The translations under genes and the position numbers were made by a program. 64,000 nt of DNA from a virus. The DNA lies in the IMG/VR virus record IMGVR_UViG_3300047320_000210, positions 19,922 to 83,921 of that record. One strand, written 5' to 3'. A model generated the notes under the pieces. It saw nothing but the letters and a program-made list of their open reading frames with translations, had not been told where the DNA came from and ran no database searches. Positions 1 through 64,000 of this stretch are shown here, piece by piece (the stretch's first letter is position 1; each line of letters opens with the position of its first letter).

Positions 1-281
1 ACCCGATCAACCTGCGCCCGGATCTGGAACTCGAAGCGTTCAAGACCATGCAGCAGGCCCGCACCCTCGAATTGCTTTCCGAAGGGTTCCTCACCGACGA
101 CGAAGCCGCTTGGGATCTGGGCACCGGCCCCCGTGCGCCGGCCGCCCCGCCGCTGTCCGGCACCGGCTTTCGCCGGGGCAGCAAGGGCATCGACGCCACC
201 AACGCCAGTCCGAATGCCGATCCGCAGGGCCGCGCCCTGCAATCCAACGAACCGAAAAAAGCCGGGGGAGCCAGCCAATGA
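1..281 (+). CDS. Portal protein, C-terminal part (truncated by window start)
   Basis: Frame open from the window edge; the stop overlaps the protease ATG (ATGA at 278-281). Position upstream of protease and capsid genes; typical low-complexity portal tail. Confidence 0.6.
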   Translation, partial: PINLRPDLELEAFKTMQQARTLELLSEGFLTDDEAAWDLGTGPRAPAAPPLSGTGFRRGSKGIDATNASPNADPQGRALQSNEPKKAGGASQ

Positions 282-1774
282 GCAAGCCGCGCCAGCGCAG
301 CCAAATGCCTCGTGGCCAGATCCTGCAGCTTGGGGATTTCTGGTACGGCGACGACCAAAGCATGCTCAGCGCCCGTCAGGCGCTGGTGCAGCTGGCCGCC
401 ATCGATCCAAAGCTTTACGTCGGGGACGACAGCGAAGAACCGGAAGACTTCCCCGATTACGCGTACATGCTGACCCGCCACTCGGATGTGGCCGTGCTCT
501 CGCTCAGCGGGAGCATGGTTAGCAAGGAAACCTTCTGGAATCGCTACGTCGGCCTGGTCTCGTATCAGGAAGCGCGTAACGCCGCGATTGTCGCCGCCGA
601 GGCCGGGTGCCGCGGGCTGTTGCTCGACATCGACACCAATGGCGGCAGCGCCGAAGGCATCGGCGAATTGAGCGACTTCCTGTCCGAGTTCGACCGCACC
701 GTCATGCCGGTCTTCACCTACACCGGCACCAAGATGCTCTCGGCCGGCTACTGGGTCGGCTGCGTCGGCCGCAGGGTTTTCAGTTCGTCGATGGCCAACA
801 GCGGCTCGATCGGCGTGGTGAGCGCACACATCAGTTACGCCCGGATGCTCAAGGAACAGGGCATCGACGTGACCATGTTCCGCCAAGGCGAATTCAAGGC
901 ACTTGGTTCGCCCTATGAAACGTTGGATGACAAAGCAAAGGCTGACATCGAAGCGCGGATGAAGAATTTCTACGAACCATTCCTCAGTCACGTTTCCGCC
1001 AACCGGGGCATCGCCATTCCAGCGCTGATCGAAACCGCAGCGGAAGGCAGGGTCTTCATGGGCTCTGACGCCGTGAAAGCGGGGCTAGTAGATGAGATCA
1101 CCACATTCGACAAGGCGGTTTCCGCCGTGATCAGCCTGGTGGGCGCTCGACAGCCAACGGTCTCTGTACCCCTCCCATCGACCTCCAACGTAGGTATGGA
1201 TTCTATGAAACGGCATCTGAACGACGCAGGCCTTGCGGCCGTGCAGTCGGGGCTGGCTGAAAAAACCGCCCTGGCTGACCCGAAGCTTTCCGAAGAAGTG
1301 AAGGACAAAACCCCTGAAGAACTGGCGACCGAAGAAGCGGCAGCCGCCGCCGCTTTGGCCGAGAAAGATCCGAAGGTCGAGCCCGAAGCCACTCCGGCAC
1401 CGGCGGCAAAAGCTGAGCAGCTGACGGACCAAACCTTGGACAAGATCATCGCCCTGTCGGGCGAATTGGCCGAGACCAAGTCCGAGCTGAAGCGCCTGCA
1501 AGCCAGTGAGCACGAACGTGCGGCCAGCATGGGCACCCTTATGAAAATTTGCGGTGACGCCATCAACAAAATGGAACTGCCACTGAGCCGCAGCCCGACC
1601 AGCACTGCGGGCATGTCCGCCGAGACCCTGATCTCCACCTACCACCGAACCCTCTCCGACTTTAACGGGCGGATGAAGATCGGCGCGCAGGCGGAAGTGC
1701 CGGGTGACAGCGACCTCGGGGGTGCACCCAAGGCGACAGCCTACGTGCCCGGCGCGGACTGCGTGAAGCTTTAA
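278..1774 (+). CDS. S49 (SppA/ClpP-like) capsid maturation protease with C-terminal scaffold
   Basis: LDIDTNGG, SAGYW, GSIGV, GEFKALGSPYE and GRVFMGSDAVKAGLVD S49 motifs; acidic/coiled-coil C-terminus. Start moved to ATG 278 (GGGGAG RBS). Confidence 0.9.
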   Translation: MSKPRQRSQMPRGQILQLGDFWYGDDQSMLSARQALVQLAAIDPKLYVGDDSEEPEDFPDYAYMLTRHSDVAVLSLSGSMVSKETFWNRYVGLVSYQEARNAAIVAAEAGCRGLLLDIDTNGGSAEGIGELSDFLSEFDRTVMPVFTYTGTKMLSAGYWVGCVGRRVFSSSMANSGSIGVVSAHISYARMLKEQGIDVTMFRQGEFKALGSPYETLDDKAKADIEARMKNFYEPFLSHVSANRGIAIPALIETAAEGRVFMGSDAVKAGLVDEITTFDKAVSAVISLVGARQPTVSVPLPSTSNVGMDSMKRHLNDAGLAAVQSGLAEKTALADPKLSEEVKDKTPEELATEEAAAAAALAEKDPKVEPEATPAPAAKAEQLTDQTLDKIIALSGELAETKSELKRLQASEHERAASMGTLMKICGDAINKMELPLSRSPTSTAGMSAETLISTYHRTLSDFNGRMKIGAQAEVPGDSDLGGAPKATAYVPGADCVKL

Positions 1775-1800
1775 ACCATCTTTCTTTGGGGGATTGATCC

Positions 1801-2298
1801 ATGACCACTTTTGCCTACAACGAGAGCGTTACCGACGCCATCAAGGACACGATTTCGGTAGCCCTCGGCGCCAGTTCGTCCGCGACCTTCGGTAACAACG
1901 ACCTCGGCAAAGCCGTGAAACGCGGCACCGCACAGAACTATGTGCTGTGCGCCGACAACGACCCGATCGAGGGCTTCGTCACCGCGATCGAGCCGTGGAC
2001 GGTGAACGCCGGCTTCAGCTTCGGTTCGGTGCAGCGCCGTGGCCGCATGACGGTGCAAGTCGGGACCGGCGAGACCGTGACCTTGAACGGTTACGTCGTT
2101 GCCTACACCCAGACCGCGTTGGGCACCGCCGGCTACGCACAGGTCGCTCCGCGCCCTGTCGTGGTGGTTCAGGTTGATGCGACCCCTGCACCGGACGAGG
2201 CGACCATTCCGATGGCCAGCCCCTACGTCTGGCAGGTGATCCGCATCGTTTCGGGTACTGGAGTAGCGGGCGACCTCGTCCTGGTTGAGCGCGTTTAA
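1801..2298 (+). CDS. Head decoration/capsid cement protein (putative)
   Basis: 165 aa, beta-rich, Gly/Thr/Val-rich; lies between protease and major capsid gene. Confidence 0.65.
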   Translation: MTTFAYNESVTDAIKDTISVALGASSSATFGNNDLGKAVKRGTAQNYVLCADNDPIEGFVTAIEPWTVNAGFSFGSVQRRGRMTVQVGTGETVTLNGYVVAYTQTALGTAGYAQVAPRPVVVVQVDATPAPDEATIPMASPYVWQVIRIVSGTGVAGDLVLVERV

Positions 2299-2334
2299 GC
2301 GCAGCTCAGCACACACATTTTGGGGGAATAAGAA

Positions 2335-3540
2335 ATGAGCGATCTCCAGACCACGCTGAAGCTGCGCAACGCGCAAGGTGACCTCCACGAGGTGCCCTTC
2401 CACGTTCAGATGTACGCCGAAGCCGCATTGAAGGGCCTGTCCCTGTCGCAGCACCTGAACCAGTTGTACGGCGAAGGTACCGACCTGGTGAAGTACGGCG
2501 ACGTGCTGCAGCAGGCCATGCTGCACTCCGGCATGCTCACCAGTACCGACCACCGCATGGGCATGCGTCCGCCGACCATGAAGGAGATGCTGGAAACTGG
2601 CATCAACATGGGCTCGATCACCCGCGGCGACGGTTCCGACCGCCACACCGTGGCCGGGCGGATGCTCTATCCAGAGATCCTGATGCGGGCCATCGAGTCG
2701 AAACTGCGTGATGACTACGGTGACCTGTTGGGCACCTGGTCGAGCTTCATCGCGCAGACCCAGACCGTGACGGGGCCGAAGTTCGATCAGCCCATCATCA
2801 ACATCACCCGCCCGGAATCGGCGACCTCGAATCCGATCGCTCAGCTCGCTGAGCCGGATGTGATGCTGTCGATCACCACCAGTGATCGCTCGAACGCCAT
2901 TCCAACCAAGTCCATCGGCTTGATCATTTCGGACCAGGCGGCGCAAGCGTCGACGCTGGACCTGGTGAACCTCGCGATGACTGCACAAGCCCGTCAAGAG
3001 CGTGTGCGCATGGTGGAAGGTGACATCGCGGCCATCGTGGCTGGTGACGTCGACCGTGGCGAGACCGCCAAGGCCAGCTTCACTGCGGACTCCCTCGACC
3101 CTGTCGGGATCACTGCCGCAGGGCAGATGACCCACAAGGCGTGGGTCAAGTACATGCACAAATACCGTCGCCGCATGATGACCATCGGCGGGATTTGTGA
3201 CCTGGACACCGCCATGGCCATCGAGGCGCGCACCGGCAAGCCGACCCGCGACACCGTGTTCATCAAGGAAGCCGAAGCCTTTAACCAGGGCATCACCGTC
3301 GACAACCTGACCGGCCCGGACCCTCGCATCCTGATCGTCGATGACGGCGTGATCGCGACCAACACGTTTGTTGGTATCGACACCCGCTTCGCCCTGCGCC
3401 GGGTGATCAACATTTCCGCACAGTATTCCGCGATCGAGCAGTTCGTCCTGCGCCGTGCGACCGCGTTCCGTGTGGACTATGGCGAAATCACCCACACGCT
3501 CTACACCGATGCTTTCAAGGTGATGACCCTCACCCTGTAA
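2335..3540 (+). CDS. Major capsid protein (HK97 fold, putative)
   Basis: 401 aa; position after protease/decoration; strongly biased codon use; followed by a hairpin. Confidence 0.85.
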   Translation: MSDLQTTLKLRNAQGDLHEVPFHVQMYAEAALKGLSLSQHLNQLYGEGTDLVKYGDVLQQAMLHSGMLTSTDHRMGMRPPTMKEMLETGINMGSITRGDGSDRHTVAGRMLYPEILMRAIESKLRDDYGDLLGTWSSFIAQTQTVTGPKFDQPIINITRPESATSNPIAQLAEPDVMLSITTSDRSNAIPTKSIGLIISDQAAQASTLDLVNLAMTAQARQERVRMVEGDIAAIVAGDVDRGETAKASFTADSLDPVGITAAGQMTHKAWVKYMHKYRRRMMTIGGICDLDTAMAIEARTGKPTRDTVFIKEAEAFNQGITVDNLTGPDPRILIVDDGVIATNTFVGIDTRFALRRVINISAQYSAIEQFVLRRATAFRVDYGEITHTLYTDAFKVMTLTL

Positions 3541-3548
3541 TCGGAATC

Positions 3549-3570
3549 GAGGGGGCCGCAAGGTCCCCTC
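3549..3570 (+). terminator. GC-rich hairpin (GCAA loop) after capsid gene; terminator or mRNA stabiliser
   Basis: GAGGGGGCC-GCAA-GGTCCCCTC; no U-tract. Confidence 0.5.
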
Positions 3571-3590
3571 AACCACTTCGGAGCAGAGAC

Positions 3591-3860
3591 ATGACACGCC
3601 CAAAAGACAAGACCCCAGAGTTGATTCCAGAAGCCGGCGCTACAGAAGTGGCCGCCGACCCTGCGCCTGAAGTCGCACCGGCCCCTGCGGCCAAGAGTGA
3701 CTGGCCCAAATTCCTCAAGTCGATGACGCCGTTCGGGTACACCGACCCGGAAAGCAACATCCACTACGGCCCGGTCGTGTTTGTACGGATCGAGGCAGCA
3801 CCAAAAGACGGCAGCTGGCTGCACAGCCAGATGAAAGCCCAGTTGATCGGCGAAGCGTAA
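3591..3860 (+). CDS. Small virion-associated hypothetical protein
   Basis: GGAG RBS; 89 aa; post-capsid position. Confidence 0.7.
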   Translation: MTRPKDKTPELIPEAGATEVAADPAPEVAPAPAAKSDWPKFLKSMTPFGYTDPESNIHYGPVVFVRIEAAPKDGSWLHSQMKAQLIGEA

Positions 3861-3873
3861 GGAGAACGATGCC

Positions 3874-4353
3874 ATGACTGCCCTCGGCAATTACACCACC
3901 ACCCAAGCGGTGCGCGGCTGCCTGGGCATCGACGTGAACGATTGCCCGGACACGTACATGGTGGATTCGCAGGTCGCCCTGGAACTGAAACTCGACCTCG
4001 ACGGCTGGCTGCCGACGCACGCCGCGCTGTACACCGCCGGCACCACCGGCTCGCCGACGGCGCCACAGACCGCGATCTCTGACCGGATCAAGCTGTATGC
4101 ACAGTGGTTCGTCGCGCTGGAATTCGCCAACCGGCCGTTGACCGTGCCGCAGATCAACACCGACGGCAAGGCGCAGATCGACCGATTCAAAGTCGACTTG
4201 GCCAAGGTGGCGGAACTGGCGGCGGCCAAGGTGGCCAAGTACAAGGCCGAACTCGTCAGCGTGATCGGTGGCGGCGCCGTCACGGCGCCGTATGCCAACT
4301 ACGTCAGCGTGGCCACCCCGGGTTCCGATCCGGTGACCGAGGTGATCCAGTAA
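3874..4353 (+). CDS. Head-tail adaptor (putative)
   Basis: AAGGAG RBS; N-terminal YTTxxxVRxxLG typical of gp6/gp15-like adaptors; synteny. Confidence 0.65.
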   Translation: MTALGNYTTTQAVRGCLGIDVNDCPDTYMVDSQVALELKLDLDGWLPTHAALYTAGTTGSPTAPQTAISDRIKLYAQWFVALEFANRPLTVPQINTDGKAQIDRFKVDLAKVAELAAAKVAKYKAELVSVIGGGAVTAPYANYVSVATPGSDPVTEVIQ

Positions 4354-4958
4354 TGGCCGACCTCGCCCGCGCCTTCGGCCGTCACGCCCAAACCCCAATT
4401 TTCGGGTGGAACGCCACGACCAGCGTTTGGGTGGACACCGGCCTGCGTGGTCGGCTGCAGGCCTACGACCGGTTTATCACCGAGCGCGACTTCGGGCAGC
4501 GCAAACGCATCCTGACCTTGGCCGGCGACCAGACGCTGCCAGCGCCTTATGCGGTGGTCCGTCTGGGCAACAGCACCACCGTCTACCTGCTGGAAAGCCT
4601 GAACAAGGACATCGAAGGTGACACGGTGTACGGCACCACCTTCGCCCTGCACCAGGCGCCGTTCCGTGTGCAGATTTGCAAGGAAGTCACCACCGTCCTG
4701 CAGTCCGGGGTCAAGCACAAGACCGGCGCGGAAACGGTGCTGTTTGACACCTGGGTCAACATGTCCCGCTACTCGGCCGTTGACTCGCGGGAGTTCCCGC
4801 TCAGCGATTACACGATCTACACCGTGTACTTCCCGAGCAACGTGGTGCCCACCACCGACATGTACGTGCGCCGATTGGACAACGGCGATCTGCTGGACAT
4901 CACCGAGGTGTTTCAGTCCCTGGAGATTCCTGCAGGGAGGTGCCAACGCCGTGGCTGA
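4353..4958 (+). CDS. Head closure/neck protein (putative)
   Basis: TAATG coupling at 4351-4355; synteny. Confidence 0.55.
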   Translation: MADLARAFGRHAQTPIFGWNATTSVWVDTGLRGRLQAYDRFITERDFGQRKRILTLAGDQTLPAPYAVVRLGNSTTVYLLESLNKDIEGDTVYGTTFALHQAPFRVQICKEVTTVLQSGVKHKTGAETVLFDTWVNMSRYSAVDSREFPLSDYTIYTVYFPSNVVPTTDMYVRRLDNGDLLDITEVFQSLEIPAGRCQRRG

Positions 4959-5424
4959 TGACTTCCCGCTGATTATCAAAGGCACCATCGACCGACTTGT
5001 CAGCGACAAGTGTACCGCCCTGCAAGGCCAGTTTCCCGGCCTGCGCTGGGCCGAAGTCGACGACATGCTGCAGACCGACGAGGTGTTCAAGGGTGAGGCC
5101 CCGGCCCTGCTCTGGCAGTTCGGCGCGTACTCCCCGGACCCCCGGGCGCCGCTGTACGAGATCGAGTTCTCGGTGGGCGCGCGCACGGTGGCCGACCCGG
5201 GCAACTACTCCTTGATCGACCTGGTGTCGCAGCTCCGCGACGTGTTCAAGGCGGACCAGGAATTCCAGCTGTTCAACTACATCCTGGCCACCACCGCCCC
5301 CGTCGACACCGTGAGCAAGGGCTTTGTGCGGGTGGTTTCCAACGAAATCTCGCCACAGATGTTTGATCGCATGTCAGGCATTCGCTACGCGGTGATCCGT
5401 GGCAAGGCGGTGAAATATGGCTAA
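4951..5424 (+). CDS. Tail terminator/neck protein (putative)
   Basis: GGGAGG RBS and GTG start; about 157 aa; synteny. Confidence 0.55.
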   Translation: MADDFPLIIKGTIDRLVSDKCTALQGQFPGLRWAEVDDMLQTDEVFKGEAPALLWQFGAYSPDPRAPLYEIEFSVGARTVADPGNYSLIDLVSQLRDVFKADQEFQLFNYILATTAPVDTVSKGFVRVVSNEISPQMFDRMSGIRYAVIRGKAVKYG

Positions 5425-6145
5425 GGCCAACGTCATCCGCCTGCAGATTGACAAGGAAAAGTTGCTGGGCGTCGTGCTGCGCGACAAGGGCATGTTGGCC
5501 GCCGTGACCGCGCGGGCCGTGGCGCGCCAGAAGGAACTGGAAGCCATCGGCGCCTCCTTTTATTCGGCCACCTTGAAGGCCACCGGCGGGTTGCTTGAGA
5601 GCGGGGTGCAAGGGGCTGACAAACCCCGCCAACAGATCCGCGTGCCCCTGCCCAACGGCGCGAGCGCCCAAGTCAACGTGGCGTGGAACCCGCTGACCGC
5701 CCGCTGGCTGAAGGACAAGGCGCGCCGCGGGCGCAAGAAATACGCCGGGCCGCACAAGAGCTACGGCCCCGGCATGTTCTGGCTGGACACCGGCCAGTTG
5801 CGCACCGCGTTCGCGGGTTGGTTGCCCGGCAAAGGCAAGGTGACCCCCTCGAAACCGCGCATTCGATTAGCAAGTGGTCGGGATGGCTTCCTGGTCAGCC
5901 ACCCGATTGCGTTCAAAAAACTTTCGCCAGGCTTCCTCGACCAAGCGCTTCGTAGGGCGCTGATCGCGGGGGCTGTTGCGGGAAGGCGCGGCGCCGCGCT
6001 GGAAGCTCTACGCCGGTCGAGCAAGCGGGGTGGTTTGTACCGCGCGATCGTGCCCGAGGGTTACCGACCGACGATGCGACCACTGGCCATGCGGCTGGGC
6101 AGAGCAATGCAAGAACAAATTCTTAAAACCCTTCGCAGGAGATAA
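5417..6145 (+). CDS. Basic neck/tail completion protein (putative)
   Basis: Arg/Lys-rich, with WxPL and LDTGQLR motifs as in virion morphogenesis proteins. Confidence 0.6.
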   Translation: MAKANVIRLQIDKEKLLGVVLRDKGMLAAVTARAVARQKELEAIGASFYSATLKATGGLLESGVQGADKPRQQIRVPLPNGASAQVNVAWNPLTARWLKDKARRGRKKYAGPHKSYGPGMFWLDTGQLRTAFAGWLPGKGKVTPSKPRIRLASGRDGFLVSHPIAFKKLSPGFLDQALRRALIAGAVAGRRGAALEALRRSSKRGGLYRAIVPEGYRPTMRPLAMRLGRAMQEQILKTLRRR

Positions 6146-6149
6146 CGCC

Positions 6150-6953
6150 ATGTCCCTCGGCGCACCCGTCACAAACAAGTTCCAGATCGGCACTGCCGAA
6201 CTGCGCGTCGGGCCGATGACCTCGGCCATGAAACTGCTGCAAGCCAACTCCGTGGGGCTGGTCGACAGCTGCTCGGTGACCATCGGCCAAGAGTCGGTCG
6301 ATTTGGAAGGCGGCTTCCCGAAACAACTGATGGACTCTGCGGTGGTGCGTCAAACCGCCGAGGTGTCGACGGTGCTGCGTGAGTACAGCCGTCGCAACCT
6401 GAAGATGGCCATCGGCGACGGCGTGACCACGGCGGTTGCCGACGTGGCCACCACTGTCGGTACTGCGGCCTCGGCGGCAGCCACCTCGCTGATCGTTGCC
6501 AGCGGCACCGGCATTTCGGCCAGTGACCTGGTGGTGGCCTACCCGGTCAACACCCCGGAAACCGTGCAGATCGTGCGCGTGGCCTCGATCGCTACCAACA
6601 CCCTGACCCTGGACACCGCCACCCCGCTGTTGTTCGACCTAGCGGTGGGTGCGGTGGTGTTCGTGGCCAAGCAGGTAGCCATCGGTGCGGTGTCGCAGAC
6701 CAACTACATGTCGGCCTCGATTGTCCAGAAAGAGAACTCCAGCGGCCGTCCTCTGGTGTGGAACTTCTGGAAGGCGTCGATCTCCGGCAACTTGGAATAC
6801 GCCACCAACGCCAGCGATTTCGCCAGCACCACCATGACCCTCAAGTGCCTGCAGCCTGCAGCCTCTGAGTACGGCGTGGGCGCCAACTTGGCGCACCTGT
6901 CGAACATCATCCCCACACACCCCACTGGCTTCCTCGCCATCGGCGGCAGCTAA
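6150..6953 (+). CDS. Major tail tube protein
   Basis: AGGAG RBS; Thr/Ser/Ala-rich beta protein upstream of chaperone and tape measure; followed by a terminator. Confidence 0.75.
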   Translation: MSLGAPVTNKFQIGTAELRVGPMTSAMKLLQANSVGLVDSCSVTIGQESVDLEGGFPKQLMDSAVVRQTAEVSTVLREYSRRNLKMAIGDGVTTAVADVATTVGTAASAAATSLIVASGTGISASDLVVAYPVNTPETVQIVRVASIATNTLTLDTATPLLFDLAVGAVVFVAKQVAIGAVSQTNYMSASIVQKENSSGRPLVWNFWKASISGNLEYATNASDFASTTMTLKCLQPAASEYGVGANLAHLSNIIPTHPTGFLAIGGS

Positions 6954-6970
6954 TCCCGGGTGCGCAACAG

Positions 6971-6995
6971 AGGCCGGGCGCTGCCCGGCCTTTTT
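6971..6995 (+). terminator. Rho-independent terminator
   Basis: AGGCCGGGC-GCT-GCCCGGCCT followed by T-run. Confidence 0.8.
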
Positions 6996-7015
6996 CCAAG
7001 TGACGGAGGTGCGCG

Positions 7016-7552
7016 ATGTCGTTGTTCCGCCAAAGCAAGCCGAAGGTCACGCTGCTGTTCAAGGAAGTCCTTGGCGAAATCATCGAAACCCAGCCCGACC
7101 TGCCCCTTGGGGTGGCCATCGAACTGGCGGCCGAACAAGCCAAGCTCCCCTGCCCCGATTTGGAGGCGATGGCCCGGCGCCTGATGGAAGACGCCGCACC
7201 GCCGCCCGAGGAAAAGCCGTCCCAGCCCGGCCCGAAAGGCAATGGCTACGGCGCGAACTGGAGCACCTGGTTAAACGGCCTGAAGACCGACCAGCTGTGC
7301 TTGTGGCTGTCCGACTACGACGCGCAACGGGCGCAGCACTTGTACTGCGAGGTCGAGATGGACCTCGTCAAGGCAATGATCGAACTGAAGACCGCCCACA
7401 TCTGGCAAGACCTGCGCACCCGCTTTGAAGCCTGTCTGCTCGGCTTCGGCGGCAAGTTGGGCAGTCAGGACACCACCGTCCATGACATCGACATGACCGA
7501 CAAGCAGTCGGTGGACTCGATGATCGACATCATGAAAAAACTGGGGTTCTAA
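7016..7552 (+). CDS. Tail assembly chaperone (putative)
   Basis: GGAGG RBS; lies between tail tube and tape measure. Confidence 0.65.
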   Translation: MSLFRQSKPKVTLLFKEVLGEIIETQPDLPLGVAIELAAEQAKLPCPDLEAMARRLMEDAAPPPEEKPSQPGPKGNGYGANWSTWLNGLKTDQLCLWLSDYDAQRAQHLYCEVEMDLVKAMIELKTAHIWQDLRTRFEACLLGFGGKLGSQDTTVHDIDMTDKQSVDSMIDIMKKLGF

Positions 7553-7555
7553 GCC

Positions 7556-10500
7556 ATGGCCGCCGAGTTCATCATTGAGACGCTGTTGCAGGTGGGCCTC
7601 GACCTCAAGGGCGATGACCTAGCCGCCCTGAAGAAAAAGCTGTCCGCTATAGAAGTCACCGTCGACGTCGACATGAAAAAGGTCAAGGCGCAGACCGACG
7701 AGCTGACGAAGACGTTCAAGAAGCTGCAGGGTGACCGCAGCCTGCTCGAACGCGCGGCGACCAAAGGCCCTCTGACCAAGGCGGATAAGGAGAACCTGCC
7801 GGCGGCGTTCAACAACCTGAAGGCGTTTCAGGGCCAGTTGAACAAGGTGGTGAACACCCTCAAAAACCTCGGGGACAGTGAAGGCAAGCCGGTGTCCACG
7901 GACTTGGCCTCGCTGCACCGGGTGATCACCGAGCTGGGCGCGACGTCCCGCAACATCGCCCCGCTGATCGACAACGTCAGCCAGGCGTTCAAGGAAAACT
8001 CGAAAGCCATCAGCAAGGCGCAGGCCGATACCGCCAAGTATCAGCGCACCGTGCTGTCCCAGCAGCGCACCGCCGAGATCCTTGAACGTGCCCGCCGCAC
8101 GCGGGCCACGCAAACCCCGGAAGGCCGCAAGGTGTTTCTCAGCGCCGCCCGGGGCAATGCCGAAGCGATCAGCACGGCGGACAAGGCCAAGCAGGGGCGC
8201 AGCTTCGCCGCCTCGGCGGTGACCGCCAGTGAACGTGCCCTGCAGCTGGAACGTGACCGCCCGGTACCCAACCCGCTGGCCATCCAGCGCGCCGAACGCA
8301 AGCTGAATCTGGCGGCGCGGACCTTCAACGACCTCAACGTGCGCGCCAATGATCTGGCAGCGAGTGAGGCGGAAACCAAGCGCATCGACCGCGAGCAGAA
8401 ACAGGCGGCGGACAAAGCGGCGCGCCGGGCGCAGACCCGCGAGGCCAAGCAGCAGACCCTCGAACGCAACGTGCGCGCCGAGGTGGCGAAAAGCCCCGAA
8501 GGGCAGAAAGCCTATTTCGCGGCCGAGCGTGGCAAAACCTCGTCGGTCCTCACCGCCAAGGACGCCAGCGCGGGGGTCGCGTTTGCCAACAAGGAGCTGG
8601 TAGCGCGCAAGGAAGTCCACCGCCTGACCCAGGAAATCTTCGACAAGGACTCGGAGGAAGTCCGCCGCGCGCTGCGCGACGTGGAAGCCGCCGGCACGGC
8701 CTACCACCGCCTGACCCAGCGGGTCCAGGAACTGGCGGAAGTCGAGAACCTGCGCAAAACCAACAAACGCAAGGCCGACAAACTGGAGCGTGACGAAGCC
8801 TCGATCGCCCTTGACCGGACCAACCGGGGCCGCCAGCAGCGGGTCGGGCGCAGCGCGCTGGAACGCGCCGGCGGGGTCGATGCCGACGCCTCGGCCTTCG
8901 GCGACGTCGAGGCGGCGAAGAAAGCCCAGACCTTCGTCAAAGGTGAACTGGGCGACCTGGTCAAGCTGCAGAAGGCCTACGGCAATACCTTCGGCTTTAC
9001 CAGCGATCAGGCCAAACGCGCAACCGTCGAGGTCGAGCGCTACCAGGAGTTCCTGCGCAAGCTGGAAGGTCGTATCCAGTCGCTGGGCGCGACCGCGCAG
9101 ACCCAAGAGCAGATCAACAAGCACGCCGAAGCGGTGCGCACCTCGGAAGAACGCCGCCGCAACAACGCCCTGAAGCTGGCCAACGGCAAACAGTTGCTGG
9201 AGGAAGCCAACGGGGATTTCAGCGGCCACACCGACCGCCGCGCCCTGCAGCGCGCCAGAACCTTTGCCAACGCCGAGCTGAACCAGCTGCGCGCGCAACA
9301 AGAGTCGGCGGCGCGCACCGTAGGGGTTAGCACTGGCGAGTTCGACACGGCGCGCAAGGCAGGTGACGAGTACGCCAAGACCATCGCCCTGATCGACCAG
9401 CGCCTCGACCACCTGGCGACCACCGTGCGCGGCATGCCGAGGCTGAACACCTTCGGCAGCTCGCAGGCGCATGCCGAAGGCAAGCGGATTTATGAAACCG
9501 CCTCGCTGAGCGGCGGCGGGGTGGCGAGCCTTGAAGGGTCTGAAGCGAAAAAGGCGCTGGGGTACTTGCGAGCCCGGCAGGCCGAGCAGGTCACGTATGG
9601 CAAGCAGCTGGAAAAACTGGGCGGTAACAACAAGGAAGCGTTGAACGCGGCCGGTGACGCCTCGCGCAAGTTCGCCGCTGATCTGGACATCCTGACCGCC
9701 GCAGCCAAACCCGCCGGTGCCGGCCTCAACCTGCTGCAACAAACCCTGCGCTCGTTCCTCAAGTACGCCATTGGCTACGGCTCGCTGTACGGGCTGGTCG
9801 CCGTCTTCACCGCGCTGGGGAAATCGCTGATCGACCTGCAAACCGAGCTGCTGGATATTCAGGCGGTCACGGGGTCGACCGATGCGCAGATGGGCAAGCT
9901 GACCAGTACCATTTCGGACGTGGCCCGCACCAGTAAGTTCTCCTTGCTGGACCTGACCAAGGCGACCAAGGTCCTCGCGCAGGCCGGTATCTCGGTCGAG
10001 GAACTGAACACCTCGCTGCAGGCCACCGCCAACTTTGCGGCGGCCACTGGGGCCAACCTTGAGGTGGCGGCGGATCTGCTGTCGACCACGCGCTCGGTGT
10101 TCAAGGATCTGTCGGACGACACGATCAGCAACCAGCTGGCCAAAGCGATCAACATTTCCAAGCTGACCGCCGAGGATCTGAAGACCATCCTGTCCTTGGG
10201 CGCGCAGACCGCCAAGAGCTTTAACCTGACCTCAGAGCAGTTCCTGGCCGCCGTGGCCACGCTGAGAAATGCCGGCTTGAAACAAAGCACGGCGGCGACG
10301 GGACTTCGGCAAGGCATGCTGGAAATCTTCAGCCCTGACGCCAAGCTGATCAAGGCGCTGCAAGCGCGCTACCGCGACCTCGGTGAGAACATGGGCGCCG
10401 AAGCGGTGCGCGCCCGCTTCTTCGCGTTCAGCCGTGGCCGGTCGCCGCTGATTGCCGCCCTGACCGAACTGAAACGCCTGGGCTTCAACGATGAGGGGGC

Positions 10501-13500
10501 GATGGACCTCTCGCGCGCCTTCGACATCCGTTCGACGAACGCCATCAAGGCGATGATTTCGAACCTGGAGGAACTGGCCGCCAACGAAGGCAAGATCACC
10601 TTCGGCCGCGCTGCGGCAGAAGGCGCCGCCACCACCATCGAAGGGTTGAACGCCAGTTTTACCCGCCTGATCTCGACCATTACCAGCTTCACCTACAACC
10701 GCAGTGAAGGCCTGCTGGGCTACTTCGCCGATGTGTTCCAGGGCCTCGACAACGCCATCCAGAAGCTGGATGAGTGGGACCTCAAGCGCCGCTCGATGGG
10801 CGAGGTGTCGCTGTCGGGACCCAACAGCCTTTTCGGTTCGATTGACTCGGCGGTTAACCCGTTCGCCGCGCCGCGCAACTACTTCAAAAACAAGATCGGG
10901 GAAATGTTCTCCAGCGGGCCAACCCCCGAAGAAGCGGTGGATCAGGCCAACTCCGGCGCCCAAGGCTTGTCGCGGAAACGGTTGGAATTCCAACAATTCG
11001 AAGACTCGGCGCGCAACACGGACATCCGCCTGGCCAAACTCGGCGAGACCGTAGGCAGCGCAGGCGACGGGCTGGTCAAGATCGAGAAGGTGTCCGACGA
11101 CCTGAACCTGACCATTGCCCGGGTGTTCGGCCCGGGGCTGGAGGACCAGCGCCAGCAGCTGGTGAAGCTGGCGCAGAGCTACAGCAACCTGACCATCAGC
11201 GAACGTGAAGTTCGCATCGACGAGCTGATTAAGAAGTACCCGAAACTAAAAGAGATCGACCCTGTCCAGCTGGACCGCAGCTTGGCCTCCATCGCCGGCA
11301 TGGGCACGGCGGTGGACGGCTACCTCAAAGGGCAGGCCGACAGCCTGTCGAACGAACTGGCGAAAGCCCACGAAACGCTGGAAAAGCTGGCACTAAAGGA
11401 CAAGAAACCCACATCCCCGAAAGAGATCGAGGCGGTGGTCACTGAAGAAGTGGCCCTTCGATTCCCTGAACTGATGGACATCATGCGCGGCGACAGCAAG
11501 CTCGTGGCTGGCCAGCAGATCACCATCATGCAAATGGCCTCGCAGGCGTTCTCCGACCTGATGCGGTCCAAGGGTGGCGGCGGGTTCCTAGAGAATGAGG
11601 CCAAGCTACAGGCCGAAGCCCTGCTGCAGAAAATCAAGGCGATCTCGCTGACCCGCCCCCCGGCCACTGCCGGGGTGGACATCCGGCAGGCGGTGCAGTC
11701 GCTGGAAAAGGAAAACGAAAAGCTCGGCAAAAACGCCGTCAGCCGCATGCAGCAGATCAAGGAATTCCTGATCCAGGCGGCGGACAAGCTGGACCCGGGG
11801 GCCAACAAGACCCTCGTGGGAGCTGGGGTCCAGGAGATCACCAAAGGGCAGGAAATCACCGGCGCCAAGTCGGTGGCCGAGATTGACGCACGGGTCGCGG
11901 TCAACAACGAACTGTTTGAGAAGGTTCGCACCAACCCGGATTTCCGCACCAACCTGTTGCAGATGCCGGACACCACGGTGGGCCGGGAGAAGGCGCTGTC
12001 CTACACGGCGCCGGGTAGCCAAGGCATCCCGATGGAGGATGTGCTGAATGGCACGGATGCCTACAAGGATTTCTTGGCGCTGGCCAAGACGTTTAACGAC
12101 ACCTACCTGAAACAGGCCGAAGTCCGCAAGGCCTATAAAAAGGAGCTGGATCAAGGCCGGGCGCTGGGCGATGCGGTGGAAAAAGCCACCACCCAGTACA
12201 ACGACGACCGCACCAACAAGCAGTTCCCCGCCGCCCGCGACTCGCTGAACGCCAAGATCAACGCGCAGATCGCGGTGGAGAATGAAAACCTCGCCGAGGC
12301 GGAACGCCAGCGCGTGGCCAACTTGTCGAACACCGACATCGACAAAGACAAGACCATTCTCAAGAACGAGCTGGACGCCAAAGCACGGGTTGCCAAGCTG
12401 GAGATCGAGCGCGCCAAAGAACTGGAGCAGATCAACCGCGAAGAGAAGAAGGTCAACCTCAAACGCACCGAGGGTGAACTGCAGGGCCGCGAGAAACGCC
12501 TGCTGGGCGTGCTGGACAACGCCACCAACGCGACCCCACAGGGGGTCATCGACGACACCATTGCCGAGCTGAATGATGTCCGCGAACAGTTGAAGGTGGC
12601 GTTCCGTGAGCGCATCAAGCTGCAAGGGACGGAGAACGACCTCTCGGAAGCCGAGATCGCCGAGCGGGAGAAGGCGCTCGACCAGTACCAGAAACAGGTC
12701 GGCTTCCTCGAACTGAATTACCGTCGCGAGAAAGGTGCACGCGAAGACCTCGCCTCCCTGCTCGACATCACCATGACCACCGGCAATCCGGTGCGGGACG
12801 CCGAACTGGAAGACCGTGGGCTGATCCCCGGGAATCGCGGCCGGCGCACCGAGTTCCTGCAGGGACGCATGGGCATCCTGCAGGAACTCGTCAAATCCAG
12901 CAGCAGCGACCTGGGCAAGGCGTCCGCCGACGTAACCCGGCTGCAGGCCGCCTCGGATGCCGACACCGGCAATGCCGAACTGAGCAAGTCGTTGCGCTTG
13001 GCGAAGGAGTACGAGCGCGACCTGGTGCACGAGACCGCCAACTGGAACCGCGAGCTGGGGCAAACCGGGCTCGCGCTGGAACGCGTCAGCGGCACCTGGA
13101 AAAGCGGGTTCACCAAAGCCTTCGACCCGAACGTCATTTCCCGCGCACTGGAGCAGTCGGAATCCTCCCTGGAGCATTTCGGCGAGGTCATCAACAGCGA
13201 GGTGGTGACCGCGCTGGAAAGTGTCGGGGATGCGTTCGCCGATGCCGCGCTGGAAGGCGAGAGCCTGTCCGGCTCCATCGAGAAGGTGTTCTCCCAGCTG
13301 AAGAAGGAGACTCTGCGCACCCTGATCAAAACCCTGAGCAACGAGACGATCAGCACCCTGACCGGCACGTTGTTTGGTGCTCAGAACGGCAAAGGCCAGG
13401 GGTTCTTCCCGGCGCTGCTGCAGAAATTCGGCCTTGGCGGGGCAGGCACGCCTGCGTCCAAAGCACCGGCCAGTGGCACCACCGCGACCGAGGCGCCCGT

Positions 13501-14269
13501 CCAGGCCGGCGGCTTCATGGACAGCGTCGTCAGCACGCTGTTTGGCAGCGGCCCCAAGGAAAGCGACACCAAAGACGGCAGCTGCCTGCCGAAAGAAACC
13601 GCCGAGGCGCTGAAGAAAGTCGCCGAAAGCCCGGGCCTCGCCGACACGGCGGCCATCGAAGGCAAGGTGTTTTTCACCTCGCTCGGCAGCGGGTTCGCCA
13701 ACCTGCTCGACAACGTCACCAACGGCTTCGGCAAAGTCTTCGGCAACATCGGCGGGCTGTTGGGGCTGGGCAGTTCCAAGGGCGACGATCAGGCGATTGG
13801 CCTGTTCAGTCTGGCCACCAACCTGATGGGTGCGTTCGCCGGGGGTGGCGGCGGGTCGGCCACCTACAAGGGCGCCTATGGCTTCGCCGGCGGCGGGATC
13901 ATCCACGGCCCCGGCTCGGGCACCTCCGACTCGATTCCCACCTATGTCACCGGCGCCGGCGGTCAGGTGTCCGGGCTGCGGGTTTCCAACGGCGAAGGGA
14001 TTCTCAACGCCAAGGCCACCGCCGCGCTGGGGCCGGACTTCATCCACGCGGTCAACAGCGGGCGGATGCTCAACGCGCGTTCCGGGGCCATCGTCACCGA
14101 CCAGGCCAACCTGTCGCGGTCGACCCCTGCGGCGCCTGCGGCCAGCCAGTCCGGCAACGTGGCCGGCGGTACCAGCGTGTACCAGGTGCGGGTCGAACCG
14201 GCGCAAATGCGCATGCGCATGGGTGATTGGCTGGATCAACAGATCCTCAACGAGAGGGCACGCCGATGA
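7556..14269 (+). CDS. Tape measure protein (2237 aa)
   Basis: Very long helical Ala/Lys/Glu-rich protein; central TP901-type TMP segment; C-terminal FAGGG..GPGSGTSDSIP..VSNGE motif. Confidence 0.93.
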   Translation: MAAEFIIETLLQVGLDLKGDDLAALKKKLSAIEVTVDVDMKKVKAQTDELTKTFKKLQGDRSLLERAATKGPLTKADKENLPAAFNNLKAFQGQLNKVVNTLKNLGDSEGKPVSTDLASLHRVITELGATSRNIAPLIDNVSQAFKENSKAISKAQADTAKYQRTVLSQQRTAEILERARRTRATQTPEGRKVFLSAARGNAEAISTADKAKQGRSFAASAVTASERALQLERDRPVPNPLAIQRAERKLNLAARTFNDLNVRANDLAASEAETKRIDREQKQAADKAARRAQTREAKQQTLERNVRAEVAKSPEGQKAYFAAERGKTSSVLTAKDASAGVAFANKELVARKEVHRLTQEIFDKDSEEVRRALRDVEAAGTAYHRLTQRVQELAEVENLRKTNKRKADKLERDEASIALDRTNRGRQQRVGRSALERAGGVDADASAFGDVEAAKKAQTFVKGELGDLVKLQKAYGNTFGFTSDQAKRATVEVERYQEFLRKLEGRIQSLGATAQTQEQINKHAEAVRTSEERRRNNALKLANGKQLLEEANGDFSGHTDRRALQRARTFANAELNQLRAQQESAARTVGVSTGEFDTARKAGDEYAKTIALIDQRLDHLATTVRGMPRLNTFGSSQAHAEGKRIYETASLSGGGVASLEGSEAKKALGYLRARQAEQVTYGKQLEKLGGNNKEALNAAGDASRKFAADLDILTAAAKPAGAGLNLLQQTLRSFLKYAIGYGSLYGLVAVFTALGKSLIDLQTELLDIQAVTGSTDAQMGKLTSTISDVARTSKFSLLDLTKATKVLAQAGISVEELNTSLQATANFAAATGANLEVAADLLSTTRSVFKDLSDDTISNQLAKAINISKLTAEDLKTILSLGAQTAKSFNLTSEQFLAAVATLRNAGLKQSTAATGLRQGMLEIFSPDAKLIKALQARYRDLGENMGAEAVRARFFAFSRGRSPLIAALTELKRLGFNDEGAMDLSRAFDIRSTNAIKAMISNLEELAANEGKITFGRAAAEGAATTIEGLNASFTRLISTITSFTYNRSEGLLGYFADVFQGLDNAIQKLDEWDLKRRSMGEVSLSGPNSLFGSIDSAVNPFAAPRNYFKNKIGEMFSSGPTPEEAVDQANSGAQGLSRKRLEFQQFEDSARNTDIRLAKLGETVGSAGDGLVKIEKVSDDLNLTIARVFGPGLEDQRQQLVKLAQSYSNLTISEREVRIDELIKKYPKLKEIDPVQLDRSLASIAGMGTAVDGYLKGQADSLSNELAKAHETLEKLALKDKKPTSPKEIEAVVTEEVALRFPELMDIMRGDSKLVAGQQITIMQMASQAFSDLMRSKGGGGFLENEAKLQAEALLQKIKAISLTRPPATAGVDIRQAVQSLEKENEKLGKNAVSRMQQIKEFLIQAADKLDPGANKTLVGAGVQEITKGQEITGAKSVAEIDARVAVNNELFEKVRTNPDFRTNLLQMPDTTVGREKALSYTAPGSQGIPMEDVLNGTDAYKDFLALAKTFNDTYLKQAEVRKAYKKELDQGRALGDAVEKATTQYNDDRTNKQFPAARDSLNAKINAQIAVENENLAEAERQRVANLSNTDIDKDKTILKNELDAKARVAKLEIERAKELEQINREEKKVNLKRTEGELQGREKRLLGVLDNATNATPQGVIDDTIAELNDVREQLKVAFRERIKLQGTENDLSEAEIAEREKALDQYQKQVGFLELNYRREKGAREDLASLLDITMTTGNPVRDAELEDRGLIPGNRGRRTEFLQGRMGILQELVKSSSSDLGKASADVTRLQAASDADTGNAELSKSLRLAKEYERDLVHETANWNRELGQTGLALERVSGTWKSGFTKAFDPNVISRALEQSESSLEHFGEVINSEVVTALESVGDAFADAALEGESLSGSIEKVFSQLKKETLRTLIKTLSNETISTLTGTLFGAQNGKGQGFFPALLQKFGLGGAGTPASKAPASGTTATEAPVQAGGFMDSVVSTLFGSGPKESDTKDGSCLPKETAEALKKVAESPGLADTAAIEGKVFFTSLGSGFANLLDNVTNGFGKVFGNIGGLLGLGSSKGDDQAIGLFSLATNLMGAFAGGGGGSATYKGAYGFAGGGIIHGPGSGTSDSIPTYVTGAGGQVSGLRVSNGEGILNAKATAALGPDFIHAVNSGRMLNARSGAIVTDQANLSRSTPAAPAASQSGNVAGGTSVYQVRVEPAQMRMRMGDWLDQQILNERARR

Positions 14270-14487
14270 CCCTTCGCGCCTTGACCGGCACTCAGGTGCC
14301 CGTGGACGGCCACTGCTTGCTGGTGTTCACCGGCCCGGCCTACCGCGCGGTGCAGTGGACCCTGAGCGGCCCCGGCACCCTGACCCTGATCAGCGAGGTC
14401 ACCGACGCCCAAGGCGTGGCGCTGGCCCGCTACAACCCTGGCAGCGCCGGCGACACGCCGACCGTCAGCGTTCACTACGTCCCGTGA
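14266..14487 (+). CDS. Small Ig-like tail protein (hypothetical)
   Basis: ATGA coupling to TMP; VQWTLSG..TDAQGVA Ig-like pattern. Confidence 0.55.
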   Translation: MTLRALTGTQVPVDGHCLLVFTGPAYRAVQWTLSGPGTLTLISEVTDAQGVALARYNPGSAGDTPTVSVHYVP

Positions 14488-14494
14488 GGTGGTT

Positions 14495-15037
14495 ATGGCC
14501 CTACTGACTGCAACGACCAACTTCACCATCCTCGACGCCAGCCCGGTGATCGAGAGCATCGCCTTATCGGTGGTCGCGGCGGCGGCGCCCGGCACCGGCA
14601 GGGGCCGGATGATCCACCCGACGCTGGGCTCGTTGGAGTACACGCTGGCCCCTCACGAGTGGACCAACATGGCCGAGGACGCGGTGATCGCGCCGATCTG
14701 GACCTCGCAGATGACCTTGGCGTCGACGGCCAACACCCTGTGGCCCGGGGTCTTGCGCGACGTGGCCCCCGAGGAACGCTGGCTGCCCAGCGCTGGCCTG
14801 TCGATGCCCTTGGACATGCTCAAGGCCTTGGCCGCGTTCTGGATGAACCCGCCGGACCCGGCGGTGGGCTACATCGAGTGGCACCCATCTTACGTCACCA
14901 GCCTGAAGTTCCAGGTGATCATCACCGCGATCGAGGTCGGCGGTGCGCCCATGACCATGTCACCGCAGACGGTCGGCACCGACCTGGTGGAGTACCCGGT
15001 GACGGTCAAGCTGCGCATTGTCGGCAGGGTGGCCTGA
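14495..15037 (+). CDS. Distal tail protein (putative)
   Basis: GAGG RBS; position after TMP. Confidence 0.5.
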   Translation: MALLTATTNFTILDASPVIESIALSVVAAAAPGTGRGRMIHPTLGSLEYTLAPHEWTNMAEDAVIAPIWTSQMTLASTANTLWPGVLRDVAPEERWLPSAGLSMPLDMLKALAAFWMNPPDPAVGYIEWHPSYVTSLKFQVIITAIEVGGAPMTMSPQTVGTDLVEYPVTVKLRIVGRVA

Positions 15038-15038
15038 T

Positions 15039-16001
15039 ATGGCCCTGCGTCTGCTGGCTGGGCCGTTCCCGATGAAGGACATCGACGGCAACTATGCGCG
15101 GATCACCAGTAAGCCAATGTGGTTCGATTCGCTGATGGCCTTGGTCTGCGGGACTAATGTTCACAAGTCTACGGGCGACGTGTATAGCTCCGGCACGCTG
15201 GTGCAGATTGACGGCTTCACGGGGGTGCGCAACCCCTCGCTGTCGGCCTATGACATCTTTGTCCACGACACGCAGTACACCGGTATCGCCCGAGTTTCCA
15301 ACGGGGGTTTCGTGGTTTCCGCCAATCGCTCGGTCCACCCGGTGACCCTATACCCCGAAGGGGCTGATGTTCCGGACTCCATCTGGCTGAGCAGCGGCGC
15401 CTATTTTCTGGCGGATCGGGTGCTGTTCGGGGCGCTGCGCAGTCGCCTGCACAGCGAGACCGGCTCCGGCACCATCGAGGCCACGCTGCCGGTCATGGAC
15501 TACGGCGGCATCGGGGTCAGCTTCAGCCCCGGCCCTGCCGCCGGGACCGTGTTCATCGCGGCGAGGGACGGCGCCGTACTGTACGACCACGTCAATCGGG
15601 AGGTCGTCGGCTGGCACCGCAAGCTCGGTTTTAGTGCCCAACTTCCGCCGGTCTACTCACCCGCCCTTGGGGTGTGGCTTGTGGTGCGCACGGAGTACAG
15701 CCCCGAGGCCCACGACACCATCAGCGTTTATGCCGATGAGCCCGTGCCCACTTCCCTCTCCGCGCCCGTGGCGCTCGGCACCGTGGGCCAAGGCGGTTCG
15801 GTCGAGTACCGCGCCCGCCTGCTCGGCGCCAATGGCGAGCCCTGTGCCGGCGTGCTGGTGGATTGGTCCTGCACCACGCCGGCCGTGGTGCAGATCGCGC
15901 AGTCGACCACCGACGCGGACGGCTATGCACGCACCCGGGTGTCCTTGCCGATCGGCAGCACTGGGGCCAACTTCAACCTCACCGCAGGGGTGCTGCTCTA
16001 A
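15039..16001 (+). CDS. Minor tail protein with C-terminal Ig-like (Big) domain
   Basis: C-terminal GEPCAGVLVDW..STTDADGYA Ig-like motif. Confidence 0.6.
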   Translation: MALRLLAGPFPMKDIDGNYARITSKPMWFDSLMALVCGTNVHKSTGDVYSSGTLVQIDGFTGVRNPSLSAYDIFVHDTQYTGIARVSNGGFVVSANRSVHPVTLYPEGADVPDSIWLSSGAYFLADRVLFGALRSRLHSETGSGTIEATLPVMDYGGIGVSFSPGPAAGTVFIAARDGAVLYDHVNREVVGWHRKLGFSAQLPPVYSPALGVWLVVRTEYSPEAHDTISVYADEPVPTSLSAPVALGTVGQGGSVEYRARLLGANGEPCAGVLVDWSCTTPAVVQIAQSTTDADGYARTRVSLPIGSTGANFNLTAGVLL

Positions 16002-17146
16002 TGCCGATCAAACAGGTTTTCGAGTCTGCGAAGGCAACCTACCCGCTGACCACTCGCGACGTACCCCGCACGAGTTTGTTTCCGCCCGGCGGGGGCATCA
16101 GCTACTTCTACGGGCTGAGTCCTACGGTCGACGCCTACCGGATCTACACCATGTACATGGGCTTTTTCCGCGGGCTGTTCACGATCAAGGACCCCACCTA
16201 TCCCGGGGAATTCGAAATCCACCTGGTAATGGTGGTGAACCAAGACGAGTGGCCAAGCTGGAGCGTGCAAACCTTCGTGTGGAATGGTCGCACGGGGGCA
16301 TTTAAGGGCATGCGTCAGACCGTCACCAGCTTCTTGATCGGCTTCATGTTTTCCGCCCCGGACGGCAGCATTTGGGCCACCAGCCTCTACACCGCTGCGC
16401 TGATGAAGTTCAACCCGGTGACCTGGTTGAGCACGGATCACCCGGTGCTGCTGACCGACATGGGGGCCAACATCGGCAGCGGTGGCGCGTTTCCCGGGAC
16501 CAGTACCTTTGCTGTTGACCCGACCCGAGACGTGGTGATCACCCGTCTGCACAACAATACGTCTTCGCAACTGTCGGTCTGCCAACTGTCCACCGGCGAC
16601 TGGCTGCGCACGATCAACGTGGCCGGCAACATCGAGTTCATTTTCATCGCGGAACCGCCAATGGCTTACGCCGTGGAAACCACCGGCAACCTGACCGCCT
16701 TCAACTACGAAACCGGTGAAGTGACAGGCGTGCTGCACACCGGGTTGGTCAGCGGCGGCTTCAGTTGGGGCGATACCGCGTTCACTTGGGACCCGTTCAT
16801 GCGCCGGGTGCTGTTCTGCCACAGAGCCCCCGACACCTTGCCCGATGGCGACTGCAACACGGTGATCAAGGGTTTCTACCCGGTGGCGTTGCCGGTTGGT
16901 ATGACCCCGCCGATCCCCCTGCGCTACCCGCAGAAGGACAAAGTCGTGCCGGTGTTCAACCGGGTGTACGGCGGTGCGGCGGAAGGGATCGTAGGTCAGG
17001 AGCTGACCTACACTCTAGGAGATGAAGCAGCGGCAACCGTGAGCCCGTCCAGGAAGTCGACGGAAAACAACGGAACCGTGCAAGTCCAACTGGCTGGCGT
17101 ACTTGCCGGCGCAAATTCCATCACTAGTGAAGTGACGGTACCCTAA
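16001..17146 (+). CDS. Minor tail protein, beta-propeller-like with C-terminal Ig-like domain
   Basis: TAATG coupling; APDGSIW and FAVDP repeats; C-terminus resembles that of the preceding gene. Confidence 0.55.
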   Translation: MPIKQVFESAKATYPLTTRDVPRTSLFPPGGGISYFYGLSPTVDAYRIYTMYMGFFRGLFTIKDPTYPGEFEIHLVMVVNQDEWPSWSVQTFVWNGRTGAFKGMRQTVTSFLIGFMFSAPDGSIWATSLYTAALMKFNPVTWLSTDHPVLLTDMGANIGSGGAFPGTSTFAVDPTRDVVITRLHNNTSSQLSVCQLSTGDWLRTINVAGNIEFIFIAEPPMAYAVETTGNLTAFNYETGEVTGVLHTGLVSGGFSWGDTAFTWDPFMRRVLFCHRAPDTLPDGDCNTVIKGFYPVALPVGMTPPIPLRYPQKDKVVPVFNRVYGGAAEGIVGQELTYTLGDEAAATVSPSRKSTENNGTVQVQLAGVLAGANSITSEVTVP

Positions 17147-18621
17147 TGGTCACGGATTACCCTTACGCGCGCTACCCCAGTGAGGACGTACTGCGGAACG
17201 TCCAATTGCTGCATTTCCAGGCAGCGACCACCTCATGGGCACAGCTGATCGCCGGCACCGCAACGGCGTATCAGGACCTGAGCCCCTACGCCGACAACGT
17301 CAGCCACAACGAAACCGGCCTCACCGTGGGCCTAGTGTTCCATACGGAACTCTACGGCGTGGCGCAGCCGAAGATCGGCGACCTGATTCAGGTCAAGCTG
17401 GACGGCTACCCGCTGGTCAACGGGCAGATCGAGGACCTGTCGAACTACACCGAGGCGCGCGGCGAGCGGGCGATGGGCCTGACCGTGCGCAGTCGCGACA
17501 GCAACCCGTTGTGGCGCAACACCAACTGGGTCGGCAACATCTACCCGGCCGGCAGTGAGCTGGGCATTATTGCCCGCGACGTGCTCTTGGCCGTCGGCCT
17601 GACCACCTCGGAAATTCGGGGCTCCCTGACCCTTGGCGTCAGCACCGTGCACGGCGACACCCAGCTGGCCGACCTGCCGGCGTGGGACATGCTGACGCAG
17701 ATCCTGCAGGTCGCCGGACAGGAACCCCGGGTCGATGCCCTCGGCAAATTCAAGCCGATCTCGCGCGACATCGTGCGCGCCCCTGACCTGATCCTGACCT
17801 CTGAACGGCTGCTGAAAATCAGCGGCTCGCGCAACAAGTTGCCGGTGACCAGCGTCGTCCTCAAGTGGCTCGACCCCAACCTGAGCAAGAGCTTGCAGCA
17901 GTCGCAAGTGCTGGCCCGCGAGAGCATCACCGCCGGGTTCTTCAAGCTGAAGCAGGAACGCGAGCTGTACTGGTCCGAGGACCGCCGACAGCGCGCCGAA
18001 AACACCTGGATGAAAGTGGTCGCCTCCGTCAACGACAGCCTGCTGCCGGTGGGGGACGAGGACTACGAACAGAGAAGCGAATTCAGCGGGAAGATCACCG
18101 TCACCACCGATGCCTGGGTGCCAACCTTGGCCACCGCCGCGATGGCGGCGATGTTGTACGCGGCGACCGAACCGGACGGTGTGGCCGCCCTCGGCGGCGG
18201 CGTGACCATCCCGATTGGCCGGATCTACGAAGCCATCGGGCAGGTGGCGTTCTTTCTGATCATCATGTCGCTGGGTACCGGCGTGTATGAAATCTGGGGC
18301 GAGCCGTTCGACTACGTCCACGAATCCAACACCACTGAGGCCTACAACGACAGCACCCCGGAGTGGCTGCGCCTCGAAGAAACGATGGACAGCGACTTCG
18401 TGATGAACGAAGGCCACGCCCAGCAGATCACCGTGCGTGAACTGCTGTACCGCTCCCTCGCGGCGATCAGCTGGAACGTCGAGATCATCGACCACCCGGC
18501 CATCGAACCCGGCGACATCCTGCAGCTGCCGGACAATTCGCGCCTGTACGTCACCGGCTTCAACCGTGACCTGAGCCGCGGCGCGCCGGCCTCCCTCGCC
18601 GTGAACGGGTTCCGCGTCTGA
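17146..18621 (+). CDS. Baseplate hub/tail tip protein
   Basis: 491 aa; C-terminal PAIEPGDIL hub-type motif; synteny. Confidence 0.65.
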   Translation: MVTDYPYARYPSEDVLRNVQLLHFQAATTSWAQLIAGTATAYQDLSPYADNVSHNETGLTVGLVFHTELYGVAQPKIGDLIQVKLDGYPLVNGQIEDLSNYTEARGERAMGLTVRSRDSNPLWRNTNWVGNIYPAGSELGIIARDVLLAVGLTTSEIRGSLTLGVSTVHGDTQLADLPAWDMLTQILQVAGQEPRVDALGKFKPISRDIVRAPDLILTSERLLKISGSRNKLPVTSVVLKWLDPNLSKSLQQSQVLARESITAGFFKLKQERELYWSEDRRQRAENTWMKVVASVNDSLLPVGDEDYEQRSEFSGKITVTTDAWVPTLATAAMAAMLYAATEPDGVAALGGGVTIPIGRIYEAIGQVAFFLIIMSLGTGVYEIWGEPFDYVHESNTTEAYNDSTPEWLRLEETMDSDFVMNEGHAQQITVRELLYRSLAAISWNVEIIDHPAIEPGDILQLPDNSRLYVTGFNRDLSRGAPASLAVNGFRV

Positions 18622-19133
18622 TGGCCGGGTTACTGACGTACCTCATCCGGGGCGAGATCGACCAGTCGATCCGCGAGATCGACGGCACCATCCTGACGCG
18701 CCCGACCCTGCTGGTGACCGATGGCCTGGCCCTGACCTACGGCTGCGACGTTGACGTGGGCATCAAGACCCTCGACAGCAACACCGGCGACGAGGTGGTG
18801 ACGCCGCTGCGCAACGTGCCGATCGCCGCCAACAGCCGCAACTTGATCTATTCCGATGCCGGCACCGCCGTGCGCCTGCGCCGTTCCGAGACCGGGCGCT
18901 GGGAAGTCATCGGCCTGTCGAAGCGCCGCCCGGGCACCTACACCCGCGTGCCGGTGCACATCCCCGACCCGAGCTTCGGCCCGATCCCCTACGACCTTGG
19001 CCCGACGGCCGAGATCGGCCTGGTGGCGCGTGCCCTGACCTATGACGAACTGGCCACCTTCGGTGGTTATGGCGTGGTGCCGTATGGCGCCACCGGGATT
19101 TTCCGCGACGGCGTTCTGATCGAGTTGAGGTAA
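18621..19133 (+). CDS. Tail tip hypothetical protein
   Basis: TGATG coupling; lies in tail operon. Confidence 0.6.
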   Translation: MAGLLTYLIRGEIDQSIREIDGTILTRPTLLVTDGLALTYGCDVDVGIKTLDSNTGDEVVTPLRNVPIAANSRNLIYSDAGTAVRLRRSETGRWEVIGLSKRRPGTYTRVPVHIPDPSFGPIPYDLGPTAEIGLVARALTYDELATFGGYGVVPYGATGIFRDGVLIELR

Positions 19134-19137
19134 AGGA

Positions 19138-21567
19138 ATGACAATCACACTGCAGCGCCTAGCGACGACCGGTGAAACGGCCTACATCGCCAAGCACAAC
19201 GCGAACTACGACACCCTCGAATCCTCGGTCAACACCCTGCAGGGCACGGTCTACACCTTGCAGCAAGCGTCGGCCAGTCCGGGGAACCTGTTCAACATCG
19301 GCAAGGCGATGTTCGGCCCGACCGCCGTGGCGGTGATCGGCGAGACCTCGTTCGCCAGCAGCACCTCGGGCACCAACCTGACGCTGCAGCCCGGCTTCTA
19401 TTGGAACGCCAGCAGCGCGCTGATGGCGTACAAGGCCACCACCACGGTGATTCCGTTCAGTGGCGCCACCGCCGGCACCTACTACGTGCGCATGGGGATT
19501 GACGGCATCCCCTACCGGGACACCAGCAGCGCGGCGGCGCTGTACTCGGTGGTCTGGACCGGCTCGGCGTTCGGCACGGTGGCCAAGCTGGCCAGCTACG
19601 CTCCGGGCTACCAGGACCTGCTCGATCTGCTCAGCAGCAGCTACTCCGGCCTGAGTTACGCCAGCCCGGACAAGCGCATCGAAGCCACGGAAAAGGCCTT
19701 CAGCGCTTTGCTCAGCAAGGCGATCACCACCGCCGACGTCACCCTGACCGCCACCGAAGCCCTGGAACAGGGGGTGATCCGCCTGACCGGGACCCCAACA
19801 GCGGCGCGCAACCTGATCGTGCCGGCCAAGGCCAAGGTCTACTTCATCGACAACGACACCGCCGGCGCCTTCGCCGTGACTGTGAAGACCGCCAGCGGCA
19901 CCGGCGTGGCACTGGCCAGCGGCACCAACGGCGCGTTGTTCTGCGACGGTACCAACGTGGTGTCGATTGCGACCGCCGCCGGCAGCGGCGGCGCCTCGGT
20001 GTTCACCGACTTGACCGACGTGCCGGCGAGCTATGCCGGGCAGGCGAACAAAGTAGTCAAGGTCAAGGCCGACGAGAGCGGGCTGGAGTATTCCAGCGCC
20101 GCCGCTCCCACTGTGTTTACCGGCCTCACCGACGCCCCAGCGAGCTACACCGGGCAGGCGGGCAAGGTGCCGATCGTCAACGTCGGCGAAACCGCACTGG
20201 TGTTTGGCGACCCGGTGTCCACCTATCTGGCCCTGACCGACACCCCGGCGAGTTACGCCGGTCAGGCCTACCGCGTTGTGTCGGTCAAGGGGGACGAGAG
20301 CGGGCTGGAGTTTACGGCGGCAGCGGCCCCATCGACCCTACTCGCCTTGACCGACACGCCTGACAGCTACGCCGCCAGCGCCCTGATGGTGCTGCGGGTC
20401 AATGCCGCCGGCACCGCCGTCGAGTTCGCCGCCGGCACCGGCCCGCAGAATTTTCTGGAGTTGCCGGACACCCCGGCCAACTACACCTCCAGCGCCTTGA
20501 AATTCGTCCGGGTCAACGCGGCGATGACGGCGCTGGAGTTCGCCCCGCTGACCATGACAACCCTGCTCGGTCTGACCGACACGCCGGACTCCTATGCGGG
20601 TTCCGCGTTCAAGGTGGTCACCGTCAAGGGCGATGAGAGTGGTATCGAGTTTTCGGCCGGCGCCACCCCCACCAGTTTCATCGGGCTCACGGATGCGCCC
20701 ACCAGTTACACCGGGCAAGGCAGCAAGACGGTCAAAGTCAAGTCCGACGCCTCGGGGTTGGAGTTTGTCACGGTGCCGGCGGGCATCACCGCCTTCACCG
20801 GCCTGAGTGACGCACCGGCCAACTACACTGGCGCGGCGAACATGAAGGTCAAGGTCAACTCTGCGGGTACAGGGCTGGAGTTTGTCACCGACACTGCCGG
20901 GGTCACTGCTTTCACAGGCCTCAGTGATGCCCCAGCCAACTACACCGGCGCGGCCACCTACAAAGTGCGCGTCAACTCGGCCGGCACGGCATTGGAGTTT
21001 GTGGCAGACACACGCGCCTTTACCAGCCTCACAGACGTGCCGGCGAACTACACCGGCGCCGCCAACAAAAAGGTTCGGGTCAACTCGGCAGGGACTGGCT
21101 TGGAGTTCGTTACCGACACCACTGGGGCCACGGCGTTTACCGGCCTGTCCGATGTGCCGGCCAACTACACCGGCGCGGCACTCAAGAAAGTACGGGTCAA
21201 CAGCGGCGCCACGGCGCTGGAGTTTGTCGACGAACCCTTTGCTGCCAACTGCACCTGGAACGGCGTAACCACCGCGAGCCTGGTGCTGATCCACCTGCCC
21301 ATGCCGGTCGCCGTGACCTTCGCCGCCGCATTCGCCGGGTCGTATGGGGTTGCCACTACGGCCGCCACCGCGCAGACCGACTTCGACATCAAGAAAAATG
21401 GCACCTCGGTGGGCACCCTGCGCTTCGCTGCGGCAGCCACCACCGCCACTTTTATCGCCGCTTCGCCCGTGAGTTTCGCTGCGGGCGACGTGTTGAAACT
21501 GGTCGGACCGGCCACGCCGGATGCCACCTTGGCCACGCTTGGCCTCACCCTCAAAGGAGTACGCTGA
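19138..21567 (+). CDS. Tail fibre protein with 11 tandem ~37-aa repeats
   Basis: Repeats of FTxLxDxPxxYxGxAxKxVxVxxxxxGLEF; C-terminal beta-sandwich (FDIKKNGTSVGT..FAAGDVL). Confidence 0.8.
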   Translation: MTITLQRLATTGETAYIAKHNANYDTLESSVNTLQGTVYTLQQASASPGNLFNIGKAMFGPTAVAVIGETSFASSTSGTNLTLQPGFYWNASSALMAYKATTTVIPFSGATAGTYYVRMGIDGIPYRDTSSAAALYSVVWTGSAFGTVAKLASYAPGYQDLLDLLSSSYSGLSYASPDKRIEATEKAFSALLSKAITTADVTLTATEALEQGVIRLTGTPTAARNLIVPAKAKVYFIDNDTAGAFAVTVKTASGTGVALASGTNGALFCDGTNVVSIATAAGSGGASVFTDLTDVPASYAGQANKVVKVKADESGLEYSSAAAPTVFTGLTDAPASYTGQAGKVPIVNVGETALVFGDPVSTYLALTDTPASYAGQAYRVVSVKGDESGLEFTAAAAPSTLLALTDTPDSYAASALMVLRVNAAGTAVEFAAGTGPQNFLELPDTPANYTSSALKFVRVNAAMTALEFAPLTMTTLLGLTDTPDSYAGSAFKVVTVKGDESGIEFSAGATPTSFIGLTDAPTSYTGQGSKTVKVKSDASGLEFVTVPAGITAFTGLSDAPANYTGAANMKVKVNSAGTGLEFVTDTAGVTAFTGLSDAPANYTGAATYKVRVNSAGTALEFVADTRAFTSLTDVPANYTGAANKKVRVNSAGTGLEFVTDTTGATAFTGLSDVPANYTGAALKKVRVNSGATALEFVDEPFAANCTWNGVTTASLVLIHLPMPVAVTFAAAFAGSYGVATTAATAQTDFDIKKNGTSVGTLRFAAAATTATFIAASPVSFAAGDVLKLVGPATPDATLATLGLTLKGVR
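19993..21228 (+). repeat. Intragenic tandem repeat (11 units of about 110 bp)
   Basis: Units counted in the translation; the last four are close at DNA level (GCCAACTACACCGGCGC..GTCAAC..GGAGTT). Confidence 0.9.
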
Positions 21568-21568
21568 T

Positions 21569-22636
21569 ATGGCCTGGGACTACACCTTTCTCGATGGGTT
21601 TGACCACTACGCCTCTGCGGACATTGACAAAAAGTGGGACTACTCCCCCGACGGCGCCTCCATCCAGAGCACCACTGCGCGCAATGGGGGGAAAGCAAAC
21701 AATATCGGTACAAGCACCAGATTGACCAAGATCACCCCCACGAGTCGAAACTTCTGCATGGGGTTGGCGTTTCATATGTACGGTGTTCCTGGCGCTACGG
21801 TGGGCTCAAACGGCACCGTAGTTTGGTCCGTGGGCAACGACCTAGCCGGCAACACCGGGACTACGCAGATTTCTCTCAACTTGCTGAGCGACGGCAAGTT
21901 CAGGATTGTGCGATCTACTAGCGCCGGGATCACCGGGGCAAGTGGTTCGGCGGCTACCCTCGCCACGGGCAGCTTTACCATGCCTATGAGCACCTTCGTC
22001 TACATCGAGTTCAAGGTCTTCCTGGATGACACAGTGGGCACCGCCGAACTCAAGATCAATGGCGTGGTCGATGCCACCTTCACGGGCGATACCGTGTCAC
22101 AGAGCTACAACACGGCGAACCGGGTGATTCTGATTTCCCCTGCATCCGGGTACTGGGATGATGTGTACATCCGCAGCAGCACCAGCAGCAGCGCGGAGTC
22201 CGGGGGCTACTTGGGCGACGTGAGTGTCAAGGCGTACTACACGAACGCAGACGGCACTTACACCGGCATGACGTGCAGCACCGGCTCCACACACTACACC
22301 CTGGTCGACGAAACCACTCCGAACACCTCCGACTATGTGTCGTCGGCCGTTGCATTGACCAAGGATTCCTTCGGGTTCCAGGACGTGTCGGGGTCAGGGA
22401 CCATCCAGGCAGTGCAGCTCAACGCCTACACCAGCAAAAACGACTCGGGGTTCCGTGGGGCTGACCTGTTCTGCAAGTCCGGCGCGACGGAGAACTTCGC
22501 GGCGTCCGCGCCGCTGTCGACCACTTGGAAGTACCTGATGCAGGGGTGGCAAACGGACCCTAACACCGGGGCGGCCTGGACAATTGCGAACTTCAACGCG
22601 GCCGAGTTCGGCGTGCGCGTGTCCGCTGACCTGTAA
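21569..22636 (+). CDS. Putative receptor-binding/lectin-like (LamG-type) tail protein
   Basis: AGGAG RBS; FLDGFD start; YIEFKV..ELKING..WDDVYI pattern. Confidence 0.6.
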   Translation: MAWDYTFLDGFDHYASADIDKKWDYSPDGASIQSTTARNGGKANNIGTSTRLTKITPTSRNFCMGLAFHMYGVPGATVGSNGTVVWSVGNDLAGNTGTTQISLNLLSDGKFRIVRSTSAGITGASGSAATLATGSFTMPMSTFVYIEFKVFLDDTVGTAELKINGVVDATFTGDTVSQSYNTANRVILISPASGYWDDVYIRSSTSSSAESGGYLGDVSVKAYYTNADGTYTGMTCSTGSTHYTLVDETTPNTSDYVSSAVALTKDSFGFQDVSGSGTIQAVQLNAYTSKNDSGFRGADLFCKSGATENFAASAPLSTTWKYLMQGWQTDPNTGAAWTIANFNAAEFGVRVSADL

Positions 22637-22645
22637 GGGACTCCA

Positions 22646-23485
22646 ATGACCACCTACAGCACGAACTTCGGCAGCTACACTGCCGCCGCACAGCCATCGG
22701 ACTGGACGGCGCGCTGGGTCACCAGCAACGTCACTTGGTTGGCCACGACGCTGGCCAACACCGAAGGCGGGAAGGTACTGCGCAAGGCCTCCACGGCCGA
22801 TGCACGCCGGTTGCTGTCGTGGGACGCCGTATCAGCCCACGCGGACAGCGAGGGGCTGATTCGTTTCAAAGCCAGTGTGGTGGGATTTGGCGCGTTCCTC
22901 CAAACCTACCTCCATCTGCGCGGGTCTGGGGCTTCAGGCGCGGAAACTTCGTACTGGGTAACCTTCTCGACCACGAACCAGGGCACGCTGCAACTCGGCA
23001 AGTGGGTGGCGGGGACAGCTACCAACCTCGGCACGGCCTATGACAACGGCAGTTTCAAGTCGGCTACTTGGTATTACCTACGGTTCCGGGTTAACGGGAC
23101 CTCGCTACAGGCCCGCATATGGGAGGACGGCACGGTCGAGCCCAGTGCTTGGCAGGTCAGCGCCACCGACAGTGCTATCACTGCCGCAGGCTGGGCCGGG
23201 GTGGGCAACTTTGAGTCGACCGGCGACATCGACATCGACTTCGCAGCGTTTGGCACCGCAGGGGATACCGCGCCGCTAACCAGTGGCACAGGGACCGTGG
23301 CCCTCTCCCAAGCCGTGATGGAGGTGGCGAACTCGGGGACCCCGAGCACGACCGTTTCACAGCTGGCTATCGAGGTGGCGAACACCGGCACCCCGAGCAC
23401 AGTCGTTTCACAGTTGGTTATCGAAGTGGCGTATTCCAGTGTCGTGGCCACCGTGCAGCAGCCTATTGTCACCGTCGTTTGTTGA
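22646..23485 (+). CDS. Putative lectin-like tail/receptor-binding protein
   Basis: WYYLRFRVNG..ARIW..EPSAW..GWAGVG beta-sandwich; three C-terminal SQxxxEVA repeats. Confidence 0.6.
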   Translation: MTTYSTNFGSYTAAAQPSDWTARWVTSNVTWLATTLANTEGGKVLRKASTADARRLLSWDAVSAHADSEGLIRFKASVVGFGAFLQTYLHLRGSGASGAETSYWVTFSTTNQGTLQLGKWVAGTATNLGTAYDNGSFKSATWYYLRFRVNGTSLQARIWEDGTVEPSAWQVSATDSAITAAGWAGVGNFESTGDIDIDFAAFGTAGDTAPLTSGTGTVALSQAVMEVANSGTPSTTVSQLAIEVANTGTPSTVVSQLVIEVAYSSVVATVQQPIVTVVC

Positions 23486-23507
23486 CCTAACCGAAGGAGA
23501 GCCAACA

Positions 23508-23894
23508 ATGCCTACGACCATCGAAGAACGCCGGGCCGGGTATTCGCGGCTTGCCCGCATTGTCACCGCCGTGAGTGCCACGCTGGCCACCGCGATCCTG
23601 TTTGGTTTCCTGTCCAGCGTGCAGGACCTGGTGAAACAAGGCCCCGTCCTGGCCGCCCACATGGCGGCCACCAACCAGAAACTCAGCGCGATTGAGAACG
23701 AACAGGCCTCGGCCAAGATGGCCATCGCCTCCCTGTTGAAGGACTACACCTCGCGCGAGCAACTGCAGGGTGAGTTGGAAAAGCTCAACGAGAAGATCCG
23801 CGCGCTGCAGGTGCAGCAGGCCGTGATCGAGATGATTTTGAAGTCGGGGAAGACCGGAACAATCCGGCAGGGGGGGAATTATGGGCAGTCCTGA
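23508..23894 (+). CDS. Membrane protein (one TM plus coiled coil); holin- or spanin-like
   Basis: AAGGAG RBS; ERR motif followed by a hydrophobic helix and coiled coil. Confidence 0.5.
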   Translation: MPTTIEERRAGYSRLARIVTAVSATLATAILFGFLSSVQDLVKQGPVLAAHMAATNQKLSAIENEQASAKMAIASLLKDYTSREQLQGELEKLNEKIRALQVQQAVIEMILKSGKTGTIRQGGNYGQS

Positions 23895-24165
23895 AAGTCG
23901 TAAGCGGTTGTTGGATCTCTTGCTGCGCTACCTGCAGCAGCCGTCAACGTGGCAGGGGCTGACCCTTGGGTTGGGGGCGGTTTCGGCCAAGTTCGGGGTG
24001 CCCATCGAGCAGGCGGCGGCCGGGGTCGCACTGGTGCTGTCGCTGATCCTGATCTTCCGTGACGAGCGCAAGCCGACCGAAGTGATCGAGGACGCGGTGG
24101 CCAAGGCGCTGGAAGACAACGTCGACCGGTTGGACAAGGTCATCGACAAGGTTGACCGGTTATGA
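23881..24165 (+). CDS. Holin (putative, two TM)
   Basis: 94 aa; QPSTWQGL followed by two hydrophobic helices and a charged tail. Confidence 0.6.
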   Translation: MGSPESRKRLLDLLLRYLQQPSTWQGLTLGLGAVSAKFGVPIEQAAAGVALVLSLILIFRDERKPTEVIEDAVAKALEDNVDRLDKVIDKVDRL

Positions 24166-24608
24166 GCGCCTTCCAGTTCATCAGCACCCTAGACCTGCAG
24201 GAGTTCATGCTCAACGGCTTGTCCGTGCCGAATGAGTGGGTGGTGGATCAGCCGCTGATTGCCCTGCACAACGATGACAAACTGATCGTGCCCCGGGGCT
24301 ACATCACCGACCTGGCCTCGATCCCGCGCGTGTTCCGCAACGTGTTCAACGTCAACGGCCCGCTGCGGGCGCCGGCGGTGCTGCACGACTGGCTGTACAG
24401 TTCGCAGCGCTTCACCCGGGCGCAGTCCGATGCGATCTTTCTGGCGGCCATGGAAGCCCGGGGCATCGACAAAGCCGAGCGCTACGCCATCTACTCAGCG
24501 GTGCGCAGCTTCGGCTGGGCCTACTGGAACAAGCGCAAGGCGGGCCTGGGCCTGAACGCCCAGGACTTCGTGCCGCCCGGTTACTTCACCGGCGTCTCGA
24601 CGCGCTGA
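24162..24608 (+). CDS. DUF1353-family protein
   Basis: VPRGYITDLASIPR..AVLHDWLY..AVRSFG signature. Confidence 0.85.
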   Translation: MSAFQFISTLDLQEFMLNGLSVPNEWVVDQPLIALHNDDKLIVPRGYITDLASIPRVFRNVFNVNGPLRAPAVLHDWLYSSQRFTRAQSDAIFLAAMEARGIDKAERYAIYSAVRSFGWAYWNKRKAGLGLNAQDFVPPGYFTGVSTR

Positions 24609-24804
24609 CCCGCTTTTCGTGGTCGACGCGGCAGTTCTCATCGCAATAGCGCCCCGTTTCTAGGGGCGCGTCACAGTTCAGGCATTCGCCGGTGAACGCA
24701 TTCAGCGCCTCTCGGTGTTTGGCCGCCGCCTCCTGATGCTGCCGCAGCAGCAAGGCCTCGACCAACTCCTGTTCGTCCCCCGCAGCATCGGCCGCATCGC
24801 TCAT
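24586..24804 (-). CDS. TraR/DksA C4 zinc-finger protein
   Basis: N-terminal DxxDxA; CLNC..YCDENC. Confidence 0.8.
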   Translation of the reverse strand: MSDAADAAGDEQELVEALLLRQHQEAAAKHREALNAFTGECLNCDAPLETGRYCDENCRVDHEKRVSASRRR

Positions 24805-24806
24805 GA

Positions 24807-27020
24807 TCAAATCTCCAAGGTGTTATCAAAGACCGTGGCGTCCATTTCGCGGTGGGACACCATCACCACCTGCTTGCCGCTGCCGACCAGCAGGGTGCTG
24901 AAGGCCAGCGCCCGCTCCGGGTCCATGTCGGCGGTGGGTTCGTCCAGCAGCACCAGGTTCAGCGGCGACAGCGCGGCGGCGTCCAGTGCCAGTTGCACGG
25001 CAGTGCCGATGATCGCCAGCTGCGCGCCCGAGGCTTCGGCCTGCTCCATCTCGAACCCGTCCTCGACGAAGGTGAAGGCCCCGTCCTCGCCGCGACTGAT
25101 CGACTCGATCACGCCGCCGGTGGCGTTGTTGGCGAACATCGAGGCCGAGGCCATGAACACGTCCCACACCTGCTTGCTGTAGCGGTCGCGGTTGTTGCGG
25201 ATGTGTCCGAGCAGTTCGGTCAGCTGGATGACCTTGAGGGCCGCCTGCTCGTGCTGGCGGTTGCGCTCGGCGGCGGCCATCAGGCTGCGCTCTAGGGCGA
25301 TGCGCTGCTCATGCACCGCGTGTTGCTGGTTGCCCAGCCCGGTGACCTGCTCGTTCAGGCGGCGGATCTGGATGTCGAGGCGGTCGGCTTCCAGCCGGTG
25401 GTGTTGCAGCGCGACCGGCAGGTCCACCCCCACCACCATGTGCTCGACCTGGATCTGCTGCAGCGCGGAGCGCGCCGCTTCTAGGGCCATGTTGCGGCGC
25501 AACAGGTCGCTCTGCCCCGTGGTCAGGTTCTGCTGCAGCGTTGCCTGACGCAGGGCGTCCTGCCGCCCGGTGGTGATTTGCCCCTGCAGCTGCTCGATCT
25601 GCGGGCTGATCGATTCCATCGGGGGCAGGCCCAGCACCGCGACGGTGGCCGCCTGCAGCTGGGTGGTGAGGCGGCTGCCGGCCTGCTGCAGGGCGTGCAC
25701 CTGGTTGCCGGCCTGGCTCAACCGGCTTTCGGCCAGCGCCAGATCCGTGCGGTAGGAGATCCCGCCGTCGAGCGCGGCCTTGGCGGCGTCGGCCTCCCGC
25801 ATCTTCAGGTGCAGTTCTTCCTGCAGGCGCTCGACGTGCTCGGCATGCGCCTGCGGGTCGAAGGCCTCGAACGGACGCTGACAGCCTTCGCAGACCCCGT
25901 CCTTGCCGGCCTCGATCAGCCCCTGCAACTTGACGCTGCAGGTCTGGACTGCGGCCTTGGTGTCCGCCGCCGCCTCGTGCAGGGTGTCCAGATCGACCCC
26001 GGTGCCGGCGTTGCGCAGGCGTTCGGCCGCCTCGCGCAGCGGCGTGGTCTTGTCCGTGGCGCGCTGCAGGTCGGCCTGCACGTCCTGCAGGTCGGCTTCG
26101 ATCTGCTTGGCTTGGGCGCGCACCTGCTTGTCGGCCTGCAGCTGCTCGCGCAGCGCGGTCAGACGCTGTTCCAGTTCGGCCAGCGTCTGCTCGTCCAGGG
26201 GCGCCCCCCGGAACTCGTCGACCTTGCGCTCGGCCTCGTCCAGGTGGGCGCGGGCGCTGGTGACTTCGTGTTCCGCCTGGCGCACGGTGGTGGTGGCGCT
26301 GTACACCGCCGTTTGTGCAGTGGCCAGCCGCCGTTCATGGTCACCGGCTTTGGTGCGGTTGACCTTCAGCGTGGTCAGCTCCTTGTGCAGTTCAGCCAGC
26401 TCGGTGTCGCACCCGGTTTCCTCGGTCAGCCAGCGCAACACCTGCCCCTGTTGCTCGCTGATGTCGGTCAGCGGGGTTTCGTCCTGCACCAGACGCCAGG
26501 CCTTGAGCTGGCCGCTGACCCGGTCCATCACCAGGCTGACGCGCTCCAGCCCGGTCAGCTCGGTGATGATCTTGAACAACTCGGTGCTGCCGGCCTCCAG
26601 CAGGGCGGCGGCCTTGCGCTGCTTGGCGTACTTGATCTGCGCGAAGCGCTTGAGCGGCATGCCCAGCAGCCGCGAGATCGCCTGATTGACCGGGTTGGTG
26701 CCGGTGGCCACCGGTTGCTCGGTGTTGTCGGGGCACAGCTCGGTCAGGCTGGCGCCGTTCTTCGTGCGCTCGATGCGGTAGCGCCCCTTGCCGCTGAAGG
26801 ACAGCGTCAGCACTTGCCGGAAGCCGCTGTTGGTGCCCCGGGTGTGCAGGCGCGTGCCCGGCACCAGCCGCGCACCGCCGAGGCAATAGAGGATGCCGTA
26901 GAGCACCGTGGTCTTGCCGCAGTAGTTCGGCGCCATCAGTCCGTTGAGCCCGGCGGTGAAGTTCAGCACCAGGTGTTCGTGTTTCTTGAAGAAGTTGAGT
27001 TCCAGGCGCTCCAGCATCAC
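24807..27020 (-). CDS. sbcC: SbcC/Rad50-like SMC ATPase
   Basis: Walker A PNYCGKTT; coiled coils with CEGC zinc hook; ASGAQ signature; LLDEPT Walker B; SH switch. Confidence 0.9.
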   Translation of the reverse strand: MMLERLELNFFKKHEHLVLNFTAGLNGLMAPNYCGKTTVLYGILYCLGGARLVPGTRLHTRGTNSGFRQVLTLSFSGKGRYRIERTKNGASLTELCPDNTEQPVATGTNPVNQAISRLLGMPLKRFAQIKYAKQRKAAALLEAGSTELFKIITELTGLERVSLVMDRVSGQLKAWRLVQDETPLTDISEQQGQVLRWLTEETGCDTELAELHKELTTLKVNRTKAGDHERRLATAQTAVYSATTTVRQAEHEVTSARAHLDEAERKVDEFRGAPLDEQTLAELEQRLTALREQLQADKQVRAQAKQIEADLQDVQADLQRATDKTTPLREAAERLRNAGTGVDLDTLHEAAADTKAAVQTCSVKLQGLIEAGKDGVCEGCQRPFEAFDPQAHAEHVERLQEELHLKMREADAAKAALDGGISYRTDLALAESRLSQAGNQVHALQQAGSRLTTQLQAATVAVLGLPPMESISPQIEQLQGQITTGRQDALRQATLQQNLTTGQSDLLRRNMALEAARSALQQIQVEHMVVGVDLPVALQHHRLEADRLDIQIRRLNEQVTGLGNQQHAVHEQRIALERSLMAAAERNRQHEQAALKVIQLTELLGHIRNNRDRYSKQVWDVFMASASMFANNATGGVIESISRGEDGAFTFVEDGFEMEQAEASGAQLAIIGTAVQLALDAAALSPLNLVLLDEPTADMDPERALAFSTLLVGSGKQVVMVSHREMDATVFDNTLEI

Positions 27021-27304
27021 GCAGCCTCCACGATGTAGAGTTTCAGGTCGCAGTCCATGCGTTCCTCGATCTCTTTCTGTGCCCGCAACAGCTTCTTCAG
27101 TTTGTCTTTCGAGCAGTCGTCGAGCATCACCGCCGCGTAGCCCTGCAAGCCAGCGAGGATCAGGCGCCGGCGGATGCCAGCGAGGGTGAACTCCGAGTGG
27201 ATGTGCAGCACCGCCTTGCCGGCGTTCTGGTACTCCTGTTCGTACTGACGCAGCTTGGTGGTTTTGCCGCTGGCTGGTGGACCGCTGATGATTTCGATTT
27301 CCAT
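27017..27304 (-). CDS. Small P-loop protein
   Basis: GPPASGKT Walker A and VMLDD Walker B-like motif in 95 aa. Confidence 0.65.
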   Translation of the reverse strand: MEIEIISGPPASGKTTKLRQYEQEYQNAGKAVLHIHSEFTLAGIRRRLILAGLQGYAAVMLDDCSKDKLKKLLRAQKEIEERMDCDLKLYIVEAA

Positions 27305-27305
27305 G

Positions 27306-28400
27306 TCACGCTTCCTCTTCTTGCATAGCGGGCGCGGTGTCGGCCCAAAAGGCGTCGAACAGTTCGACCAGATCGGCGCGCTTGATCAGCTCGGCGCGGA
27401 TCACCATGTCCAACTGGTGAAAGTCGTGGTCGGCCAGCGTCTCGCAGGTGCCGGCCTTGGTCACCTCGACACGGTTGCGCACGGCATACGGCTGGCAGAC
27501 CTGCCAGAGCTTGCGCACCGCCCGGGCCAGATCCATCACCTGGCTGGCCGCCAGTTCACCGATGATTTCCACGAACTGGGCAAACCCCAGTACGTCAAAG
27601 TCAAAGTCCGGGGCGAGCAGGTCGTTGACATCGAGCAGCCGGAAGCCGGCCGCCTGCAGCCACACGGGGTGGAATTCGTGGCGGCCATCCGGGCGGATCA
27701 GCAACACGCGCTTGTCGGTGATGTCGCCGAAGCCGGTGGGGTGCGTGTTGCCGAGGATGATCACCCGCCCTTCCCAGTCTTCCCGGGGGTGGTGGTCGTG
27801 GCCGATCAGCAGGTAGTCGAAGCCGTCATCGAGCAGGTCCTTGGCCTGCTTGCGCGTCAACGACAGCGCGGTGTCGTCGGTGGCAAAGCCGGAGTCGTAG
27901 TTGCAGTGCAGGCACAAGTAGGCCTTGGTCAGCGACGGTTTGCTGCCGCGCACCCAGTCGCTGGCGGCCTTCAGCGATTCATGGAAAAGCTCATCGGTGC
28001 TGTGGTGCGGCACGAACAGGAACGCCACCCCCGGCAGCACGTAATGCACGAACCCCTGCGCCTCGCCGAACGGCGTCAGCTGAATCGGCCCGGCCTCCCC
28101 CTTGTGCAACAGTTGCAGGGTGCCGATACGGTCGCGGTCGTTGAGCAGGTCGTGGTTGCCCGCCATCAGGTAGTCCAGCCGCTTGGTGATTTTCATCCCC
28201 TGCCAGATCACGTCCTCCTGGTTCTGGTAGCGGTCGAACAGGTCGCCGAGGCAGACCTTCTTGGCCCGCGGGAAGCGATCGAGGACGCCGAACACCTGTT
28301 CATACAGGCTGTCACGCAGGCGCCGGCGGCTGTCCGGGGTGGTGTGCGACACGAGGTTCTTGCCCAGGTGCGGGTCCGTGAACACGAGAATGTCCGTCAT
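27306..28400 (-). CDS. sbcD: SbcD/Mre11-like metallophosphoesterase nuclease
   Basis: DPHLG, GDLFD, GNHD and GHDH motifs; adjacent to SbcC. Confidence 0.9.
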   Translation of the reverse strand: MTDILVFTDPHLGKNLVSHTTPDSRRRLRDSLYEQVFGVLDRFPRAKKVCLGDLFDRYQNQEDVIWQGMKITKRLDYLMAGNHDLLNDRDRIGTLQLLHKGEAGPIQLTPFGEAQGFVHYVLPGVAFLFVPHHSTDELFHESLKAASDWVRGSKPSLTKAYLCLHCNYDSGFATDDTALSLTRKQAKDLLDDGFDYLLIGHDHHPREDWEGRVIILGNTHPTGFGDITDKRVLLIRPDGRHEFHPVWLQAAGFRLLDVNDLLAPDFDFDVLGFAQFVEIIGELAASQVMDLARAVRKLWQVCQPYAVRNRVEVTKAGTCETLADHDFHQLDMVIRAELIKRADLVELFDAFWADTAPAMQEEEA

Positions 28401-28894
28401 CTGTATACCTTCTTCGCGGTGTACCGCGGGTTGTTCAATAGGGCTGCGGTGAAGCCGGTCTTGAAGGCTTCAAAGTCGGGGTAGATGTCGCAGACGCCGT
28501 CGGCCTTGAGGCGCATGTGCGGTTCGTTGCGGACGATGGCCACCGCCTCGCCGTCCCACAGTTCAACCGCCCCGGTGTGCTGCTGCCAGAACACGACGTG
28601 GGTGCTGGCCCCGGCGCGTGCCCAAATCTTCAGGTGCGAGGCCTGGTGATGGGCCAGCAGCTTGGACAGGCCGGCGGTCAGGCTGCTGTGCACCTCGCTG
28701 GACTTGAGTTCGAACAGGTGGCAGATCCCGCGCACGCAGGCGATGGTGTCGCCGGGTTGGTCCGGCAGGTAGGTGCCGGCCGAGTGGGTGTCGTAGAAGC
28801 GTGCGCTGGCCACCGGGTGCTTGTGCATCAAGTCCTTGAGGAACAAGCGGAATTGTTCCTCGAACTCCTTGCCCTTCTCTTGAGGTGTCTTCAT
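28397..28894 (-). CDS. PD-(D/E)xK nuclease, Holliday-junction resolvase-like
   Basis: GKEFE..PGD..FELKS..HQ motifs. Confidence 0.7.
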   Translation of the reverse strand: MKTPQEKGKEFEEQFRLFLKDLMHKHPVASARFYDTHSAGTYLPDQPGDTIACVRGICHLFELKSSEVHSSLTAGLSKLLAHHQASHLKIWARAGASTHVVFWQQHTGAVELWDGEAVAIVRNEPHMRLKADGVCDIYPDFEAFKTGFTAALLNNPRYTAKKVYR

Positions 28895-30171
28895 TTGCTG
28901 ATCGCCAGGATGCGTCGCGGCCGGGTGCAGGCCACGTTCAGGCATTGCAGGGATTCCAGGTAGTTTTTGTTCAGCAGGATGTCAGCGGAGTCGACGAACA
29001 CGGACTCGTAGGTCGAGCCCTGCGCGCGGTGGGCGGTGATCGCGTGGCTGGGGCGCACGTCGTGGATGGCTTCCTTGGCCTTCCAGAACGCCGGCCAGCC
29101 GCCGCCCGCCTTGGCGTTGTTGGACAGGTCGATGAGCAGGCGCTTGTGGGCGCGTTCCGAGCTTTCATGGATGACCCAGCAGGTCACCAGCATGTGGGCT
29201 TCCAGTTCCGGCTGGACCTCGACGCGGTAGCAGGTCAGTTCGGAGAACACCGGGTGCTGCTGGACATCGATCGAGAACACCGTGCCCTCTTCGTCCGTGG
29301 TCATGAGTGTCTCTTTGCCGTCCGGGGACATGATCGGCTGGCAGACCACCACCCGCTCGCCCGGCTGGAACGGGGCCTCGGCGGCGAGCTTGGCGCCATA
29401 CATGGCCTCGCGGATCATGCCGTTGTACATGGCCACGGTGTCGTTGCGCCAGGCGATCACCTTGATCGAGCCGGGGTCCTTCGCGTAGCTGTCGCTGGTG
29501 AAGGCGTCGACCGCCTTGGCCCGCAGCTTCTTGTAGTTGAGCAGGTAGACCCCACCCTTCTCGTCGTTTGCGCTGAACAGGTTCAAGGACACCCCGTGCA
29601 GGATGCACTCACGCATGTGCGTGGCCATGGCCAGAATCTGGTTGTCGTGGCGCTCGACCTTGGTCAGCTCACGGCGGTAGCCGATGTCGAACACCGGCGA
29701 CTGTTCCTCCCCCACCGGTGGCAACTGGGTGCGGTCGGCCATGAACAGGAACTTCACCCCTTCGGTGCGGGCGGTGCGCTCGATGTGGTACATCAGCCCG
29801 TTGTTGGCCATCGAGCCTTCGTCGACGATCACCACGTTGTAGGCGCTGGCCTGGTTGAAACCCTCGGCTGCGCGCACCTGCTTGACCTCGCCGCTGTTGT
29901 CCATGCGCAACCCGAGCAGGGAGTAGATCGTGCGGGTCGGCACCATCCCCTGCAGCTCGGTCTCGCACATCTGCTTGAGGACCTTGGTCGCCTTGTTGGT
30001 CGGCGCGGTCATCACTACGCTCTGGCGCGTCTCGCGGCAGAAGGTCTGCGCGCTGGTACTTTTGCCCGTGCCGGCGCGGCCTTCAAGCATGAAATACGAC
30101 TCTTCGCTCTCGGCGAAGGTGAGCATTTCATCCACGGCATCGCGCTGCTGGTCGTTCAGTTGAATAGTCAT
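28891..30171 (-). CDS. Dda/RecD-like SF1B helicase
   Basis: LNDQQ, GRAGTGKS, APTNKA, DEGSM, QLPPV, HRAQGSTY and NVACTR motifs. Confidence 0.92.
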   Translation of the reverse strand: MTIQLNDQQRDAVDEMLTFAESEESYFMLEGRAGTGKSTSAQTFCRETRQSVVMTAPTNKATKVLKQMCETELQGMVPTRTIYSLLGLRMDNSGEVKQVRAAEGFNQASAYNVVIVDEGSMANNGLMYHIERTARTEGVKFLFMADRTQLPPVGEEQSPVFDIGYRRELTKVERHDNQILAMATHMRECILHGVSLNLFSANDEKGGVYLLNYKKLRAKAVDAFTSDSYAKDPGSIKVIAWRNDTVAMYNGMIREAMYGAKLAAEAPFQPGERVVVCQPIMSPDGKETLMTTDEEGTVFSIDVQQHPVFSELTCYRVEVQPELEAHMLVTCWVIHESSERAHKRLLIDLSNNAKAGGGWPAFWKAKEAIHDVRPSHAITAHRAQGSTYESVFVDSADILLNKNYLESLQCLNVACTRPRRILAISK

Positions 30172-33100
30172 GCGACCCACCCCTCTTTGGCCCACTGGTC
30201 GAACAGCGCTTCAACCTTGCGCTGCGACGGTCGATCCCCCAGTTCGTTCTGGCTGGCGTCGTACCAGTTGCGCCCCACCGACACCTCGGCCAGCATCGGG
30301 ATGACGTGGCCCGGCGGGGTGAGGTTCATCAGGTCCTGAGCGCGGGATGCGAACTCGAACACGTTGTCGATCGGCACCGAGTTGACCAGTTCGTCGTACA
30401 CCGGCGCGATCAGGTGCGAGCGGGTCTCTTCGTAGAGCTGGGTGTGGTGGGCCTTGGTCAGCACCACCTTGAGGATGTCGGCGGCGCAGCCCTGGATCTG
30501 GTGGTTGTTGGTCTGGCGTTCTGCGCGGGCGCGCAGCGAACCGTCGCGGCTGAGAATGTTCGGGTCGCAATGTTTGCGGGTGCCGAAGGCGGTGGTGATG
30601 TACCCCTGCCGCTTGGCCACGGCGATGTTTTCCTGCTGCCACGGCGCGAGGCGCGGGTAGCCGGCGAACACGCCGTCGATGATCTGCTGGGCGAACACCT
30701 GCGGGACGCCCAGTTTCATGCCCATGCTGAAGGCCTGACCGCCGTAGATGATCAGGAAGTTGACGGTCTTGGCCATCTTGCGGATCTTGACGATGACCTT
30801 GCCCAGCGGCAGCGCGAGGTCGCCGACCATTTCATAGACGTGGTCGCCGCCGTGCAGCAGGCTGACGAACTGCTCGTAGTCCATGCTGCCGGTTTCATCG
30901 AACGCCAGGCGCTTCAGGATCTCGCTACCCAGCGCCTTCTCCAGCACCTTGCCGGCAAACGTACAGCCGGTGACGGAGTGGATGTCCTTGAAGATCGCCC
31001 GGGTCATGCCGTCGTCGTCGACGTAGGTGCCGCCGCCGGTGTAGGCCTCGATCAGCACCGGGTCGCGCGACTCGCTGCCGGTAATGCGCAGTTCCTGCCC
31101 GCTGAAGTCGAGGGCGACGATGACGTGCCCCTTGAACCGCGGCAGGAAGATCGAGCGCAACGGCCCCTTGCTCACCGCGAGGATGTTCAGGCTGCTGCCG
31201 GCCGGGCGCCGCGTCTTGGTCCCGCAGTTGCGCGTGCCGGGGTGCCACACGCCGGTGGCTGGGTGCCGCCAGTGCGGGTACTTGGCGTAATACAGCGACT
31301 GCCGGGTCATGCACTCCTTGGTTTCCAGCAGCAGCTGGAGCACTTCGCGGCGCCAGTCGCCCTCGGGGCAGTCCTCGGCGATGGCCGCCTGCATGGCGTC
31401 CTTGTCCGTTCCGGGGTTGCCTTCCAGGCCGAGTTCGTCGCGCCGGCTGCCCTTCTGCGGCAGGGTGCGCAGGCGCACCGGCAGCTGCAGTTTGCAATAC
31501 AGCAGTTCCTGCATCTGCTTGGGCGAGTTCAGATTGAGTTCGTCGCCGGAGATTTCGCGCACACCGTCCTGGTGAATCACCTCGCTCTCGATGAACGCCT
31601 TCAGCGCAAGGAACGCCTCGCCTTTGCGGGTGCGGATCTCGCCGGCGGCGGCCTGCACCAGCTCGACCAGCCGCGCCGCGCGGGGGTCGGTGCTGCCGCG
31701 TTGCTTGAGGTAGTTCTGGCTGGCCACCAGCCACGCGGTGATGCCCTTGGCACTGACGCCGGCCATGGCCACCGGCAGCCCGACCAGATCCGCCACGCGG
31801 GTGAAGCCCTTGTCGGTGGCGGTGAACTCGGCCGGGCAGAAGGTTTCGCAATACGGCCGGTACACCGAGCCCTGCCGCCAGCGCTCATAGGTCTCGGCGA
31901 CCTTGGCCTGGGCCTGCGCCCGGTTCAGTTTGTCGTGCAGGTGCAGCTGCAGCAGGTTGTTGCCCTCGGCCAGCCGCAGGCCCTCGGCCCCGGTCTCGTC
32001 GATGTCCTTGCAGTGCTCGGCCAGCAGGCTGTGCATGCGTTCGTTGTTGTTCTTCACCACCTTCGCATCGGCGTCGGCCAGCTCGGTCATGCCCGGGCTG
32101 TCGAGCTGGACCCCGGTCTCAAAGCTGCGGTTGAACGGGTGGACGGTGAACCGGTCTTCTTCGTAGGCGAACTTCCATTGCTGTTCGAGTTTGAGGATGA
32201 AGAAGAACAGCACCGCCAGCCGCGCGGCGACAAAGGCGTCATCGCAGGCGTAGTGCAGCACCTGGGCGCCGGTCAGGTCGCGCATGTCGCGCGCGCCGAA
32301 CTGGGCCATCAGGCTCGCGTACTCGACCTGGTCGTACTTCAGCCACTGGCGCGCGTGCGCCTTCAGGCCCTGCTCCATGTTCTCGTCGACGTAGGTGCCG
32401 AGCATCTGCGTGCACACCGGGCCGTCGAGCTGGAAATCGAGGTCCTGTTTGGTCAGCTGCTCTTCGAAGCGGGTGTTGTGCGCGACGAAGTCGAGGCCTG
32501 CGTCTTCGATGTCGAGCAGCAGGTCGACCAGCCGCACCTTGTCCAGGTTGGCCGTGTCGCGGTGCTGCACCGGCAGGTAAAAGGTGTGCTGCAGGTTCGA
32601 CCCGTAGGTGAACGAGCCGCCGGTGAGGCGGGCCGACAGCACGTCGACGTAGCTCTTGACCGTGTCGGGCAAGGCCGGGCGCCAGTCATGGCCGAGCGAG
32701 TCATAGGTCTCGTAGTCAAAGCTGGCCAGCGGCGTGTCGCGCAGGCCCTCGGCATACGCGGCGTGCACTTCTTCCCAGTTGTCCGGGGTGACCAGGGTCA
32801 TGGTCGGCATGTGCGGCGCGAAGTGCTCGAACAGGTCCGCATCGCCGGCGATCTTCAGCAGGTCCTGCACTTTGGTCGCGTCCGGTAAGCGCACGTACCA
32901 TTCCGGGCGGATGATCTTGCGGCCCAGCGTGCCGTACAACAGTTCCGGGTGCAGCCCGGCCAGCGTGTACATCAGGCGCCAGGTGGTGCGGTGCTCGTAG
33001 ATTTTGCGCAGCACCTTGCAGCCGGTGGCCTCGACCGCTTCCAGCAGAAAGGTGTAGTCGTTGCTGGCCACGCAGGCTTCCAGCTGCTCGATGCCGTCCC

Positions 33101-33734
33101 AGCCATAGGTGTCGACGAGGAACTTAAAGGCCGCCACCCCGACCTGCGGCACGCCGCCGTATTCGTCGGTCTTGTCCCCCACCAGCGACTTGTAGATGCG
33201 CACGTAGCGGACGGGGTAGCCTTCGAAGTCGTCGGCGGGCAGGGCCTTGACCAGCACCAGGGTGTTGTCGTCGGCCAGCTGCAGCAGGTCGCGGTCGACC
33301 GTGTGCACCAGCTTCTGGAGTTCGGGGAAGTAGCGGCAGAAGGCACCGATCACGTCGTCCGCCTCGACCCCTTCCACGCGCACGTTGAACGCGCCGCAGT
33401 AGGCGAGCAAGGCCTTGGCCATGTCGAGCATCTTGGTGAGCTGCGCCTCAACGGCGGGGTCTTTCTCTTCGGCGTGGCGCTTGGCTTTGTAGCCGGCGAA
33501 CAGGCCTTCGCGGTAGTTGTTGCCGCCATCCCACACCGCGACGATGTTGAGCGGGGAGAAATCGTGAAGCAGGGGAATGAGATATGTGTCGAGGAAGCCG
33601 CGCAGACCATAGCCGGCCGAGTTCACCGGCTTGTCAGTCAACGGGCTCAATTTGGCGTCGGGGTCGATGCCCCGGTGGTAGGCGTGCATGAGCAAACCAC
33701 GCACGTCGAGCAATGCAAGTCCTTGAATTTTCAC
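30168..33734 (-). CDS. Family A DNA polymerase with N-terminal 5'-3' (flap) nuclease and 3'-5' exonuclease
   Basis: YKAKR, EADD, DRDLLQL, GDKTD (5' nuclease); DYET, HN, YACDD (3' exonuclease); DFSGQELR, RKMAKTVNFLIIYG, VYDE (polymerase motifs A/B/C). Confidence 0.93.
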   Translation of the reverse strand: MKIQGLALLDVRGLLMHAYHRGIDPDAKLSPLTDKPVNSAGYGLRGFLDTYLIPLLHDFSPLNIVAVWDGGNNYREGLFAGYKAKRHAEEKDPAVEAQLTKMLDMAKALLAYCGAFNVRVEGVEADDVIGAFCRYFPELQKLVHTVDRDLLQLADDNTLVLVKALPADDFEGYPVRYVRIYKSLVGDKTDEYGGVPQVGVAAFKFLVDTYGWDGIEQLEACVASNDYTFLLEAVEATGCKVLRKIYEHRTTWRLMYTLAGLHPELLYGTLGRKIIRPEWYVRLPDATKVQDLLKIAGDADLFEHFAPHMPTMTLVTPDNWEEVHAAYAEGLRDTPLASFDYETYDSLGHDWRPALPDTVKSYVDVLSARLTGGSFTYGSNLQHTFYLPVQHRDTANLDKVRLVDLLLDIEDAGLDFVAHNTRFEEQLTKQDLDFQLDGPVCTQMLGTYVDENMEQGLKAHARQWLKYDQVEYASLMAQFGARDMRDLTGAQVLHYACDDAFVAARLAVLFFFILKLEQQWKFAYEEDRFTVHPFNRSFETGVQLDSPGMTELADADAKVVKNNNERMHSLLAEHCKDIDETGAEGLRLAEGNNLLQLHLHDKLNRAQAQAKVAETYERWRQGSVYRPYCETFCPAEFTATDKGFTRVADLVGLPVAMAGVSAKGITAWLVASQNYLKQRGSTDPRAARLVELVQAAAGEIRTRKGEAFLALKAFIESEVIHQDGVREISGDELNLNSPKQMQELLYCKLQLPVRLRTLPQKGSRRDELGLEGNPGTDKDAMQAAIAEDCPEGDWRREVLQLLLETKECMTRQSLYYAKYPHWRHPATGVWHPGTRNCGTKTRRPAGSSLNILAVSKGPLRSIFLPRFKGHVIVALDFSGQELRITGSESRDPVLIEAYTGGGTYVDDDGMTRAIFKDIHSVTGCTFAGKVLEKALGSEILKRLAFDETGSMDYEQFVSLLHGGDHVYEMVGDLALPLGKVIVKIRKMAKTVNFLIIYGGQAFSMGMKLGVPQVFAQQIIDGVFAGYPRLAPWQQENIAVAKRQGYITTAFGTRKHCDPNILSRDGSLRARAERQTNNHQIQGCAADILKVVLTKAHHTQLYEETRSHLIAPVYDELVNSVPIDNVFEFASRAQDLMNLTPPGHVIPMLAEVSVGRNWYDASQNELGDRPSQRKVEALFDQWAKEGWVA

Positions 33735-33767
33735 GGTCCACCCCTTTCCTTAGACGACAAGAGAGCA

Positions 33768-33794
33768 TGCCGGCGGGCGTCGTGCCCGCCGGCA
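33768..33794. terminator. GC-rich hairpin between SSB-like gene and polymerase
   Basis: TGCCGGCGGGC-GTCGT-GCCCGCCGGCA; weak U-tract. Confidence 0.5.
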
Positions 33795-33815
33795 AACCAC
33801 AGCTAGCCGTGAGGC

Positions 33816-34601
33816 TTAGGGGATCAGCGCGACAAATTTAAAGTCCCATGGGTAGAAGGGGAATTTCGCGGCGGTGACTTTCTCGCCACGGAAGAAGTGC
33901 GTCAGGTAGCCGTTAGGGTTGCGGCCGGTGCGGCTGCGCAGCTTGAACTTATAGCCAGCCCATCGGCCAATCGACATCGGCGACACCTGGACCACCACCG
34001 CATCGCCTTCCAGCTCCTTGCAATCGGCGGATTTCACGGTCTCGACCATCACGAACAGCTCGGCGTATTCCTTCAGCTCAGGCTTCAAGCCTTCGGCGCG
34101 CCACTCCGCGACGTGGGCACCGGCCTCGGTTTCCACGTTGTTGAAGTCTGCCTTGTCGTAGGCGAACACCACGTCGGCCTCGTCGTCGTTGCCGCAGCGC
34201 ATGGCAAATTTCGCCTTCGACTGCAGGACGGTGCCGATGAAACCTTCCGTGGCCGAGAACGACTTGGTGGTCCCTACCAGCTGGAACTCCCCGTCTTTCA
34301 GGACGATGTTGGTGAAACTGGTGAAGTCGATGTGTCCCCCACCGAACCCCGCGTCTTCCATTTCCTGCATGGTTGCGGACTGTCCGCCGACGCGCGCCAC
34401 TTGACCTTCAGCGCGCGGGGCGACGTCGGTGCGGGTGGATTGCGGTGGCGGTTCGGCTGAGAGTTCAGTTTCCAGGACCGCCGGTCCCTCCAACACGGAG
34501 GCCTCGTCCTGCAAGGTGGTGTCGTTGTCCTGCGCCGCGTTGGCCTCGGCGGTCTGGACAGCTTCCTTGCTTACAGCATTACCATCTTTGATGAGTGGCA
34601 T
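33816..34601 (-). CDS. Acidic replication protein, possibly ssDNA-binding
   Basis: AGGAG RBS; lies between helicase and polymerase; function inferred from position only. Confidence 0.45.
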   Translation of the reverse strand: MPLIKDGNAVSKEAVQTAEANAAQDNDTTLQDEASVLEGPAVLETELSAEPPPQSTRTDVAPRAEGQVARVGGQSATMQEMEDAGFGGGHIDFTSFTNIVLKDGEFQLVGTTKSFSATEGFIGTVLQSKAKFAMRCGNDDEADVVFAYDKADFNNVETEAGAHVAEWRAEGLKPELKEYAELFVMVETVKSADCKELEGDAVVVQVSPMSIGRWAGYKFKLRSRTGRNPNGYLTHFFRGEKVTAAKFPFYPWDFKFVALIP

Positions 34602-34702
34602 TTTTGATACTCCTAGGTCTTCAGCTTCAACTTCAGCTTGTCGTTCTCAGTGCGGCTGTTCTCGCCGCTTGTTGTTCCGGCATGCCGGAATCCTGCACGG
34701 GC

Positions 34703-36235
34703 TTACGCCACGTTATAAAAGTGCCGCAGGGTGCGAGGATCGAGCGTGACCTGCCCGATGTCCTGATCCCTTCTGAGCATGTTCTTGATCGCATTCGGCG
34801 CGAGGGTTTCCAGCGCCTTGAGCACGTAGATGTTGCACTGCCAGAGCTGGCCCGGCCGGACGACCCGGTCCATCGCCTGTTTGAATTCGCCCGGCGAGCC
34901 GGTCGGTTCGGCGAAAATTACCGTGTGGCTGACCGACTGGAAGTTGAAGCCGGCGCCGGCGGATCGCGGGTTGGCCACCAGCAGGCGGCAGGTCGGGTCG
35001 TTGAGGAACTTGTCGGTGTTGGCCTGACGCTGGGTCGGCGACAGGTCGCCGTTCATGGTCGCCGGGTTCAGGTCGGCGAAGAAGGTGGCGTAGCGCGCCA
35101 CGGTCTCGCGGAAGTTGACGAACAGGATCACCTTCGATTCCGCGCCCACGCCCTCGACCAGCTCGCGGCAGGTGGCCAACACCTGGTTGTCGATTTTCTG
35201 CCCGTCCTGCAGGAACAGTTCGGGGCAGGTCACGACCTGCAGGGACTTCTGTCGCAGGTCCTGTTCCTGCAACGCGGTGAGGATGGTGCCGTCACCCATG
35301 TCGAGGAAACGTTCCACGGTCAACTTGCGGTACAGCTCGCGGTGCGCCGGGCTCAACTTGATCGGCACTTCGGTGATGATCGGTTCCTTCAGGTCACGCA
35401 GCTCGGGGATCGCGCTTTTCAGCACACGGCGGGCCTTGGCGTACAGGTTGGCCGACAGTTCGGCGTGGCGCTGGTAGCCGGCCAGCGTGCGTACCTTGCT
35501 GATGCGCTTGCCCCCCTTGGTGATCTTCGGCACCTTCAGGCGGATCAGGCGGAAGCGGCAGTGCCGGCGCAGGAACTGGTCGTAGGAGTCATACGCCCCG
35601 GGACTGAGGAAGGTCATCAGGGTGTAGCAATCGGTCAGGTAGGTGTGCATGGGCGTCCCCGTCATCGGGAAAAACGCCGTGTCCGGGGCCAGCGGGTCGC
35701 CGACGTACTCGCCGATGCGCTTGGCCAGCGTGCACTCCGGGGCCTTCCACTTCTGGCTCTCGTCGGTGATCAGCACGTCGTAGCCCTGCGCCTTTAGGGT
35801 CTGGAACAGTTTCTGGTGGGCGAACAGCTCATAGCTGAGCACCATCATTTCAGGCCAGCCGTCGACGTCCCACTGGGCGAACAGCTTGGCGCGCTTGGCC
35901 GGGGCTTCGTCCAGCACATGCACCTTCACGTACTTGTCGATGCCGTGGAACTCTTCGACCACGGACTCGGCGAACTGGTAGATCAGGGTGGCCAGCGTCA
36001 GCACCACGACCTTGTTGCCCATGCCGATGTAGTGCAGCGCGGCACCGACCACCGGAATGGTCTTGCCGGCGCCGGTCTCATCGAGCAGGCCGTACCACTG
36101 GTGGTGCACGCACAGGCTCAGGCCGTCGACCTGGGTCTGGAACGGCGGGTGCTTCAGTTGCACGAACGGCGCGAACGCGGGATAGCGGTCGATGCCGGCG
36201 CGCTGGAAGTATTCAGCTAAAGTGGGACCCTGCAT
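34703..36235 (-). CDS. SNF2-like SF2 helicase
   Basis: DETGAGKT, DESQ, MTGTP, SAGAGFNFQ and QAMDRVVRPGQ motifs. Confidence 0.9.
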   Translation of the reverse strand: MQGPTLAEYFQRAGIDRYPAFAPFVQLKHPPFQTQVDGLSLCVHHQWYGLLDETGAGKTIPVVGAALHYIGMGNKVVVLTLATLIYQFAESVVEEFHGIDKYVKVHVLDEAPAKRAKLFAQWDVDGWPEMMVLSYELFAHQKLFQTLKAQGYDVLITDESQKWKAPECTLAKRIGEYVGDPLAPDTAFFPMTGTPMHTYLTDCYTLMTFLSPGAYDSYDQFLRRHCRFRLIRLKVPKITKGGKRISKVRTLAGYQRHAELSANLYAKARRVLKSAIPELRDLKEPIITEVPIKLSPAHRELYRKLTVERFLDMGDGTILTALQEQDLRQKSLQVVTCPELFLQDGQKIDNQVLATCRELVEGVGAESKVILFVNFRETVARYATFFADLNPATMNGDLSPTQRQANTDKFLNDPTCRLLVANPRSAGAGFNFQSVSHTVIFAEPTGSPGEFKQAMDRVVRPGQLWQCNIYVLKALETLAPNAIKNMLRRDQDIGQVTLDPRTLRHFYNVA

Positions 36236-39038
36236 GGTTACCTCCCATGCCCAGCAAACTGGTGTCGATGTCCTTCGCCTGCAATTCCTGCAGCGATAGG
36301 AACAGCATAGGTCGACCGCCGCCCATCCCGGCGAACGGGGCGTATTTGACGAAGTACGGTTCTTCGTTGATCAGCTTGACGAACTGCGCGCCGCTGTTGA
36401 TCACCGGCGTGCTGCGTTCGTCGACGTTGCAATAGCGGGTGTAACTGGCGTGGGCCAGCACCGGGTCGAGCACCAGATACTCGGGCGTGACCGCGTAGTG
36501 CAGACCATCGGTGAGGTACACGTTGCCCTTGGTGGCTTCCTCGGCGCTGCGCGAAATGGCCACGATGACCGCGATCTTCTGCATCACCAGGTCGATCTCG
36601 CTCTGCACGTAGCCGTCGCCGTTGCTGGTGAAGCGGGTGACCACCATCTTGATGATCGGTTCGAGGGTCTTCAGCGCGTTGAACAGGTGCAGTTCCTCGC
36701 AGACCTGCTGCAGTTTCCACAGGCCGACGAGGATCACCTGCAAGGAGTAGCGCGGGCGGTCGTCCATTTGCTCGGGCAGCAGCAGGTCGGCCTTGTCCAT
36801 CAGCGCCTCGATCTCTTCGGGCGGGGTGGTCAGGGCCACGGCCATGATCGCCTTGCCCAGCTTGCGCAGTTCCTCGCGGTTCTTGTTGGCATGGTAGAAG
36901 TGCTCGCGGCAGTGGGCGCGCTTGAGTTTGGTCAGGTGGATCTGCACGCTGCGTTCCTGAATCGCCGGCACCTCGATTTCCTGTTCGGAAATCACAATCA
37001 GCGGTGAGGACAGCGGGATGGCAATCGCTTCGGCGCTGGAGCGGCCCATGTGGCCACGGCCGATGCGGCCCTTGAGGGTCGACTCGCCGTTCCACGCCTG
37101 CTTGATCCGTTCGCCGACGTCCTTGTAGGCCATGGTGGTCATCTTCGACTTGTTGAATTCCTCGATCACCCGGGGGATGGTCGTGGTGCTCGACAGGTAT
37201 TCGAGCATCCCGTAGTGCGAGGTCGACGGGGCGCTGACCCCGCTGTCCTTGAGCATGTAGTCGGTGCCGTTGAGCCAAGTGATCAGCCCGGCGGTCTTGG
37301 ACTTGCCGGAGCCGGCGCTACCCCACAGGCAGAGGACCGGGAACTGGCTGTACAGGTGCATGAAGTGGGTCTTGAAGTGCGCCGCGATGGTCCAGCCGAC
37401 CATCAGCCCGATCTCGTGCTTCTGGTTGATCTTCAGCAACCGGTGCAGGGCCTGGTCCACCGCCTCGTCAGCGCGTTCCGCCATGGCGGTGTGCGCGAAG
37501 TACGGCCGGGCCAGCAGGTTGCCAAGGAACTGGTGGGTGCCGCGCACCTTGACCGAGTTGACGCTCATGTCCGGTTCCACGTAAGTGAACACCGGGCTGT
37601 TGTCGACGAAATCCAGGTGGACCCCGGCGGTGTAGACCTGAAAAATCTCGCCCACGTCCTGGTCCTCCCGAAACACAGCAATCTTGATTTTCTGGATGTC
37701 GAGGTCCGTGCCCTGAAACGTCAGGTCGGTGATGCCTTCGAGTTCTCGCAGAAAGGCCGAGCGGCTAGAGAACGCCGGCTCTTTGAAAATGATCTTGCCC
37801 AGGTCCACGCCGTCCTTCATCACCGACATGCGGGTGCCGACCCGGCGCGGCCGGGTGCCGTCCTGCGGCACGTCGATGAACACGTCCACCGGCTGCAGGA
37901 TGAAGTTGCTGATGCGCCGCTTGCCGTCACCCTGACGGATGTAATAGCCGTCCGGTTCCGCCACCGCGCACAGGCCGGCGTCCGGGTTGCCGTCCTTGTT
38001 GGTACCGGTCTCGATCGCGCAGCCTTCACACGGGCGCTTGCTCAGCAGCGAGCGGATCGCGTTGCAGCCGAAGCTGAAGGTCGGGGTGTGTTCGACGTAG
38101 CGGATCTGCGCTTCGATGTGGTCGCGGCGCAACTTCGGCGTGTTGTACTTGCTCGACTTGGCGCTGCTGGCCAGCCGCGCGGCGAGGCTTTCGGCCACGC
38201 TCTGCGACACCCGGGCGCGCACGATGTAGGTGGCCAGCTGGGTCGCGGCCTGGTTGTAGGAGGCGTCCGCCTTCAGCGAGTCGTTGTCGCACAGCATCTG
38301 GATGCACGCCGGCACCGGTTCGCGGATGGCTTCCATGTCCGCCGACGAGGCGATGATCACCAGCTTCGGCTTGGCGTTGACGCGCTTCTTGGCCTCTTCA
38401 AACAGGGCCTTGAGTTCGTGTATCACCAGCCCCTGCGGGTCGTCGACTTCGACCACGCGCGGCGCCTGGACCAGTTCGCGGTAGCGGTCGACGGTCAGCT
38501 CGGCCAGTTCCTCGGCGGTCACCGGCACCCGGTACTTGCCGTCATGCCGCTGCAGGTTGACGATGCGGAAACTGTTGCCCCGGCCGCTGCTGTACACCGA
38601 GAAGTCGAGGCCGATGACGAACAGGTCGCGGGCCATTTCCTTGTAGATTTCCGGCAGCCGCAGGGTGAAGCGGCGCGCGGCGAACAGCGCTTCATTGACG
38701 AGGATGTGCAGGCCCTTGCTGCCCGACAGGTAGATTTCGATGCAGCCCTTCGGCACGCCCATGCGGGTCAGCTTGCCAAGCAGTTCCTGGCCGCTGCTGA
38801 TCGCCTGACCGAGGTCGTCCTTGCAGTCGATGTCAAAATACAACGGCCCGCGGTAGCCGATCTTGTCGCGGTTGCGCGGGATCTCGGGGTCAGTGCCGTC
38901 GCTGACCATCTGGTTCAAGGCAAGGATCGTCAGCTTTTTCGCGCCCTGCGCCTTGGCCAGTTCGACCGGGTCTTCTTCACCCTGACTGGAAAGCAGGAAC
39001 CAGGCGTCGTGCTCCGACCGCTGATAGTAGTGATACAT
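36213..39038 (-). CDS. AEP primase fused to a Cys-rich domain and a C-terminal P-loop helicase
   Basis: YFDID and SGSKGLH (AEP motifs); PAC..FGC..PCEGC; Walker A GSAGSGKS. Confidence 0.85.
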   Translation of the reverse strand: MYHYYQRSEHDAWFLLSSQGEEDPVELAKAQGAKKLTILALNQMVSDGTDPEIPRNRDKIGYRGPLYFDIDCKDDLGQAISSGQELLGKLTRMGVPKGCIEIYLSGSKGLHILVNEALFAARRFTLRLPEIYKEMARDLFVIGLDFSVYSSGRGNSFRIVNLQRHDGKYRVPVTAEELAELTVDRYRELVQAPRVVEVDDPQGLVIHELKALFEEAKKRVNAKPKLVIIASSADMEAIREPVPACIQMLCDNDSLKADASYNQAATQLATYIVRARVSQSVAESLAARLASSAKSSKYNTPKLRRDHIEAQIRYVEHTPTFSFGCNAIRSLLSKRPCEGCAIETGTNKDGNPDAGLCAVAEPDGYYIRQGDGKRRISNFILQPVDVFIDVPQDGTRPRRVGTRMSVMKDGVDLGKIIFKEPAFSSRSAFLRELEGITDLTFQGTDLDIQKIKIAVFREDQDVGEIFQVYTAGVHLDFVDNSPVFTYVEPDMSVNSVKVRGTHQFLGNLLARPYFAHTAMAERADEAVDQALHRLLKINQKHEIGLMVGWTIAAHFKTHFMHLYSQFPVLCLWGSAGSGKSKTAGLITWLNGTDYMLKDSGVSAPSTSHYGMLEYLSSTTTIPRVIEEFNKSKMTTMAYKDVGERIKQAWNGESTLKGRIGRGHMGRSSAEAIAIPLSSPLIVISEQEIEVPAIQERSVQIHLTKLKRAHCREHFYHANKNREELRKLGKAIMAVALTTPPEEIEALMDKADLLLPEQMDDRPRYSLQVILVGLWKLQQVCEELHLFNALKTLEPIIKMVVTRFTSNGDGYVQSEIDLVMQKIAVIVAISRSAEEATKGNVYLTDGLHYAVTPEYLVLDPVLAHASYTRYCNVDERSTPVINSGAQFVKLINEEPYFVKYAPFAGMGGGRPMLFLSLQELQAKDIDTSLLGMGGNHAGSHFS

Positions 39039-39046
39039 GCCGACCC

Positions 39047-39298
39047 CTATTTGCTGCCTTTTACGAGACCTGAACGCAGTTCGTGCATCAGACGGTCGAC
39101 AGCGCGGGCGGGTACGATGCGGTGGCGCGGGGAGTCGGTGTCAGACAGCCAGCCGCCGACGCTGTCCTGGGAATACCCAGTGAAAAAGGCGAGGTCCTTG
39201 TGGGACAGGCTGTGCTTTTCAGCGGTGGTGCGGATGAACGCCAGGCGTTCAGATTCGGGCATGCGATCCCCGACAGTGGTCCGGTCGTTCTTGTCCAT
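39047..39298 (-). CDS. Small HTH DNA-binding protein (XRE/Cro-like)
   Basis: LSHKDLAFFTGYSQDSVGGWL helix-turn-helix pattern; heads the replication operon. Confidence 0.7.
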   Translation of the reverse strand: MDKNDRTTVGDRMPESERLAFIRTTAEKHSLSHKDLAFFTGYSQDSVGGWLSDTDSPRHRIVPARAVDRLMHELRSGLVKGSK

Positions 39299-39360
39299 TT
39301 TGCCCCCGGGTGAATCCCCCCAAACCGGAGGGTGGCTGTACCTAGTACAGAAGCTCTGAG

Positions 39361-39388
39361 GAAAAAAAGGCCCGGTTGCCCGGGCTCT
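39361..39388 (-). terminator. Rho-independent terminator
   Basis: On the - strand, GCCCGG-GCAA-CCGGGC followed by CTTTTTTT. Confidence 0.75.
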
Positions 39389-39445
39389 AAACTTTGTGTG
39401 CCGTCCTTTCGCGCGGGAGCGGTCACACCAACTTACCCTCAAGAT

Positions 39446-39973
39446 TCAAGTATGAATCACGTTCTCGATTCCTGCCGAAATCTCCTCTGCAGGCCACGGG
39501 TTTACTGGAATTTCACTCGTCTGGAACTCCGGCGAAGTGCCGCGCTGCTCGGCCAGTTTTGCCAGCTTGGCGGCATGCGCCGGGAACGGTTGGATGGTGG
39601 TCATCAGCTTCTTCGTCAGCCGCTGCAACACCAGCGGGCGCTGGTTGATGTGGTAGGGCCGACCGCTTTCATCGTGGGACGGACGGAACAGGCGATAGTC
39701 GCCGTCGCCCATGCCGCGCGCCTTCAGATTCTTGCGCAGGTTGCTGATGCTGGGCTTGTTGGGCAGCGAGAGGATGAACAGATCCCCGGGCTCGCACTGG
39801 TTGTACCGCAGGGCGACCGAGTCATACAGCACGGTGGTCGGTTGGCCCGGGGTGCCCCGCCCCCGGAACTCCTGCGTCATCTGGTCGTAGCCGACCGCGC
39901 CCTGTTTGATCACCTTGAACGTTGCGTCTTCCGGTGACCACTTCGTTGGTTTCTTGACCTTGTCGTCGTTCAT
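39446..39973 (-). CDS. Hypothetical protein
   Basis: 175-aa ORF with plausible RBS and composition. Confidence 0.65.
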   Translation of the reverse strand: MNDDKVKKPTKWSPEDATFKVIKQGAVGYDQMTQEFRGRGTPGQPTTVLYDSVALRYNQCEPGDLFILSLPNKPSISNLRKNLKARGMGDGDYRLFRPSHDESGRPYHINQRPLVLQRLTKKLMTTIQPFPAHAAKLAKLAEQRGTSPEFQTSEIPVNPWPAEEISAGIENVIHT

Positions 39974-40026
39974 GAACTACCCCCAGCTCTGGTTCGGATA
40001 GCGGTCGAATACCCGCCGCCTACCTG

Positions 40027-40464
40027 TCAGCTTAGACGGTAGAAATCCGACATCGGCAGGGTCATCAACGGTTTGAACGCGCCTTTGCTGCGCGGCAGCC
40101 GTGCCAGCGGCTGCGGTTCGAGGGTGGTGCGGACCATCTGAAATACCTGTGCGTTCCATGGGCCACCCGCCGGGCCGATGCGGTTGACCCTGACCTGCAG
40201 CAGCTCGCCATCGGCGAAGAACTGGAAGCGCGCCGCGCCGTCGACCATGCGCCCCTGCTGCACGGCCCACAGCACGATCGAGGTCGCGCAGGAACTGGCC
40301 AGCAGGCGCATGGCGTTCTCCGGCTGGACCTTGCGGGTCAGGCACATGTCGAATTTTCCGTAGTGCCTGAGCACCCGTTCCAGCGGGCCACACTCGACCG
40401 GGATCACGGCCGGGGGCATGCCGCGTTTGGCGCGGAAGTCCGCGAGACTGGCAATTTTGTTCAT
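40027..40464 (-). CDS. Hypothetical protein
   Basis: AAGGAG RBS; 145 aa. Confidence 0.7.
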   Translation of the reverse strand: MNKIASLADFRAKRGMPPAVIPVECGPLERVLRHYGKFDMCLTRKVQPENAMRLLASSCATSIVLWAVQQGRMVDGAARFQFFADGELLQVRVNRIGPAGGPWNAQVFQMVRTTLEPQPLARLPRSKGAFKPLMTLPMSDFYRLS

Positions 40465-40468
40465 GGTG

Positions 40469-41197
40469 TCACTCCTTCTCAGGTGGGTTCAGCAGACGCA
40501 AGATCCAGTGCTCCTTGAACAGCCGGTCGCTCGGGTCTTTGTCAGGGTCTACATCGATGTCGGGGCGCGCCGGCAGGAACTGGATGCGTTCCAGTGGCGC
40601 GGCCTTGGGGAATTCCAGTTTGAACACTGGGCGTGGCAGGCGCGTCAGCGGGCTGGGTTCCTGCAGGTAGGCGGCGAGCTGAAACTCGTCGCCGAGCAAG
40701 CGCTCGCCGAGGCCCAGGATTTCGTAGGACGGGTACTCGTTGGCGAGGAACACCAGCACCAGCCAGTCCTCGCCCGGCAGCACGAGGCCGAACAGGTCGG
40801 TGAGGATGGTCAGGGTGAATTCGGCTTCGTCCGGTTCCAGCACCACGCCCTCGGGCCAATCCCTGCGCAGGTCGGCCAGCGGGAACGTGACACGCGACCA
40901 GCTGCTGCGGGCCACGGCCTTGAGGGTGTAGGCCGCCCACAGGTCGCCGGCGAAACCAAGGGCCAGGGTCCATTGCCCTGGTGCCAGTTCCGACAGGCCG
41001 ACCGACTTCAACCGGCGGCGCGCTTCGGCGTGCAGGATGTAGGTCAGGAAGCCTTCACCGTCGCGGCCGGTGAGCAGTTCGATCCACTCGTCCGGCTCGG
41101 CGGCCTGCGGAAACAGATGGAACGCCCGGCACGGCGACTGCTCGTAGGTGAGCGCCGCGAGGCGGCGCTCTTGTTCGCGGATCTGTTCAGGTTTCAT
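40469..41197 (-). CDS. Hypothetical protein
   Basis: GGAG RBS; coupled to upstream gene; 242 aa. Confidence 0.7.
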   Translation of the reverse strand: MKPEQIREQERRLAALTYEQSPCRAFHLFPQAAEPDEWIELLTGRDGEGFLTYILHAEARRRLKSVGLSELAPGQWTLALGFAGDLWAAYTLKAVARSSWSRVTFPLADLRRDWPEGVVLEPDEAEFTLTILTDLFGLVLPGEDWLVLVFLANEYPSYEILGLGERLLGDEFQLAAYLQEPSPLTRLPRPVFKLEFPKAAPLERIQFLPARPDIDVDPDKDPSDRLFKEHWILRLLNPPEKE

Positions 41198-41457
41198 AGG
41201 CTCTCCAGCAAAACGGGCGCTTCCAACAAGCGCCCGACGTTAAAACTGCGCAGCGCCTTCGCCTCCATGTCCCACACCAGCAGGTGATCGTCGGGCATGG
41301 GGCGACCGGGGCGTCCTCCCGGGGAGGACGGCGGTGGCGGTGGCATGTGAGTGGGGTGCAGCGTGGCCAGCATGGTGCGCTCGGTGTTGTCGGCTTTGAG
41401 GAACACGAGTCGAATGACGCCTTTTTCCAGCAGCGCTCTGAGGTCTTGGGTGTGCAT
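41194..41457 (-). CDS. SH3-fold WYL_2/DUF2693-like protein
   Basis: FLKADNTERTMLATL..VWDME..LRSF signature. Confidence 0.75.
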   Translation of the reverse strand: MHTQDLRALLEKGVIRLVFLKADNTERTMLATLHPTHMPPPPPSSPGGRPGRPMPDDHLLVWDMEAKALRSFNVGRLLEAPVLLESL

Positions 41458-41609
41458 CGCGGAGGTCTCGCCTACGTTCCGACTCGGGCGGTCGGATTCA
41501 TTTGAGCGTAGTCAGCGGTCAGCGATTTCGGATTCGATGCCACACTGTAGGTGGGGCTAGCGCCCTTCCCTCTTTTCAGCCGCCGCCCACTGCGGGCATG
41601 GAGAACGAC

Positions 41610-41834
41610 GTGAGCAACGCACCCACCCCAACCCCTGCCCAACCCCCTGCCCCAGTCAAGAAGACCAAGCCATGGCCGGAGGCGCACGCCACGAACGGTG
41701 CGTGGGAGGCCAACTCCAACACCGGGCGGGCGCACACCTGCATCCAGTTCCTGCAGGCCCACGGCTTCCTCACCGAGGGCCAGGCCGAAACGCTGCGCAC
41801 CCAGGTGGTGGAGCGCAGCGCCGACGCCGGCTAG
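41610..41834 (+). CDS. Small hypothetical protein, oriented against its neighbours
   Basis: GGAG RBS and GTG start; fills the gap between - strand genes; convergent stop overlap at 41831-41834. Confidence 0.55.
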   Translation: MSNAPTPTPAQPPAPVKKTKPWPEAHATNGAWEANSNTGRAHTCIQFLQAHGFLTEGQAETLRTQVVERSADAG

Positions 41835-42070
41835 GGTTTGCCATCGCGCTGGGCGGTCCCGCCCAGCGCATACCACGTCATCAGGTTACCGCTGGCGTCC
41901 GTGGGCCACTCGGGGTGTTCCTCGTGGCCGCTGGGGGCCGTGAACTCCATGCAGTCTTCGTCCGGGCAGTGTTCGCCCGAGGGCGAGTGACAGTCGCGGG
42001 TCGGTTCCTGCCACGCGTTACCGCACGCCTCGCACAGGAACATCCGATAGCCCGGGGTCAGGCGTCTCAT
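41831..42070 (-). CDS. Small Cys-rich (zinc-ribbon-like) protein
   Basis: CEAC..C..CPDEDC. Confidence 0.55.
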   Translation of the reverse strand: MRRLTPGYRMFLCEACGNAWQEPTRDCHSPSGEHCPDEDCMEFTAPSGHEEHPEWPTDASGNLMTWYALGGTAQRDGKP

Positions 42071-42083
42071 GACCCGCACTTCG

Positions 42084-42530
42084 TCAGGTAGCTGTCCGTT
42101 TCCATTTGCGTCGGGGCTCCTTGAAGATGGTGCTCGGGCACCAAAACGGCGCCCGCTTGGGTTTAGGGAAGCGCAGGTAACGATCATGCTCGCGCAGCGC
42201 GTCGTAGCGCTGCAGGCGGTCGGCATACGCCTGCACCGTTTCGACCACGTCCTTGTGCCCGGCTTCCGCTTCGGCCCAGGTGCAGTAGCGCACCATTTCT
42301 TCGTTGAGAAACCCGCCGCCGAAGACCATGGTTTCAAACAACACCGGCGGATGGTTGGGGCCGTACCAGTTGTGGTCCATGCTGAGAAAGACCGTACTGA
42401 TTTCCGCCCTGCCGACGAAGTCCTTGGCCACACGGCGGTCGGCCTTCTGATACCAGTTGGCCCACTCCATCAAGTCGAAGACCTGCACCGGCGTCTGCCC
42501 GTCGAGGATGTATTTATCTTCAACGCGCAT
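42084..42530 (-). CDS. Conserved phage hypothetical protein
   Basis: ISTVFL..PVLFETMVFGG..RYCTWAEAEAGH motif. Confidence 0.7.
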   Translation of the reverse strand: MRVEDKYILDGQTPVQVFDLMEWANWYQKADRRVAKDFVGRAEISTVFLSMDHNWYGPNHPPVLFETMVFGGGFLNEEMVRYCTWAEAEAGHKDVVETVQAYADRLQRYDALREHDRYLRFPKPKRAPFWCPSTIFKEPRRKWKRTAT

Positions 42531-42534
42531 GGGG

Positions 42535-42909
42535 TTAGATCGGCTTCGCCCAAGTCAGGACGGTCTTCAAACCGAACTGCTCGATCCAGCCCTTGATGGT
42601 GAGGTGATCGCGGCGGCCGGAGTCAACCACGTCGCCGCTGTGCGGGTTGGTCCAGCGTTTCATCTTGCCCACATGCGCCTTGCCTTTAGGCGCGCTCGAC
42701 TTCTCGGCGGCCTTGATCGCCATCTGCTGCCCGTGCATGAAGGCGTACAGCTTGTCCTTGGACATCGAGTATTTAGACAGCAGGTCTTCCAGCTCGGCGT
42801 CGAATTCCAGTTCGCGTTTCAGCTCAGGATCATTCCTGAGTTCTTCGACGGCGGTAACTTGTTTGGCCAGCGCCAATTGCGCGGCTTTAAACTCGGCGAT
42901 CTTGAACAT
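42535..42909 (-). CDS. mvaT: MvaT/H-NS-family nucleoid protein
   Basis: DPELKRELEF..L..Y N-terminal region and NPHSGDVV..H..IKGW..FG C-terminal region match MvaT. Confidence 0.88.
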   Translation of the reverse strand: MFKIAEFKAAQLALAKQVTAVEELRNDPELKRELEFDAELEDLLSKYSMSKDKLYAFMHGQQMAIKAAEKSSAPKGKAHVGKMKRWTNPHSGDVVDSGRRDHLTIKGWIEQFGLKTVLTWAKPI

Positions 42910-42955
42910 CTGTACTTCCTTAGTGGGGTAATTTCAACGGTTCAGCAGGTGGAAC

Positions 42956-43342
42956 TTAGGCCTGTAGCCACGACTGCACGACGTCTTCGCCGTAGGTCTC
43001 GACCCACAGTTTGTAGGTGCCGTGGCTCAGGCGTTTGATCGTCAGCACGTCGCCGGTGTGGGGGTTGAGGAACGTCTTTGCGTCCTCGGGACCAGTCGCG
43101 CGAGTCGCCTTAGTCTTGCTGGCGACCGGCTTCTTGTAGAAGTCCGAGGTGATGTCCGCTTTCAAGAACAGCTGCAGCTTGACCTTGTTCATCGAGTGCT
43201 GCGCAAGGAAGTCGTCCAGGGCCACGTCGAAGGCTATCTCTTTCTGCAGTTGCGGGTCTTGCTTGAGGGCTTCGAGGTAGGTGTACTTCTGAGCAAGTTG
43301 CAGTTCGAGTTCGCGGTACTGTTCAATAGCTAACATAGGCAT
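42956..43342 (-). CDS. mvaT: MvaT/H-NS-family nucleoid protein (second paralog)
   Basis: IEQYRE..DPQLQKEIAF..NPHTGDVL..H..KLWVETYGEDVVQSW. Confidence 0.88.
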   Translation of the reverse strand: MPMLAIEQYRELELQLAQKYTYLEALKQDPQLQKEIAFDVALDDFLAQHSMNKVKLQLFLKADITSDFYKKPVASKTKATRATGPEDAKTFLNPHTGDVLTIKRLSHGTYKLWVETYGEDVVQSWLQA

Positions 43343-43404
43343 GTCCTTATTATTAAAAGAATATGGGCAGCTAAGAAGCTGCCCGGCACGCAGACTACAC
43401 GAAG

Positions 43405-44019
43405 TTAAATCTCGCGAGCATATTCTTTGCGGGTGATGGCGATGGTTTCGATAACACGTAAGCCGTACTCGCGGGCCTTACGGCCTGCCGCTAGTTCGGC
43501 TTCTAAGGTATTGATACCGGGGTCACAGTGATAGAACGGAATTAGCGTGCCATCAGCACGCGCCACCTGTAGCACCACTTCGATCTGCCGCTTGATTAGC
43601 GTGGCGTGGTGTTTGGTTTTAGGGCGCGTGAAGGCCGCTTCGGCTGTTTCTAACGGCGGCTTGGCTTTAAGCGGGGTTTTCTTCTTAACGACAACGGGAG
43701 CAGGTTCAGCGGGGGTTGTATCTAAGCCCCAGTCGCGCCGCAGTTGCGCTGCGAGGTCGTCTAACTCGGCCCGCTGTTGGGCGGCGGCGGTTAGCGGGGA
43801 CGGGTCTGAACTGTTGAACGTTATCTGATCTAGGGTAGACGCTTGAAGCAAGGCCAGCTGGGCTTGTTGTTCAGCTAATTTGCGCTTGGCTTCTTTCTTC
43901 TTGGATACAAAGGGGCGGTGCTTGGGCTCGGGCTCTACGATGATTGACGCTAACACACTGCGTATGCCGGCCTCTGTGTTAGCCAGTCTGCTAAATCCTG
44001 ATGATGTATTCAAAGCCAT
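43405..44019 (-). CDS. Hypothetical protein with lower GC
   Basis: AAGGA RBS; 204 aa; many TTA/CTA codons. Confidence 0.65.
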   Translation of the reverse strand: MALNTSSGFSRLANTEAGIRSVLASIIVEPEPKHRPFVSKKKEAKRKLAEQQAQLALLQASTLDQITFNSSDPSPLTAAAQQRAELDDLAAQLRRDWGLDTTPAEPAPVVVKKKTPLKAKPPLETAEAAFTRPKTKHHATLIKRQIEVVLQVARADGTLIPFYHCDPGINTLEAELAAGRKAREYGLRVIETIAITRKEYAREI

Positions 44020-44212
44020 TCGTCTAGTCCTTTTCTTCTTCGAGTGTTAGGGCGTCCTGCAGCGCATAAACTGCCAACATTCAAAAGCTTATACAAGCCC
44101 CCTTAGCATTTTGCCTGCATTATTTTAGGACCCCAAGGTTGCCCCTGTTCCCGGGCAACGTAGAGCGTAGCAGAGGCCAACAGGTGCGCTAAGTTTTGTC
44201 AACTGCGCCTTT

Positions 44213-44485
44213 CTAACCTCCAAAACTTAGCTGATTACCGGACAGGTCCCAGACCTGCGCAGCCCACAGCAACACGTCTCGCAAGGGTAAGCCAGTCTGT
44301 TCGGCGAGGGGTCGGTAGTGGTCCAACATCTTCTGCGCACCCTGGTCGCGAAAGTGATATTCGAAGGCGTCGTTACGAAAGTACAGCACCGACGGCAGCA
44401 TAAAATCGACGTCCAGGTACTGCCCCTCGCCGCGCACTTTTCGACAGGTGGCAAGGATCTGCGTGGTCAGATTAGCGTCGTTCAT
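44213..44485 (-). CDS. Hypothetical protein
   Basis: GAGG RBS; ATGA coupling. Confidence 0.6.
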   Translation of the reverse strand: MNDANLTTQILATCRKVRGEGQYLDVDFMLPSVLYFRNDAFEYHFRDQGAQKMLDHYRPLAEQTGLPLRDVLLWAAQVWDLSGNQLSFGG

Positions 44486-45039
44486 GGTCGGCCCTCGCTC
44501 GCGGGAATCTCCCCGTAGCAGCATTCACAGCTCAGTGGCTGGGTGTAACGCAGTTCGGTGCCGACCACCCGCAGGGTGTACGACTCGGGGTGCCGCAGAC
44601 CGAAGATCAGGTCGCGCAGCTGTTCACGCACGCACTGGCGGCAGACCGCCGTGCCTTCGTCGGTGAAGAACACGTAGCGGTGGCCCTCGACGCTGTCTTC
44701 CATGAAGCGCAGCGTGGCGCGCAACTGGTGGCCGTCGACGATCTGGTAGAACAGCTCGCGGTAGCCGGTGCGCAGGCGCTTGCCGGTGAGCCGGTCGTAG
44801 AGGTCGCCGTGGACCTCTTCGAAGTAGCCCTGGCCGTGCCAGAAGCCCACCAGCCAGCCGAAGATCGCATCGGCGCGCTGCGGGGTGTTGCGGTAGATCG
44901 GCGCCTGTCCTGGTGCGCCGACCATCCACTGGCCGAGGTGCTGGCCGCCCATCACCGGCCGGGGTGAGAACGGCGCCGTCGCGGGGTCCGGCAAGGGGCT
45001 CAGGTCGAGACACGCATGTACACGCGACGGGTAGCCCAT
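44482..45039 (-). CDS. Hypothetical protein with CxxC pairs
   Basis: GGAGAAGGA RBS; CRQC and CECC. Confidence 0.65.
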   Translation of the reverse strand: MGYPSRVHACLDLSPLPDPATAPFSPRPVMGGQHLGQWMVGAPGQAPIYRNTPQRADAIFGWLVGFWHGQGYFEEVHGDLYDRLTGKRLRTGYRELFYQIVDGHQLRATLRFMEDSVEGHRYVFFTDEGTAVCRQCVREQLRDLIFGLRHPESYTLRVVGTELRYTQPLSCECCYGEIPASEGRP

Positions 45040-45051
45040 GTCCTTCTCCCT

Positions 45052-46068
45052 TTACTGGTCCATGAATACTTCTATGAAGGCTTGCGCGGCTTTCGCGTTG
45101 ACGGCATTGCCATAGGCGCGCAGGCGTCCCACTCGGGCGGGTATCCCATGAGCCAACGGGAATGTTCCGGCCTCAACTGGCCGCCACCTTCCATCTCGGC
45201 AGCCGAGCCAGTCAGCGTCTCGCCAGAAGCTGTTAACCGGGCCGGGGTGCACAGGTAGGCCTGCCGCGGCAGCTGGTCGTTGCGTTCCTTGCCGTCCCGC
45301 GTGGCGACCATGCCCGGGGTGTCCTTGTGGTCCCGGGTGGTCGGCGTGGTCCAGCCACATAGGTGATAGGCCACCACGTCCACCGTCTTGCGCGAGCTGT
45401 CGTTGTTCCCCGCCGCGTTGTTCCCGTTCTGTGCCGGGGTTCCCGCCATCGGGGTCGGCCAGCCCGCCAAGGTGACCGCTGCGGCCAAGTCCGGCCCGTG
45501 GTTGCGCATCGCTTCGCGCATCCCACCCTCGGTTGAGCGCACGCCCTTGTCCGCCAGACTGGCGGTTGGCGTAGGCCACCCAGTAAAGCCGGTCACGGAT
45601 GTGCGGCGCGCCGACCCCCGCAGACGGGAACGGGACGGCCCCGAAGGCGTAATCCAGGGCTTCCAGGTTAGCGTGTACAAGGTCGACCCAAGGGTCGACA
45701 GGCTTGCTTGCAACCTGCTCTCCAAAGATGACTGCAGGCTTTGACTGCTCGATGAGCCAGGCAAAACTTGGCCAGAGGTGTCTTGGGTCCTCAAACCCCG
45801 CTCCAGCGCCTGCCGCGGAGAAAGGCTGACACGGACAAGATCCAGACCATACAGCCCGGTCATCAGGCCATCCAGCGGCGCGGAGGGCATAAGACCAGCC
45901 CCCAAGGCCGGCGAAGAAATGGCACTGGGTGAACCCGAACAGGTCACGGGGCTCGACATCTTCGATACTCCTTTCGTCCACGACACCGGGGGCGATCAGG
46001 CCCGCCGTGATCAGGTTGCGCAGCCACTGCGCGGCGTAGGGATCGATCTCGTTGTAATACGCGGCCAT
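45052..46068 (-). CDS. DNA (cytosine-5) methyltransferase, catalytic (alpha) polypeptide
   Basis: NEID (II), FFAGLGG (I), SCPCQPFS (IV), GEQV (VI), APHIRDRLY (VIII), YGNAV (X); motif IX is absent from this frame. Confidence 0.9.
   Translation of the reverse strand: MAAYYNEIDPYAAQWLRNLITAGLIAPGVVDERSIEDVEPRDLFGFTQCHFFAGLGGWSYALRAAGWPDDRAVWSGSCPCQPFSAAGAGAGFEDPRHLWPSFAWLIEQSKPAVIFGEQVASKPVDPWVDLVHANLEALDYAFGAVPFPSAGVGAPHIRDRLYWVAYANRQSGGQGRALNRGWDARSDAQPRAGLGRSGHLGGLADPDGGNPGTEREQRGGEQRQLAQDGGRGGLSPMWLDHADHPGPQGHPGHGRHAGRQGTQRPAAAAGLPVHPGPVNSFWRDADWLGCRDGRWRPVEAGTFPLAHGIPARVGRLRAYGNAVNAKAAQAFIEVFMDQ
45072..45986 (-). CDS. Nested out-of-frame ORF: putative MTase beta polypeptide (TRD repeats plus motif IX)
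   Basis: Three W(P/T)TP units and GQLRPEHSRWLMGYP (motif IX-like); the true start codon is uncertain. Confidence 0.7.
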   Translation of the reverse strand: MSWTKGVSKMSSPVTCSGSPSAISSPALGAGLMPSAPLDGLMTGLYGLDLVRVSLSPRQALERGLRTQDTSGQVLPGSSSSQSLQSSLESRLQASLSTLGSTLYTLTWKPWITPSGPSRSRLRGSARRTSVTGFTGWPTPTASLADKGVRSTEGGMREAMRNHGPDLAAAVTLAGWPTPMAGTPAQNGNNAAGNNDSSRKTVDVVAYHLCGWTTPTTRDHKDTPGMVATRDGKERNDQLPRQAYLCTPARLTASGETLTGSAAEMEGGGQLRPEHSRWLMGYPPEWDACAPMAMPSTRKPRKPS

Positions 46069-46071
46069 GCC

Positions 46072-46290
46072 CTACCCCCAGCGCTGCAGCTGAACGTCGA
46101 TGATTTCGTTCTGCGGGTAGTGCTGGGCCAGCCAGAGAAAGGCATCGCCATAGTCCGGGGCTACCACGGGCACCTGCCAGCGTCGACCGTCCGGCGTTTC
46201 CAGGGTGGCCAAAAAGTAGCTGTCACGCAGCGCGAACGCCCGTGTCCACCAGTCTTGCAGCCGCACTTTCGCCTGCAGAATCCAGAACAT
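46072..46290 (-). CDS. Small hypothetical protein
   Basis: Fills the gap between genes; GAGG upstream. Confidence 0.5.
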   Translation of the reverse strand: MFWILQAKVRLQDWWTRAFALRDSYFLATLETPDGRRWQVPVVAPDYGDAFLWLAQHYPQNEIIDVQLQRWG

Positions 46291-46299
46291 ACCCAGCCC

Positions 46300-46824
46300 T
46301 CAAGCGCGGTTGAGAATGTCGTTGATCCGGTCGACCAGCACAGAGGTGGAGACCTTGCGCGTGCCCTTGACCAGCCGACTCTGCAGCAGGTTGCACAGCT
46401 GGCGCAGCAGCGGCTCGGCCTGGGCGAAAGTGCGTTCCAGACGGCGGGTCATGGAGGTTTCGGGGAACTGCCAGCCCTCGAACGGCTGGCCGCTGATCAG
46501 GCGCACGGTGGGGGCCAAGGGTGGCCAGACCGCTTCGGGCACCTGACTCTCGGGGTTGAATTTTTTCGGGGTGTAGGCCTCGATCACGTTGCGCGACAGC
46601 ATCGAGCAGTCGACGTCACGGCCGCCGCCTTCGAAGCCGGGCAGCGCGACGATGCTGTACGTGGTGTCACGGTGCTTGGCTTGCACCGCCACCGCCAGAA
46701 TCTCGGTGCCGCAGGGCAAGGTGTGCCGAAGGGTGCGCAACGTCAGCGGGATGGCCTGCTGCGCACGCGGGGCGGGTGGGTTGGCGGGGGGGAGATCCAT
46801 GCAAACCAGTTGTTCCATTAACAT
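46300..46824 (-). CDS. Hypothetical protein
   Basis: AGGAG RBS; 174 aa. Confidence 0.65.
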   Translation of the reverse strand: MLMEQLVCMDLPPANPPAPRAQQAIPLTLRTLRHTLPCGTEILAVAVQAKHRDTTYSIVALPGFEGGGRDVDCSMLSRNVIEAYTPKKFNPESQVPEAVWPPLAPTVRLISGQPFEGWQFPETSMTRRLERTFAQAEPLLRQLCNLLQSRLVKGTRKVSTSVLVDRINDILNRA

Positions 46825-46866
46825 GTTCAGGCTCCTGGCAGATCATTCTGCCGTTTAGTTATTTCC

Positions 46867-47118
46867 CTAGTGCAGCCGGTAAATCGTCACGCTGTCTGCC
46901 AAGCCGTCAGCCCCCCACAGGGAGACCGGGCACAGCTGAACCTTCAGGTCAAACAACCCGAAAAGGATTCGTGGATCGAGGGGTGGTGCTCCATTCTGCA
47001 AGCGGTAGCCGCTCAGGGCGGCCAGTACGGCGTCGTGGTCGACGCACTGAATCACGGTCTCGGTAAAGGCCACGCTCCCTGTGTCGATCTCCCAGCGCTT
47101 CTTACTGACTACGTGCAC
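46867..47118 (-). CDS. Small hypothetical protein
   Basis: GGAG RBS and GTG start. Confidence 0.5.
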   Translation of the reverse strand: MHVVSKKRWEIDTGSVAFTETVIQCVDHDAVLAALSGYRLQNGAPPLDPRILFGLFDLKVQLCPVSLWGADGLADSVTIYRLH

Positions 47119-47192
47119 GGCGATCTCCCAACCAACCCGCCCCAGTCATTTAACGATAGTCGGGGTTCCCAAACCCGATGTCATATTGCCCA

Positions 47193-47245
47193 AACTAGCA
47201 ACGGCGAATTGCTAGTTCGTAATTGCTTGTTAGTAATTAACAGTT
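47193..47245. repeat. AT-rich heptad array A (includes inverted repeat AACTAGCAA..TTGCTAGTT)
   Basis: GCGAATT GCTAGTT CGTAATT GCTTGTT AGTAATT AACAGTT. Confidence 0.75.
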
Positions 47246-47275
47246 AGCGAAGGCCCTGGACCGGGCCTTGCGGGG

Positions 47276-47503
47276 CTACTTGGCAATCCACTCGGCGTAA
47301 CCAACCAGTTCCATTTCTTCCCAGTTGGCGCGGTAGTAGGCCAGTCCGCCGGGCTCCCCTTCCCCGATGCTCGTGATGTAGCCCTTGCAGCCCCAGGTTC
47401 TGGACTCGGTCACTACCATGAAGCAGGCGGCGAAACTTTTGTTGCCGACGGTTTCCGGGTTCAGCTGCACGACGGTGCCGCTTCGCAGTTCTTGCGCTTT
47501 CAT
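47276..47503 (-). CDS. Small SH3-like hypothetical protein
   Basis: VVQL..FAACFMVVTE..WGCKGY; 75 aa. Confidence 0.65.
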   Translation of the reverse strand: MKAQELRSGTVVQLNPETVGNKSFAACFMVVTESRTWGCKGYITSIGEGEPGGLAYYRANWEEMELVGYAEWIAK

Positions 47504-47517
47504 AAGGTCTCACTTTC

Positions 47518-47751
47518 CTAGGGGTTGTTCTCTTCCTGCACCACCACCAGGGCATCGAGCAGCATGTCGGCGACCCGCAACGGGTACTTGGCGGTGATGA
47601 AGCGGCGCACGCCGTGTCGGTCGGCCTGCGGGATCTTCTTCAGGATGCTTTTGGCGGTGGCGCGCACCGCCGCGTCGGTGCCGTGGATGCGCGCGGCGAG
47701 GGTGATCATCAGCACGATGTCGAGTGCGTCGTATTGACGCTTAGCGGGCAT
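47518..47751 (-). CDS. Small hypothetical protein
   Basis: TGATG coupling. Confidence 0.65.
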   Translation of the reverse strand: MPAKRQYDALDIVLMITLAARIHGTDAAVRATAKSILKKIPQADRHGVRRFITAKYPLRVADMLLDALVVVQEENNP

Positions 47752-47969
47752 CAGCTCAACCCCACGGTCTGCATGGACTTGCTGCGCACGCGCACGGTTT
47801 CAACCCGGTAGGTCACCAACGGGGCTTTACCCCGCAGCTGCCGCAGGCGGGCGTCCGCTTCGTCACGGTCGAAGGTGGTGTGTAGGGTCACCCAACCGTG
47901 GCCGACGTAGAGGCCCTGCACATGGAGAAGGTCGTAGGTGATGCGGCGTGAGGGGCGCGGGGCACGCAT
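47751..47969 (-). CDS. Small hypothetical protein
   Basis: AAGGAAG RBS; VQGLY..GW motif. Confidence 0.55.
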   Translation of the reverse strand: MRAPRPSRRITYDLLHVQGLYVGHGWVTLHTTFDRDEADARLRQLRGKAPLVTYRVETVRVRSKSMQTVGLS

Positions 47970-48043
47970 GGGAGGCTTCCTTGTTCTTGGAATTCTCCCC
48001 ACACATTGCCTTGGTTGCAGCTGGCCAGCAACCGCAGGTCGGG

Positions 48044-48280
48044 CTACAGGGAACCGTAGCCGTCTTTTTCAAGCGAGGCCTTGATCAGCCCGCTCAGGGT
48101 TTTCGGACCTTCATCGTCTTCTTTGTTCTGCAGCCGACGTTCCTCCAGTCGACGCACCAGCGACTTCGGTAGGCTGATCGACAGCGACACCGGCACGTCC
48201 TTGACCCCGTCGTAGGGGATGTCGGACAGCTTTTTCTGCAGCCGCGCGGCGACGTCGGTCGCGGTTTCGGACTTAGACAT
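48044..48280 (-). CDS. Small ribbon-helix-helix partition partner (ParG-like)
   Basis: Overlaps the parA stop; VSLSISLP strand followed by two helices. Confidence 0.65.
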   Translation of the reverse strand: MSKSETATDVAARLQKKLSDIPYDGVKDVPVSLSISLPKSLVRRLEERRLQNKEDDEGPKTLSGLIKASLEKDGYGSL

Positions 48281-48914
48281 GGAACACCTCGGTCATCAGT
48301 TCATTGATCTCTTGGATCGCGTCTTTGTTGCGTAGCTCCAGCACCGACAGCCCGAGGTCGGTGCTGTCCTTGTAGACCTTGCGCGAGCGGCCGATGCTGT
48401 TGAGCACTTCGAATTCAGGGAAGGCCGCCAGCCTCTTGAGGAATTTCGCCCGTTCGCTGACCCTGCCAGCGCTGTGCGTGCTGGCGATGGCCTGATAGAC
48501 CAACACCCGCAGCTTGGGGTTTTCCGGCTTGATTTCGGCGTACTGTTTGCGCAGCTGGCGCAGCGTGTCGAGGTCGAAGTCGCTGCACTGGTGCGGCGCG
48601 ATCACCACGTCCGCCACCACCATGGAGGTGATCAGCTCGGCGCTGTTGCGCCCGGCGACGTCGACCAGCACATGGTCGTACTGGGCGGCGAGACGGGTGA
48701 CGGCGTCCACCAGATTGCCGTACTTCTGCGTGAGGGGCACCTTCGGCAGGTGGTTGCCCGCTTCCCGGTGGCCATACCACAGGTGACCGCTGGCCTGGCC
48801 GTCGGCGTCGAGCACGCAGACGTTCTTGCCCTTGCGCATCAGCCCCACCGCGAGGTTCACGCAGGTGGTGGACTTGCCGGCGCCGCCCTTGTTGCACCCG
48901 CACACGACGATCAC
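48273..48914 (-). CDS. parA: ParA-family Walker-type partition ATPase (type Ib, no N-terminal HTH)
   Basis: KGGAGKST deviant Walker A; LDADGQ; VLVDVAG. GTG start at 48914 with AGGT RBS. Confidence 0.9.
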   Translation of the reverse strand: MIVVCGCNKGGAGKSTTCVNLAVGLMRKGKNVCVLDADGQASGHLWYGHREAGNHLPKVPLTQKYGNLVDAVTRLAAQYDHVLVDVAGRNSAELITSMVVADVVIAPHQCSDFDLDTLRQLRKQYAEIKPENPKLRVLVYQAIASTHSAGRVSERAKFLKRLAAFPEFEVLNSIGRSRKVYKDSTDLGLSVLELRNKDAIQEINELMTEVFHV

Positions 48915-48966
48915 GGGGTCATACCTGCAAAGTTCATGTTTCTTCTCCCGGGGCGTGAAAAACCAG

Positions 48967-49029
48967 TGGGTACTGTGTACCCATCGCGGGAGCGTAGCCA
49001 GAGCGCTGCGAATAAGCAATTGCTTATTC
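48967..49029 (-). promoter_or_regulatory. Putative parA promoter with two palindromic operators
   Basis: TTGCTT-N17-TACGCT on the - strand (49019-48991). The -35 lies in a perfect 20-bp palindrome GAATAAGCAATTGCTTATTC (49010-49029); TGGGTAC-TGT-GTACCCA (48967-48983) is downstream. Confidence 0.6.
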
Positions 49030-49284
49030 CTGATTCGTAGCCCGGCGCGCCTCGGCCCAGCGGCGGTTCTGCGCGTCGGTCATCAGCCAGAACATGCGCT
49101 GGCTGGCTTCCCAGTCGATCACGCCGGCGATCTGCAGGCCGATCAGCACGCCCTGGACGAGGGCGAAACTGGTGTGCGGGTCGGCGGTTTCCGGCCAGCG
49201 CACCTTGAGCAGCTGCTGGCGCAGGAATTCCCACTGCAGCGGGTGCACGGTGGGACGGGTCGGGGTTTGTTCGAGACAACTCAT
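49024..49284 (-). CDS. Small hypothetical protein
   Basis: AGGGAG RBS. Confidence 0.6.
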   Translation of the reverse strand: MSCLEQTPTRPTVHPLQWEFLRQQLLKVRWPETADPHTSFALVQGVLIGLQIAGVIDWEASQRMFWLMTDAQNRRWAEARRATNQE

Positions 49285-49342
49285 GACGTTCTCCCTTTCT
49301 CGGTAAGCATAGGGCAGGCGCCGAAACACCCGCCCAAGGTGC

Positions 49343-49741
49343 TCAGGCTGACGCCTTCACGGCGACCTGGCTGGTGTCCTTGAACGGCTTCTCCCAAGTG
49401 CCGAAGGTCAGGTCGATGTAATGCCCGACGTCGAAGTAGTCGGTCATGATGTCGCTGTTGTTGTAGTTGTCGTGGTTCATCGCGTCGACGATCTTCCCGA
49501 CCTGCTCGCGCAGTGCCTCGTCCTTGATGTGCTCCTTGTACCAATAGACGTTGACGTTGTAGTAGGTCTCGTTGCGCAGGTTGACGGGGGTCTTGCCCAG
49601 CACGTCCACCGGCGCCGAATACACGGTGCAGATCAGCGTGCTGTGGTGGTGCACCTTGAGGCTGTACTTCCAGTCTTTGGGCACCACGTCCTTCAGCAAC
49701 TTGGCGATTTCGGCTTTGTGTTCCTGGCTCATGTAGGCCAT
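49343..49741 (-). CDS. Polyvalent-protein-associated (LPD29-like) early protein
   Basis: AAGGAG RBS; C-terminal NNSDIMTDYFDV motif. Confidence 0.55.
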   Translation of the reverse strand: MAYMSQEHKAEIAKLLKDVVPKDWKYSLKVHHHSTLICTVYSAPVDVLGKTPVNLRNETYYNVNVYWYKEHIKDEALREQVGKIVDAMNHDNYNNSDIMTDYFDVGHYIDLTFGTWEKPFKDTSQVAVKASA

Positions 49742-49766
49742 GTCGTTCTCCTTTCTACGGGCGTGA

Positions 49767-50271
49767 GTGGGCCTGCCGGGGTGGTTGGCTGGCCCATGGG
49801 GTTCGGGGGTTGGGGTGTGGCGGGGGTCAGACTTTCTTGAAGAAGCGTTCCACGTCAGCAATTCTGAGCTTGTAGCGCTTGCCCTCGGTGTTCTCGACCA
49901 CCCACGGGAATTCCGCACTGCGGCTGCTGTGTTTGACCAACCGGCTGACGCCGATGCGCGGGATGTCCGGCCGCAGGCTCGGGTCATAGCCGAACATCGT
50001 GGCGTACTGGATCGCCATGGATTCTTCGCTGCTCATCTTGCCCTTCACCTTGAACTCCACCTTGAGGGTGCAGGAACCTTCGCCAAAGGTGATGTTGCCC
50101 GGCTTGGCCTCGATCAGCGGGTCAAGGTCTTTGAGCGCCTTGTCCACCAGGGCGCGCAGCAGTTTCAGGTTGACCTTGTTGAAACCATCTTTGAACACGG
50201 AGTTGTCTGACATGGTGGTGCTCCTTTTCAGGCACGGGTGGGCCTGCCGGGGTGACTGGCTGGCCCATGGG
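49767..50271. repeat. Two 34-bp direct repeats (49767-49800 and 50238-50271) flanking one gene
   Basis: GTGGGCCTGCCGGGGTG(GT/AC)TGGCTGGCCCATGGG; 32 of 34 positions identical. Confidence 0.85.
49827..50213 (-). CDS. Hypothetical early protein
   Basis: AAGGAG RBS; 128 aa. Confidence 0.7.
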   Translation of the reverse strand: MSDNSVFKDGFNKVNLKLLRALVDKALKDLDPLIEAKPGNITFGEGSCTLKVEFKVKGKMSSEESMAIQYATMFGYDPSLRPDIPRIGVSRLVKHSSRSAEFPWVVENTEGKRYKLRIADVERFFKKV

Positions 50272-50281
50272 TTCTAGGGGT

Positions 50282-50470
50282 TTACTCGGGTTTTTCGTAC
50301 TTCTTCAGCACCTGGGCCGCCTGGCCGCAGGGGTGGCTGGGCGGTTCATCCCAGCCGCCGACGTAGCCCATCAGCTCGCGCAAGGCGGCGAGCAGTTCGT
50401 CGCGTTCACGCTTGAGATCGGTCACCTGCTGGCCGATCTCTAGGTGGCTGTGCACGTTCTTCCTTTTCAT
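50282..50470 (-). CDS. Small hypothetical protein
   Basis: GAGGA RBS; ELLAAL motif. Confidence 0.55.
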   Translation of the reverse strand: MKRKNVHSHLEIGQQVTDLKRERDELLAALRELMGYVGGWDEPPSHPCGQAAQVLKKYEKPE

Positions 50471-50759
50471 GGTCGGGTTCCTCGGGCAGTTTGATCAGCA
50501 GGGTGACGCCGTGCCGGCTGCCGCCGAGGCCGGAGCGGCACAGCTCGCATTCCTGCCAGCTGAACTCGTCCTCGCCGTAGCCTTCCGGGTCGTCCTCGGT
50601 CGGGCTGATCCCGCAGACGAAGTGGGCGTCCTTGCCGTCCGCTTCGCGGGCTATCGCCTCGTCGAACTCGCTGGCCTCGCGGTCCTCGGGGACGTCGCCG
50701 TTGGCGATGTACAGCAGGCAGTCTTGGCAGACGCTGTATTCAAGGGTGTCGAAGTTCAT
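50406..50759 (-). CDS. Cys-containing acidic hypothetical protein
   Basis: CQDC..FSWQECELC..GSRH; GGAGG RBS. Confidence 0.65.
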   Translation of the reverse strand: MNFDTLEYSVCQDCLLYIANGDVPEDREASEFDEAIAREADGKDAHFVCGISPTEDDPEGYGEDEFSWQECELCRSGLGGSRHGVTLLIKLPEEPDHEKEERAQPPRDRPAGDRSQA

Positions 50760-51037
50760 GGCTGACCCCTCCAGGCGAGGTACTTGGTTTTCTGTTCCTC
50801 GCTGAGCCAGTGGCCACGGTCCAGCAGGTCGACCCACACATCACCGTCAGCGTCCACGCTGGCGGTGATGCAGTTGAGCCATTCGCAAATGCCGTCCTCG
50901 TCGTCGGGGGTGATGGCCACCTCGACCAGCGCAGCAAATTGCGCCTGCTGGTCGCCTTCCCAAGTGGGCATTTCAGAGCGCCAGTTGTCCTCGGTGTCGA
51001 CCGAGCCCGTGGCGGGGTTCATCAGGTAGCGGAACAT
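50756..51037 (-). CDS. Small hypothetical protein
   Basis: GAGGT RBS; MNPATGSVDT. Confidence 0.6.
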   Translation of the reverse strand: MFRYLMNPATGSVDTEDNWRSEMPTWEGDQQAQFAALVEVAITPDDEDGICEWLNCITASVDADGDVWVDLLDRGHWLSEEQKTKYLAWRGQP

Positions 51038-51038
51038 G

Positions 51039-51596
51039 TCACACCTCGCTCAGCGGGCCGATCCAGTAGCCCTTGACGGTGACGCTGCCCTTCTCGTCCA
51101 GCTCCTTCGCCGCCGCTTCGGCCTTGGCGACGTGTGCCGGGGTCCCGCCGCCGCCGATCTGCAGCAGCGTCGTGCGGAGCGCGTCCTGCTTGACGCAGCC
51201 GATCTTGCCGTTGGGGCGGCGCATCCCGTAATACACGGCGGCGGGGTGGTCCTTGGGGACCTCGAACGCGTCGACGCAGATCGACGTCGACGTGACCTTG
51301 ATCCCGATGCACAGCAGGTTGGGGATTTCCAAGTAGCGCTGCAGGTCGGCGAGCGGCATGTGCTCGCCAAAGTCGTCGCCGCCGAACTGGGCGTGGGCGG
51401 TGTCATACCAGTCTTCATCCTTGCTCGGGTCGCAGCCCGGGAAGTAGAAAATGATCTTCGGCAGCGGGTCCATGCCGAGGGACATTCCGAGGTAGGCGCC
51501 CTGATCCTTGGCGATGAACCACTGGTCTTGCTTGTGCTCAATGCCGAAATCAACCAGCTCTTTAACCTGGCGGCGGGACAGTTCAATGGTAGGCAT
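51039..51596 (-). CDS. DUF3085-family protein
   Basis: KDQGAYL..GCDP..DW..GGDDFGE signature. Confidence 0.75.
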   Translation of the reverse strand: MPTIELSRRQVKELVDFGIEHKQDQWFIAKDQGAYLGMSLGMDPLPKIIFYFPGCDPSKDEDWYDTAHAQFGGDDFGEHMPLADLQRYLEIPNLLCIGIKVTSTSICVDAFEVPKDHPAAVYYGMRRPNGKIGCVKQDALRTTLLQIGGGGTPAHVAKAEAAAKELDEKGSVTVKGYWIGPLSEV

Positions 51597-51627
51597 GATG
51601 GTTTCCTTCTTAGGGAGGGGGTGGGTG

Positions 51628-52161
51628 TTACAGGTGGGCTTCGTTGCAGATCCGGGCCATGCGCACGTTCACTTCGCGGATGATCCGGCAATACATTTCC
51701 AGGCGATCCCCGGCGTCGAAGGCCTTATCGACCCCGTTCAACACGTCGTTGAGCGCGTCCATGATCTCGTCCGTGAGGCTGACGTCGCTTTCGAAAGGGA
51801 TGTCGCGCAGGTCGAGCCACGCCACGGTCTGCCCTTCGATCTGCAGGCCCAGCAGGCCGGTGACCGGCGTCTGGTCGGTGTCAGGGGTGGAGCAGCCCGA
51901 GGTGTCGGTGAGCATCAGCTCGCGGCCGTCAGCGGTCTTTTTCACCAGCGCCGTGCAGCCGCCGCCGGTCTGGACTTCTTCGAAGCCGTAGTCGGCCACC
52001 GGATCGGCGTCGAAGCGCCCGCATTCGGACATGTAGGGGTGGCGAATCTCCATGCCGTTTTCGCTGAAGGCCAGCAGGTACGCGCTGTACGGCACGTCTT
52101 CACGCTGATCGAGCAGGTGCATGCGGCCGTGGGTGGGGCGGGGGGTGTATGTGTCGTTCAT
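51628..52161 (-). CDS. Hypothetical early protein
   Basis: AGGA RBS; TGGGCTAL motif. Confidence 0.65.
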   Translation of the reverse strand: MNDTYTPRPTHGRMHLLDQREDVPYSAYLLAFSENGMEIRHPYMSECGRFDADPVADYGFEEVQTGGGCTALVKKTADGRELMLTDTSGCSTPDTDQTPVTGLLGLQIEGQTVAWLDLRDIPFESDVSLTDEIMDALNDVLNGVDKAFDAGDRLEMYCRIIREVNVRMARICNEAHL

Positions 52162-52165
52162 GGTG

Positions 52166-52696
52166 TCATTCCTGTTCGGCGATGCGTTTGAGGTCATCCA
52201 GGGTCACTTGCTCCAGCCACTCCGGGCCGAAATGGTTGCGCAGGTATTGCAGGTGGCCGCCGTCCGCGCCGTCCTTGGGGTAACTGGCCTTGTACCAGCA
52301 GCGGTGCAGCTCGGCCTTCCATTTGCCGCCCTCGCGGGTGGCGAAGACCAGCAGTGCGGCGGCTTGCTCTTTGGTGGGTCGGCGCACGACGGCGGCGGCG
52401 GTTGCCTTCGGCGCGTAGTCAGGGAACGACTGGCGGGCGAACTTCTGCACGTCCGGCGGCAGGTCGGCCCACTTCACCCGTTTGCCCAGGTGCGGGCCGG
52501 GTTGGGCCGAGCAGTGCTGGCCGAAGCCTTGCGGGTGGGACGGGTTGGCGCTGGCGCCGATGGCGTTGAACAGGCCGGGCGCGTTCTCGCGTTCTTCCTT
52601 GGCCCAGCGCGGGGGTACCACGGTGTAGCGGTCGCAGGTCTTGCCGCCGTTGTCGTAGCAGCGCAGGACGGTGCCGTAGCGTTCTATGATGGTCAT
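52166..52696 (-). CDS. Hypothetical early protein
   Basis: GGAGG RBS; YDNGG.T.DRYTVV..PQGFGQH..HLGKRV..DLP motif. Confidence 0.7.
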   Translation of the reverse strand: MTIIERYGTVLRCYDNGGKTCDRYTVVPPRWAKEERENAPGLFNAIGASANPSHPQGFGQHCSAQPGPHLGKRVKWADLPPDVQKFARQSFPDYAPKATAAAVVRRPTKEQAAALLVFATREGGKWKAELHRCWYKASYPKDGADGGHLQYLRNHFGPEWLEQVTLDDLKRIAEQE

Positions 52697-52699
52697 GGT

Positions 52700-53074
52700 T
52701 CAGCCCTCCAGCTTGGCCAGTTCTCGGGTGAATTTGTACTCGGCCTTCGGGTCGAGGTTGCGCACCCGCTCCCGCAGGTAGAAGAACAGCTGCGAGCAGT
52801 GTTCGTCTTCCGAGTCGACGTTCTCCATGAACCACCACAGGGCGGACACCAGCGGGCGACCGTCGAGGTAGTTGGTGATCTGTTCGTAGGTCATGGGCGC
52901 CGGCGGCAGCCCTTTCTCGGCTTCCTGGGCCAAGGCGCGCAGGACCGCGACCGGTTCGATGTAGGCCGAGGTCGGGGACGCGCTGGCGATCAGGTCGGCC
53001 TTGCTGCGGGCACCGGCGGCGATGTCGCGCAGGCGCTTGGCCAGTTGGTCAACGGTGGGTAGGGTGTCGTTCAT
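52700..53074 (-). CDS. Hypothetical early protein
   Basis: Coupled ORF; 124 aa. Confidence 0.65.
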   Translation of the reverse strand: MNDTLPTVDQLAKRLRDIAAGARSKADLIASASPTSAYIEPVAVLRALAQEAEKGLPPAPMTYEQITNYLDGRPLVSALWWFMENVDSEDEHCSQLFFYLRERVRNLDPKAEYKFTRELAKLEG

Positions 53075-53445
53075 AGCGGTATCTCTCTGTACAGGGTGTC
53101 ATTGGTTTGGTGAACCGGGCGGTAGCCCCGGCGCAGCAGGAACGGCAGCAGGTGCGGGTTGATCACGTTCTCGGCCACCACCGCCTGCAGACCGAGCGCA
53201 TCGGCGCGGCCCTCCAGCTGGCTCAGCAAGGCGCTGAACAGCCCTTGGTGCTGCGCCGACTCGGCGATCTGGCAATCCACCAACACTAGGGCGACCAGCA
53301 CCTGGCCTTGGCAAATGCGCGGGTTGATCCGCACGTAGAGGTCTATGGTTTCGCTGCGCAGCCGGGCGCGCACGATGTCGCGGGGATCATCGCGTTCTTC
53401 GGCGAGGATGGTCAGTTGGTCGAGGATGGAGGTGATCGCGGTCAT
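53071..53445 (-). CDS. GNAT-family acetyltransferase (putative)
   Basis: AQHQGLFSALL acetyl-CoA motif A-like; N..L..FL.RRGY motif B-like. Confidence 0.6.
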   Translation of the reverse strand: MTAITSILDQLTILAEERDDPRDIVRARLRSETIDLYVRINPRICQGQVLVALVLVDCQIAESAQHQGLFSALLSQLEGRADALGLQAVVAENVINPHLLPFLLRRGYRPVHQTNDTLYREIPL

Positions 53446-53894
53446 TTGATCACTCGGACGTTCTTCACATGCTCGGCGAGCAGCGCCTCGCCGCCATCGC
53501 TGCGGGCGCTTGCGATCCGCAGGTGGGCCGGCATCCAGCCCATCGACTTGCCCACGTAGAACCTAATGCGCTCGTCGAAATAGTCGGCTTCGACGCGCTT
53601 CCCTTCCAGACCGATCAGCGCGGGTACCAGCTCAATCGGGCAGCGGATGCCGGTCAGGTGGTTGAACTCCCCGCCTCGATCAAACATCTCGTCGCAGGCG
53701 GCAAAGTGTTCCTCGGTGCCCGGCTCTTGCGTGATCTCGGGCACCGGGCGCCCGGTGTAGCGCGGCTGTTCGCGCAGCCAAGCGGCAATGCCCTTGGCCT
53801 TGCGGTCGAGCACGTCGAAGCCGTAGCAGGTGTAGCCGTCGCCGGCTTCCATGACATACAGGCGCTGTTCGTGGTTGATGGAGTGGAGTTTCAT
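53442..53894 (-). CDS. Conserved phage hypothetical protein
   Basis: GAGGA RBS; LIGLEGKRVE..RFYVGKSMGWMP.HL..GG motif. Confidence 0.7.
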   Translation of the reverse strand: MKLHSINHEQRLYVMEAGDGYTCYGFDVLDRKAKGIAAWLREQPRYTGRPVPEITQEPGTEEHFAACDEMFDRGGEFNHLTGIRCPIELVPALIGLEGKRVEADYFDERIRFYVGKSMGWMPAHLRIASARSDGGEALLAEHVKNVRVIK

Positions 53895-53898
53895 GGCG

Positions 53899-54339
53899 TT
53901 ATTCCTCTTCGTCGTCTTCGTTGTCGTCACGGTTGTCATCGATAAACAGGCCGCCCTCCACCCTCATGGCATGTTCCATTTCAGCCCGGTCCACTCCCTC
54001 AATTTCGTCGGGGCCGATCACCACGACGACGTAGCCTTGATCGCGGGCGGCCTGCGCCAGCGCCTCCAGCCGGTCCTCGAACGCCTGGGTGTCCGCGTCC
54101 AGTTCATAGCTGAACTTCGACGAGCCGTAGCGCCTAACCGCCGCCAACACCAGATTCGGGTGCTGGCACTGGTCGAGGGCGAAGCGCAGCGCCTTGATCT
54201 GCTTCTCGTCGATGCCGGAACACAGGCGGTTCCAGCCGAAGGTGCAGTGCCAGCCGTGCAGGTAGTGCAGGTATTGCACGTCGCCGTGGGGGTCGGTGAT
54301 CTTCACCACGGCGGCGCGGGCGGGGTTGGCGGGGGTCAT
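53899..54339 (-). CDS. Hypothetical protein with acidic tail
   Basis: GAGGA RBS. Confidence 0.6.
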   Translation of the reverse strand: MTPANPARAAVVKITDPHGDVQYLHYLHGWHCTFGWNRLCSGIDEKQIKALRFALDQCQHPNLVLAAVRRYGSSKFSYELDADTQAFEDRLEALAQAARDQGYVVVVIGPDEIEGVDRAEMEHAMRVEGGLFIDDNRDDNEDDEEE

Positions 54340-54340
54340 G

Positions 54341-54724
54341 TCAAAACGTCCTCGACTGGGCTTCAAGGCGCAGGCCGCGCTCGTTCTCCACCAGCCAGCG
54401 TTGCAGCACAGTAACCACTGCGTCCTCCAGCCCCCACGCGGTTTTGGTGTCGTCGCCGGCGAGCAGGGTCAGCCAGTAGGCCAGCGAGTCCGGTTCGCTG
54501 GCCTCCAGAATCTCGATCCAGACGCAGCCGTCCCAGCGGTCGCCTTCATAGCAGTAGCCGGGCAGCAGGCGGGTCGCCAGTTCGGCGACGGTTTCGATCC
54601 GCCCGTAGTCGCCGGGCAAGAGCAGGCTGTCGCCTTCGGCGTCTTCGCTGCCCGCGCACTTGAGCATGCTGGCGGACAGCAGGACCTTGACGCAGGGGTC
54701 GTAGTGCCATGGGTTGGTAATCAT
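54341..54724 (-). CDS. Hypothetical acidic protein
   Basis: Preceded by the conserved junction/RBS motif. Confidence 0.65.
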   Translation of the reverse strand: MITNPWHYDPCVKVLLSASMLKCAGSEDAEGDSLLLPGDYGRIETVAELATRLLPGYCYEGDRWDGCVWIEILEASEPDSLAYWLTLLAGDDTKTAWGLEDAVVTVLQRWLVENERGLRLEAQSRTF

Positions 54725-54754
54725 GTTCGGGTTCCTTCTTAGGGAGGGGGTGGG

Positions 54755-55297
54755 TTAGTTGCCGGCTTTGTCGTCCCGTTCCAGATTGGAGTCGAGGTCG
54801 TTGTAGAAAGCGGCGCAGGTGGCGACTGAGTTGGCCGAATCGCTGTCCCACACGTCGACGACAAAGCCTTCGTCGTCGGCCTTGACGTTGATCGCGCCGG
54901 GCCGGTCGTCCCGGTGGATGTAGAGGTAATCACCCTCGGCGGACACGACGATGTACCAACTGCCGAGTCGGGCGTCGTCATCGCGACCCAAGCCGGGGAC
55001 GATCAGCGTGGCCCGGCGCAGCAGCTCGTCGTGGTCGGCCTTGTACACCGACACGTTGTTCCAGCCCGCCCTGTCGGCGTACATCGCCACCGGGGTCTTC
55101 ATTTCGCCGTAGTGCACGCTGGCCACGGGGCGCCACTGCGTGCCCTGCTCGTCCCACATTTCCGCGTGGGCGTAGCTCTGGAAGTCGCAGTTGTCGGAAC
55201 GGATGCGCAGGCGCAGGCGCCGCTCGCCGAAGCCGTAGGCCCACTCGGCGAGGGTGTGTTGACTGCCTTTGGCGATGCTGTGGTAGAGCAGGTTCAT
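54755..55297 (-). CDS. Hypothetical early protein
   Basis: Preceded by CCCGAGAAGGGAG junction motif. Confidence 0.7.
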   Translation of the reverse strand: MNLLYHSIAKGSQHTLAEWAYGFGERRLRLRIRSDNCDFQSYAHAEMWDEQGTQWRPVASVHYGEMKTPVAMYADRAGWNNVSVYKADHDELLRRATLIVPGLGRDDDARLGSWYIVVSAEGDYLYIHRDDRPGAINVKADDEGFVVDVWDSDSANSVATCAAFYNDLDSNLERDDKAGN

Positions 55298-55323
55298 GGC
55301 GGTTACTCCCTTCTCGGGTGGGG

Positions 55324-55497
55324 TTAGGACTGGCGTTCGCCGTCGACGATGTACCAGCCGCGCTCGGCGGCCGCGACCACGGCGGCGCCGTAGTCGCGGT
55401 GGTCGTGGGCGTCCCATTCCTTGCGCAGGACCTCCACCAGCTGGGCGTCGGTGAGGGTGCGGCAATACTGCACAAAGTCTTCGTCAATCGGGTTCAT
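55324..55497 (-). CDS. 57-aa hypothetical protein (below ORF-track cutoff)
   Basis: AAGGA RBS; MNPIDEDFVQYCRTLTDAQLVEVL...; stops at a junction motif. Confidence 0.6.
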   Translation of the reverse strand: MNPIDEDFVQYCRTLTDAQLVEVLRKEWDAHDHRDYGAAVVAAAERGWYIVDGERQS

Positions 55498-55513
55498 GGC
55501 GGGGTCCTTGGTT

Positions 55514-55541
55514 ATTAACTGTGAATTGCTAATTGCGAATT
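55514..55541. repeat. AT-rich heptad array C
   Basis: ATTAACT GTGAATT GCTAATT GCGAATT. Confidence 0.75.
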
Positions 55542-55950
55542 ACTGGTCGTCTTCGACTAGGTGCACGATCACCCAAATCTCCAGGTCGCGCGGGATGGCG
55601 GTGTCGACGTTGTACACGGCGTCTTCATCACCGCCGCGGCGGTCGCGCAGGTCCTGGTCATACGGCAGCACCATGCTGATCCGCACCGGGCTGGCCTCAC
55701 CCAGCTGCAGGCGGTGCCGGCCTTCCTGCAGAAACTTGCGCAGCTGATCCTTGAATGGGCCATAGGGGCTGTCGCCGGTGTCGACGGCGTCGAGGCAGAC
55801 GTCCAGATCCATCAGGTCGTCGTCCATGTCGATGGCTTCGTCGAAGGCGTCGGGGGCGACTTCGTAGACGCCCCAGTTGGCGTAGGGGCTGCCGTCGTGC
55901 GGGCCGACTTCGATCACGCCGGTCACGCGCGGGGGGTGTTTGAGGGGCAT
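55540..55950 (-). CDS. Acidic hypothetical protein
   Basis: AGGAG RBS. Confidence 0.6.
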   Translation of the reverse strand: MPLKHPPRVTGVIEVGPHDGSPYANWGVYEVAPDAFDEAIDMDDDLMDLDVCLDAVDTGDSPYGPFKDQLRKFLQEGRHRLQLGEASPVRISMVLPYDQDLRDRRGGDEDAVYNVDTAIPRDLEIWVIVHLVEDDQ

Positions 55951-55960
55951 GGCGGTTCTC

Positions 55961-56368
55961 CTAGTCAATGGCTTGGCCGATCTGTTCCCACTCGGCGTGC
56001 TGCACCGCGTACTCGCGCAGCCAGTGGTAGGCCTCGATCAGCCGGTCTTCTTCGCTGGTGTTGGCCAGCTCGCACAGGGCGTACAGGCTGGCGGTGATGC
56101 CGGCGGCGTCGGCGGACATCTCGCCTTCGTAGTAGTTGCCGTCCCAGCGCATCTGGTAGCGCTGCTCGCCGCGCGGCGCCATGTACCAGCCGCCGTTGCT
56201 CAGCTCGTAGAACTCCCAGTAGCCGCCGTGGTAGTCGACGCTGAGTTTGTCGAGGTAGGCCGGGAACAGGTTCTGCCCGACAAACAGGTGCTGGGTGCCG
56301 AGGCGTTTGGGCAGGAAGCCCAGGCGTTCGTCGCCGGGCACCAGGGCGCGGGTGATTTCTTCTTTCAT
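55961..56368 (-). CDS. klcA: ArdB/KlcA antirestriction protein
   Basis: R..FLP..DYHGGYWEFYELSNGGWYMAP..MSADAAGI..Y..LREYA..H.E..I..AID signature. Confidence 0.92.
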   Translation of the reverse strand: MKEEITRALVPGDERLGFLPKRLGTQHLFVGQNLFPAYLDKLSVDYHGGYWEFYELSNGGWYMAPRGEQRYQMRWDGNYYEGEMSADAAGITASLYALCELANTSEEDRLIEAYHWLREYAVQHAEWEQIGQAID

Positions 56369-56393
56369 GGGGGTTGCTCCCTTCTCGGGTGGG

Positions 56394-56840
56394 TTAGTCG
56401 GCCGCCAACAGCGCTTCGATGCGCTGGCGCACGGCGGCCGGGTTGGTGTGCTCGGTGGTGGGGTACTTGTCCCCGTCAAACAGGTGGAACGTCTGCCACT
56501 GGGTCAGGCCGAAGAACGTCATCACCGCGCCCCACGTCAGCAGTTGCTGGCCGTCGTGCTGGTAGGACGGCGGCATGGAGTGCAGCTCGCTGGCGCCAAA
56601 CTGCATGAACAGGCCTTCGGCGTTGAAGCGCCGATCAAGGCAGGCATGCCCGATCGCGCAGGCACTGAAGCCGCAGTCGGGGCGCACCAGGATCAGCCAT
56701 TCATTCAGGTCAAACAGGTGCTCGGGGCGCCAGCGATGGGGCAGCGGGGTGCCATCGGGGCGGGTGCCGGTCGGTTCCCAAGTGCCGGCCTCGACCTCGG
56801 CCAGCAGGGTGCACATCAATTGCAGGCGTTGGCGGTGCAT
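56394..56840 (-). CDS. Hypothetical protein
   Basis: CGFSACAIGHA motif; GAGG RBS. Confidence 0.65.
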   Translation of the reverse strand: MHRQRLQLMCTLLAEVEAGTWEPTGTRPDGTPLPHRWRPEHLFDLNEWLILVRPDCGFSACAIGHACLDRRFNAEGLFMQFGASELHSMPPSYQHDGQQLLTWGAVMTFFGLTQWQTFHLFDGDKYPTTEHTNPAAVRQRIEALLAAD

Positions 56841-56844
56841 GGTC

Positions 56845-57570
56845 TTAGCCCTCGTCGTCTTCGTCTTCGTCTTCATCCTCGGGTTCGAAGTAGTCCTGTT
56901 CGAGGCTGTGGCTGCCGAACTCGGTGTACGGCACCTTCACCTGGTCGTCGCTGATGCCGTAGTCGCGCAGGCTGACCCCGTGCCCCATGGCCTGCATCGC
57001 CGCGTAATGGCCCCACTCGCGGGGGTCGTCGGTGGTGCCGGGGAAGCGGGTGTACAGGGTTTCGATGTCGTCGCCGTTGACCCGTTCCATGTCCATTTTC
57101 AGGGTGCTGGCGGCGTGCAGCGCCGCCGGGTCGAGGGCGTCCGGCAACTGGCTGATGATTTCGCCGGACATCGGCTGGCCGCACTCGTCGGCCTGATCGG
57201 CGTAGGCACAGGCAAAGAACGCCAAGGCCATGCCCTTGAGGATGTGCCCGGCGATGGCGACGAAGCCCGGCGGGCCGAAGGCGGCCAGCGGGTATTCCTG
57301 CAAGGCCATCGCTTCGGCCGCTTCACGGCTGGGGGCGCGCAGGAAGAAGTCGATGACCTCGTCTTCCAGTTCGCCGTAGACGCGCCAGAGGTTGGCCGGC
57401 AGGCCCCAGTAGGCGCCGCCTTCGTCGTAGGCGCCGTCTTCAAAGCGCAGGCGCAGTAATGACAGCACCGGGCGCAGTTCGCTGCGGTCGCCGCTGGCGT
57501 GCTGGTTGGGGCGGCCCATCGGCGCGCCGCGAGCGCTGCCGACGTGGGTCAGGGGTGGGATGGTGGGCAT
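56845..57570 (-). CDS. Hypothetical early protein
   Basis: GAPMGR..GAYDEGGAYWG motif; acidic tail; junction motif upstream. Confidence 0.7.
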   Translation of the reverse strand: MPTIPPLTHVGSARGAPMGRPNQHASGDRSELRPVLSLLRLRFEDGAYDEGGAYWGLPANLWRVYGELEDEVIDFFLRAPSREAAEAMALQEYPLAAFGPPGFVAIAGHILKGMALAFFACAYADQADECGQPMSGEIISQLPDALDPAALHAASTLKMDMERVNGDDIETLYTRFPGTTDDPREWGHYAAMQAMGHGVSLRDYGISDDQVKVPYTEFGSHSLEQDYFEPEDEDEDEDDEG

Positions 57571-57875
57571 GCTGGCGTTTCCTTCTCGGGGGTGGGTGGG
57601 TCGGCGTTGAAGTAGATCGGCTGGTGCGTGCTGAAGCCCGGCGGCGCGCGGTCGCCTGGGCTGGCCATGCCGAGGGAGGCGCAGTGGCTGCGCGCTTCCT
57701 GCAGGCTGTAGGCGATCAGTTTTTCCTGGGCGGCCTTGAACGTCAGCCATTCGGTGACGTGCAGGTAGCGGCTGTCCCTCGCGCAGCCGAGGGCCACGGT
57801 GCGGTAGCCGTGTTCGAAGGTGCACGGGTAGAGGCTGAAGCGGAAATGGTAGAGCTTGGCAGTTTTGACAGCCAT
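57549..57875 (-). CDS. Hypothetical early protein
   Basis: Junction motif/RBS upstream. Confidence 0.6.
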   Translation of the reverse strand: MAVKTAKLYHFRFSLYPCTFEHGYRTVALGCARDSRYLHVTEWLTFKAAQEKLIAYSLQEARSHCASLGMASPGDRAPPGFSTHQPIYFNADPPTPEKETPACPPSHP

Positions 57876-57923
57876 GGCGGTTCTCCCCTTCTCGGGTGGT
57901 GGTGCGGGTCAGTGGCCCGGGGG

Positions 57924-58355
57924 TCAACCGAGCAGGCTGCGGGCCTTGGCCAGCCGGTCGAGGTGCGGCAGGTTGGCGACGTCGTGGAAGGTGCAGTAAC
58001 GCGTCCCGAGGCGCACGTAGATGCTGGTGATGCGGCCGCTGTAATACTCCATCATGACGAACGATTCGCCGCCGCCGCTGTGCTGCCAGCTCTCCGGCGG
58101 CAGCACTTCCAGCGCCTCCCACCACGCTTCCTTGGTGATTTCCTGCGGGGCGCTGATCAGGCTGCGTTCGTCCTGTTCCTGCCACGCGTCGAACTCGCCG
58201 AGGACGATCTGCGGGCGTTCGTCGCGCAGTTGCATGAGGTTCTGGCCACTGTGCAGGCTGACGTACTCGCCGGCGGCGGTCTGCACCGCCAGGTCAATGA
58301 TGTGGTGCTGCCCGGGCACGTAGAAACAGTGGGTCAGGTCGCTGAGTTTGATCAT
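57924..58355 (-). CDS. DUF1419-like protein
   Basis: EIT..WWEALEVLPP..ESFVMME..G.IT signature. Confidence 0.65.
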   Translation of the reverse strand: MIKLSDLTHCFYVPGQHHIIDLAVQTAAGEYVSLHSGQNLMQLRDERPQIVLGEFDAWQEQDERSLISAPQEITKEAWWEALEVLPPESWQHSGGGESFVMMEYYSGRITSIYVRLGTRYCTFHDVANLPHLDRLAKARSLLG

Positions 58356-58412
58356 GGTGAATGCTCCCTTCTCGGGTGGGTGGGTTAGGGGTTGCCGGGG
58401 CCAGCGGCGAGT

Positions 58413-58886
58413 TTAGTCAATCCGGCCGCTCATGGCATGCACGTTGCGCCCGTCGGCGGTCGGCGCGGGGCTGCCCTTGCAGAAGTTGCGGTGCAGCACC
58501 CAGCCCTCCGGCAGCCCGGCGTGCAGGTAGGCCGCGCCGTACTTGTCGCCTTCATTGAAGCCGGTGAAGCCGGACGGGGTGTCCATCACGTAGGCGTACT
58601 GACCGACGTGCAGCAGGGCGAAGACCATCAGGTCGGGGATGATCGCGCGCGGCAGCAGCACGCTGGCCACCGCCGGCAACTCGCCGACCATGCTGTTCCA
58701 GTTGCGCGGGAAGCAGTGCCGGGCCTCGATCGTGTGGCTCAGGCCGAAGTAGGCGGTGAGCAGGATGACGCCCTGTTCGTTGAGGTCGCAGAGCAGCCGG
58801 CGGCCGTAGGCGTCGGCCTCGCCGGTCAGCGGTTTGACCCCGTAGGCGGCGAGGTCGGCGAAGTCGTGCAGGTGGTGGCGGGACAT
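58413..58886 (-). CDS. Hypothetical early protein
   Basis: AAGGAG RBS; LTGEADAYGRRLLCDL. Confidence 0.7.
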   Translation of the reverse strand: MSRHHLHDFADLAAYGVKPLTGEADAYGRRLLCDLNEQGVILLTAYFGLSHTIEARHCFPRNWNSMVGELPAVASVLLPRAIIPDLMVFALLHVGQYAYVMDTPSGFTGFNEGDKYGAAYLHAGLPEGWVLHRNFCKGSPAPTADGRNVHAMSGRID

Positions 58887-58904
58887 GGTCGTGACTCCTT
58901 CGTT

Positions 58905-58939
58905 GTGAATTGCGAATTGTGAATTGCTTATTGCTTATT
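58905..58939. repeat. AT-rich heptad array D
   Basis: GTGAATT GCGAATT GTGAATT GCTTATT GCTTATT. Confidence 0.85.
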
Positions 58940-59171
58940 GCTGGTGGCGGTCGCGGTCGAGCGCGTCGAGGCGCGCGTTGACCAGACGGTTGAGGGCGCG
59001 GCGGTCCTGCCAGGTGAGCCAGAACGACAGGCCGAGCAGCAGGCACAGGCACACCAGCATCGGCCACAGCGCCGCGACGATGTACGCCAGTTCCATCGGC
59101 AGCCACGGGCTGAGCAGGGCGTACAGGGCCATGGCCACGGCGCCGTAGGTGTTCCAGATCGAGGTCCACAT
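58935..59171 (-). CDS. Small membrane protein (two TM)
   Basis: AGGAAGG RBS; hydrophobic. Confidence 0.65.
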   Translation of the reverse strand: MWTSIWNTYGAVAMALYALLSPWLPMELAYIVAALWPMLVCLCLLLGLSFWLTWQDRRALNRLVNARLDALDRDRHQQ

Positions 59172-59192
59172 GAGGGGCTTCCTTCCTGTTTG

Positions 59193-59227
59193 GTGAATGG
59201 TGAATTGCTGATTGCTGATTGTTAATG
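59193..59227. repeat. AT-rich heptad array E
   Basis: GTGAATG GTGAATT GCTGATT GCTGATT GTTAATG. Confidence 0.85.
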
Positions 59228-59228
59228 G

Positions 59229-59480
59229 CTACTCGGGCATGCCGACGGCGCGGCAGGCGGCGAGGTATTCGGCGCTGGGGATGTCGGGGCACAGCGCGTA
59301 CAGGTGCGCCAGCTGGTGGACGATCAGGCGCAGGGCGGGGTCGGTGAGGATCGTTGGGGTGTCCCAGCTGGGCTGTTCCTGCTTGAGTTCGTCGAGCCCT
59401 TCATTGAGGGCGCGGATCAGCGCAATGGGGTTGCAGGCGCCGAGCTGGGCGCCGATGGCGTGCTTGCTGCGTTGGCTCAT
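59229..59480 (-). CDS. Small hypothetical protein
   Basis: AAGGAG RBS; GACNP..DPALRLIVHQLA. Confidence 0.65.
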   Translation of the reverse strand: MSQRSKHAIGAQLGACNPIALIRALNEGLDELKQEQPSWDTPTILTDPALRLIVHQLAHLYALCPDIPSAEYLAACRAVGMPE

Positions 59481-59656
59481 GGTCGTGACTCCTTCTTCAG
59501 GGCGGACAGGCAGCGCAGATAGCTGCCGAGGAAACAGTAGGGGCGGCGTTCGATGTCGGCCTCGAACAGGGCGGACTCCATCGGGGTCAGGGTGTGGAAC
59601 GGCGGGTTGACCGGGCCGCCGAAGGGCGACGGCGGCGCGCGGGGGTGACGGGACAT
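59477..59656 (-). CDS. Small hypothetical protein
   Basis: AAGGA RBS; ATGA coupling. Confidence 0.5.
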   Translation of the reverse strand: MSRHPRAPPSPFGGPVNPPFHTLTPMESALFEADIERRPYCFLGSYLRCLSALKKESRP

Positions 59657-59669
59657 GGTCGTTTCCTTC

Positions 59670-59891
59670 TTAGGCGGACAGGTGATAACGGCGGCGCGCG
59701 GCGTGCGCGCCGAGCACTTCGTAGTGGAACGGCCAGCTGGGCTTGTGCTTGGCGTTGAGGCGCGCGGTGCGCTCGACCAGGGCCTGACGGGTGCGCGCTT
59801 CGGCATAGATGCGCGCGGTGGGTTTGTCGTGTTCATCGTCGGGGGCCTCATCGGGCACTTCGACGACGTAAAACAGGCTGGCGGCGGACAT
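59670..59891 (-). CDS. Small hypothetical protein (first of the early cluster)
   Basis: AAGGAGG RBS. Confidence 0.6.
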   Translation of the reverse strand: MSAASLFYVVEVPDEAPDDEHDKPTARIYAEARTRQALVERTARLNAKHKPSWPFHYEVLGAHAARRRYHLSA

Positions 59892-60207
59892 GGCGGGGCC
59901 TCCTTCTTCATAGGTGACCGATGGCGGGGTGGGTGGGTTGCTCAGGATTCTGAGCAGTACAAGTGTTCACTGAAAAAGCGAGGAAGCTACTGACGGTTTT
60001 GCGTGGCTACCCCTTTGTGCGTGGATTTATTTTTGGTAGGGGTGGGTAGGCTATTGCTATCCGTGGATTGTTGTGGGTGATTACCCTGCTACCTTGCTCG
60101 CTTCGTAGCCTGTGACCGATTGGGTTTTTTGGTAAAATTCGTAAGTGGTTGATATGTAAGGGGAAAGGTCGTTTTGGAGGCCGATGCTTCGAGAAAATTT
60201 GGCTCAC

Positions 60208-60250
60208 AAACTAGTGATCTAGTCAAGCTAAATAACTAGATCACTAGTTT
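60208..60250. repeat. Perfect 16-bp inverted repeat with 11-nt spacer
   Basis: AAACTAGTGATCTAGT-N11-ACTAGATCACTAGTTT. Confidence 0.9.
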
Positions 60251-60308
60251 TTTGTCTAATTCCGACCCACTTTTGGACTTGAAAATTGACTGTTTTTTGA
60301 AGTCAGTA

Positions 60309-60372
60309 GCCTTTCTCTCTCTTTTATATAAATAGTTATTAATAATTATTTACAAAGAGAAGAGAGAAGGCC
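60309..60372. repeat. AT-rich quasi-palindrome
   Basis: Core TAAATAGTTATT|AATAATTATTTA (one mismatch) flanked by a CT-rich arm and a complementary GA-rich arm. Confidence 0.75.
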
Positions 60373-60396
60373 CCGACCACCTCCTGCGGGGCCTTT
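60367..60396 (-). terminator. Terminator-like hairpin downstream of the recombinases
   Basis: AAGGCCCCG..CGGGGCCTT with a pyrimidine tract on the - strand. Confidence 0.55.
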
Positions 60397-60423
60397 CGTG
60401 CCCTTCCTAGGCCTGTCGCCTTC

Positions 60424-61029
60424 CTAGCCAGCGGCCTGCGCTGACTTCACCGCCTGGACGGTGGACTTCGCGCAGTCACAAACCGTGGCGATCTTCCTGA
60501 TCGACACGCCCTCGGCCAGCAACAACTTGATTCGTTCGTGCAAGGCGGCATCGGGCACCCGGCCCTTGTACTTGCCGTCGGCCTTGGCCTTGTCGATGCC
60601 GGCCTGTGCCTTGCGCAACCGTTCTTCATGCTGGCGCGAGCTGACTGCGCCGAGGATGTCGAGCAGCAGCTCGTTCATCAGGTTCGGTTCGTGACTCTTG
60701 GCGTCCGTCGCCGCCCAGGAACCGGGCACGTCCAGGGCGATCACGCGCAAGCGTTTCTCGCGGATGATCCGGCGCAGCTCCTGCCACTCTGGCGCCTTCA
60801 ACCGGCCCAGTCGTTTCACGCGATCACACAGCAGCATGTCGTAGGGCTTCGCCTCGGTCAGCATGCGCAGCAGTTCGGGGCGCTTGAAGGTCTGGCCGGC
60901 GTCGTCTTCGACGTAAGTGGCGACCAGATCGAGGTCGTGCTCTTCAACGAACGCCGTCAACGTCGGAATGATTCGTTCGTAGCCCAGCGCCGCGACGTAG
61001 GCGCGCACGGAATAGTTAGGGGTCGGCAT
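60424..61029 (-). CDS. Serine resolvase-like protein lacking the catalytic Ser
   Basis: RPEL..D.L...RLGRL, KA.GKYKGR and a C-terminal HTH are present, but the N-terminus reads RAYVAAL instead of Y-x-R-x-S. Confidence 0.8.
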   Translation of the reverse strand: MPTPNYSVRAYVAALGYERIIPTLTAFVEEHDLDLVATYVEDDAGQTFKRPELLRMLTEAKPYDMLLCDRVKRLGRLKAPEWQELRRIIREKRLRVIALDVPGSWAATDAKSHEPNLMNELLLDILGAVSSRQHEERLRKAQAGIDKAKADGKYKGRVPDAALHERIKLLLAEGVSIRKIATVCDCAKSTVQAVKSAQAAG

Positions 61030-61096
61030 GAATGCCTCCTTCAAGTGGGGGATTGATCCGTTCCAGGTTGCTGCAGGTAAATGACGCCTTCGTAGC

Positions 61097-61663
61097 TCAG
61101 GCGGTTTCGTCCTGCGTGGCTGGCAGGTGACGGTAGAGCGTGGCCAGCGAGACGCCAAGGTTTTTTGCCACGTCAGGCATGGGTTCGCCCGAGGCCAAGA
61201 GTTTGCGCGCGCTGTTGATTTTGCTCGCGGTCATCTTGCGGGGCCTACCGCCAAAGCGACCGAGCGCGTTGGCGGCATCGAGCCCGGCGCGCGTTCTCTC
61301 CAGAATCAATTCCCGCTCCATTTGAGCGAAGGCTGCGACGATGTGAAAAAACAGCCGGCCCATGGCCGACGACGTGTCGAGCTGTTCGGTCAGGCTTTTG
61401 AATTTGATCCCGGCCTTGTCGAACTGCTCCATCAGCAAAATCAGTTGCTTGAGACTGCGCCCGAGGCGATCGAGCTTCCACACGACCAGCGTGTCACCTG
61501 GGCGCAGCCTGGCTAACAGGTCATCGAGCACGGGGCGCTCCTTGACGCTGCTCTCTTTTTCGAGAAAAACCTGATCGACGTCGGGCTCTTTGGCGAACGC
61601 CTGCGTTTGCAGCGCCAAATTTTGCTTCTCCTTGTCGGAGATCCTGCCGTAGCAGAATTTCAT
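61097..61663 (-). CDS. Serine recombinase (resolvase/invertase, Hin/Pin-like)
   Basis: YGRIS, RP, GDTLVVWKLDRLGRS, ERELILERT, GGRP and HTH GVSLATLYR; AGGAGG RBS. Confidence 0.93.
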   Translation of the reverse strand: MKFCYGRISDKEKQNLALQTQAFAKEPDVDQVFLEKESSVKERPVLDDLLARLRPGDTLVVWKLDRLGRSLKQLILLMEQFDKAGIKFKSLTEQLDTSSAMGRLFFHIVAAFAQMERELILERTRAGLDAANALGRFGGRPRKMTASKINSARKLLASGEPMPDVAKNLGVSLATLYRHLPATQDETA

Positions 61664-61692
61664 AGCTGTACCTCCTAGGAGAGTGGTGGGGA

Positions 61693-61855
61693 TTCTCAAA
61701 ACTCAAGGCAAACGGAAATTTTCTCACAACTCGCGTTTGGGGGGTGGTTTCGAGAAAAGGTTTTGAGAGAGGTATTTGAGAACGGGAAACGCCCGGTTTT
61801 TGGGCCGGGCGATTTCCGTCTCAAACTTTCGCAAATGCGACCGTTATTGAGAACG
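61693..61855. promoter_or_regulatory. res-like recombination site
   Basis: Several (T)TCTCA(A)/TGAGAA half-sites in both orientations directly upstream of the resolvase. Confidence 0.6.
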
Positions 61856-61869
61856 GCCAAACGCGGGGT

Positions 61870-62208
61870 TTAGCGCTTTTTGTCGCGCCGGTGGGATTTA
61901 CTCATGGCCTTGGCCAACTCCCGGCCAAACGTGCCACGTTGCGCTTTTTTCTCCGCGCGCTGTTTCGCCTGGAGCAGCCCAGGCGCGCGCGGCTGTGTCG
62001 CGTTTTCCTCCAGCGCGTGAATCAGTTGCGCTTGCCGAAGTTGGTACAGCACGCGCGGGATCAAATCGGCCCGGTCGCGCTCGCGATCTGCGAGATCGGC
62101 AGAAAACAGGCTCGCGGGGGACCGGTCGCCGAAGTCGTCGCCCCACATGGATTCCGTCGTGTGATGTCGTCGCCAGTCACTGGCGCCTGTCGAATCGTCG
62201 AAGGCCAT
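61870..62208 (-). CDS. Hypothetical protein with basic C-terminus
   Basis: AGGAGG RBS immediately after a 20-bp palindrome. Confidence 0.55.
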   Translation of the reverse strand: MAFDDSTGASDWRRHHTTESMWGDDFGDRSPASLFSADLADRERDRADLIPRVLYQLRQAQLIHALEENATQPRAPGLLQAKQRAEKKAQRGTFGRELAKAMSKSHRRDKKR

Positions 62209-62221
62209 GGTCATTCCTCCT

Positions 62222-63392
62222 ACGCGCCACATGTGGCGCGTCACATGCGCCGGAAAAATCAGGCGCGCACACGAAAGCCCCCCGACTAGCGGGGGGCGTT
62301 TTCACGTCTGGCGGTTTAGCTGTTTTGCGCGTCCAGCTTTGCCGCTGCGCGCGCTGCATCGTCCGTCGCTTTCGCCTTAATCGCGTTGGCGATGGCCATG
62401 GCGCCCAAACTGGCGTTTTGCGCCTCACGCGCCAACTTGTCACGCTGCAATTGTTCACTGCAAACAAAGTGCAGCATGGCGGACCATGCTGCGCCATCCA
62501 GCGCCATCAGCCCAGCATGCGCGCCATCGGCAGACTTGCCGAAGGCGCCGACGACAGCCTTTGTCGCTTTTTCGGCAGTGGTCGCGCCCCCGTCAAGGTC
62601 GCACTCTGAATAGTCGCCGGTCTGCAAATTGACCTTAACGCCATACTTTTTAAGCTGGCGCTCTATCCGAGTGACAATCACGTTTCGCGCCCCCTTGCAC
62701 GCTGCGCTGCGCTGCTTAGCTGGCGCATCGTCGGGCATGCTCTCAAGGGCTTTTTCTTGCGCTGCTTTTATGGCGATGTTGGCGAGCCCCACATATTCGA
62801 CCAACAACGGCGCAGAGTCGGCGCACAGCGGGAAGTCTGGCGCTGTCGGCTCGCCATCCTTGCCGAATTCGCACAGCTCAAGGTCCAGCAGCACAGCGAC
62901 CGGCAGAAACATTTTGTCGCCCAGCGTTTGCGCCCACTTAACCGCATCTTTTTTGTGGGCGGACGCGCCACATGTGGCGCCATGGCTGCGCGCACTTTTG
63001 AGCAACTTGGCAAAGGCGACATCAGCGGCGCCCCGTTTTTCTGCTTGCTCAATACCGTAGTCCGACAGCTCAGCAGCAAGCTTGCTGGCGGCAAGTGCTG
63101 ACAGGTCTGGAATATCCAGCTCAGCAGTGGACTTGTATGCACGGCCGACAGCAGCGGCCTTTGCTTTGTCGATGGTCACTTTGCTGACGGGCGACAGCTT
63201 GCCAGCAACATCGACAGGCGCCACATGTGGCGCCGACAGCGTGCCGATGGTCGCGCCCAGCGTAGGCAATACATCAGGTACGTCTGCCAGCTCAGCAAAC
63301 AACGCTGCACAGCCTTGCTCGCCCAGCTTGCCCAGCAAGTCAGCAAGGGGGCGAGCCTCAAGCGAGCACAGCAAGGCGCCACATGTGGCGCC
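62222..63392. repeat. Four copies of perfect palindrome GCGCCACATGTGGCGC
   Basis: At 62224-62239, 62965-62980, 63218-63233 and 63376-63391. Confidence 0.95.
62272..62302. terminator. Bidirectional terminator-like hairpin
   Basis: AAAGCCCCCCG-ACTAG-CGGGGGGC-GTTTT. Confidence 0.7.
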
Positions 63393-63503
63393 GTGAAGGT
63401 CTGACAGCATGGCGCTTGCCGCTGCGCCATCGGCACAAGCGACCAACAACACGGACAGGTCTGACAGGCTAGGCCTATCAGACATAAGGGCTTGACTGTT
63501 CAT
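62316..63503 (-). CDS. Orphan Ala-rich protein (395 aa)
   Basis: GGGAG RBS; coupled to an upstream sORF; followed by a terminator; no family recognised. Confidence 0.7.
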   Translation of the reverse strand: MNSQALMSDRPSLSDLSVLLVACADGAAASAMLSDLHGATCGALLCSLEARPLADLLGKLGEQGCAALFAELADVPDVLPTLGATIGTLSAPHVAPVDVAGKLSPVSKVTIDKAKAAAVGRAYKSTAELDIPDLSALAASKLAAELSDYGIEQAEKRGAADVAFAKLLKSARSHGATCGASAHKKDAVKWAQTLGDKMFLPVAVLLDLELCEFGKDGEPTAPDFPLCADSAPLLVEYVGLANIAIKAAQEKALESMPDDAPAKQRSAACKGARNVIVTRIERQLKKYGVKVNLQTGDYSECDLDGGATTAEKATKAVVGAFGKSADGAHAGLMALDGAAWSAMLHFVCSEQLQRDKLAREAQNASLGAMAIANAIKAKATDDAARAAAKLDAQNS

Positions 63504-63628
63504 CTAGTAGCACTCCCGTTAACGGACAGCGCCAGCTTGCCAATGACACTGCTAGTAACGCCACCTACAGCGCCCCCTAGGGCAACGGCAAGGGCAAGGG
63601 CGATAAGCACAGCGGCAACGGCTCTCAT
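63500..63628 (-). CDS. 42-aa hydrophobic membrane peptide (not in ORF track)
   Basis: TAAGGAG RBS; MRAVAAVLIALALAVALGGAVGGVTSSVIGKLALSVNGSATR; ATGA overlap with the 395-aa gene. Confidence 0.65.
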   Translation of the reverse strand: MRAVAAVLIALALAVALGGAVGGVTSSVIGKLALSVNGSATR

Positions 63629-64000
63629 GATGGCGACTCTCCTTAATGCTGGCAGTGGCGTTGGGCCATGGCATCAGCGAACACGCATACAACTAAGAGC
63701 AAGCCTAGTCCACCCCATACCGGCACACAAGCATTTTTTAAAAGAGACGCCACCCCCTGACGCCTGGGCAACACCTGGACGGCAGACGCCTGGGCGCAGC
63801 CTGGCTAAAGCATGATAAGCACAGCAACAAACGTGCCAGCATGCAACAAACAAGCCACCCACCCCACACTTTTTTCCGACCGACGGACTTGACACACCTC
63901 CCTACAGACCCCCTCGCCACCCAAAACCCCCTCAAAATCCCAGCTGTACCCAGTACCCACGGAAAATACCGTGCCAATTAACGCGCCACGTTAAAACAAT

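Follow-up and report, generated by a model that had tools for sequence, protein, structure and literature searches.

The open-access literature on dual coding in two-frame methyltransferases gave only M.EcoHK31I and M.AquI as precedents, together with general papers on overlapping genes. In the published descriptions, M.EcoHK31I (YGGCCR) needs two chains, and its beta chain is nested in another frame of alpha. The target-recognition domain is placed there on alpha, beta is the small subunit with motif IX, and the N-terminal 37-50 residues of beta matter for association (PMC2836561, PMC3404938). M.AquI is a C5 methyltransferase of two assembling polypeptides that are divided in or close to the variable region; its small subunit carries the distal variable region and motifs IX and X, and its description mentions no frame overlap (PMC3404938). 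As described for the methyltransferases of the Bacillus temperate phages SPR, phi3T, rho11s and H2, one enzyme protects against many restriction systems (PMC12707154).

We analyzed a window of viral DNA, that is, a stretch of 64,000 nt covering positions 19,922 to 83,921 of the IMG/VR record IMGVR_UViG_3300047320_000210. The ORF list of this stretch contains, on the minus strand, a 338-aa ORF that starts with ATG (45052..46068; alpha) and, nested inside it in the +1 frame relative to alpha, a 304-codon ORF that starts with GTG (45072..45986; beta). The GC content of the gene is 65%, and the overlap of the nested beta gene is 888 nt long. The locus very probably encodes a DNA (cytosine-5) methyltransferase whose two chains are read from one stretch of DNA in different frames. 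This reading, put forward in the original prediction, is backed by conservation in two sets of loci, by codon positions, by the internal start and by the predicted complex. In our reading, the pair forms a two-chain enzyme like M.EcoHK31I, with the difference that the array of recognition-like modules is on beta and the middle of alpha is an overprinted linker.

Compared by published description, the locus resembles M.EcoHK31I in that beta lies wholly inside alpha, in another frame of the same strand, with internal Met starts in the beta frame. Motifs I-VIII and X are on alpha and motif IX is on beta in both, the beta motif here being recognizable at the pattern level only. Unlike in the described M.EcoHK31I, the region between motifs VIII and X is selected here in the beta frame, its alpha counterpart is an unconserved, predicted-disordered linker, and the first 43 residues of beta are unconstrained. 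If M.EcoHK31I is a short relative of a two-frame family, the assignment of the recognition domain to its alpha would need re-examination. The locus also shares with M.AquI, as far as that enzyme has been described, a division into two chains in or close to the variable region, whereas in the present pair motif X is back on alpha and one gene lies inside the other. By description, it is like the SPR, phi3T, rho11s and H2 enzymes a phage-borne orphan with tandem recognition-like modules between catalytic motifs. Those enzymes are single polypeptides, whereas here the array is on a separate chain in another frame, and its modules must also encode a stop-free alpha. The features of the locus are as follows, in positions of the window:

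45052..46068, minus strand: alpha coding sequence, 338 aa plus stop; catalytic large-domain part, overprinted linker and C-terminal segment with motif X
45072..45959, minus strand: putative beta coding sequence, 295 aa plus stop, +1 frame, entirely within alpha (ORF open from 45986); leader aa 1-43, conserved N-domain 44-126, three W-x-T-P modules 127-236, conserved C-domain 237-285 including the motif IX-like stretch
45565..46068, minus strand: N-domain of alpha, codons 1-168, with motifs II-like, I, IV, VI and VIII
45247..45564, minus strand: linker of alpha, codons 169-274; unconserved, predicted disordered, stop-free, dictated by the beta modules
45252..45581, minus strand: module array of beta, with GWPTP at 45567-45581, GWPTP at 45450-45464 and GWTTP at 45342-45356
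45565..45828, minus strand: first doubly constrained stretch, alpha codons 81-168 / beta aa 45-132
45115..45246, minus strand: second doubly constrained stretch, alpha codons 275-318 / beta aa 239-282
45138..45182, minus strand: motif IX-like stretch of beta, GQLRPEHSRWLMGYP, aa 260-274
45100..45114, minus strand: motif X of alpha, YGNAV, aa 319-323, followed by the C-terminal helix
45968..45973, minus strand: putative Shine-Dalgarno sequence of beta, AAGGAG, 8 nt before ATG 45959, made of alpha codons 32-34 (GAA AGG AGT)

Alpha had been described as a frame with motifs II, I, IV, VI, VIII and X and without motif IX, and the corresponding stretches were found in it: YYNE (aa 4-7), FFAGLGG (51-57), SCPCQPFS (77-84), FGEQV (115-119), APHIRDRLYWV (154-164) and YGNAV (319-323). 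The motif names (II-like, I, IV, VI, VIII and X) are presumed assignments; profile and structural alignments with M.HhaI support them only in part. Neither a motif IX-like stretch nor a target-recognition region was found in the 338 aa of alpha. Among 67 alpha sequences, C78, P79, C80, Q81, E117, Q118, R158 and R160 were invariant, and so were the motif X residues G320 and N321 among alpha homologs. Motif VI reads EQV, the consensus being ENV. In motif I, F52, A53 and G54 were invariant, and the profile alignment of alpha 38-66 with M.HhaI 4-32 scored only 0.7 bits. The permuted order, with motif II ahead of motif I, is indicated indirectly: only 27 residues lie between F52 and P79-C80, and residue 1 of alpha aligns at residue 35 of M.HhaI.

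PF00145 matched alpha with 48.2 bits (cut-off 22, E 1.4e-12) over aa 75-170 only, phrog_363 matched aa 1-336 (E 1.5e-87), and TIGR00675 (dcm) reached 34.1 bits, below its curated cut-off of 100.65. Alpha profile positions 71-170 aligned with M.HhaI 72-175 (E 4.8e-16), and the predicted structure of alpha alone aligned with M.HhaI in VIA-align at Z 13.0 (rmsd 3.0, 161 residues aligned; alpha 1..338, HhaI 35..321). By these scores, the catalytic core of alpha is homologous to that of the monomeric enzymes M.HhaI and M.HaeIII (PF00145), from which the present enzyme differs in its two chains, in the first strands that precede motif I, in the TIGR00675 score below cut-off and in a beta chain that Pfam does not match. 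The middle of alpha had looked like off-frame sequence at first sight, and this impression proved real. Identity of the N-domain to homologs was 0.38-0.95 per 10-codon block, its AlphaFold pLDDT was 50-96 (mostly >79), and the helix 325-337 after motif X had a pLDDT of 83-94. In codons 171-270, by comparison, identity was 0.10-0.33 versus 0.7-0.95 in most of the flanks, and residues 172-287 had a pLDDT of 29-45.

The shifted frame nested on the same strand contains, as claimed for it, GWPTP at aa 127-131 and 166-170, GWTTP at 202-206 and the motif IX-like GQLRPEHSRWLMGYP at 260-274 (numbered from ATG 45959). The motif name of this last stretch comes from its likeness to the motif IX pattern, and profile searches gave no match for it; G259, Q261, L262, P264, H266, S267, R268, W269, L270, G272 and L273 were nearly invariant. 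Each of 138 distinct beta proteins contained one to five modules, and their 417 modules fell into 125 clusters, with the same module types occurring at differing positions and in differing numbers. Two PHROG families, phrog_1008 and phrog_31772, matched beta. Pfam and NCBIfam gave no match at E<=1, searches of the PDB sequences with the beta profile and with the last 64 residues of beta gave chance-level matches only (E 0.5-1.2), and beta folded alone (pLDDT 51.6) found no fold match among 48161 chains (best Z 3.4). Hits in the ESM Atlas (score 0.96) were all unnamed 'hypothetical protein' clusters, most of them viral. A search was also made for beta joined in frame to a catalytic domain: PF00145 occurred in 1 of 62 longer beta relatives, covering 24% of the query, and in none of the best 150 representatives did beta lie in the C-terminal half of the protein. 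The labels 'TRD' and 'motif IX' are thus putative for beta, and they are drawn from position, pattern and the complex model.

Conservation of the layout was examined in two independently ascertained sets, 83 phage loci picked via alpha and 80 bacterial loci picked via beta (the best 80 of 211 and the best 80 of 413 relatives, a choice that favors intact copies in both sets). Beta was in the +1 frame of alpha in all 83 alpha-picked loci; in 81 of them it had an open stretch of 248 codons or more, while L042 and L080 had a mid-gene stop. Alpha was intact in 81 of 83 (broken in L003 and L030), and 81 of the 83 loci had both frames open together. Among the beta-picked bacterial loci, alpha was intact in 78 of 80 (early stops in L092 and L121) and beta in 79 of 80 (broken in L119). 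The GC content of the loci ranged from 0.53 to 0.71. Over 82 loci, the median open length was 308 codons in the +1 frame, 60 in the +2 frame and 96-143 in the antisense frames. In 32 of 82 loci, none of 200 alpha-synonymous shuffles gave as long an open +1 frame as the one observed; this shuffle is a weak null, with a mean of 152 codons, and in the other 50 of 82 one or more shuffles matched the observed length. The openness of the nested frame is far beyond chance, and the answer to whether both frames stay open and conserved in homologs was clearly positive. In PMG1 and L030, a broken alpha stands next to an open beta.

Selection acts in both frames. The third-position entropy of alpha was 1.28 bits in codons 1-80, 0.85 in codons 81-168 and 0.67 in codons 275-318; it fell to 0.29 in codons 301-310 and returned to 1.47 in codons 319-338, past the conserved part of beta. 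The wobble variability of alpha drops in precisely those parts in which beta is conserved. Within the modules that loci share, 64% of the codon differences (12920 of 20126) were synonymous in beta, a share inflated by the setting of module clusters by beta identity, versus 916 of 20672 (4%) in alpha. The variant contigs of an independent run contained 25 substitutions and 0 indels, 18 of the substitutions being synonymous in beta and 5 in alpha; among RNA runs, none was found to contain the stretch. About 900 bp of dual-coding DNA had been proposed. Both frames are indeed open throughout with selection in both, but only some 132 codons, alpha 81-168 and 275-318, are subject to double constraint; over the rest, constraint acts on a single frame and the other just stays open.

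The middle of alpha was stop-free in 73 of 73 loci, versus 11.1 expected under beta-synonymous shuffles, and the third frame across the same region had 3.9 stops on average. This avoidance of stops is most simply explained by ribosomes that read from the N-domain of alpha through the linker into the C-segment. It bears on a reading with three or more products, in which the C-segment of alpha would be made or used apart, by internal initiation, linker proteolysis or a minor beta-to-alpha shift, and the long alpha would not be the working form. Such a reading is in keeping with a linker of about 105 residues that is unconserved and predicted to be disordered, linkers of this type being protease-sensitive, and with the open C-terminal piece that PMG1 and L030 retain. 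We nevertheless consider it unlikely, given that the linker avoids stops in every locus (73 of 73, with 11 expected).

We then compared the region around the start of beta in 73 loci. A +1-frame ATG was present at alpha codon 37 in 65 of them. Stops in the +1 frame were common up to codon 35 and, after it, occurred in at most 5% of loci. The codon choice of alpha was biased at the same place: R33 was AGG or CGG in 49 of 73 loci (10.5% background), S34 was AGY in 53 of 73 (22% background), and D37 was GAT in 65 of 73 (38% background). This bias creates the GGAG of a putative ribosome-binding site and the ATG of beta. For most of the 150 top-ranking database relatives, position 1 of the beta profile also fell at or near residue 1 of the protein. 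The codon-37 ATG was absent in 8 of 73 loci, which carry GAC instead of GAT, a change silent in alpha, and in 4 more a stop directly follows it, so the start of beta is not fixed across loci. The nested 304-codon ORF is thus open as originally placed, but its start is most likely ATG 45959 (295 aa), with the GGAG site and the ATG of 65 of 73 loci, and not GTG 45986.

An ordinary single chain made via two frameshifts, from alpha to beta after motif VIII and back to alpha before motif X, had been named as an alternative to the two-chain enzyme. Joining alpha 1-168, the beta modules with motif IX, and motif X of alpha would indeed give the canonical order of motifs I-VIII, variable region, IX and X in about 340 residues. 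As a product of sequencing errors it is excluded by the same layout in 81 of 83 and 78-79 of 80 loci and by the independent run without an indel. As programmed slippage it fails on the conservation upstream of both shift points. Beta aa 44-126, about 85 codons upstream of any alpha-to-beta shift point, are conserved and constrain the wobble of alpha, and alpha 275-318, about 45 codons upstream of any beta-to-alpha shift point, are conserved as well. Instead of one-frame-only constraint on each side of a shift site, both frames were constrained over alpha 81-168 and 275-318. Slippage would also leave the conserved internal ATG and Shine-Dalgarno sequence of beta, and the stop avoidance in the alpha linker, unexplained. 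We regard the single chain as very improbable.

It is hardly credible that beta is a shadow ORF of GC-rich DNA, conserved only via alpha, with alpha alone as the enzyme: the 65% GC of the gene, the mean of 152 open +1 codons in alpha-synonymous shuffles and a beta that Pfam and NCBIfam do not match would suit it, but the +1 frame is open even at 53-57% GC (e.g., L057, L047 and Salmonella phage SW3), the middle of alpha is selected in the beta frame (64% vs 4% synonymous; 18/25 vs 5/25 in the variant contigs) while being unconserved and predicted disordered as alpha, and alpha without beta would have no variable region and no motif IX. A chance ORF, sequencing error and programmed frameshifting were rejected for the reasons given above.

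Modeling of alpha with beta, suggested as a check on the two-chain enzyme, predicted confident binding of the two chains to each other. The ipSAE was 0.91 in three runs and 0.00 in the best of 3 controls; the ipSAE mark, which 58 of 80 solved complexes attained and 2 of 110 mismatched pairs did as well, is calibrated only roughly for this case, in which own alignments were used, and the score may partly mirror the model's memory of single-chain C5 methyltransferases. The runs shared at least 78% of contacts, with a partner pLDDT of at least 63. The predicted interface involves alpha 11-60, 100-168 and 273-338 and beta 43-167 and 237-285, which are the conserved parts, and leaves out the alpha linker and the beta leader. 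In the model, the motif IX-like stretch of beta contacts alpha 319-326 and 15-24, and the expected error is lowest for these contacts.

We propose that the two-chain enzyme would be built as follows. Alpha would start at ATG 46068, and its first 168 residues would form the AdoMet-binding and catalytic part (motifs I, IV, VI and VIII), with the motif II/III strands placed ahead of motif I. The linker of about 105 residues would have to be stop-free, its sequence being irrelevant, and the last 64 residues would include the motif X helix. Beta would be initiated at the internal ATG 45959 with its own Shine-Dalgarno sequence, both lying within alpha codons 32-38. It would consist of an unconstrained leader of about 43 residues, a conserved N-domain, variable W-P-T-P-headed modules (three here) and a C-domain with the motif IX-like helix. 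Beta would wrap onto the two ordered parts of alpha and thereby complete the small DNA-recognition lobe, in which the modules may act as exchangeable target-recognition cassettes, so that several sequences are probably methylated. We infer that beta is translated, that the dimer is the active enzyme and that the modules set its specificity. As for the multispecificity in the original prediction, the cassette-like shuffling of one to five modules is what speaks for it, and the specificity is a predicted one.

No partner nuclease was recognized among the seven neighboring ORFs, which had no Pfam match and gave one PHROG match of unknown function. The phage context and this lack of a recognizable nuclease neighbor suggest a putative anti-restriction role: in a phage replication or early region, methylation would shield the phage DNA from host restriction.

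Annotation pipelines pick up just one gene of the pair or flag the locus as broken, and the expectation that standard annotation would half miss it was borne out. The methylation capacity and anti-restriction potential of phages are under-read for this reason. To our knowledge, an 888-nt same-strand gene that is fully nested and selected in both frames would rank with the longest gene overlaps that are well supported in DNA phages and prophages. The locus is a natural system for codon sharing by two proteins (about 132 doubly constrained codons), for a linker held by stop avoidance only and for the exchange of recognition cassettes under two-frame constraint.

The nested pair is no rarity, as its relatives make up thousands of clusters in phages and prophages. 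Of 8000 scored database candidates, 7261 matched beta at E<=1e-3. Beta matched 19512 cluster representatives, with at least 8055 clusters at 50% identity having E<=1e-30. Our broadest proposal, which we put forward tentatively and hold at somewhat less than even, is that these clusters (at least 8055) may form a very large unrecognized family of two-chain multispecific phage cytosine methyltransferases. Their cassettes would reside on a nested out-of-frame subunit, the catalytic subunit would thread the same DNA as a sequence-free, stop-free linker, and M.EcoHK31I would perhaps be a short relative. Any cassette gained by recombination would then have to fit both frames simultaneously. Relatives of the pair were found in 413 stretches of species-representative bacterial genomes, and there were 211 viral relatives. 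Beta proteins stand in databases as 'hypothetical'.

The methyltransferase locus of the window comprises two overlapping frames on the minus strand, alpha and, nested within it, beta. The original prediction had taken them for the two chains of one C5 methyltransferase, and all the motif strings that it quoted were found at the positions it gave. The nested pair is real and this interpretation is supported, but the beta start is corrected, being most likely ATG 45959 and not GTG 45986.

Features of the locus and its surroundings in the window
45052-46068, minus strand: alpha, 338-codon ORF, ATG at 46068
45072-45986, minus strand: nested ORF, 304 codons, +1 frame of alpha
45968-45973, minus strand: AAGGAG, 8 nt ahead of ATG 45959
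46072-46290, minus strand: upstream flanking ORF, stop 3 nt before the alpha ATG
44482-45039, minus strand: downstream flanking ORF, ATG 13 nt past the alpha stop
30168-39038 and 48273-49019, minus strand: DNA polymerase (1188 aa), helicase (510 aa), primase (941 aa) and ParA-like partition protein

In Pfam, alpha matched DNA_methylase over aa 75-170 only (E 1.4e-12, 48.2 bits, cut-off 22), and in PHROG it matched phrog_363 along its whole length (E 1.5e-87). The nested frame had no match in Pfam or NCBIfam; it matched two PHROG families named DNA methyltransferase, phrog_1008 over aa 51-294 (E 1.4e-34) and phrog_31772 over aa 208-302 (E 1.9e-38).

Using tblastn against 50,697 phage records, we found alpha in 389 and the nested frame in 235; coverage was 80% or more in 163 and 61 of these, respectively, and both kinds of match fell on the same loci. 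The hosts of these phages include Escherichia, Salmonella, Klebsiella, Burkholderia, Pseudomonas, Xanthomonas and Rhodobacter. Whether both frames stay open in homologs, a question raised with the original prediction, was answered in the affirmative by two sets of loci. The set picked by alpha held 83 loci, namely 80 from IMG/VR (best 80 of 211 relatives) and three phage records. In all 83 the nested frame was +1 relative to alpha, and 81 kept it open over 248 codons or more, the exceptions being L042 and L080 with a mid-gene stop; alpha was intact in 81 and broken in phage PMG1 and L030. To avoid selection by alpha, bacterial loci were picked with the beta profile from species-representative genomes (best 80 of 413 relatives), and here alpha was intact in 78/80 and beta in 79/80. 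Their hosts include Pseudomonas, Acidovorax, Comamonas, Massilia, Paraburkholderia and enterobacteria, as well as Desulfovibrio relatives, alpha-proteobacteria and a few MAGs of other phyla. The alpha frame extends over 486-622 codons in three loci (L083, 1501-2958; L094, 1086-2954; L155, 1266-2879), which could represent either duplications or fusions to genes lying downstream; L094 has a second copy of the C-terminal segment of alpha.

Across 82 loci, the longest open run inside the alpha gene had a median of 308 codons when read in the +1 frame; the corresponding medians were 60 for the +2 frame and 96-143 for the three frames of the opposite strand. Alpha-synonymous codon shuffles gave a mean +1 run of 152 codons, and the observed run exceeded all 200 shuffles in 32 of the 82 loci; this null is weak, because beta itself dictates the middle of alpha. 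Aligning 73 distinct loci showed alpha to be conserved in codons 1-168 and 275-338 and unconserved between them; the conserved part of beta extends from 'SLSPRQA', which faces alpha codon 81, to 'PEWDxCAP', which faces codon 318. Third codon positions of alpha are second positions of beta, and their entropy was 1.28 bits in alpha codons 1-80, 0.85 in 81-168, 0.67 in 275-318 (0.29 in 301-310) and 1.47 in 319-338. Therefore, the silent sites of alpha are constrained exactly where beta is conserved. Among loci sharing a common module type (modules being the W-x-T/S-P-headed units of beta), 12920 of 20126 differing codon pairs were synonymous in beta, a count biased toward beta by clustering on beta identity, and only 916 of 20672 were synonymous in alpha. 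Variable sites in the shared modules fell on beta codon positions 1/2/3 at 159/124/279. Variant contigs from an independent metagenome run, covering 45158-45717, carried 25 substitutions and no indel; 18 were synonymous in beta and five in alpha, four of these five lying within the conserved parts of alpha.

The middle of alpha, between its conserved N part and C-terminal segment, was stop-free in 73/73 loci though unconserved in sequence; two loci with broken alpha had been left out of this set beforehand. Under beta-synonymous shuffles it stayed open with an average probability of 0.15, equivalent to 11.1 open loci expected among the 73, and the third frame had a mean of 3.9 stops across the same ~99 codons. 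Residues 172-287 were predicted to be disordered (pLDDT 29-45). The middle of alpha is a linker held open, and the most parsimonious explanation is that ribosomes have to continue from the catalytic part into the C-terminal segment.

A scan of alpha codons 1-130 located the start of beta. Stops in the +1 frame were common up to alpha codon 35 (codon 19 has one in 71% of loci), and past codon 38 no position had one in more than 5% of loci. A +1-frame ATG lies at alpha codons 37/38 (GAT G) in 65/73 loci, and in the window it gives a beta of 295 aa. The codon choice of alpha builds the start signals of beta: D37 is GAT in 65/73 loci (background 38%), R33 is AGG or CGG in 49/73 (background 10.5%) and AGG alone in 23/73 (background 1.6%), and S34 is AGY in 53/73 (background 22%). 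This ATG is absent from 8/73 loci. In L047, L057, L061 and L077 (locus position ~1610-1616), a stop directly follows the usual ATG and a further ATG lies four codons downstream; the start can shift inside an unconstrained leader. Beta residues 1-43, which overlap the motif I region of alpha, look like a tolerated leader, because the alpha silent sites opposite them are unconstrained.

The leader of beta is followed by a conserved N-domain that closes with GWPTP, then by a variable array whose modules each have W-x-T/S-P at their head, and finally by a conserved C-domain that includes the motif IX-like 'GGQLNPAHSRWLMGLPxEWD'. Of 138 distinct beta proteins, 2, 32, 69, 31 and 4 had one, two, three, four and five modules, respectively. 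The 417 modules formed 125 clusters, and one module type could be found at differing positions and in arrays of differing length; each of the three modules in the window is of one of the three most frequent types. The recognition-like array lies on beta, and its modules behave as cassettes, like those of the multispecific methyltransferases of Bacillus phages described in a review (PMC12707154).

Alpha alone was predicted to fold confidently in 1-170 and 320-338, and it resembled the monomeric C5 methyltransferase M.HhaI (Foldseek E 2.4e-07; VIA-align Z 13.0, rmsd 3.0, 161 aligned, alpha 1..338 on HhaI 35..321; profile positions 71-170 on HhaI 72-175, E 4.8e-16). Its first two strands (YYNE, VVDE; aa 4-57, 45898-46059, minus strand) precede motif I. 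Motif I and Pro-Cys lie just 27 residues apart; this spacing, the leading strands and the alignment start at HhaI 35 suggest that the Rossmann-like fold begins in circularly permuted form, which fits the permuted order originally proposed, with motif II/III strands ahead of motif I.

Beta alone was predicted to fold poorly. Prediction of the alpha-beta complex, also proposed at the outset, gave ipSAE 0.91 in three runs vs 0.00 for the best of three controls, with contact agreement of at least 78% and partner pLDDT of at least 63. This mark was reached by 58/80 solved complexes and 2/110 mismatched pairs, counts that are only a rough calibration given the custom alignments. The predicted interface joins alpha 11-60, 100-168 and 273-338 to beta 43-167 and 237-285, excluding the linker and the leader, and is tightest between beta 267-281 and alpha 15-24 and 319-326 (motif X). 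Single-chain C5 methyltransferases learned by the predictor may account for part of the score; a split enzyme would be expected to resemble these, and the resemblance does not prove binding between the present copies.

Natural C5 methyltransferases made of two chains are described in two cases, M.AquI and M.EcoHK31I (PMC2836561, PMC3404938). The small subunit of M.AquI holds the distal variable region and motifs IX and X (PMC3404938). In M.EcoHK31I, beta is nested in another frame of alpha, a layout shared with our family; alpha is said to hold I-VIII, the recognition domain and X, and beta IX (PMC2836561, PMC3404938). By description, our family is set apart by a selected, modular variable region in the frame of beta. 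We found no description of the dual coding of this family in the open-access library searched. It is a new and very widespread variant of a kind that is itself rare among known enzymes; translation of beta, activity, specificity and biological role are putative.

Of 8000 scored candidates, 7261 proteins matched beta at E ≤ 1e-3; they are free of Pfam domains and bear the names 'hypothetical protein' or 'methyltransferase'. A beta profile matched 19512 cluster representatives at E ≤ 1e-3, and thresholds of 1e-10 and 1e-30 left 11815 and 8055, respectively. For the majority of the best 150, the first profile position fell at or near residue 1 of the protein. PF00145 occurred in only 1 of 62 longer relatives, covering 24% of the query; therefore, an in-frame fused form is not common. 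A related locus was present in 68 of 5426 complete E. coli genomes. In two E. coli loci examined in RefSeq, the annotation gave alpha alone or two 'incomplete' pseudogene pieces, and beta in neither; GenBank annotation also differs between records.

Annotation of individual copies (locus coordinates)
L164, E. coli Ec1117, 595-1764: RefSeq copy, annotation inconsistent within the family
L165, E. coli C 236-04A, 595-1515: RefSeq copy, annotation inconsistent within the family
L003, Pseudomonas phage PMG1, 1620-2381: GenBank, beta only; alpha frame broken
L002, Xanthomonas phage PhiXhv-5, 1495-2514: GenBank, both nested CDSs
Salmonella phage SW3: GenBank, alpha only

The window derives from a rhizosphere metagenome contig. 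The minus-strand block that contains the gene also encodes a DNA polymerase, a helicase, a primase and a ParA-like protein, and looks like a phage or phage-plasmid replication region. Neither of the two closely packed flanking ORFs matched Pfam or PHROG, and none of seven neighbours was recognisable as a nuclease partner. We read the enzyme as an orphan methyltransferase with a probable role in self-protection from restriction. An antisense ORF of 347 codons (45778-46821, plus strand) spans the N-terminus of alpha and two upstream genes and is probably a shadow ORF of GC-rich DNA.

Follow-up and report, generated by a model that had tools for sequence, protein, structure and literature searches.

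Repeated perfect palindromes in the first leftward operon of an uncultivated soil phage as candidate regulator-binding sites

In an uncultivated siphophage of ~81.5 kb, the first leftward operon carries four exact copies of one perfect palindrome, all of them within the first 1.4 kb of the leftward unit. The sites are real and non-random, they are retained from strain to strain, and a relative has a related dyad at the syntenic place. A protein-binding site of the autoregulation type is the most likely reading. More specifically, we tentatively propose, with a confidence a little short of even, that the palindromes are operator and roadblock sites of a candidate phage regulator of this operon.

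Copy number and symmetry of the palindrome

The window, i.e. the whole 64-kb stretch of DNA analysed here, is the end of an 83.9-kb record of an uncultivated soil phage and contains four exact copies of GCGCCACATGTGGCGC, at 62224, 62965, 63218 and 63376, with spacings between neighbouring copies of 741, 253 and 158 bp. Copies with one or two mismatches are absent from the window, and the sole extra match at three mismatches lies at 43560. Shuffled sequences gave a mean of 0.17 matches at up to two mismatches, and four copies were reached in 0 of 100 shuffles. The exact scan and the shuffles thus confirm the number, the positions and the exactness of the copies described in an earlier note on this DNA. 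Its statement that no copy occurs elsewhere holds for the window, which has exactly four, but not for the whole record of 83,921 bp, which has seven, the extra three falling within a terminal duplicate at record 1-2438. The maximal perfect palindromes measure 20 bp (62222-62241), 16 bp (62965-62980), 18 bp (63217-63234) and 18 bp (63375-63392), in agreement with the extension to 18-20 bp that had been noticed at three sites, and in all four copies the symmetry runs perfectly through the centre. The genome overall is not palindrome-rich, with 31 perfect palindromes of at least 12 bp compared with 19-36 across ten shuffles, and GCGCCACATGTGGCGC is its sole repeated palindrome.

Outside this phage the 16-mer occurs at chance level: it is present as single copies in eight IMG/VR stretches and in at least 118 metagenome stretches, and among the 80 metagenome matches listed, multiple sites were found only in three overlapping loci, all of one contig. 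That contig, with three copies, proved unrelated, its 16-mers being embedded in a REP-like element of 40 nt where the DNA has 72% GC. In the papers searched, neither the 16-mer nor its 14-nt core gave a match, and the matches listed for shorter cores look unrelated by title.

The locus and its genes

The features of the locus are listed below by window position; the coding phases of sites 2-4 are all read on the minus strand.

60424..61032, minus strand: RP4-ParA-type resolvase homologue, helix-turn-helix kept, catalytic Arg-x-Ser motif lost
61097..61663, minus strand: intact small serine recombinase of the DNA invertase type (Pfam Resolvase 1.6e-37, plus HTH_7)
61870..62208, minus strand: 112-aa gene, start directly after site 1; product with an acidic N-terminal half and a basic (Arg/Lys-rich) C-terminal tail
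62222..62241: site 1, 20-bp perfect palindrome, flanked by the terminator-like hairpin that follows the 395-aa gene and by the Shine-Dalgarno of the 112-aa gene
62277..62297, minus strand: GC-rich terminator-like hairpin (8 G-C pairs, weak T-tract) immediately past the 395-aa stop codon
62316..63503, minus strand: 395-aa gene, first large gene of the leftward operon
62965..62980: site 2, 16-bp palindrome inside the 395-aa gene, coding GATCGA (residues 175-180)
63217..63234: site 3, 18-bp palindrome inside the 395-aa gene in the other reading phase, coding APHVAP (residues 91-96)
63375..63392: site 4, 18-bp palindrome inside the 395-aa gene, coding GATCGA (residues 38-43); the variable site
63500..63628, minus strand: hydrophobic 42-aa ORF with a good RBS, directly upstream of the 395-aa gene; its counterpart in the relative G001 has 45 aa
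63812..63839, minus strand: sigma-70-like promoter match CTGGCA-16-TATCAT in divergent intergenic DNA that precedes the 42-aa ORF

The promoter match is the only one in 59.5-64 kb; it rests on consensus alone, and shuffles also yield one by chance. GC across 62-64 kb is 0.60. The invertase matches PHROG 125 (DNA invertase, 8.6e-62). The resolvase homologue is the orthologue of intact resolvases in G001 and in a second element, G002. Together with an 88-aa Xre-type protein (record 7042-7305), these two recombinases are among the helix-turn-helix proteins of the phage. A recognisable DNA-binding domain was found in neither the 112-aa nor the 395-aa protein. The 112-aa protein has six homologues of 75-84% identity and a homologue in G001 of 35% identity; it matched no family in Pfam or in whichever of PHROGs and NCBIfam was scanned, and its family gave no sequence match among solved structures and no usable match in the protein atlas. 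By tblastn, neither the 395-aa nor the 112-aa protein matched GenBank phages.

The 395-aa protein consists of a variable N-terminal part of ~150 aa and a conserved, all-helical C-domain of ~250 aa, and its two strain copies differ by a dN of 0.125 and a dS of 0.48. It fits no known family in Pfam or in whichever of PHROGs and NCBIfam was scanned. The label of orphan had to be corrected, since the protein has eight metagenomic homologues (58-85% identity) and its C-terminal 250 residues match 13 further, more distant cluster representatives; the family of first genes spans 241-395 aa. Other searches returned little: a 10-sequence alignment of the family found nothing in viral, metagenome and genome contigs, no homologue was seen among 131 loci beyond four from the record itself, and a scan with the single protein gave one weak match, L013 (33% over 62 residues). 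The full-length model is poor (pLDDT 47) and that of the C-domain is good (pLDDT 91). With the latter, Foldseek found no match in PDB and BFVD at E ≤ 0.001, a wide VIA search gave long-helix matches only (Z ≤ 7.0), and the protein atlas held no usable match. The earlier suggestion that this protein itself binds the sites is not borne out, as its confident C-domain model fits no DNA-binding fold and part of site 2 rests on an old G-x3-G protein motif (18 of 18 sequences).

Placement and coding constraint of the sites

Site 1 is followed directly by AGGAGG and the ATG of the 112-aa gene, so that one copy does adjoin the RBS of the next gene as the earlier note had it, and the other three were likewise found where it placed them, within the 395-aa ORF in two phases (GATCGA twice, APHVAP once). 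The central codons are rare in this phage: ACA makes up 3.9% of Thr codons, TGT 13.1% of Cys, CCA 7.9% of Pro and CAT 15.9% of His. Two reading phases, one intergenic copy and rare central codons point to a constraint on the nucleic acid, and the selection on DNA rather than protein that had been suspected is supported by these traits and by the syntenic palindrome of G001.

Conservation among the eight close homologues was judged from peptides, not from DNA. In this comparison APHVAP of site 3 is invariant (10/10) and GATCGA of site 2 is retained in nine of ten close homologues; at site 4, ATCGA is found in only five of the eight homologues that cover the position. Site 2 overlies the family motif G-x3-G, whose G175 and G179 are invariant in 18/18 aligned sequences.

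Record 1-2438 is a direct duplicate, 89.7% identical, of window 61564-64000 and represents a second-strain version of the locus. This copy keeps sites 1-3, site 1 exactly, and conserves a 32-nt island around site 3; site 4 is absent. In one rhizosphere run the second-strain version reaches a depth of ~320-380, compared with ~11-18 for the window version. Site 4 is dispensable, as the abundant strain does without it. Outside the sites, codons of identical residues are unchanged between the strains in 235 of 310 cases, and against this background the 12 unchanged codons in sites 2 and 3 have a probability of ~0.04. Taken alone, the strain comparison is weak evidence for a constraint on the sites.

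Related dyads in other elements

A profile search of viral contigs with a diverse homologue alignment returned G001 alone, a syntenic relative of 81.7 kb (81,709 bp) that has 88 of 119 query ORFs in common with this phage. Its locus reads leader, 45-aa ORF, 241-aa homologue of the 395-aa protein, a hairpin equivalent to 62277..62297, 112-aa homologue and resolvase. GCGCGACATTGTCGCGC lies in the leader and CGCGACACAGTCGCG shortly before the RBS of the 112-aa homologue, with the half-site GCGCGAC compared with GCGCCAC in this phage. Across the 81,709 bp, CGCGAC-N3-GTCGCG has those two matches only, both exact. The earlier note had held that an absence of the palindrome from homologous genes of related phages, joined with synonymous disruption without effect, would count against its reading. 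Part of this is what was found, since the 241-aa gene contains no such palindrome and the second strain lacks site 4, but the position before the 112-aa gene is kept.

G002, an unrelated element of 42.7 kb, carries six dispersed copies of CGTGAC-N3-GTCACG, compared with none of the reversed control. All copies have the same arms but differ at the centre (AAT/ATT or TTT), and outside the site their flanks show no relation. The centres differ in G001 as well (ATT, ACA) on fixed arms, and this combination is the signature of a dimeric DNA binder. Two G002 copies, 32 bp apart, bracket a sigma-70-like promoter match (GTGACA-17-TATGTT, by consensus only) that precedes a 117-aa gene, covering its -35 box and start region. 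Another copy shows the arrangement of terminator, site and RBS seen in this phage, and the sites stand upstream of genes on both strands. The 117-aa protein matched no family in Pfam or in whichever of PHROGs and NCBIfam was scanned, and a kinship with the 112-aa family was rejected (hhalign probability 0.2%). Nor do the Xre-type proteins of G002 and this phage align with one another, and strong sharing of genes between the two elements is limited to the resolvase (E = 3e-39). The resemblance of the G002 sites may be due to chance, which we estimate at ~1 in 100 given 11 dyads in that locus. Related dyads occur in three of the nine loci with this type of resolvase, namely in this phage, G001 and G002; the other six, four plasmid and two GenBank phage loci with resolvases 41-58% identical to that of G001, have none.

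Discussion

We infer that a protein binds the sites and that transcription is repressed as a result. In the proposed mechanism, a symmetric, dimeric, sequence-specific DNA-binding protein would recognise the palindromes and control the first leftward operon, which would extend from the divergent intergenic region, across the 42-aa ORF and the 395-aa gene and past the weak terminator hairpin, into the 112-aa and serine-recombinase genes. Bound to site 1, which abuts the RBS of the 112-aa gene, the protein would hinder RNA polymerase or loop the DNA; on sites 2-4 within the transcribed 395-aa gene it would act likewise, and the outcome would be a feedback shut-off of the early unit. A roadblock or looping would be needed for operator action there because no promoter-like match adjoins site 1 or lies inside the 395-aa gene. 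The preferred candidate binder is the 112-aa product, which would make the circuit autoregulatory, followed by the catalytically dead resolvase homologue acting through its helix-turn-helix; another phage regulator, e.g. the 88-aa Xre-type protein, and then a host factor would rank lower. One conserved binder is awkward, since the half-sites are spaced by 2 bp in this phage and by 3 bp in G001 and G002. The autoregulation-type binding that the earlier note had listed is favoured by the reading phases, the rare codons and the syntenic palindrome of G001. Of the traits of operators, the locus shows several copies of one short dyad above chance (four exact copies, 0/100 shuffles) and sites within the unit that they would control, with their place kept in G001 and with promoter calls that are consensus-only.

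The palindromes might instead act in RNA, as hairpins for binding or processing, which we consider unlikely. All four fall in one leftward transcript and would form stems of 6-8 bp with a CAUG loop; the hairpin of site 1 ends 1-2 nt before the Shine-Dalgarno, where it or a bound protein could set translation or stability of the 112-aa message, and a factor of antitermination type could be loaded by the upstream hairpins before the terminator hairpin is reached. The RBS-adjoining hairpin keeps its position in G001, one G002 site has an identical layout of terminator, site and RBS, the C-terminal tail of the 112-aa protein is rich in Arg and Lys, and the minimum-energy fold of 62195-62310, which also encloses the terminator hairpin, includes the site 1 hairpin (z = -3.05, 1 of 200 shuffles as good). 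However, the intragenic sites are of ordinary stability in their context (z = -1.2, -1.0 and -0.26), and the would-be loops vary in the relatives (ATT, ACA, AAT, TTT) on fixed arms, the reverse of what loop-reading RNA binders would leave. Symmetry through the loop, present in 4/4 copies, is not needed for RNA folding, the G002 sites lie around a promoter and upstream of genes on both strands, and Rfam gave two microRNA chance matches only (E > 0.4). A pairing of anti-Shine-Dalgarno type across site 1 was dropped because G001 is unable to form it. Somewhat less probable again is a role in recombination, with the sites serving the adjacent serine recombinases for crossover or binding; two such genes lie 0.5-1.8 kb downstream of site 1. 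The sites would be without polarity because the central dinucleotide AT is symmetric, and if site 4 recombined with site 1, the body of the 395-aa gene (1.15 kb) would be inverted or excised along with its terminator, so that the 112-aa and recombinase genes would come to follow the promoter, the 42-aa ORF and the first 43 codons. A polarity-free switch of this kind at the start of the early programme, flipping or excising a fast-evolving first gene and its terminator, is in itself improbable. If it were true, each genome would enter infection with one of two units on, the 395-aa protein or the 112-aa/recombinase module, and the 43-codon stub, read from the sequence in the GATCGA phase of a site 4/site 1 hybrid, would stop at a TAG overlapping the AGGAGG of the 112-aa gene. 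In G001 both palindromes flank the homologous gene and the hairpin beside an intact resolvase, and the resolvase is what this phage shares with G002; among 30 IMG/VR loci with relatives of the 200-aa invertase, four bear some repeated 6+6 dyad, and two of these have identical palindromes of 12-16 nt within ~1.6 kb of the invertase gene. Sites of small serine recombinases are ~26-30 bp long, with outer recognition blocks and A/T-rich centres. The recombinases here are adjacent, but identity between the copies ends at 16-20 bp with dissimilar flanks, and a shared site of ~26-30 bp with outer blocks was not found. The resolvase orthologue of this phage is without the catalytic serine, and the intact invertase, whose gene is preceded by TTGAGAAC-type repeats of its own, is missing from the syntenic G001 locus. 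Recombination at the six dispersed G002 sites would scramble that genome, and other resolvase loci have no such dyads (0/6). Across sites 2 and 3 the homologous proteins remain colinear in ten of ten cases, and the opposite-strand frame of the segment between these sites holds a stop codon. Contigs from three runs showed no strand switch or site-to-site joint, which is weak evidence because contigs lose rare forms.

The earlier note had also offered a centromere, an origin or a packaging signal. We find it very doubtful that the sites are a centromere-like cluster of a plasmid-like prophage or an origin or packaging signal for DNA handling. According to PMC3597684, inverted repeats of 16 bp, whether in clusters or scattered, characterise parS, sopC and RK2 OB sites, and a ParA-type ATPase together with a resolvase-family protein is encoded in this phage, G001 and G002. 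But the ParA gene of this phage (48276-49019) is 13 kb away and has a different 20-bp palindrome at its start, in G002 the ParA operon comes with repeats of its own and with a ribbon-helix-helix partner, Pfam scans of 109 proteins (81 + 28) turned up no ParB domain, and the palindrome does not resemble the 16-mers of sopC and parS given in PMC3597684. An origin is opposed by spacings of 158-741 bp, which are not iteron-like, and by the lack of an adjacent A/T-rich unwinding stretch inside the gene; packaging is opposed by the terminase genes, which are ~15 kb away (record 15.8-18.6 kb), and by the G001 locus, which lies mid-record, the end repeat of that record being merely a 127-bp assembly overlap. 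Least probable of the readings weighed here is that the sites have no function and are a by-product of an internal duplication of the peptide H-G-A-T-C-G-A plus chance. The G-x3-G(A) of site 2 is an old protein motif with self-complementary codons, GGC GCC; one and the same heptapeptide is encoded at sites 2 and 4, in comparable helical surroundings; and at record 4380 a different gene contains the dyad CGCCAC-CT-GTGGCG, which encodes ATCG with a common Thr codon. A peptide duplication, however, explains neither site 3, which is in the other phase and codes an invariant peptide (10/10), nor the intergenic site 1, and the rare codons and the syntenic palindrome of G001 would be left over.

On the operator reading, the repeated palindromes are most likely a neat yet fairly ordinary kind of control element. 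They would amount to compact dual coding, with one protein-binding sequence of 16-18 nt placed in two phases of a fast-evolving gene, where it would fix the peptides APHVAP and GATCGA and force rare codons. The sites would also flag an early-operon control circuit common to a small group of uncultivated soil phages of ~81 kb, in which both the first-gene family (241-395 aa) and the candidate regulator are without known relatives. The first gene of a phage early unit often has a host-takeover or anti-defence function, and understanding how this one is switched would therefore aid the study of this protein family. The finding opens no long-standing question and stands as a prediction from sequence.

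Comparison with known systems

An auxiliary operator inside transcribed DNA is found in lac O2. Tn3 resolvase bound at res sites also represses adjacent genes. As in the Hin, Gin, Cin and Min inversion systems and at res sites, recombinase genes adjoin repeated dyads that flank a gene, and the symmetric centre would permit inversion or deletion; unlike in those systems, the sites are short (16-20 bp), G+C-rich, perfect and without accessory sites, the orthologous resolvase is catalytically dead, and no rearranged form was seen in contigs. The boxB/nut hairpins stand at the start of lambdoid early operons, and their conserved loop is read by a small basic protein. Short hairpins that recur close to where an early operon starts and about a terminator, with a small basic protein encoded nearby, recall this arrangement, but the loops are not conserved in the relatives, the centres are symmetric and one site comes after the terminator. 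Origins of the lambda O type have close, regular repeats beside an A/T-rich stretch inside the gene of the replication initiator, unlike the present sites with their spacings of 741, 253 and 158 bp in a gene that has no A/T-rich block and whose 395-aa product matches no replication family. Dispersed centromere sites are known from the phage-plasmid N15. With ParABS sites as described in the excerpt of PMC3597684, the palindromes have in common that they are inverted repeats of 13-16 bp in several copies per replicon, sometimes inside genes; they differ in the dissimilar sequence, the distant ParA with a different palindrome and the lack of a ParB-type protein among those found.

The stoperators of cluster A mycobacteriophages are an established system in which repressors also stop elongation at many sites spread across the phage genome (PMC9283540). 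According to the excerpt of that source, stoperators are asymmetric and read by a monomeric repressor, whereas the sites described here are perfect dyads, three of which lie in coding sequence in two reading phases. As in repressor-operator systems of this kind, there are several identical short sites within or before the genes of an early unit, which they would plausibly block or loop, and the related sites of G002 resemble stoperators in being spread over the genome, close to gene starts.

Results

Copies of the palindrome

An exact scan of the window finds the 16-mer GCGCCACATGTGGCGC at 62224, 62965, 63218 and 63376 (sites 1 to 4) and no near-copies with one or two mismatches; three mismatches add a single, unrelated position, 43560. 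In 100 dinucleotide-preserving shuffles the mean was 0.17 matches, and none of the 100 reached four. Extended outwards, the perfect palindromes at sites 1 to 4 measure 20, 16, 18 and 18 bp. The palindrome abundance of the genome as a whole is not high (31 of at least 12 bp versus 19-36 in ten shuffles), and the 16-mer palindrome is the only one of these 31 that recurs. The palindromes are real and non-random. Within the minus-strand 395-aa ORF (62316-63503), sites 4 and 2 encode GATCGA and site 3 encodes APHVAP, and site 1 is directly followed by AGGAGG and the start of the 112-aa ORF. The scan thus agrees with the earlier note on the four places, the two reading phases and the copy at the next gene's ribosome binding site (RBS). 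That no copy lies elsewhere holds for the window, but not for the whole 83,921-bp record, which contains seven copies; the window comprises record bases 19922-83921, and the three copies beyond it are all in the first 2.4 kb of the record.

A scan for perfect dyads with 6+6 arms and a 2-3-bp centre added CGCCAC-CT-GTGGCG at record 4380, outside the window, where it encodes ATCG within a 307-aa gene with a common Thr codon. In G001, a syntenic IMG/VR relative, it gave CGCCAC-CAT-GTGGCG at 41078, 45 nt ahead of a gene start. The chance expectation is ~0.05 for each, and both are weak extra sites to which we gave no weight.

The record and the phage

Record 1-2438 repeats record 81485-83921 (window 61564-64000) in direct orientation, with 89.7% identity and reaching exactly to the contig end. 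Contigs of the rhizosphere run X1 hold both versions, that of the record head at a depth of ~320-380 and that of the window at ~11-18. Due to this end repeat and the different depths of the two versions, the record is regarded as an assembly round a circle, or of a terminally redundant genome, that passes from one strain into another; its ends are chimeric, from two co-occurring strains, and the true genome is ~81.5 kb. The two strain copies match at 98-99% in their flanks and are far more diverged in the body of the 395-aa gene. The second-strain copy has sites 1, 2 and 3 unaltered and unrelated sequence in place of site 4.

The phage is of the siphovirus type and encodes a 2237-aa tape-measure protein, a family-A DNA polymerase, primase, helicases, an SbcCD-like nuclease, a ParA-type ATPase and two MvaT-like proteins. 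Its polymerase is just 33-35% identical to those of the nearest cultured relatives, and the sequencing runs with the phage sequence are labelled rhizosphere or soil metagenome. A CsrA-family protein is encoded at record 11743-12039 (Pfam 1.2e-22), and the two proteins with the MvaT DNA-binding domain lie at window 42538-43342; these genes hint at a Pseudomonas-like host and suggest that the phage interferes with global regulation in the host. A single-copy 20-bp perfect palindrome, GAATAAGCAATTGCTTATTC (49010-49029), coincides with the start of the ParA-type ATPase gene (48276-49019) and is probably the ParA operon's own operator or centromere element.

Operon layout

Features around the sites (window coordinates unless stated)
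~63630-64000, on into record 2439-2555: divergent non-coding region
62277-62297: G+C-rich hairpin with a weak T-tract, between the 395-aa gene and site 1
61097-61663, minus strand: small serine recombinase, invertase type, intact (Pfam 1.6e-37; PHROG DNA invertase 8.6e-62)
60424-61032, minus strand: second resolvase-like gene, orthologue of the G001 resolvase

From the divergent region the minus-strand order is a 42-aa hydrophobic ORF, the 395-aa gene, the hairpin, site 1, the 112-aa gene, the invertase and the resolvase-like gene. Within 59.5-64 kb a single sigma-70-like match was found, upstream of the 42-aa ORF; chance also gives one.

Several other repeats were observed nearby. The exact 20-nt direct repeat CCTGGGCGCAGCCTGGCTAA occurs in the invertase gene (61497-61516, encoding LARLRPG) and in the intergenic DNA ahead of the operon (63789-63808); the second-strain copy has it too, and 20 nt is far too long for a chance match within 4.5 kb. 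Several TTGAGAAC- and TTCTCAAAAC-like repeats (families D4 and D6) lie upstream of the invertase gene (61690-61870) and are possibly the invertase's own binding sites. The non-coding, A/T-richer stretch 59900-60420 contains a 16-nt perfect inverted repeat (60208-60223 and 60235-60250) and a 28-nt imperfect palindrome (60313-60368), and could be a promoter or origin region. The divergent intergenic region of G001 has a 22-bp perfect palindrome, TGGCACAACAATTGTTGTGCCA (L163:4756-4777); the matching place in this phage, across the window end (L132:2409-2445), has a looser GTGCCAATT...AATTGCAC inverted repeat. Either may be the operator of another regulator.

The 395-aa protein

Because dN is 0.125 and dS 0.48 between the strain copies, the 395-aa ORF is taken to be a real gene. 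The earlier term orphan gene is apt in that Pfam and PHROGs gave no match for the protein or its homologues, and NCBIfam none for the two proteins scanned (this one and one distant homologue). It is not apt in that the protein has eight metagenomic homologues (58-85% identity) and, in an exhaustive profile search, 13 further, more distant cluster representatives (223-344 aa) whose match is confined to residues ~150-390. The full-length model was poor (pLDDT 47), but the C-domain was modelled confidently from 20 sequences (pLDDT 91, pTM 0.69) as all-helical with a last helix of 58 residues. Foldseek searches with this model against PDB and BFVD found no match at E ≤ 0.001, and a wide structural search gave long-helix matches only (Z ≤ 7.0). 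The earlier proposal that this protein binds the sites finds no backing here, as the fold searches of the C-domain model gave no indication of a DNA-binding fold.

Constraint on DNA and on protein

G175 and G179 are invariant in an 18-sequence alignment that includes distant homologues; an old G-x3-G(A) motif therefore underlies the outer GGC codons of site 2, and GGCGCC is self-complementary. Among close homologues, compared at the peptide level, APHVAP (site 3) is conserved in 10/10, GATCGA (site 2) in 9/10 and ATCGA (site 4) in just five of the eight that cover the position. The codons at the site centres are rare in the phage (ACA 3.9% of Thr, TGT 13.1% of Cys, CCA 7.9% of Pro, CAT 15.9% of His), the same DNA is read in another phase at site 3, and site 1 is non-coding. 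These three observations agree with the earlier claim of selection on the DNA, not only on the protein. Between the strains, codons of identical residues outside the sites are unchanged in 235 of 310 cases, and all twelve codons of sites 2 and 3 are unchanged (probability roughly 0.04), which taken alone would be weak evidence for DNA constraint. The palindromes are thus constrained at the nucleic-acid level; both DNA and protein constraint act, and protein constraint alone cannot account for the copies.

The syntenic relative G001

The 81,709-bp record G001, found via the 112-aa protein, has 88 of 119 query ORFs in common with this genome; identity is 75-90% for core proteins, with far greater divergence in the early region. 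The 127 bp repeated at its ends are apparently an assembly overlap. The locus follows the plan of the window: leader, 45-aa hydrophobic ORF, 241-aa gene (a distant homologue of the 395-aa C-domain only), hairpin, 112-aa homologue (35% identical) and resolvase. The earlier note had named the homologous genes of related phages as a test for the palindrome: the G001 locus has no copy of it, but a related dyad stands at the syntenic place before the 112-aa gene. The leader carries GCGCGACATTGTCGCGC, and CGCGACACAGTCGCG lies between the hairpin and the RBS of the 112-aa homologue; both match CGCGAC-N3-GTCGCG exactly, and the whole record has no other match to it. Since the reversed control pattern gives five matches at up to one mismatch, this argument rests on position and not on count. 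The half-sites GCGCGAC (G001) and GCGCCAC (window) differ in one base, and the G001 arms are one base further apart. A site ahead of the 112-aa gene is thus a conserved feature of the phage group. The three intragenic copies belong to the 395-aa subfamily; two of them lie in the N-terminal part missing from the G001 protein.

Recombinases and the element G002

The catalytic motif Arg-Ala-Ser-Thr is present in the G001 resolvase. The orthologue in this phage (42% identical) has lost the catalytic Arg-x-Ser and reads Ala-Ala-Leu-Gly at this position, with a nearly identical helix-turn-helix; it is predicted to be catalytically dead. The intact invertase has no counterpart in the G001 locus; its gene overlaps that of the resolvase orthologue by ~60 nt (window 60424-61699; compare L163:6475-7128). 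The G001 resolvase is of the type of plasmid multimer-resolution enzymes: a 38.5%-identical homologue in a Salmonella record is annotated 'parA: plasmid stabilization protein, resolvase', and relatives occur on >5000 plasmids.

An IMG/VR search with this resolvase returned one more record, G002 (42,735 bp), whose overlap with this phage is limited to the resolvase (E = 3e-39) and a ParA of 25% identity. It also encodes a ribbon-helix-helix protein, an Xre-type protein and a Dam-type methyltransferase. G002 carries six copies of CGTGAC-N3-GTCACG (4000, 4032, 8956, 15552, 26586 and 36663; reversed control 0), with invariant arms and a centre of AAT/ATT in three and TTT in three. A promoter-like GTGACA-17-TATGTT (shuffle mean 0.3 promoter matches), 11 nt before a 117-aa gene of no known family, has its -35 box and its start region covered by two copies at a distance of 32 bp. 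Of the others, one lies between a T-tract terminator and an RBS, one 35 nt before the next gene and one upstream of the ParA operon; the six look like a genome-wide operator set. The G002 and G001 dyads agree at 13/15 positions, the two changes being mirror-symmetric. With 11 dyads in the G002 locus, we estimate the chance of such likeness at ~1 in 100 and treat the likeness as a lead, not proof. Six further resolvase loci (41-58% identical to that of G001; four plasmids, two GenBank phage records) contained neither a repeated dyad nor a match to the family pattern, which counts against a simple link of dyad and resolvase. Among 30 IMG/VR loci with invertase relatives, four have a repeated 6+6 dyad of other sequence, two of them as identical 12-16-nt palindromes at most ~1.6 kb from the invertase gene. 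The paired perfect palindromes of the two unrelated loci (L148:302 and 5752; L150:7600 and 7760) are TTGCACCGGTGCAA, and TGCAACGTTGCA inside a common TTGCAACGTTGCA; their flanks are unrelated.

Discussion

We tentatively propose that the palindromes are protein-binding DNA sites, operators of a putative regulator, a prediction that may well be correct. A dimeric DNA binder fits the constant arms and variable centres in G001 and G002, the full symmetry through the centre here, the placement at a promoter and just upstream of genes, and the identity of the copies. RNA hairpins would be compatible with the location of all sites within one transcript and with the positional conservation of the hairpin adjoining the Shine-Dalgarno sequence; however, the intragenic hairpins are of ordinary stability (z = -1.2 to -0.26), the would-be loops differ among copies in relatives and an Rfam search gave no match, so that we consider this role unlikely. 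It is quite unlikely that the sites serve recombination, even though recombinase genes adjoin them and a site 4/site 1 hybrid would in frame meet a TAG overlapping the next gene's RBS. Against this, the sites are short and rich in G+C, their flanks are unrelated, the orthologous enzyme is predicted to be inactive, six dispersed copies would be hazardous for the G002 genome, the ten homologues are colinear, and contigs of three runs contain no site-to-site joint, although rare forms could escape contigs.

The functions listed in the earlier note (origin, centromere, packaging, autoregulation) were too broad. A centromere is not supported: the ParA gene is 13 kb off with a different 20-bp palindrome at its start, the 109 proteins scanned include no ParB-type protein, and the sequence is unlike the sopC and parS sites printed in PMC3597684. 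Neither a replication origin nor a packaging signal agrees with the spacing or the gene content. A mere by-product of a duplicated peptide would leave sites 1 and 3 unexplained.

In conclusion, comparison of the genomes suggests that the palindromes, our candidate operators, are part of a conserved control point before the 112-aa gene in a small group of uncultivated soil phages. Among established systems, the nearest parallels are repressors with auxiliary operators in transcribed DNA and the 'stoperators', many sites at which repressors halt elongation (PMC9283540). Most likely, the sites belong, as operators, to a familiar kind of system, and their unusual trait is that a fast-evolving gene contains three of the copies, in two reading phases.
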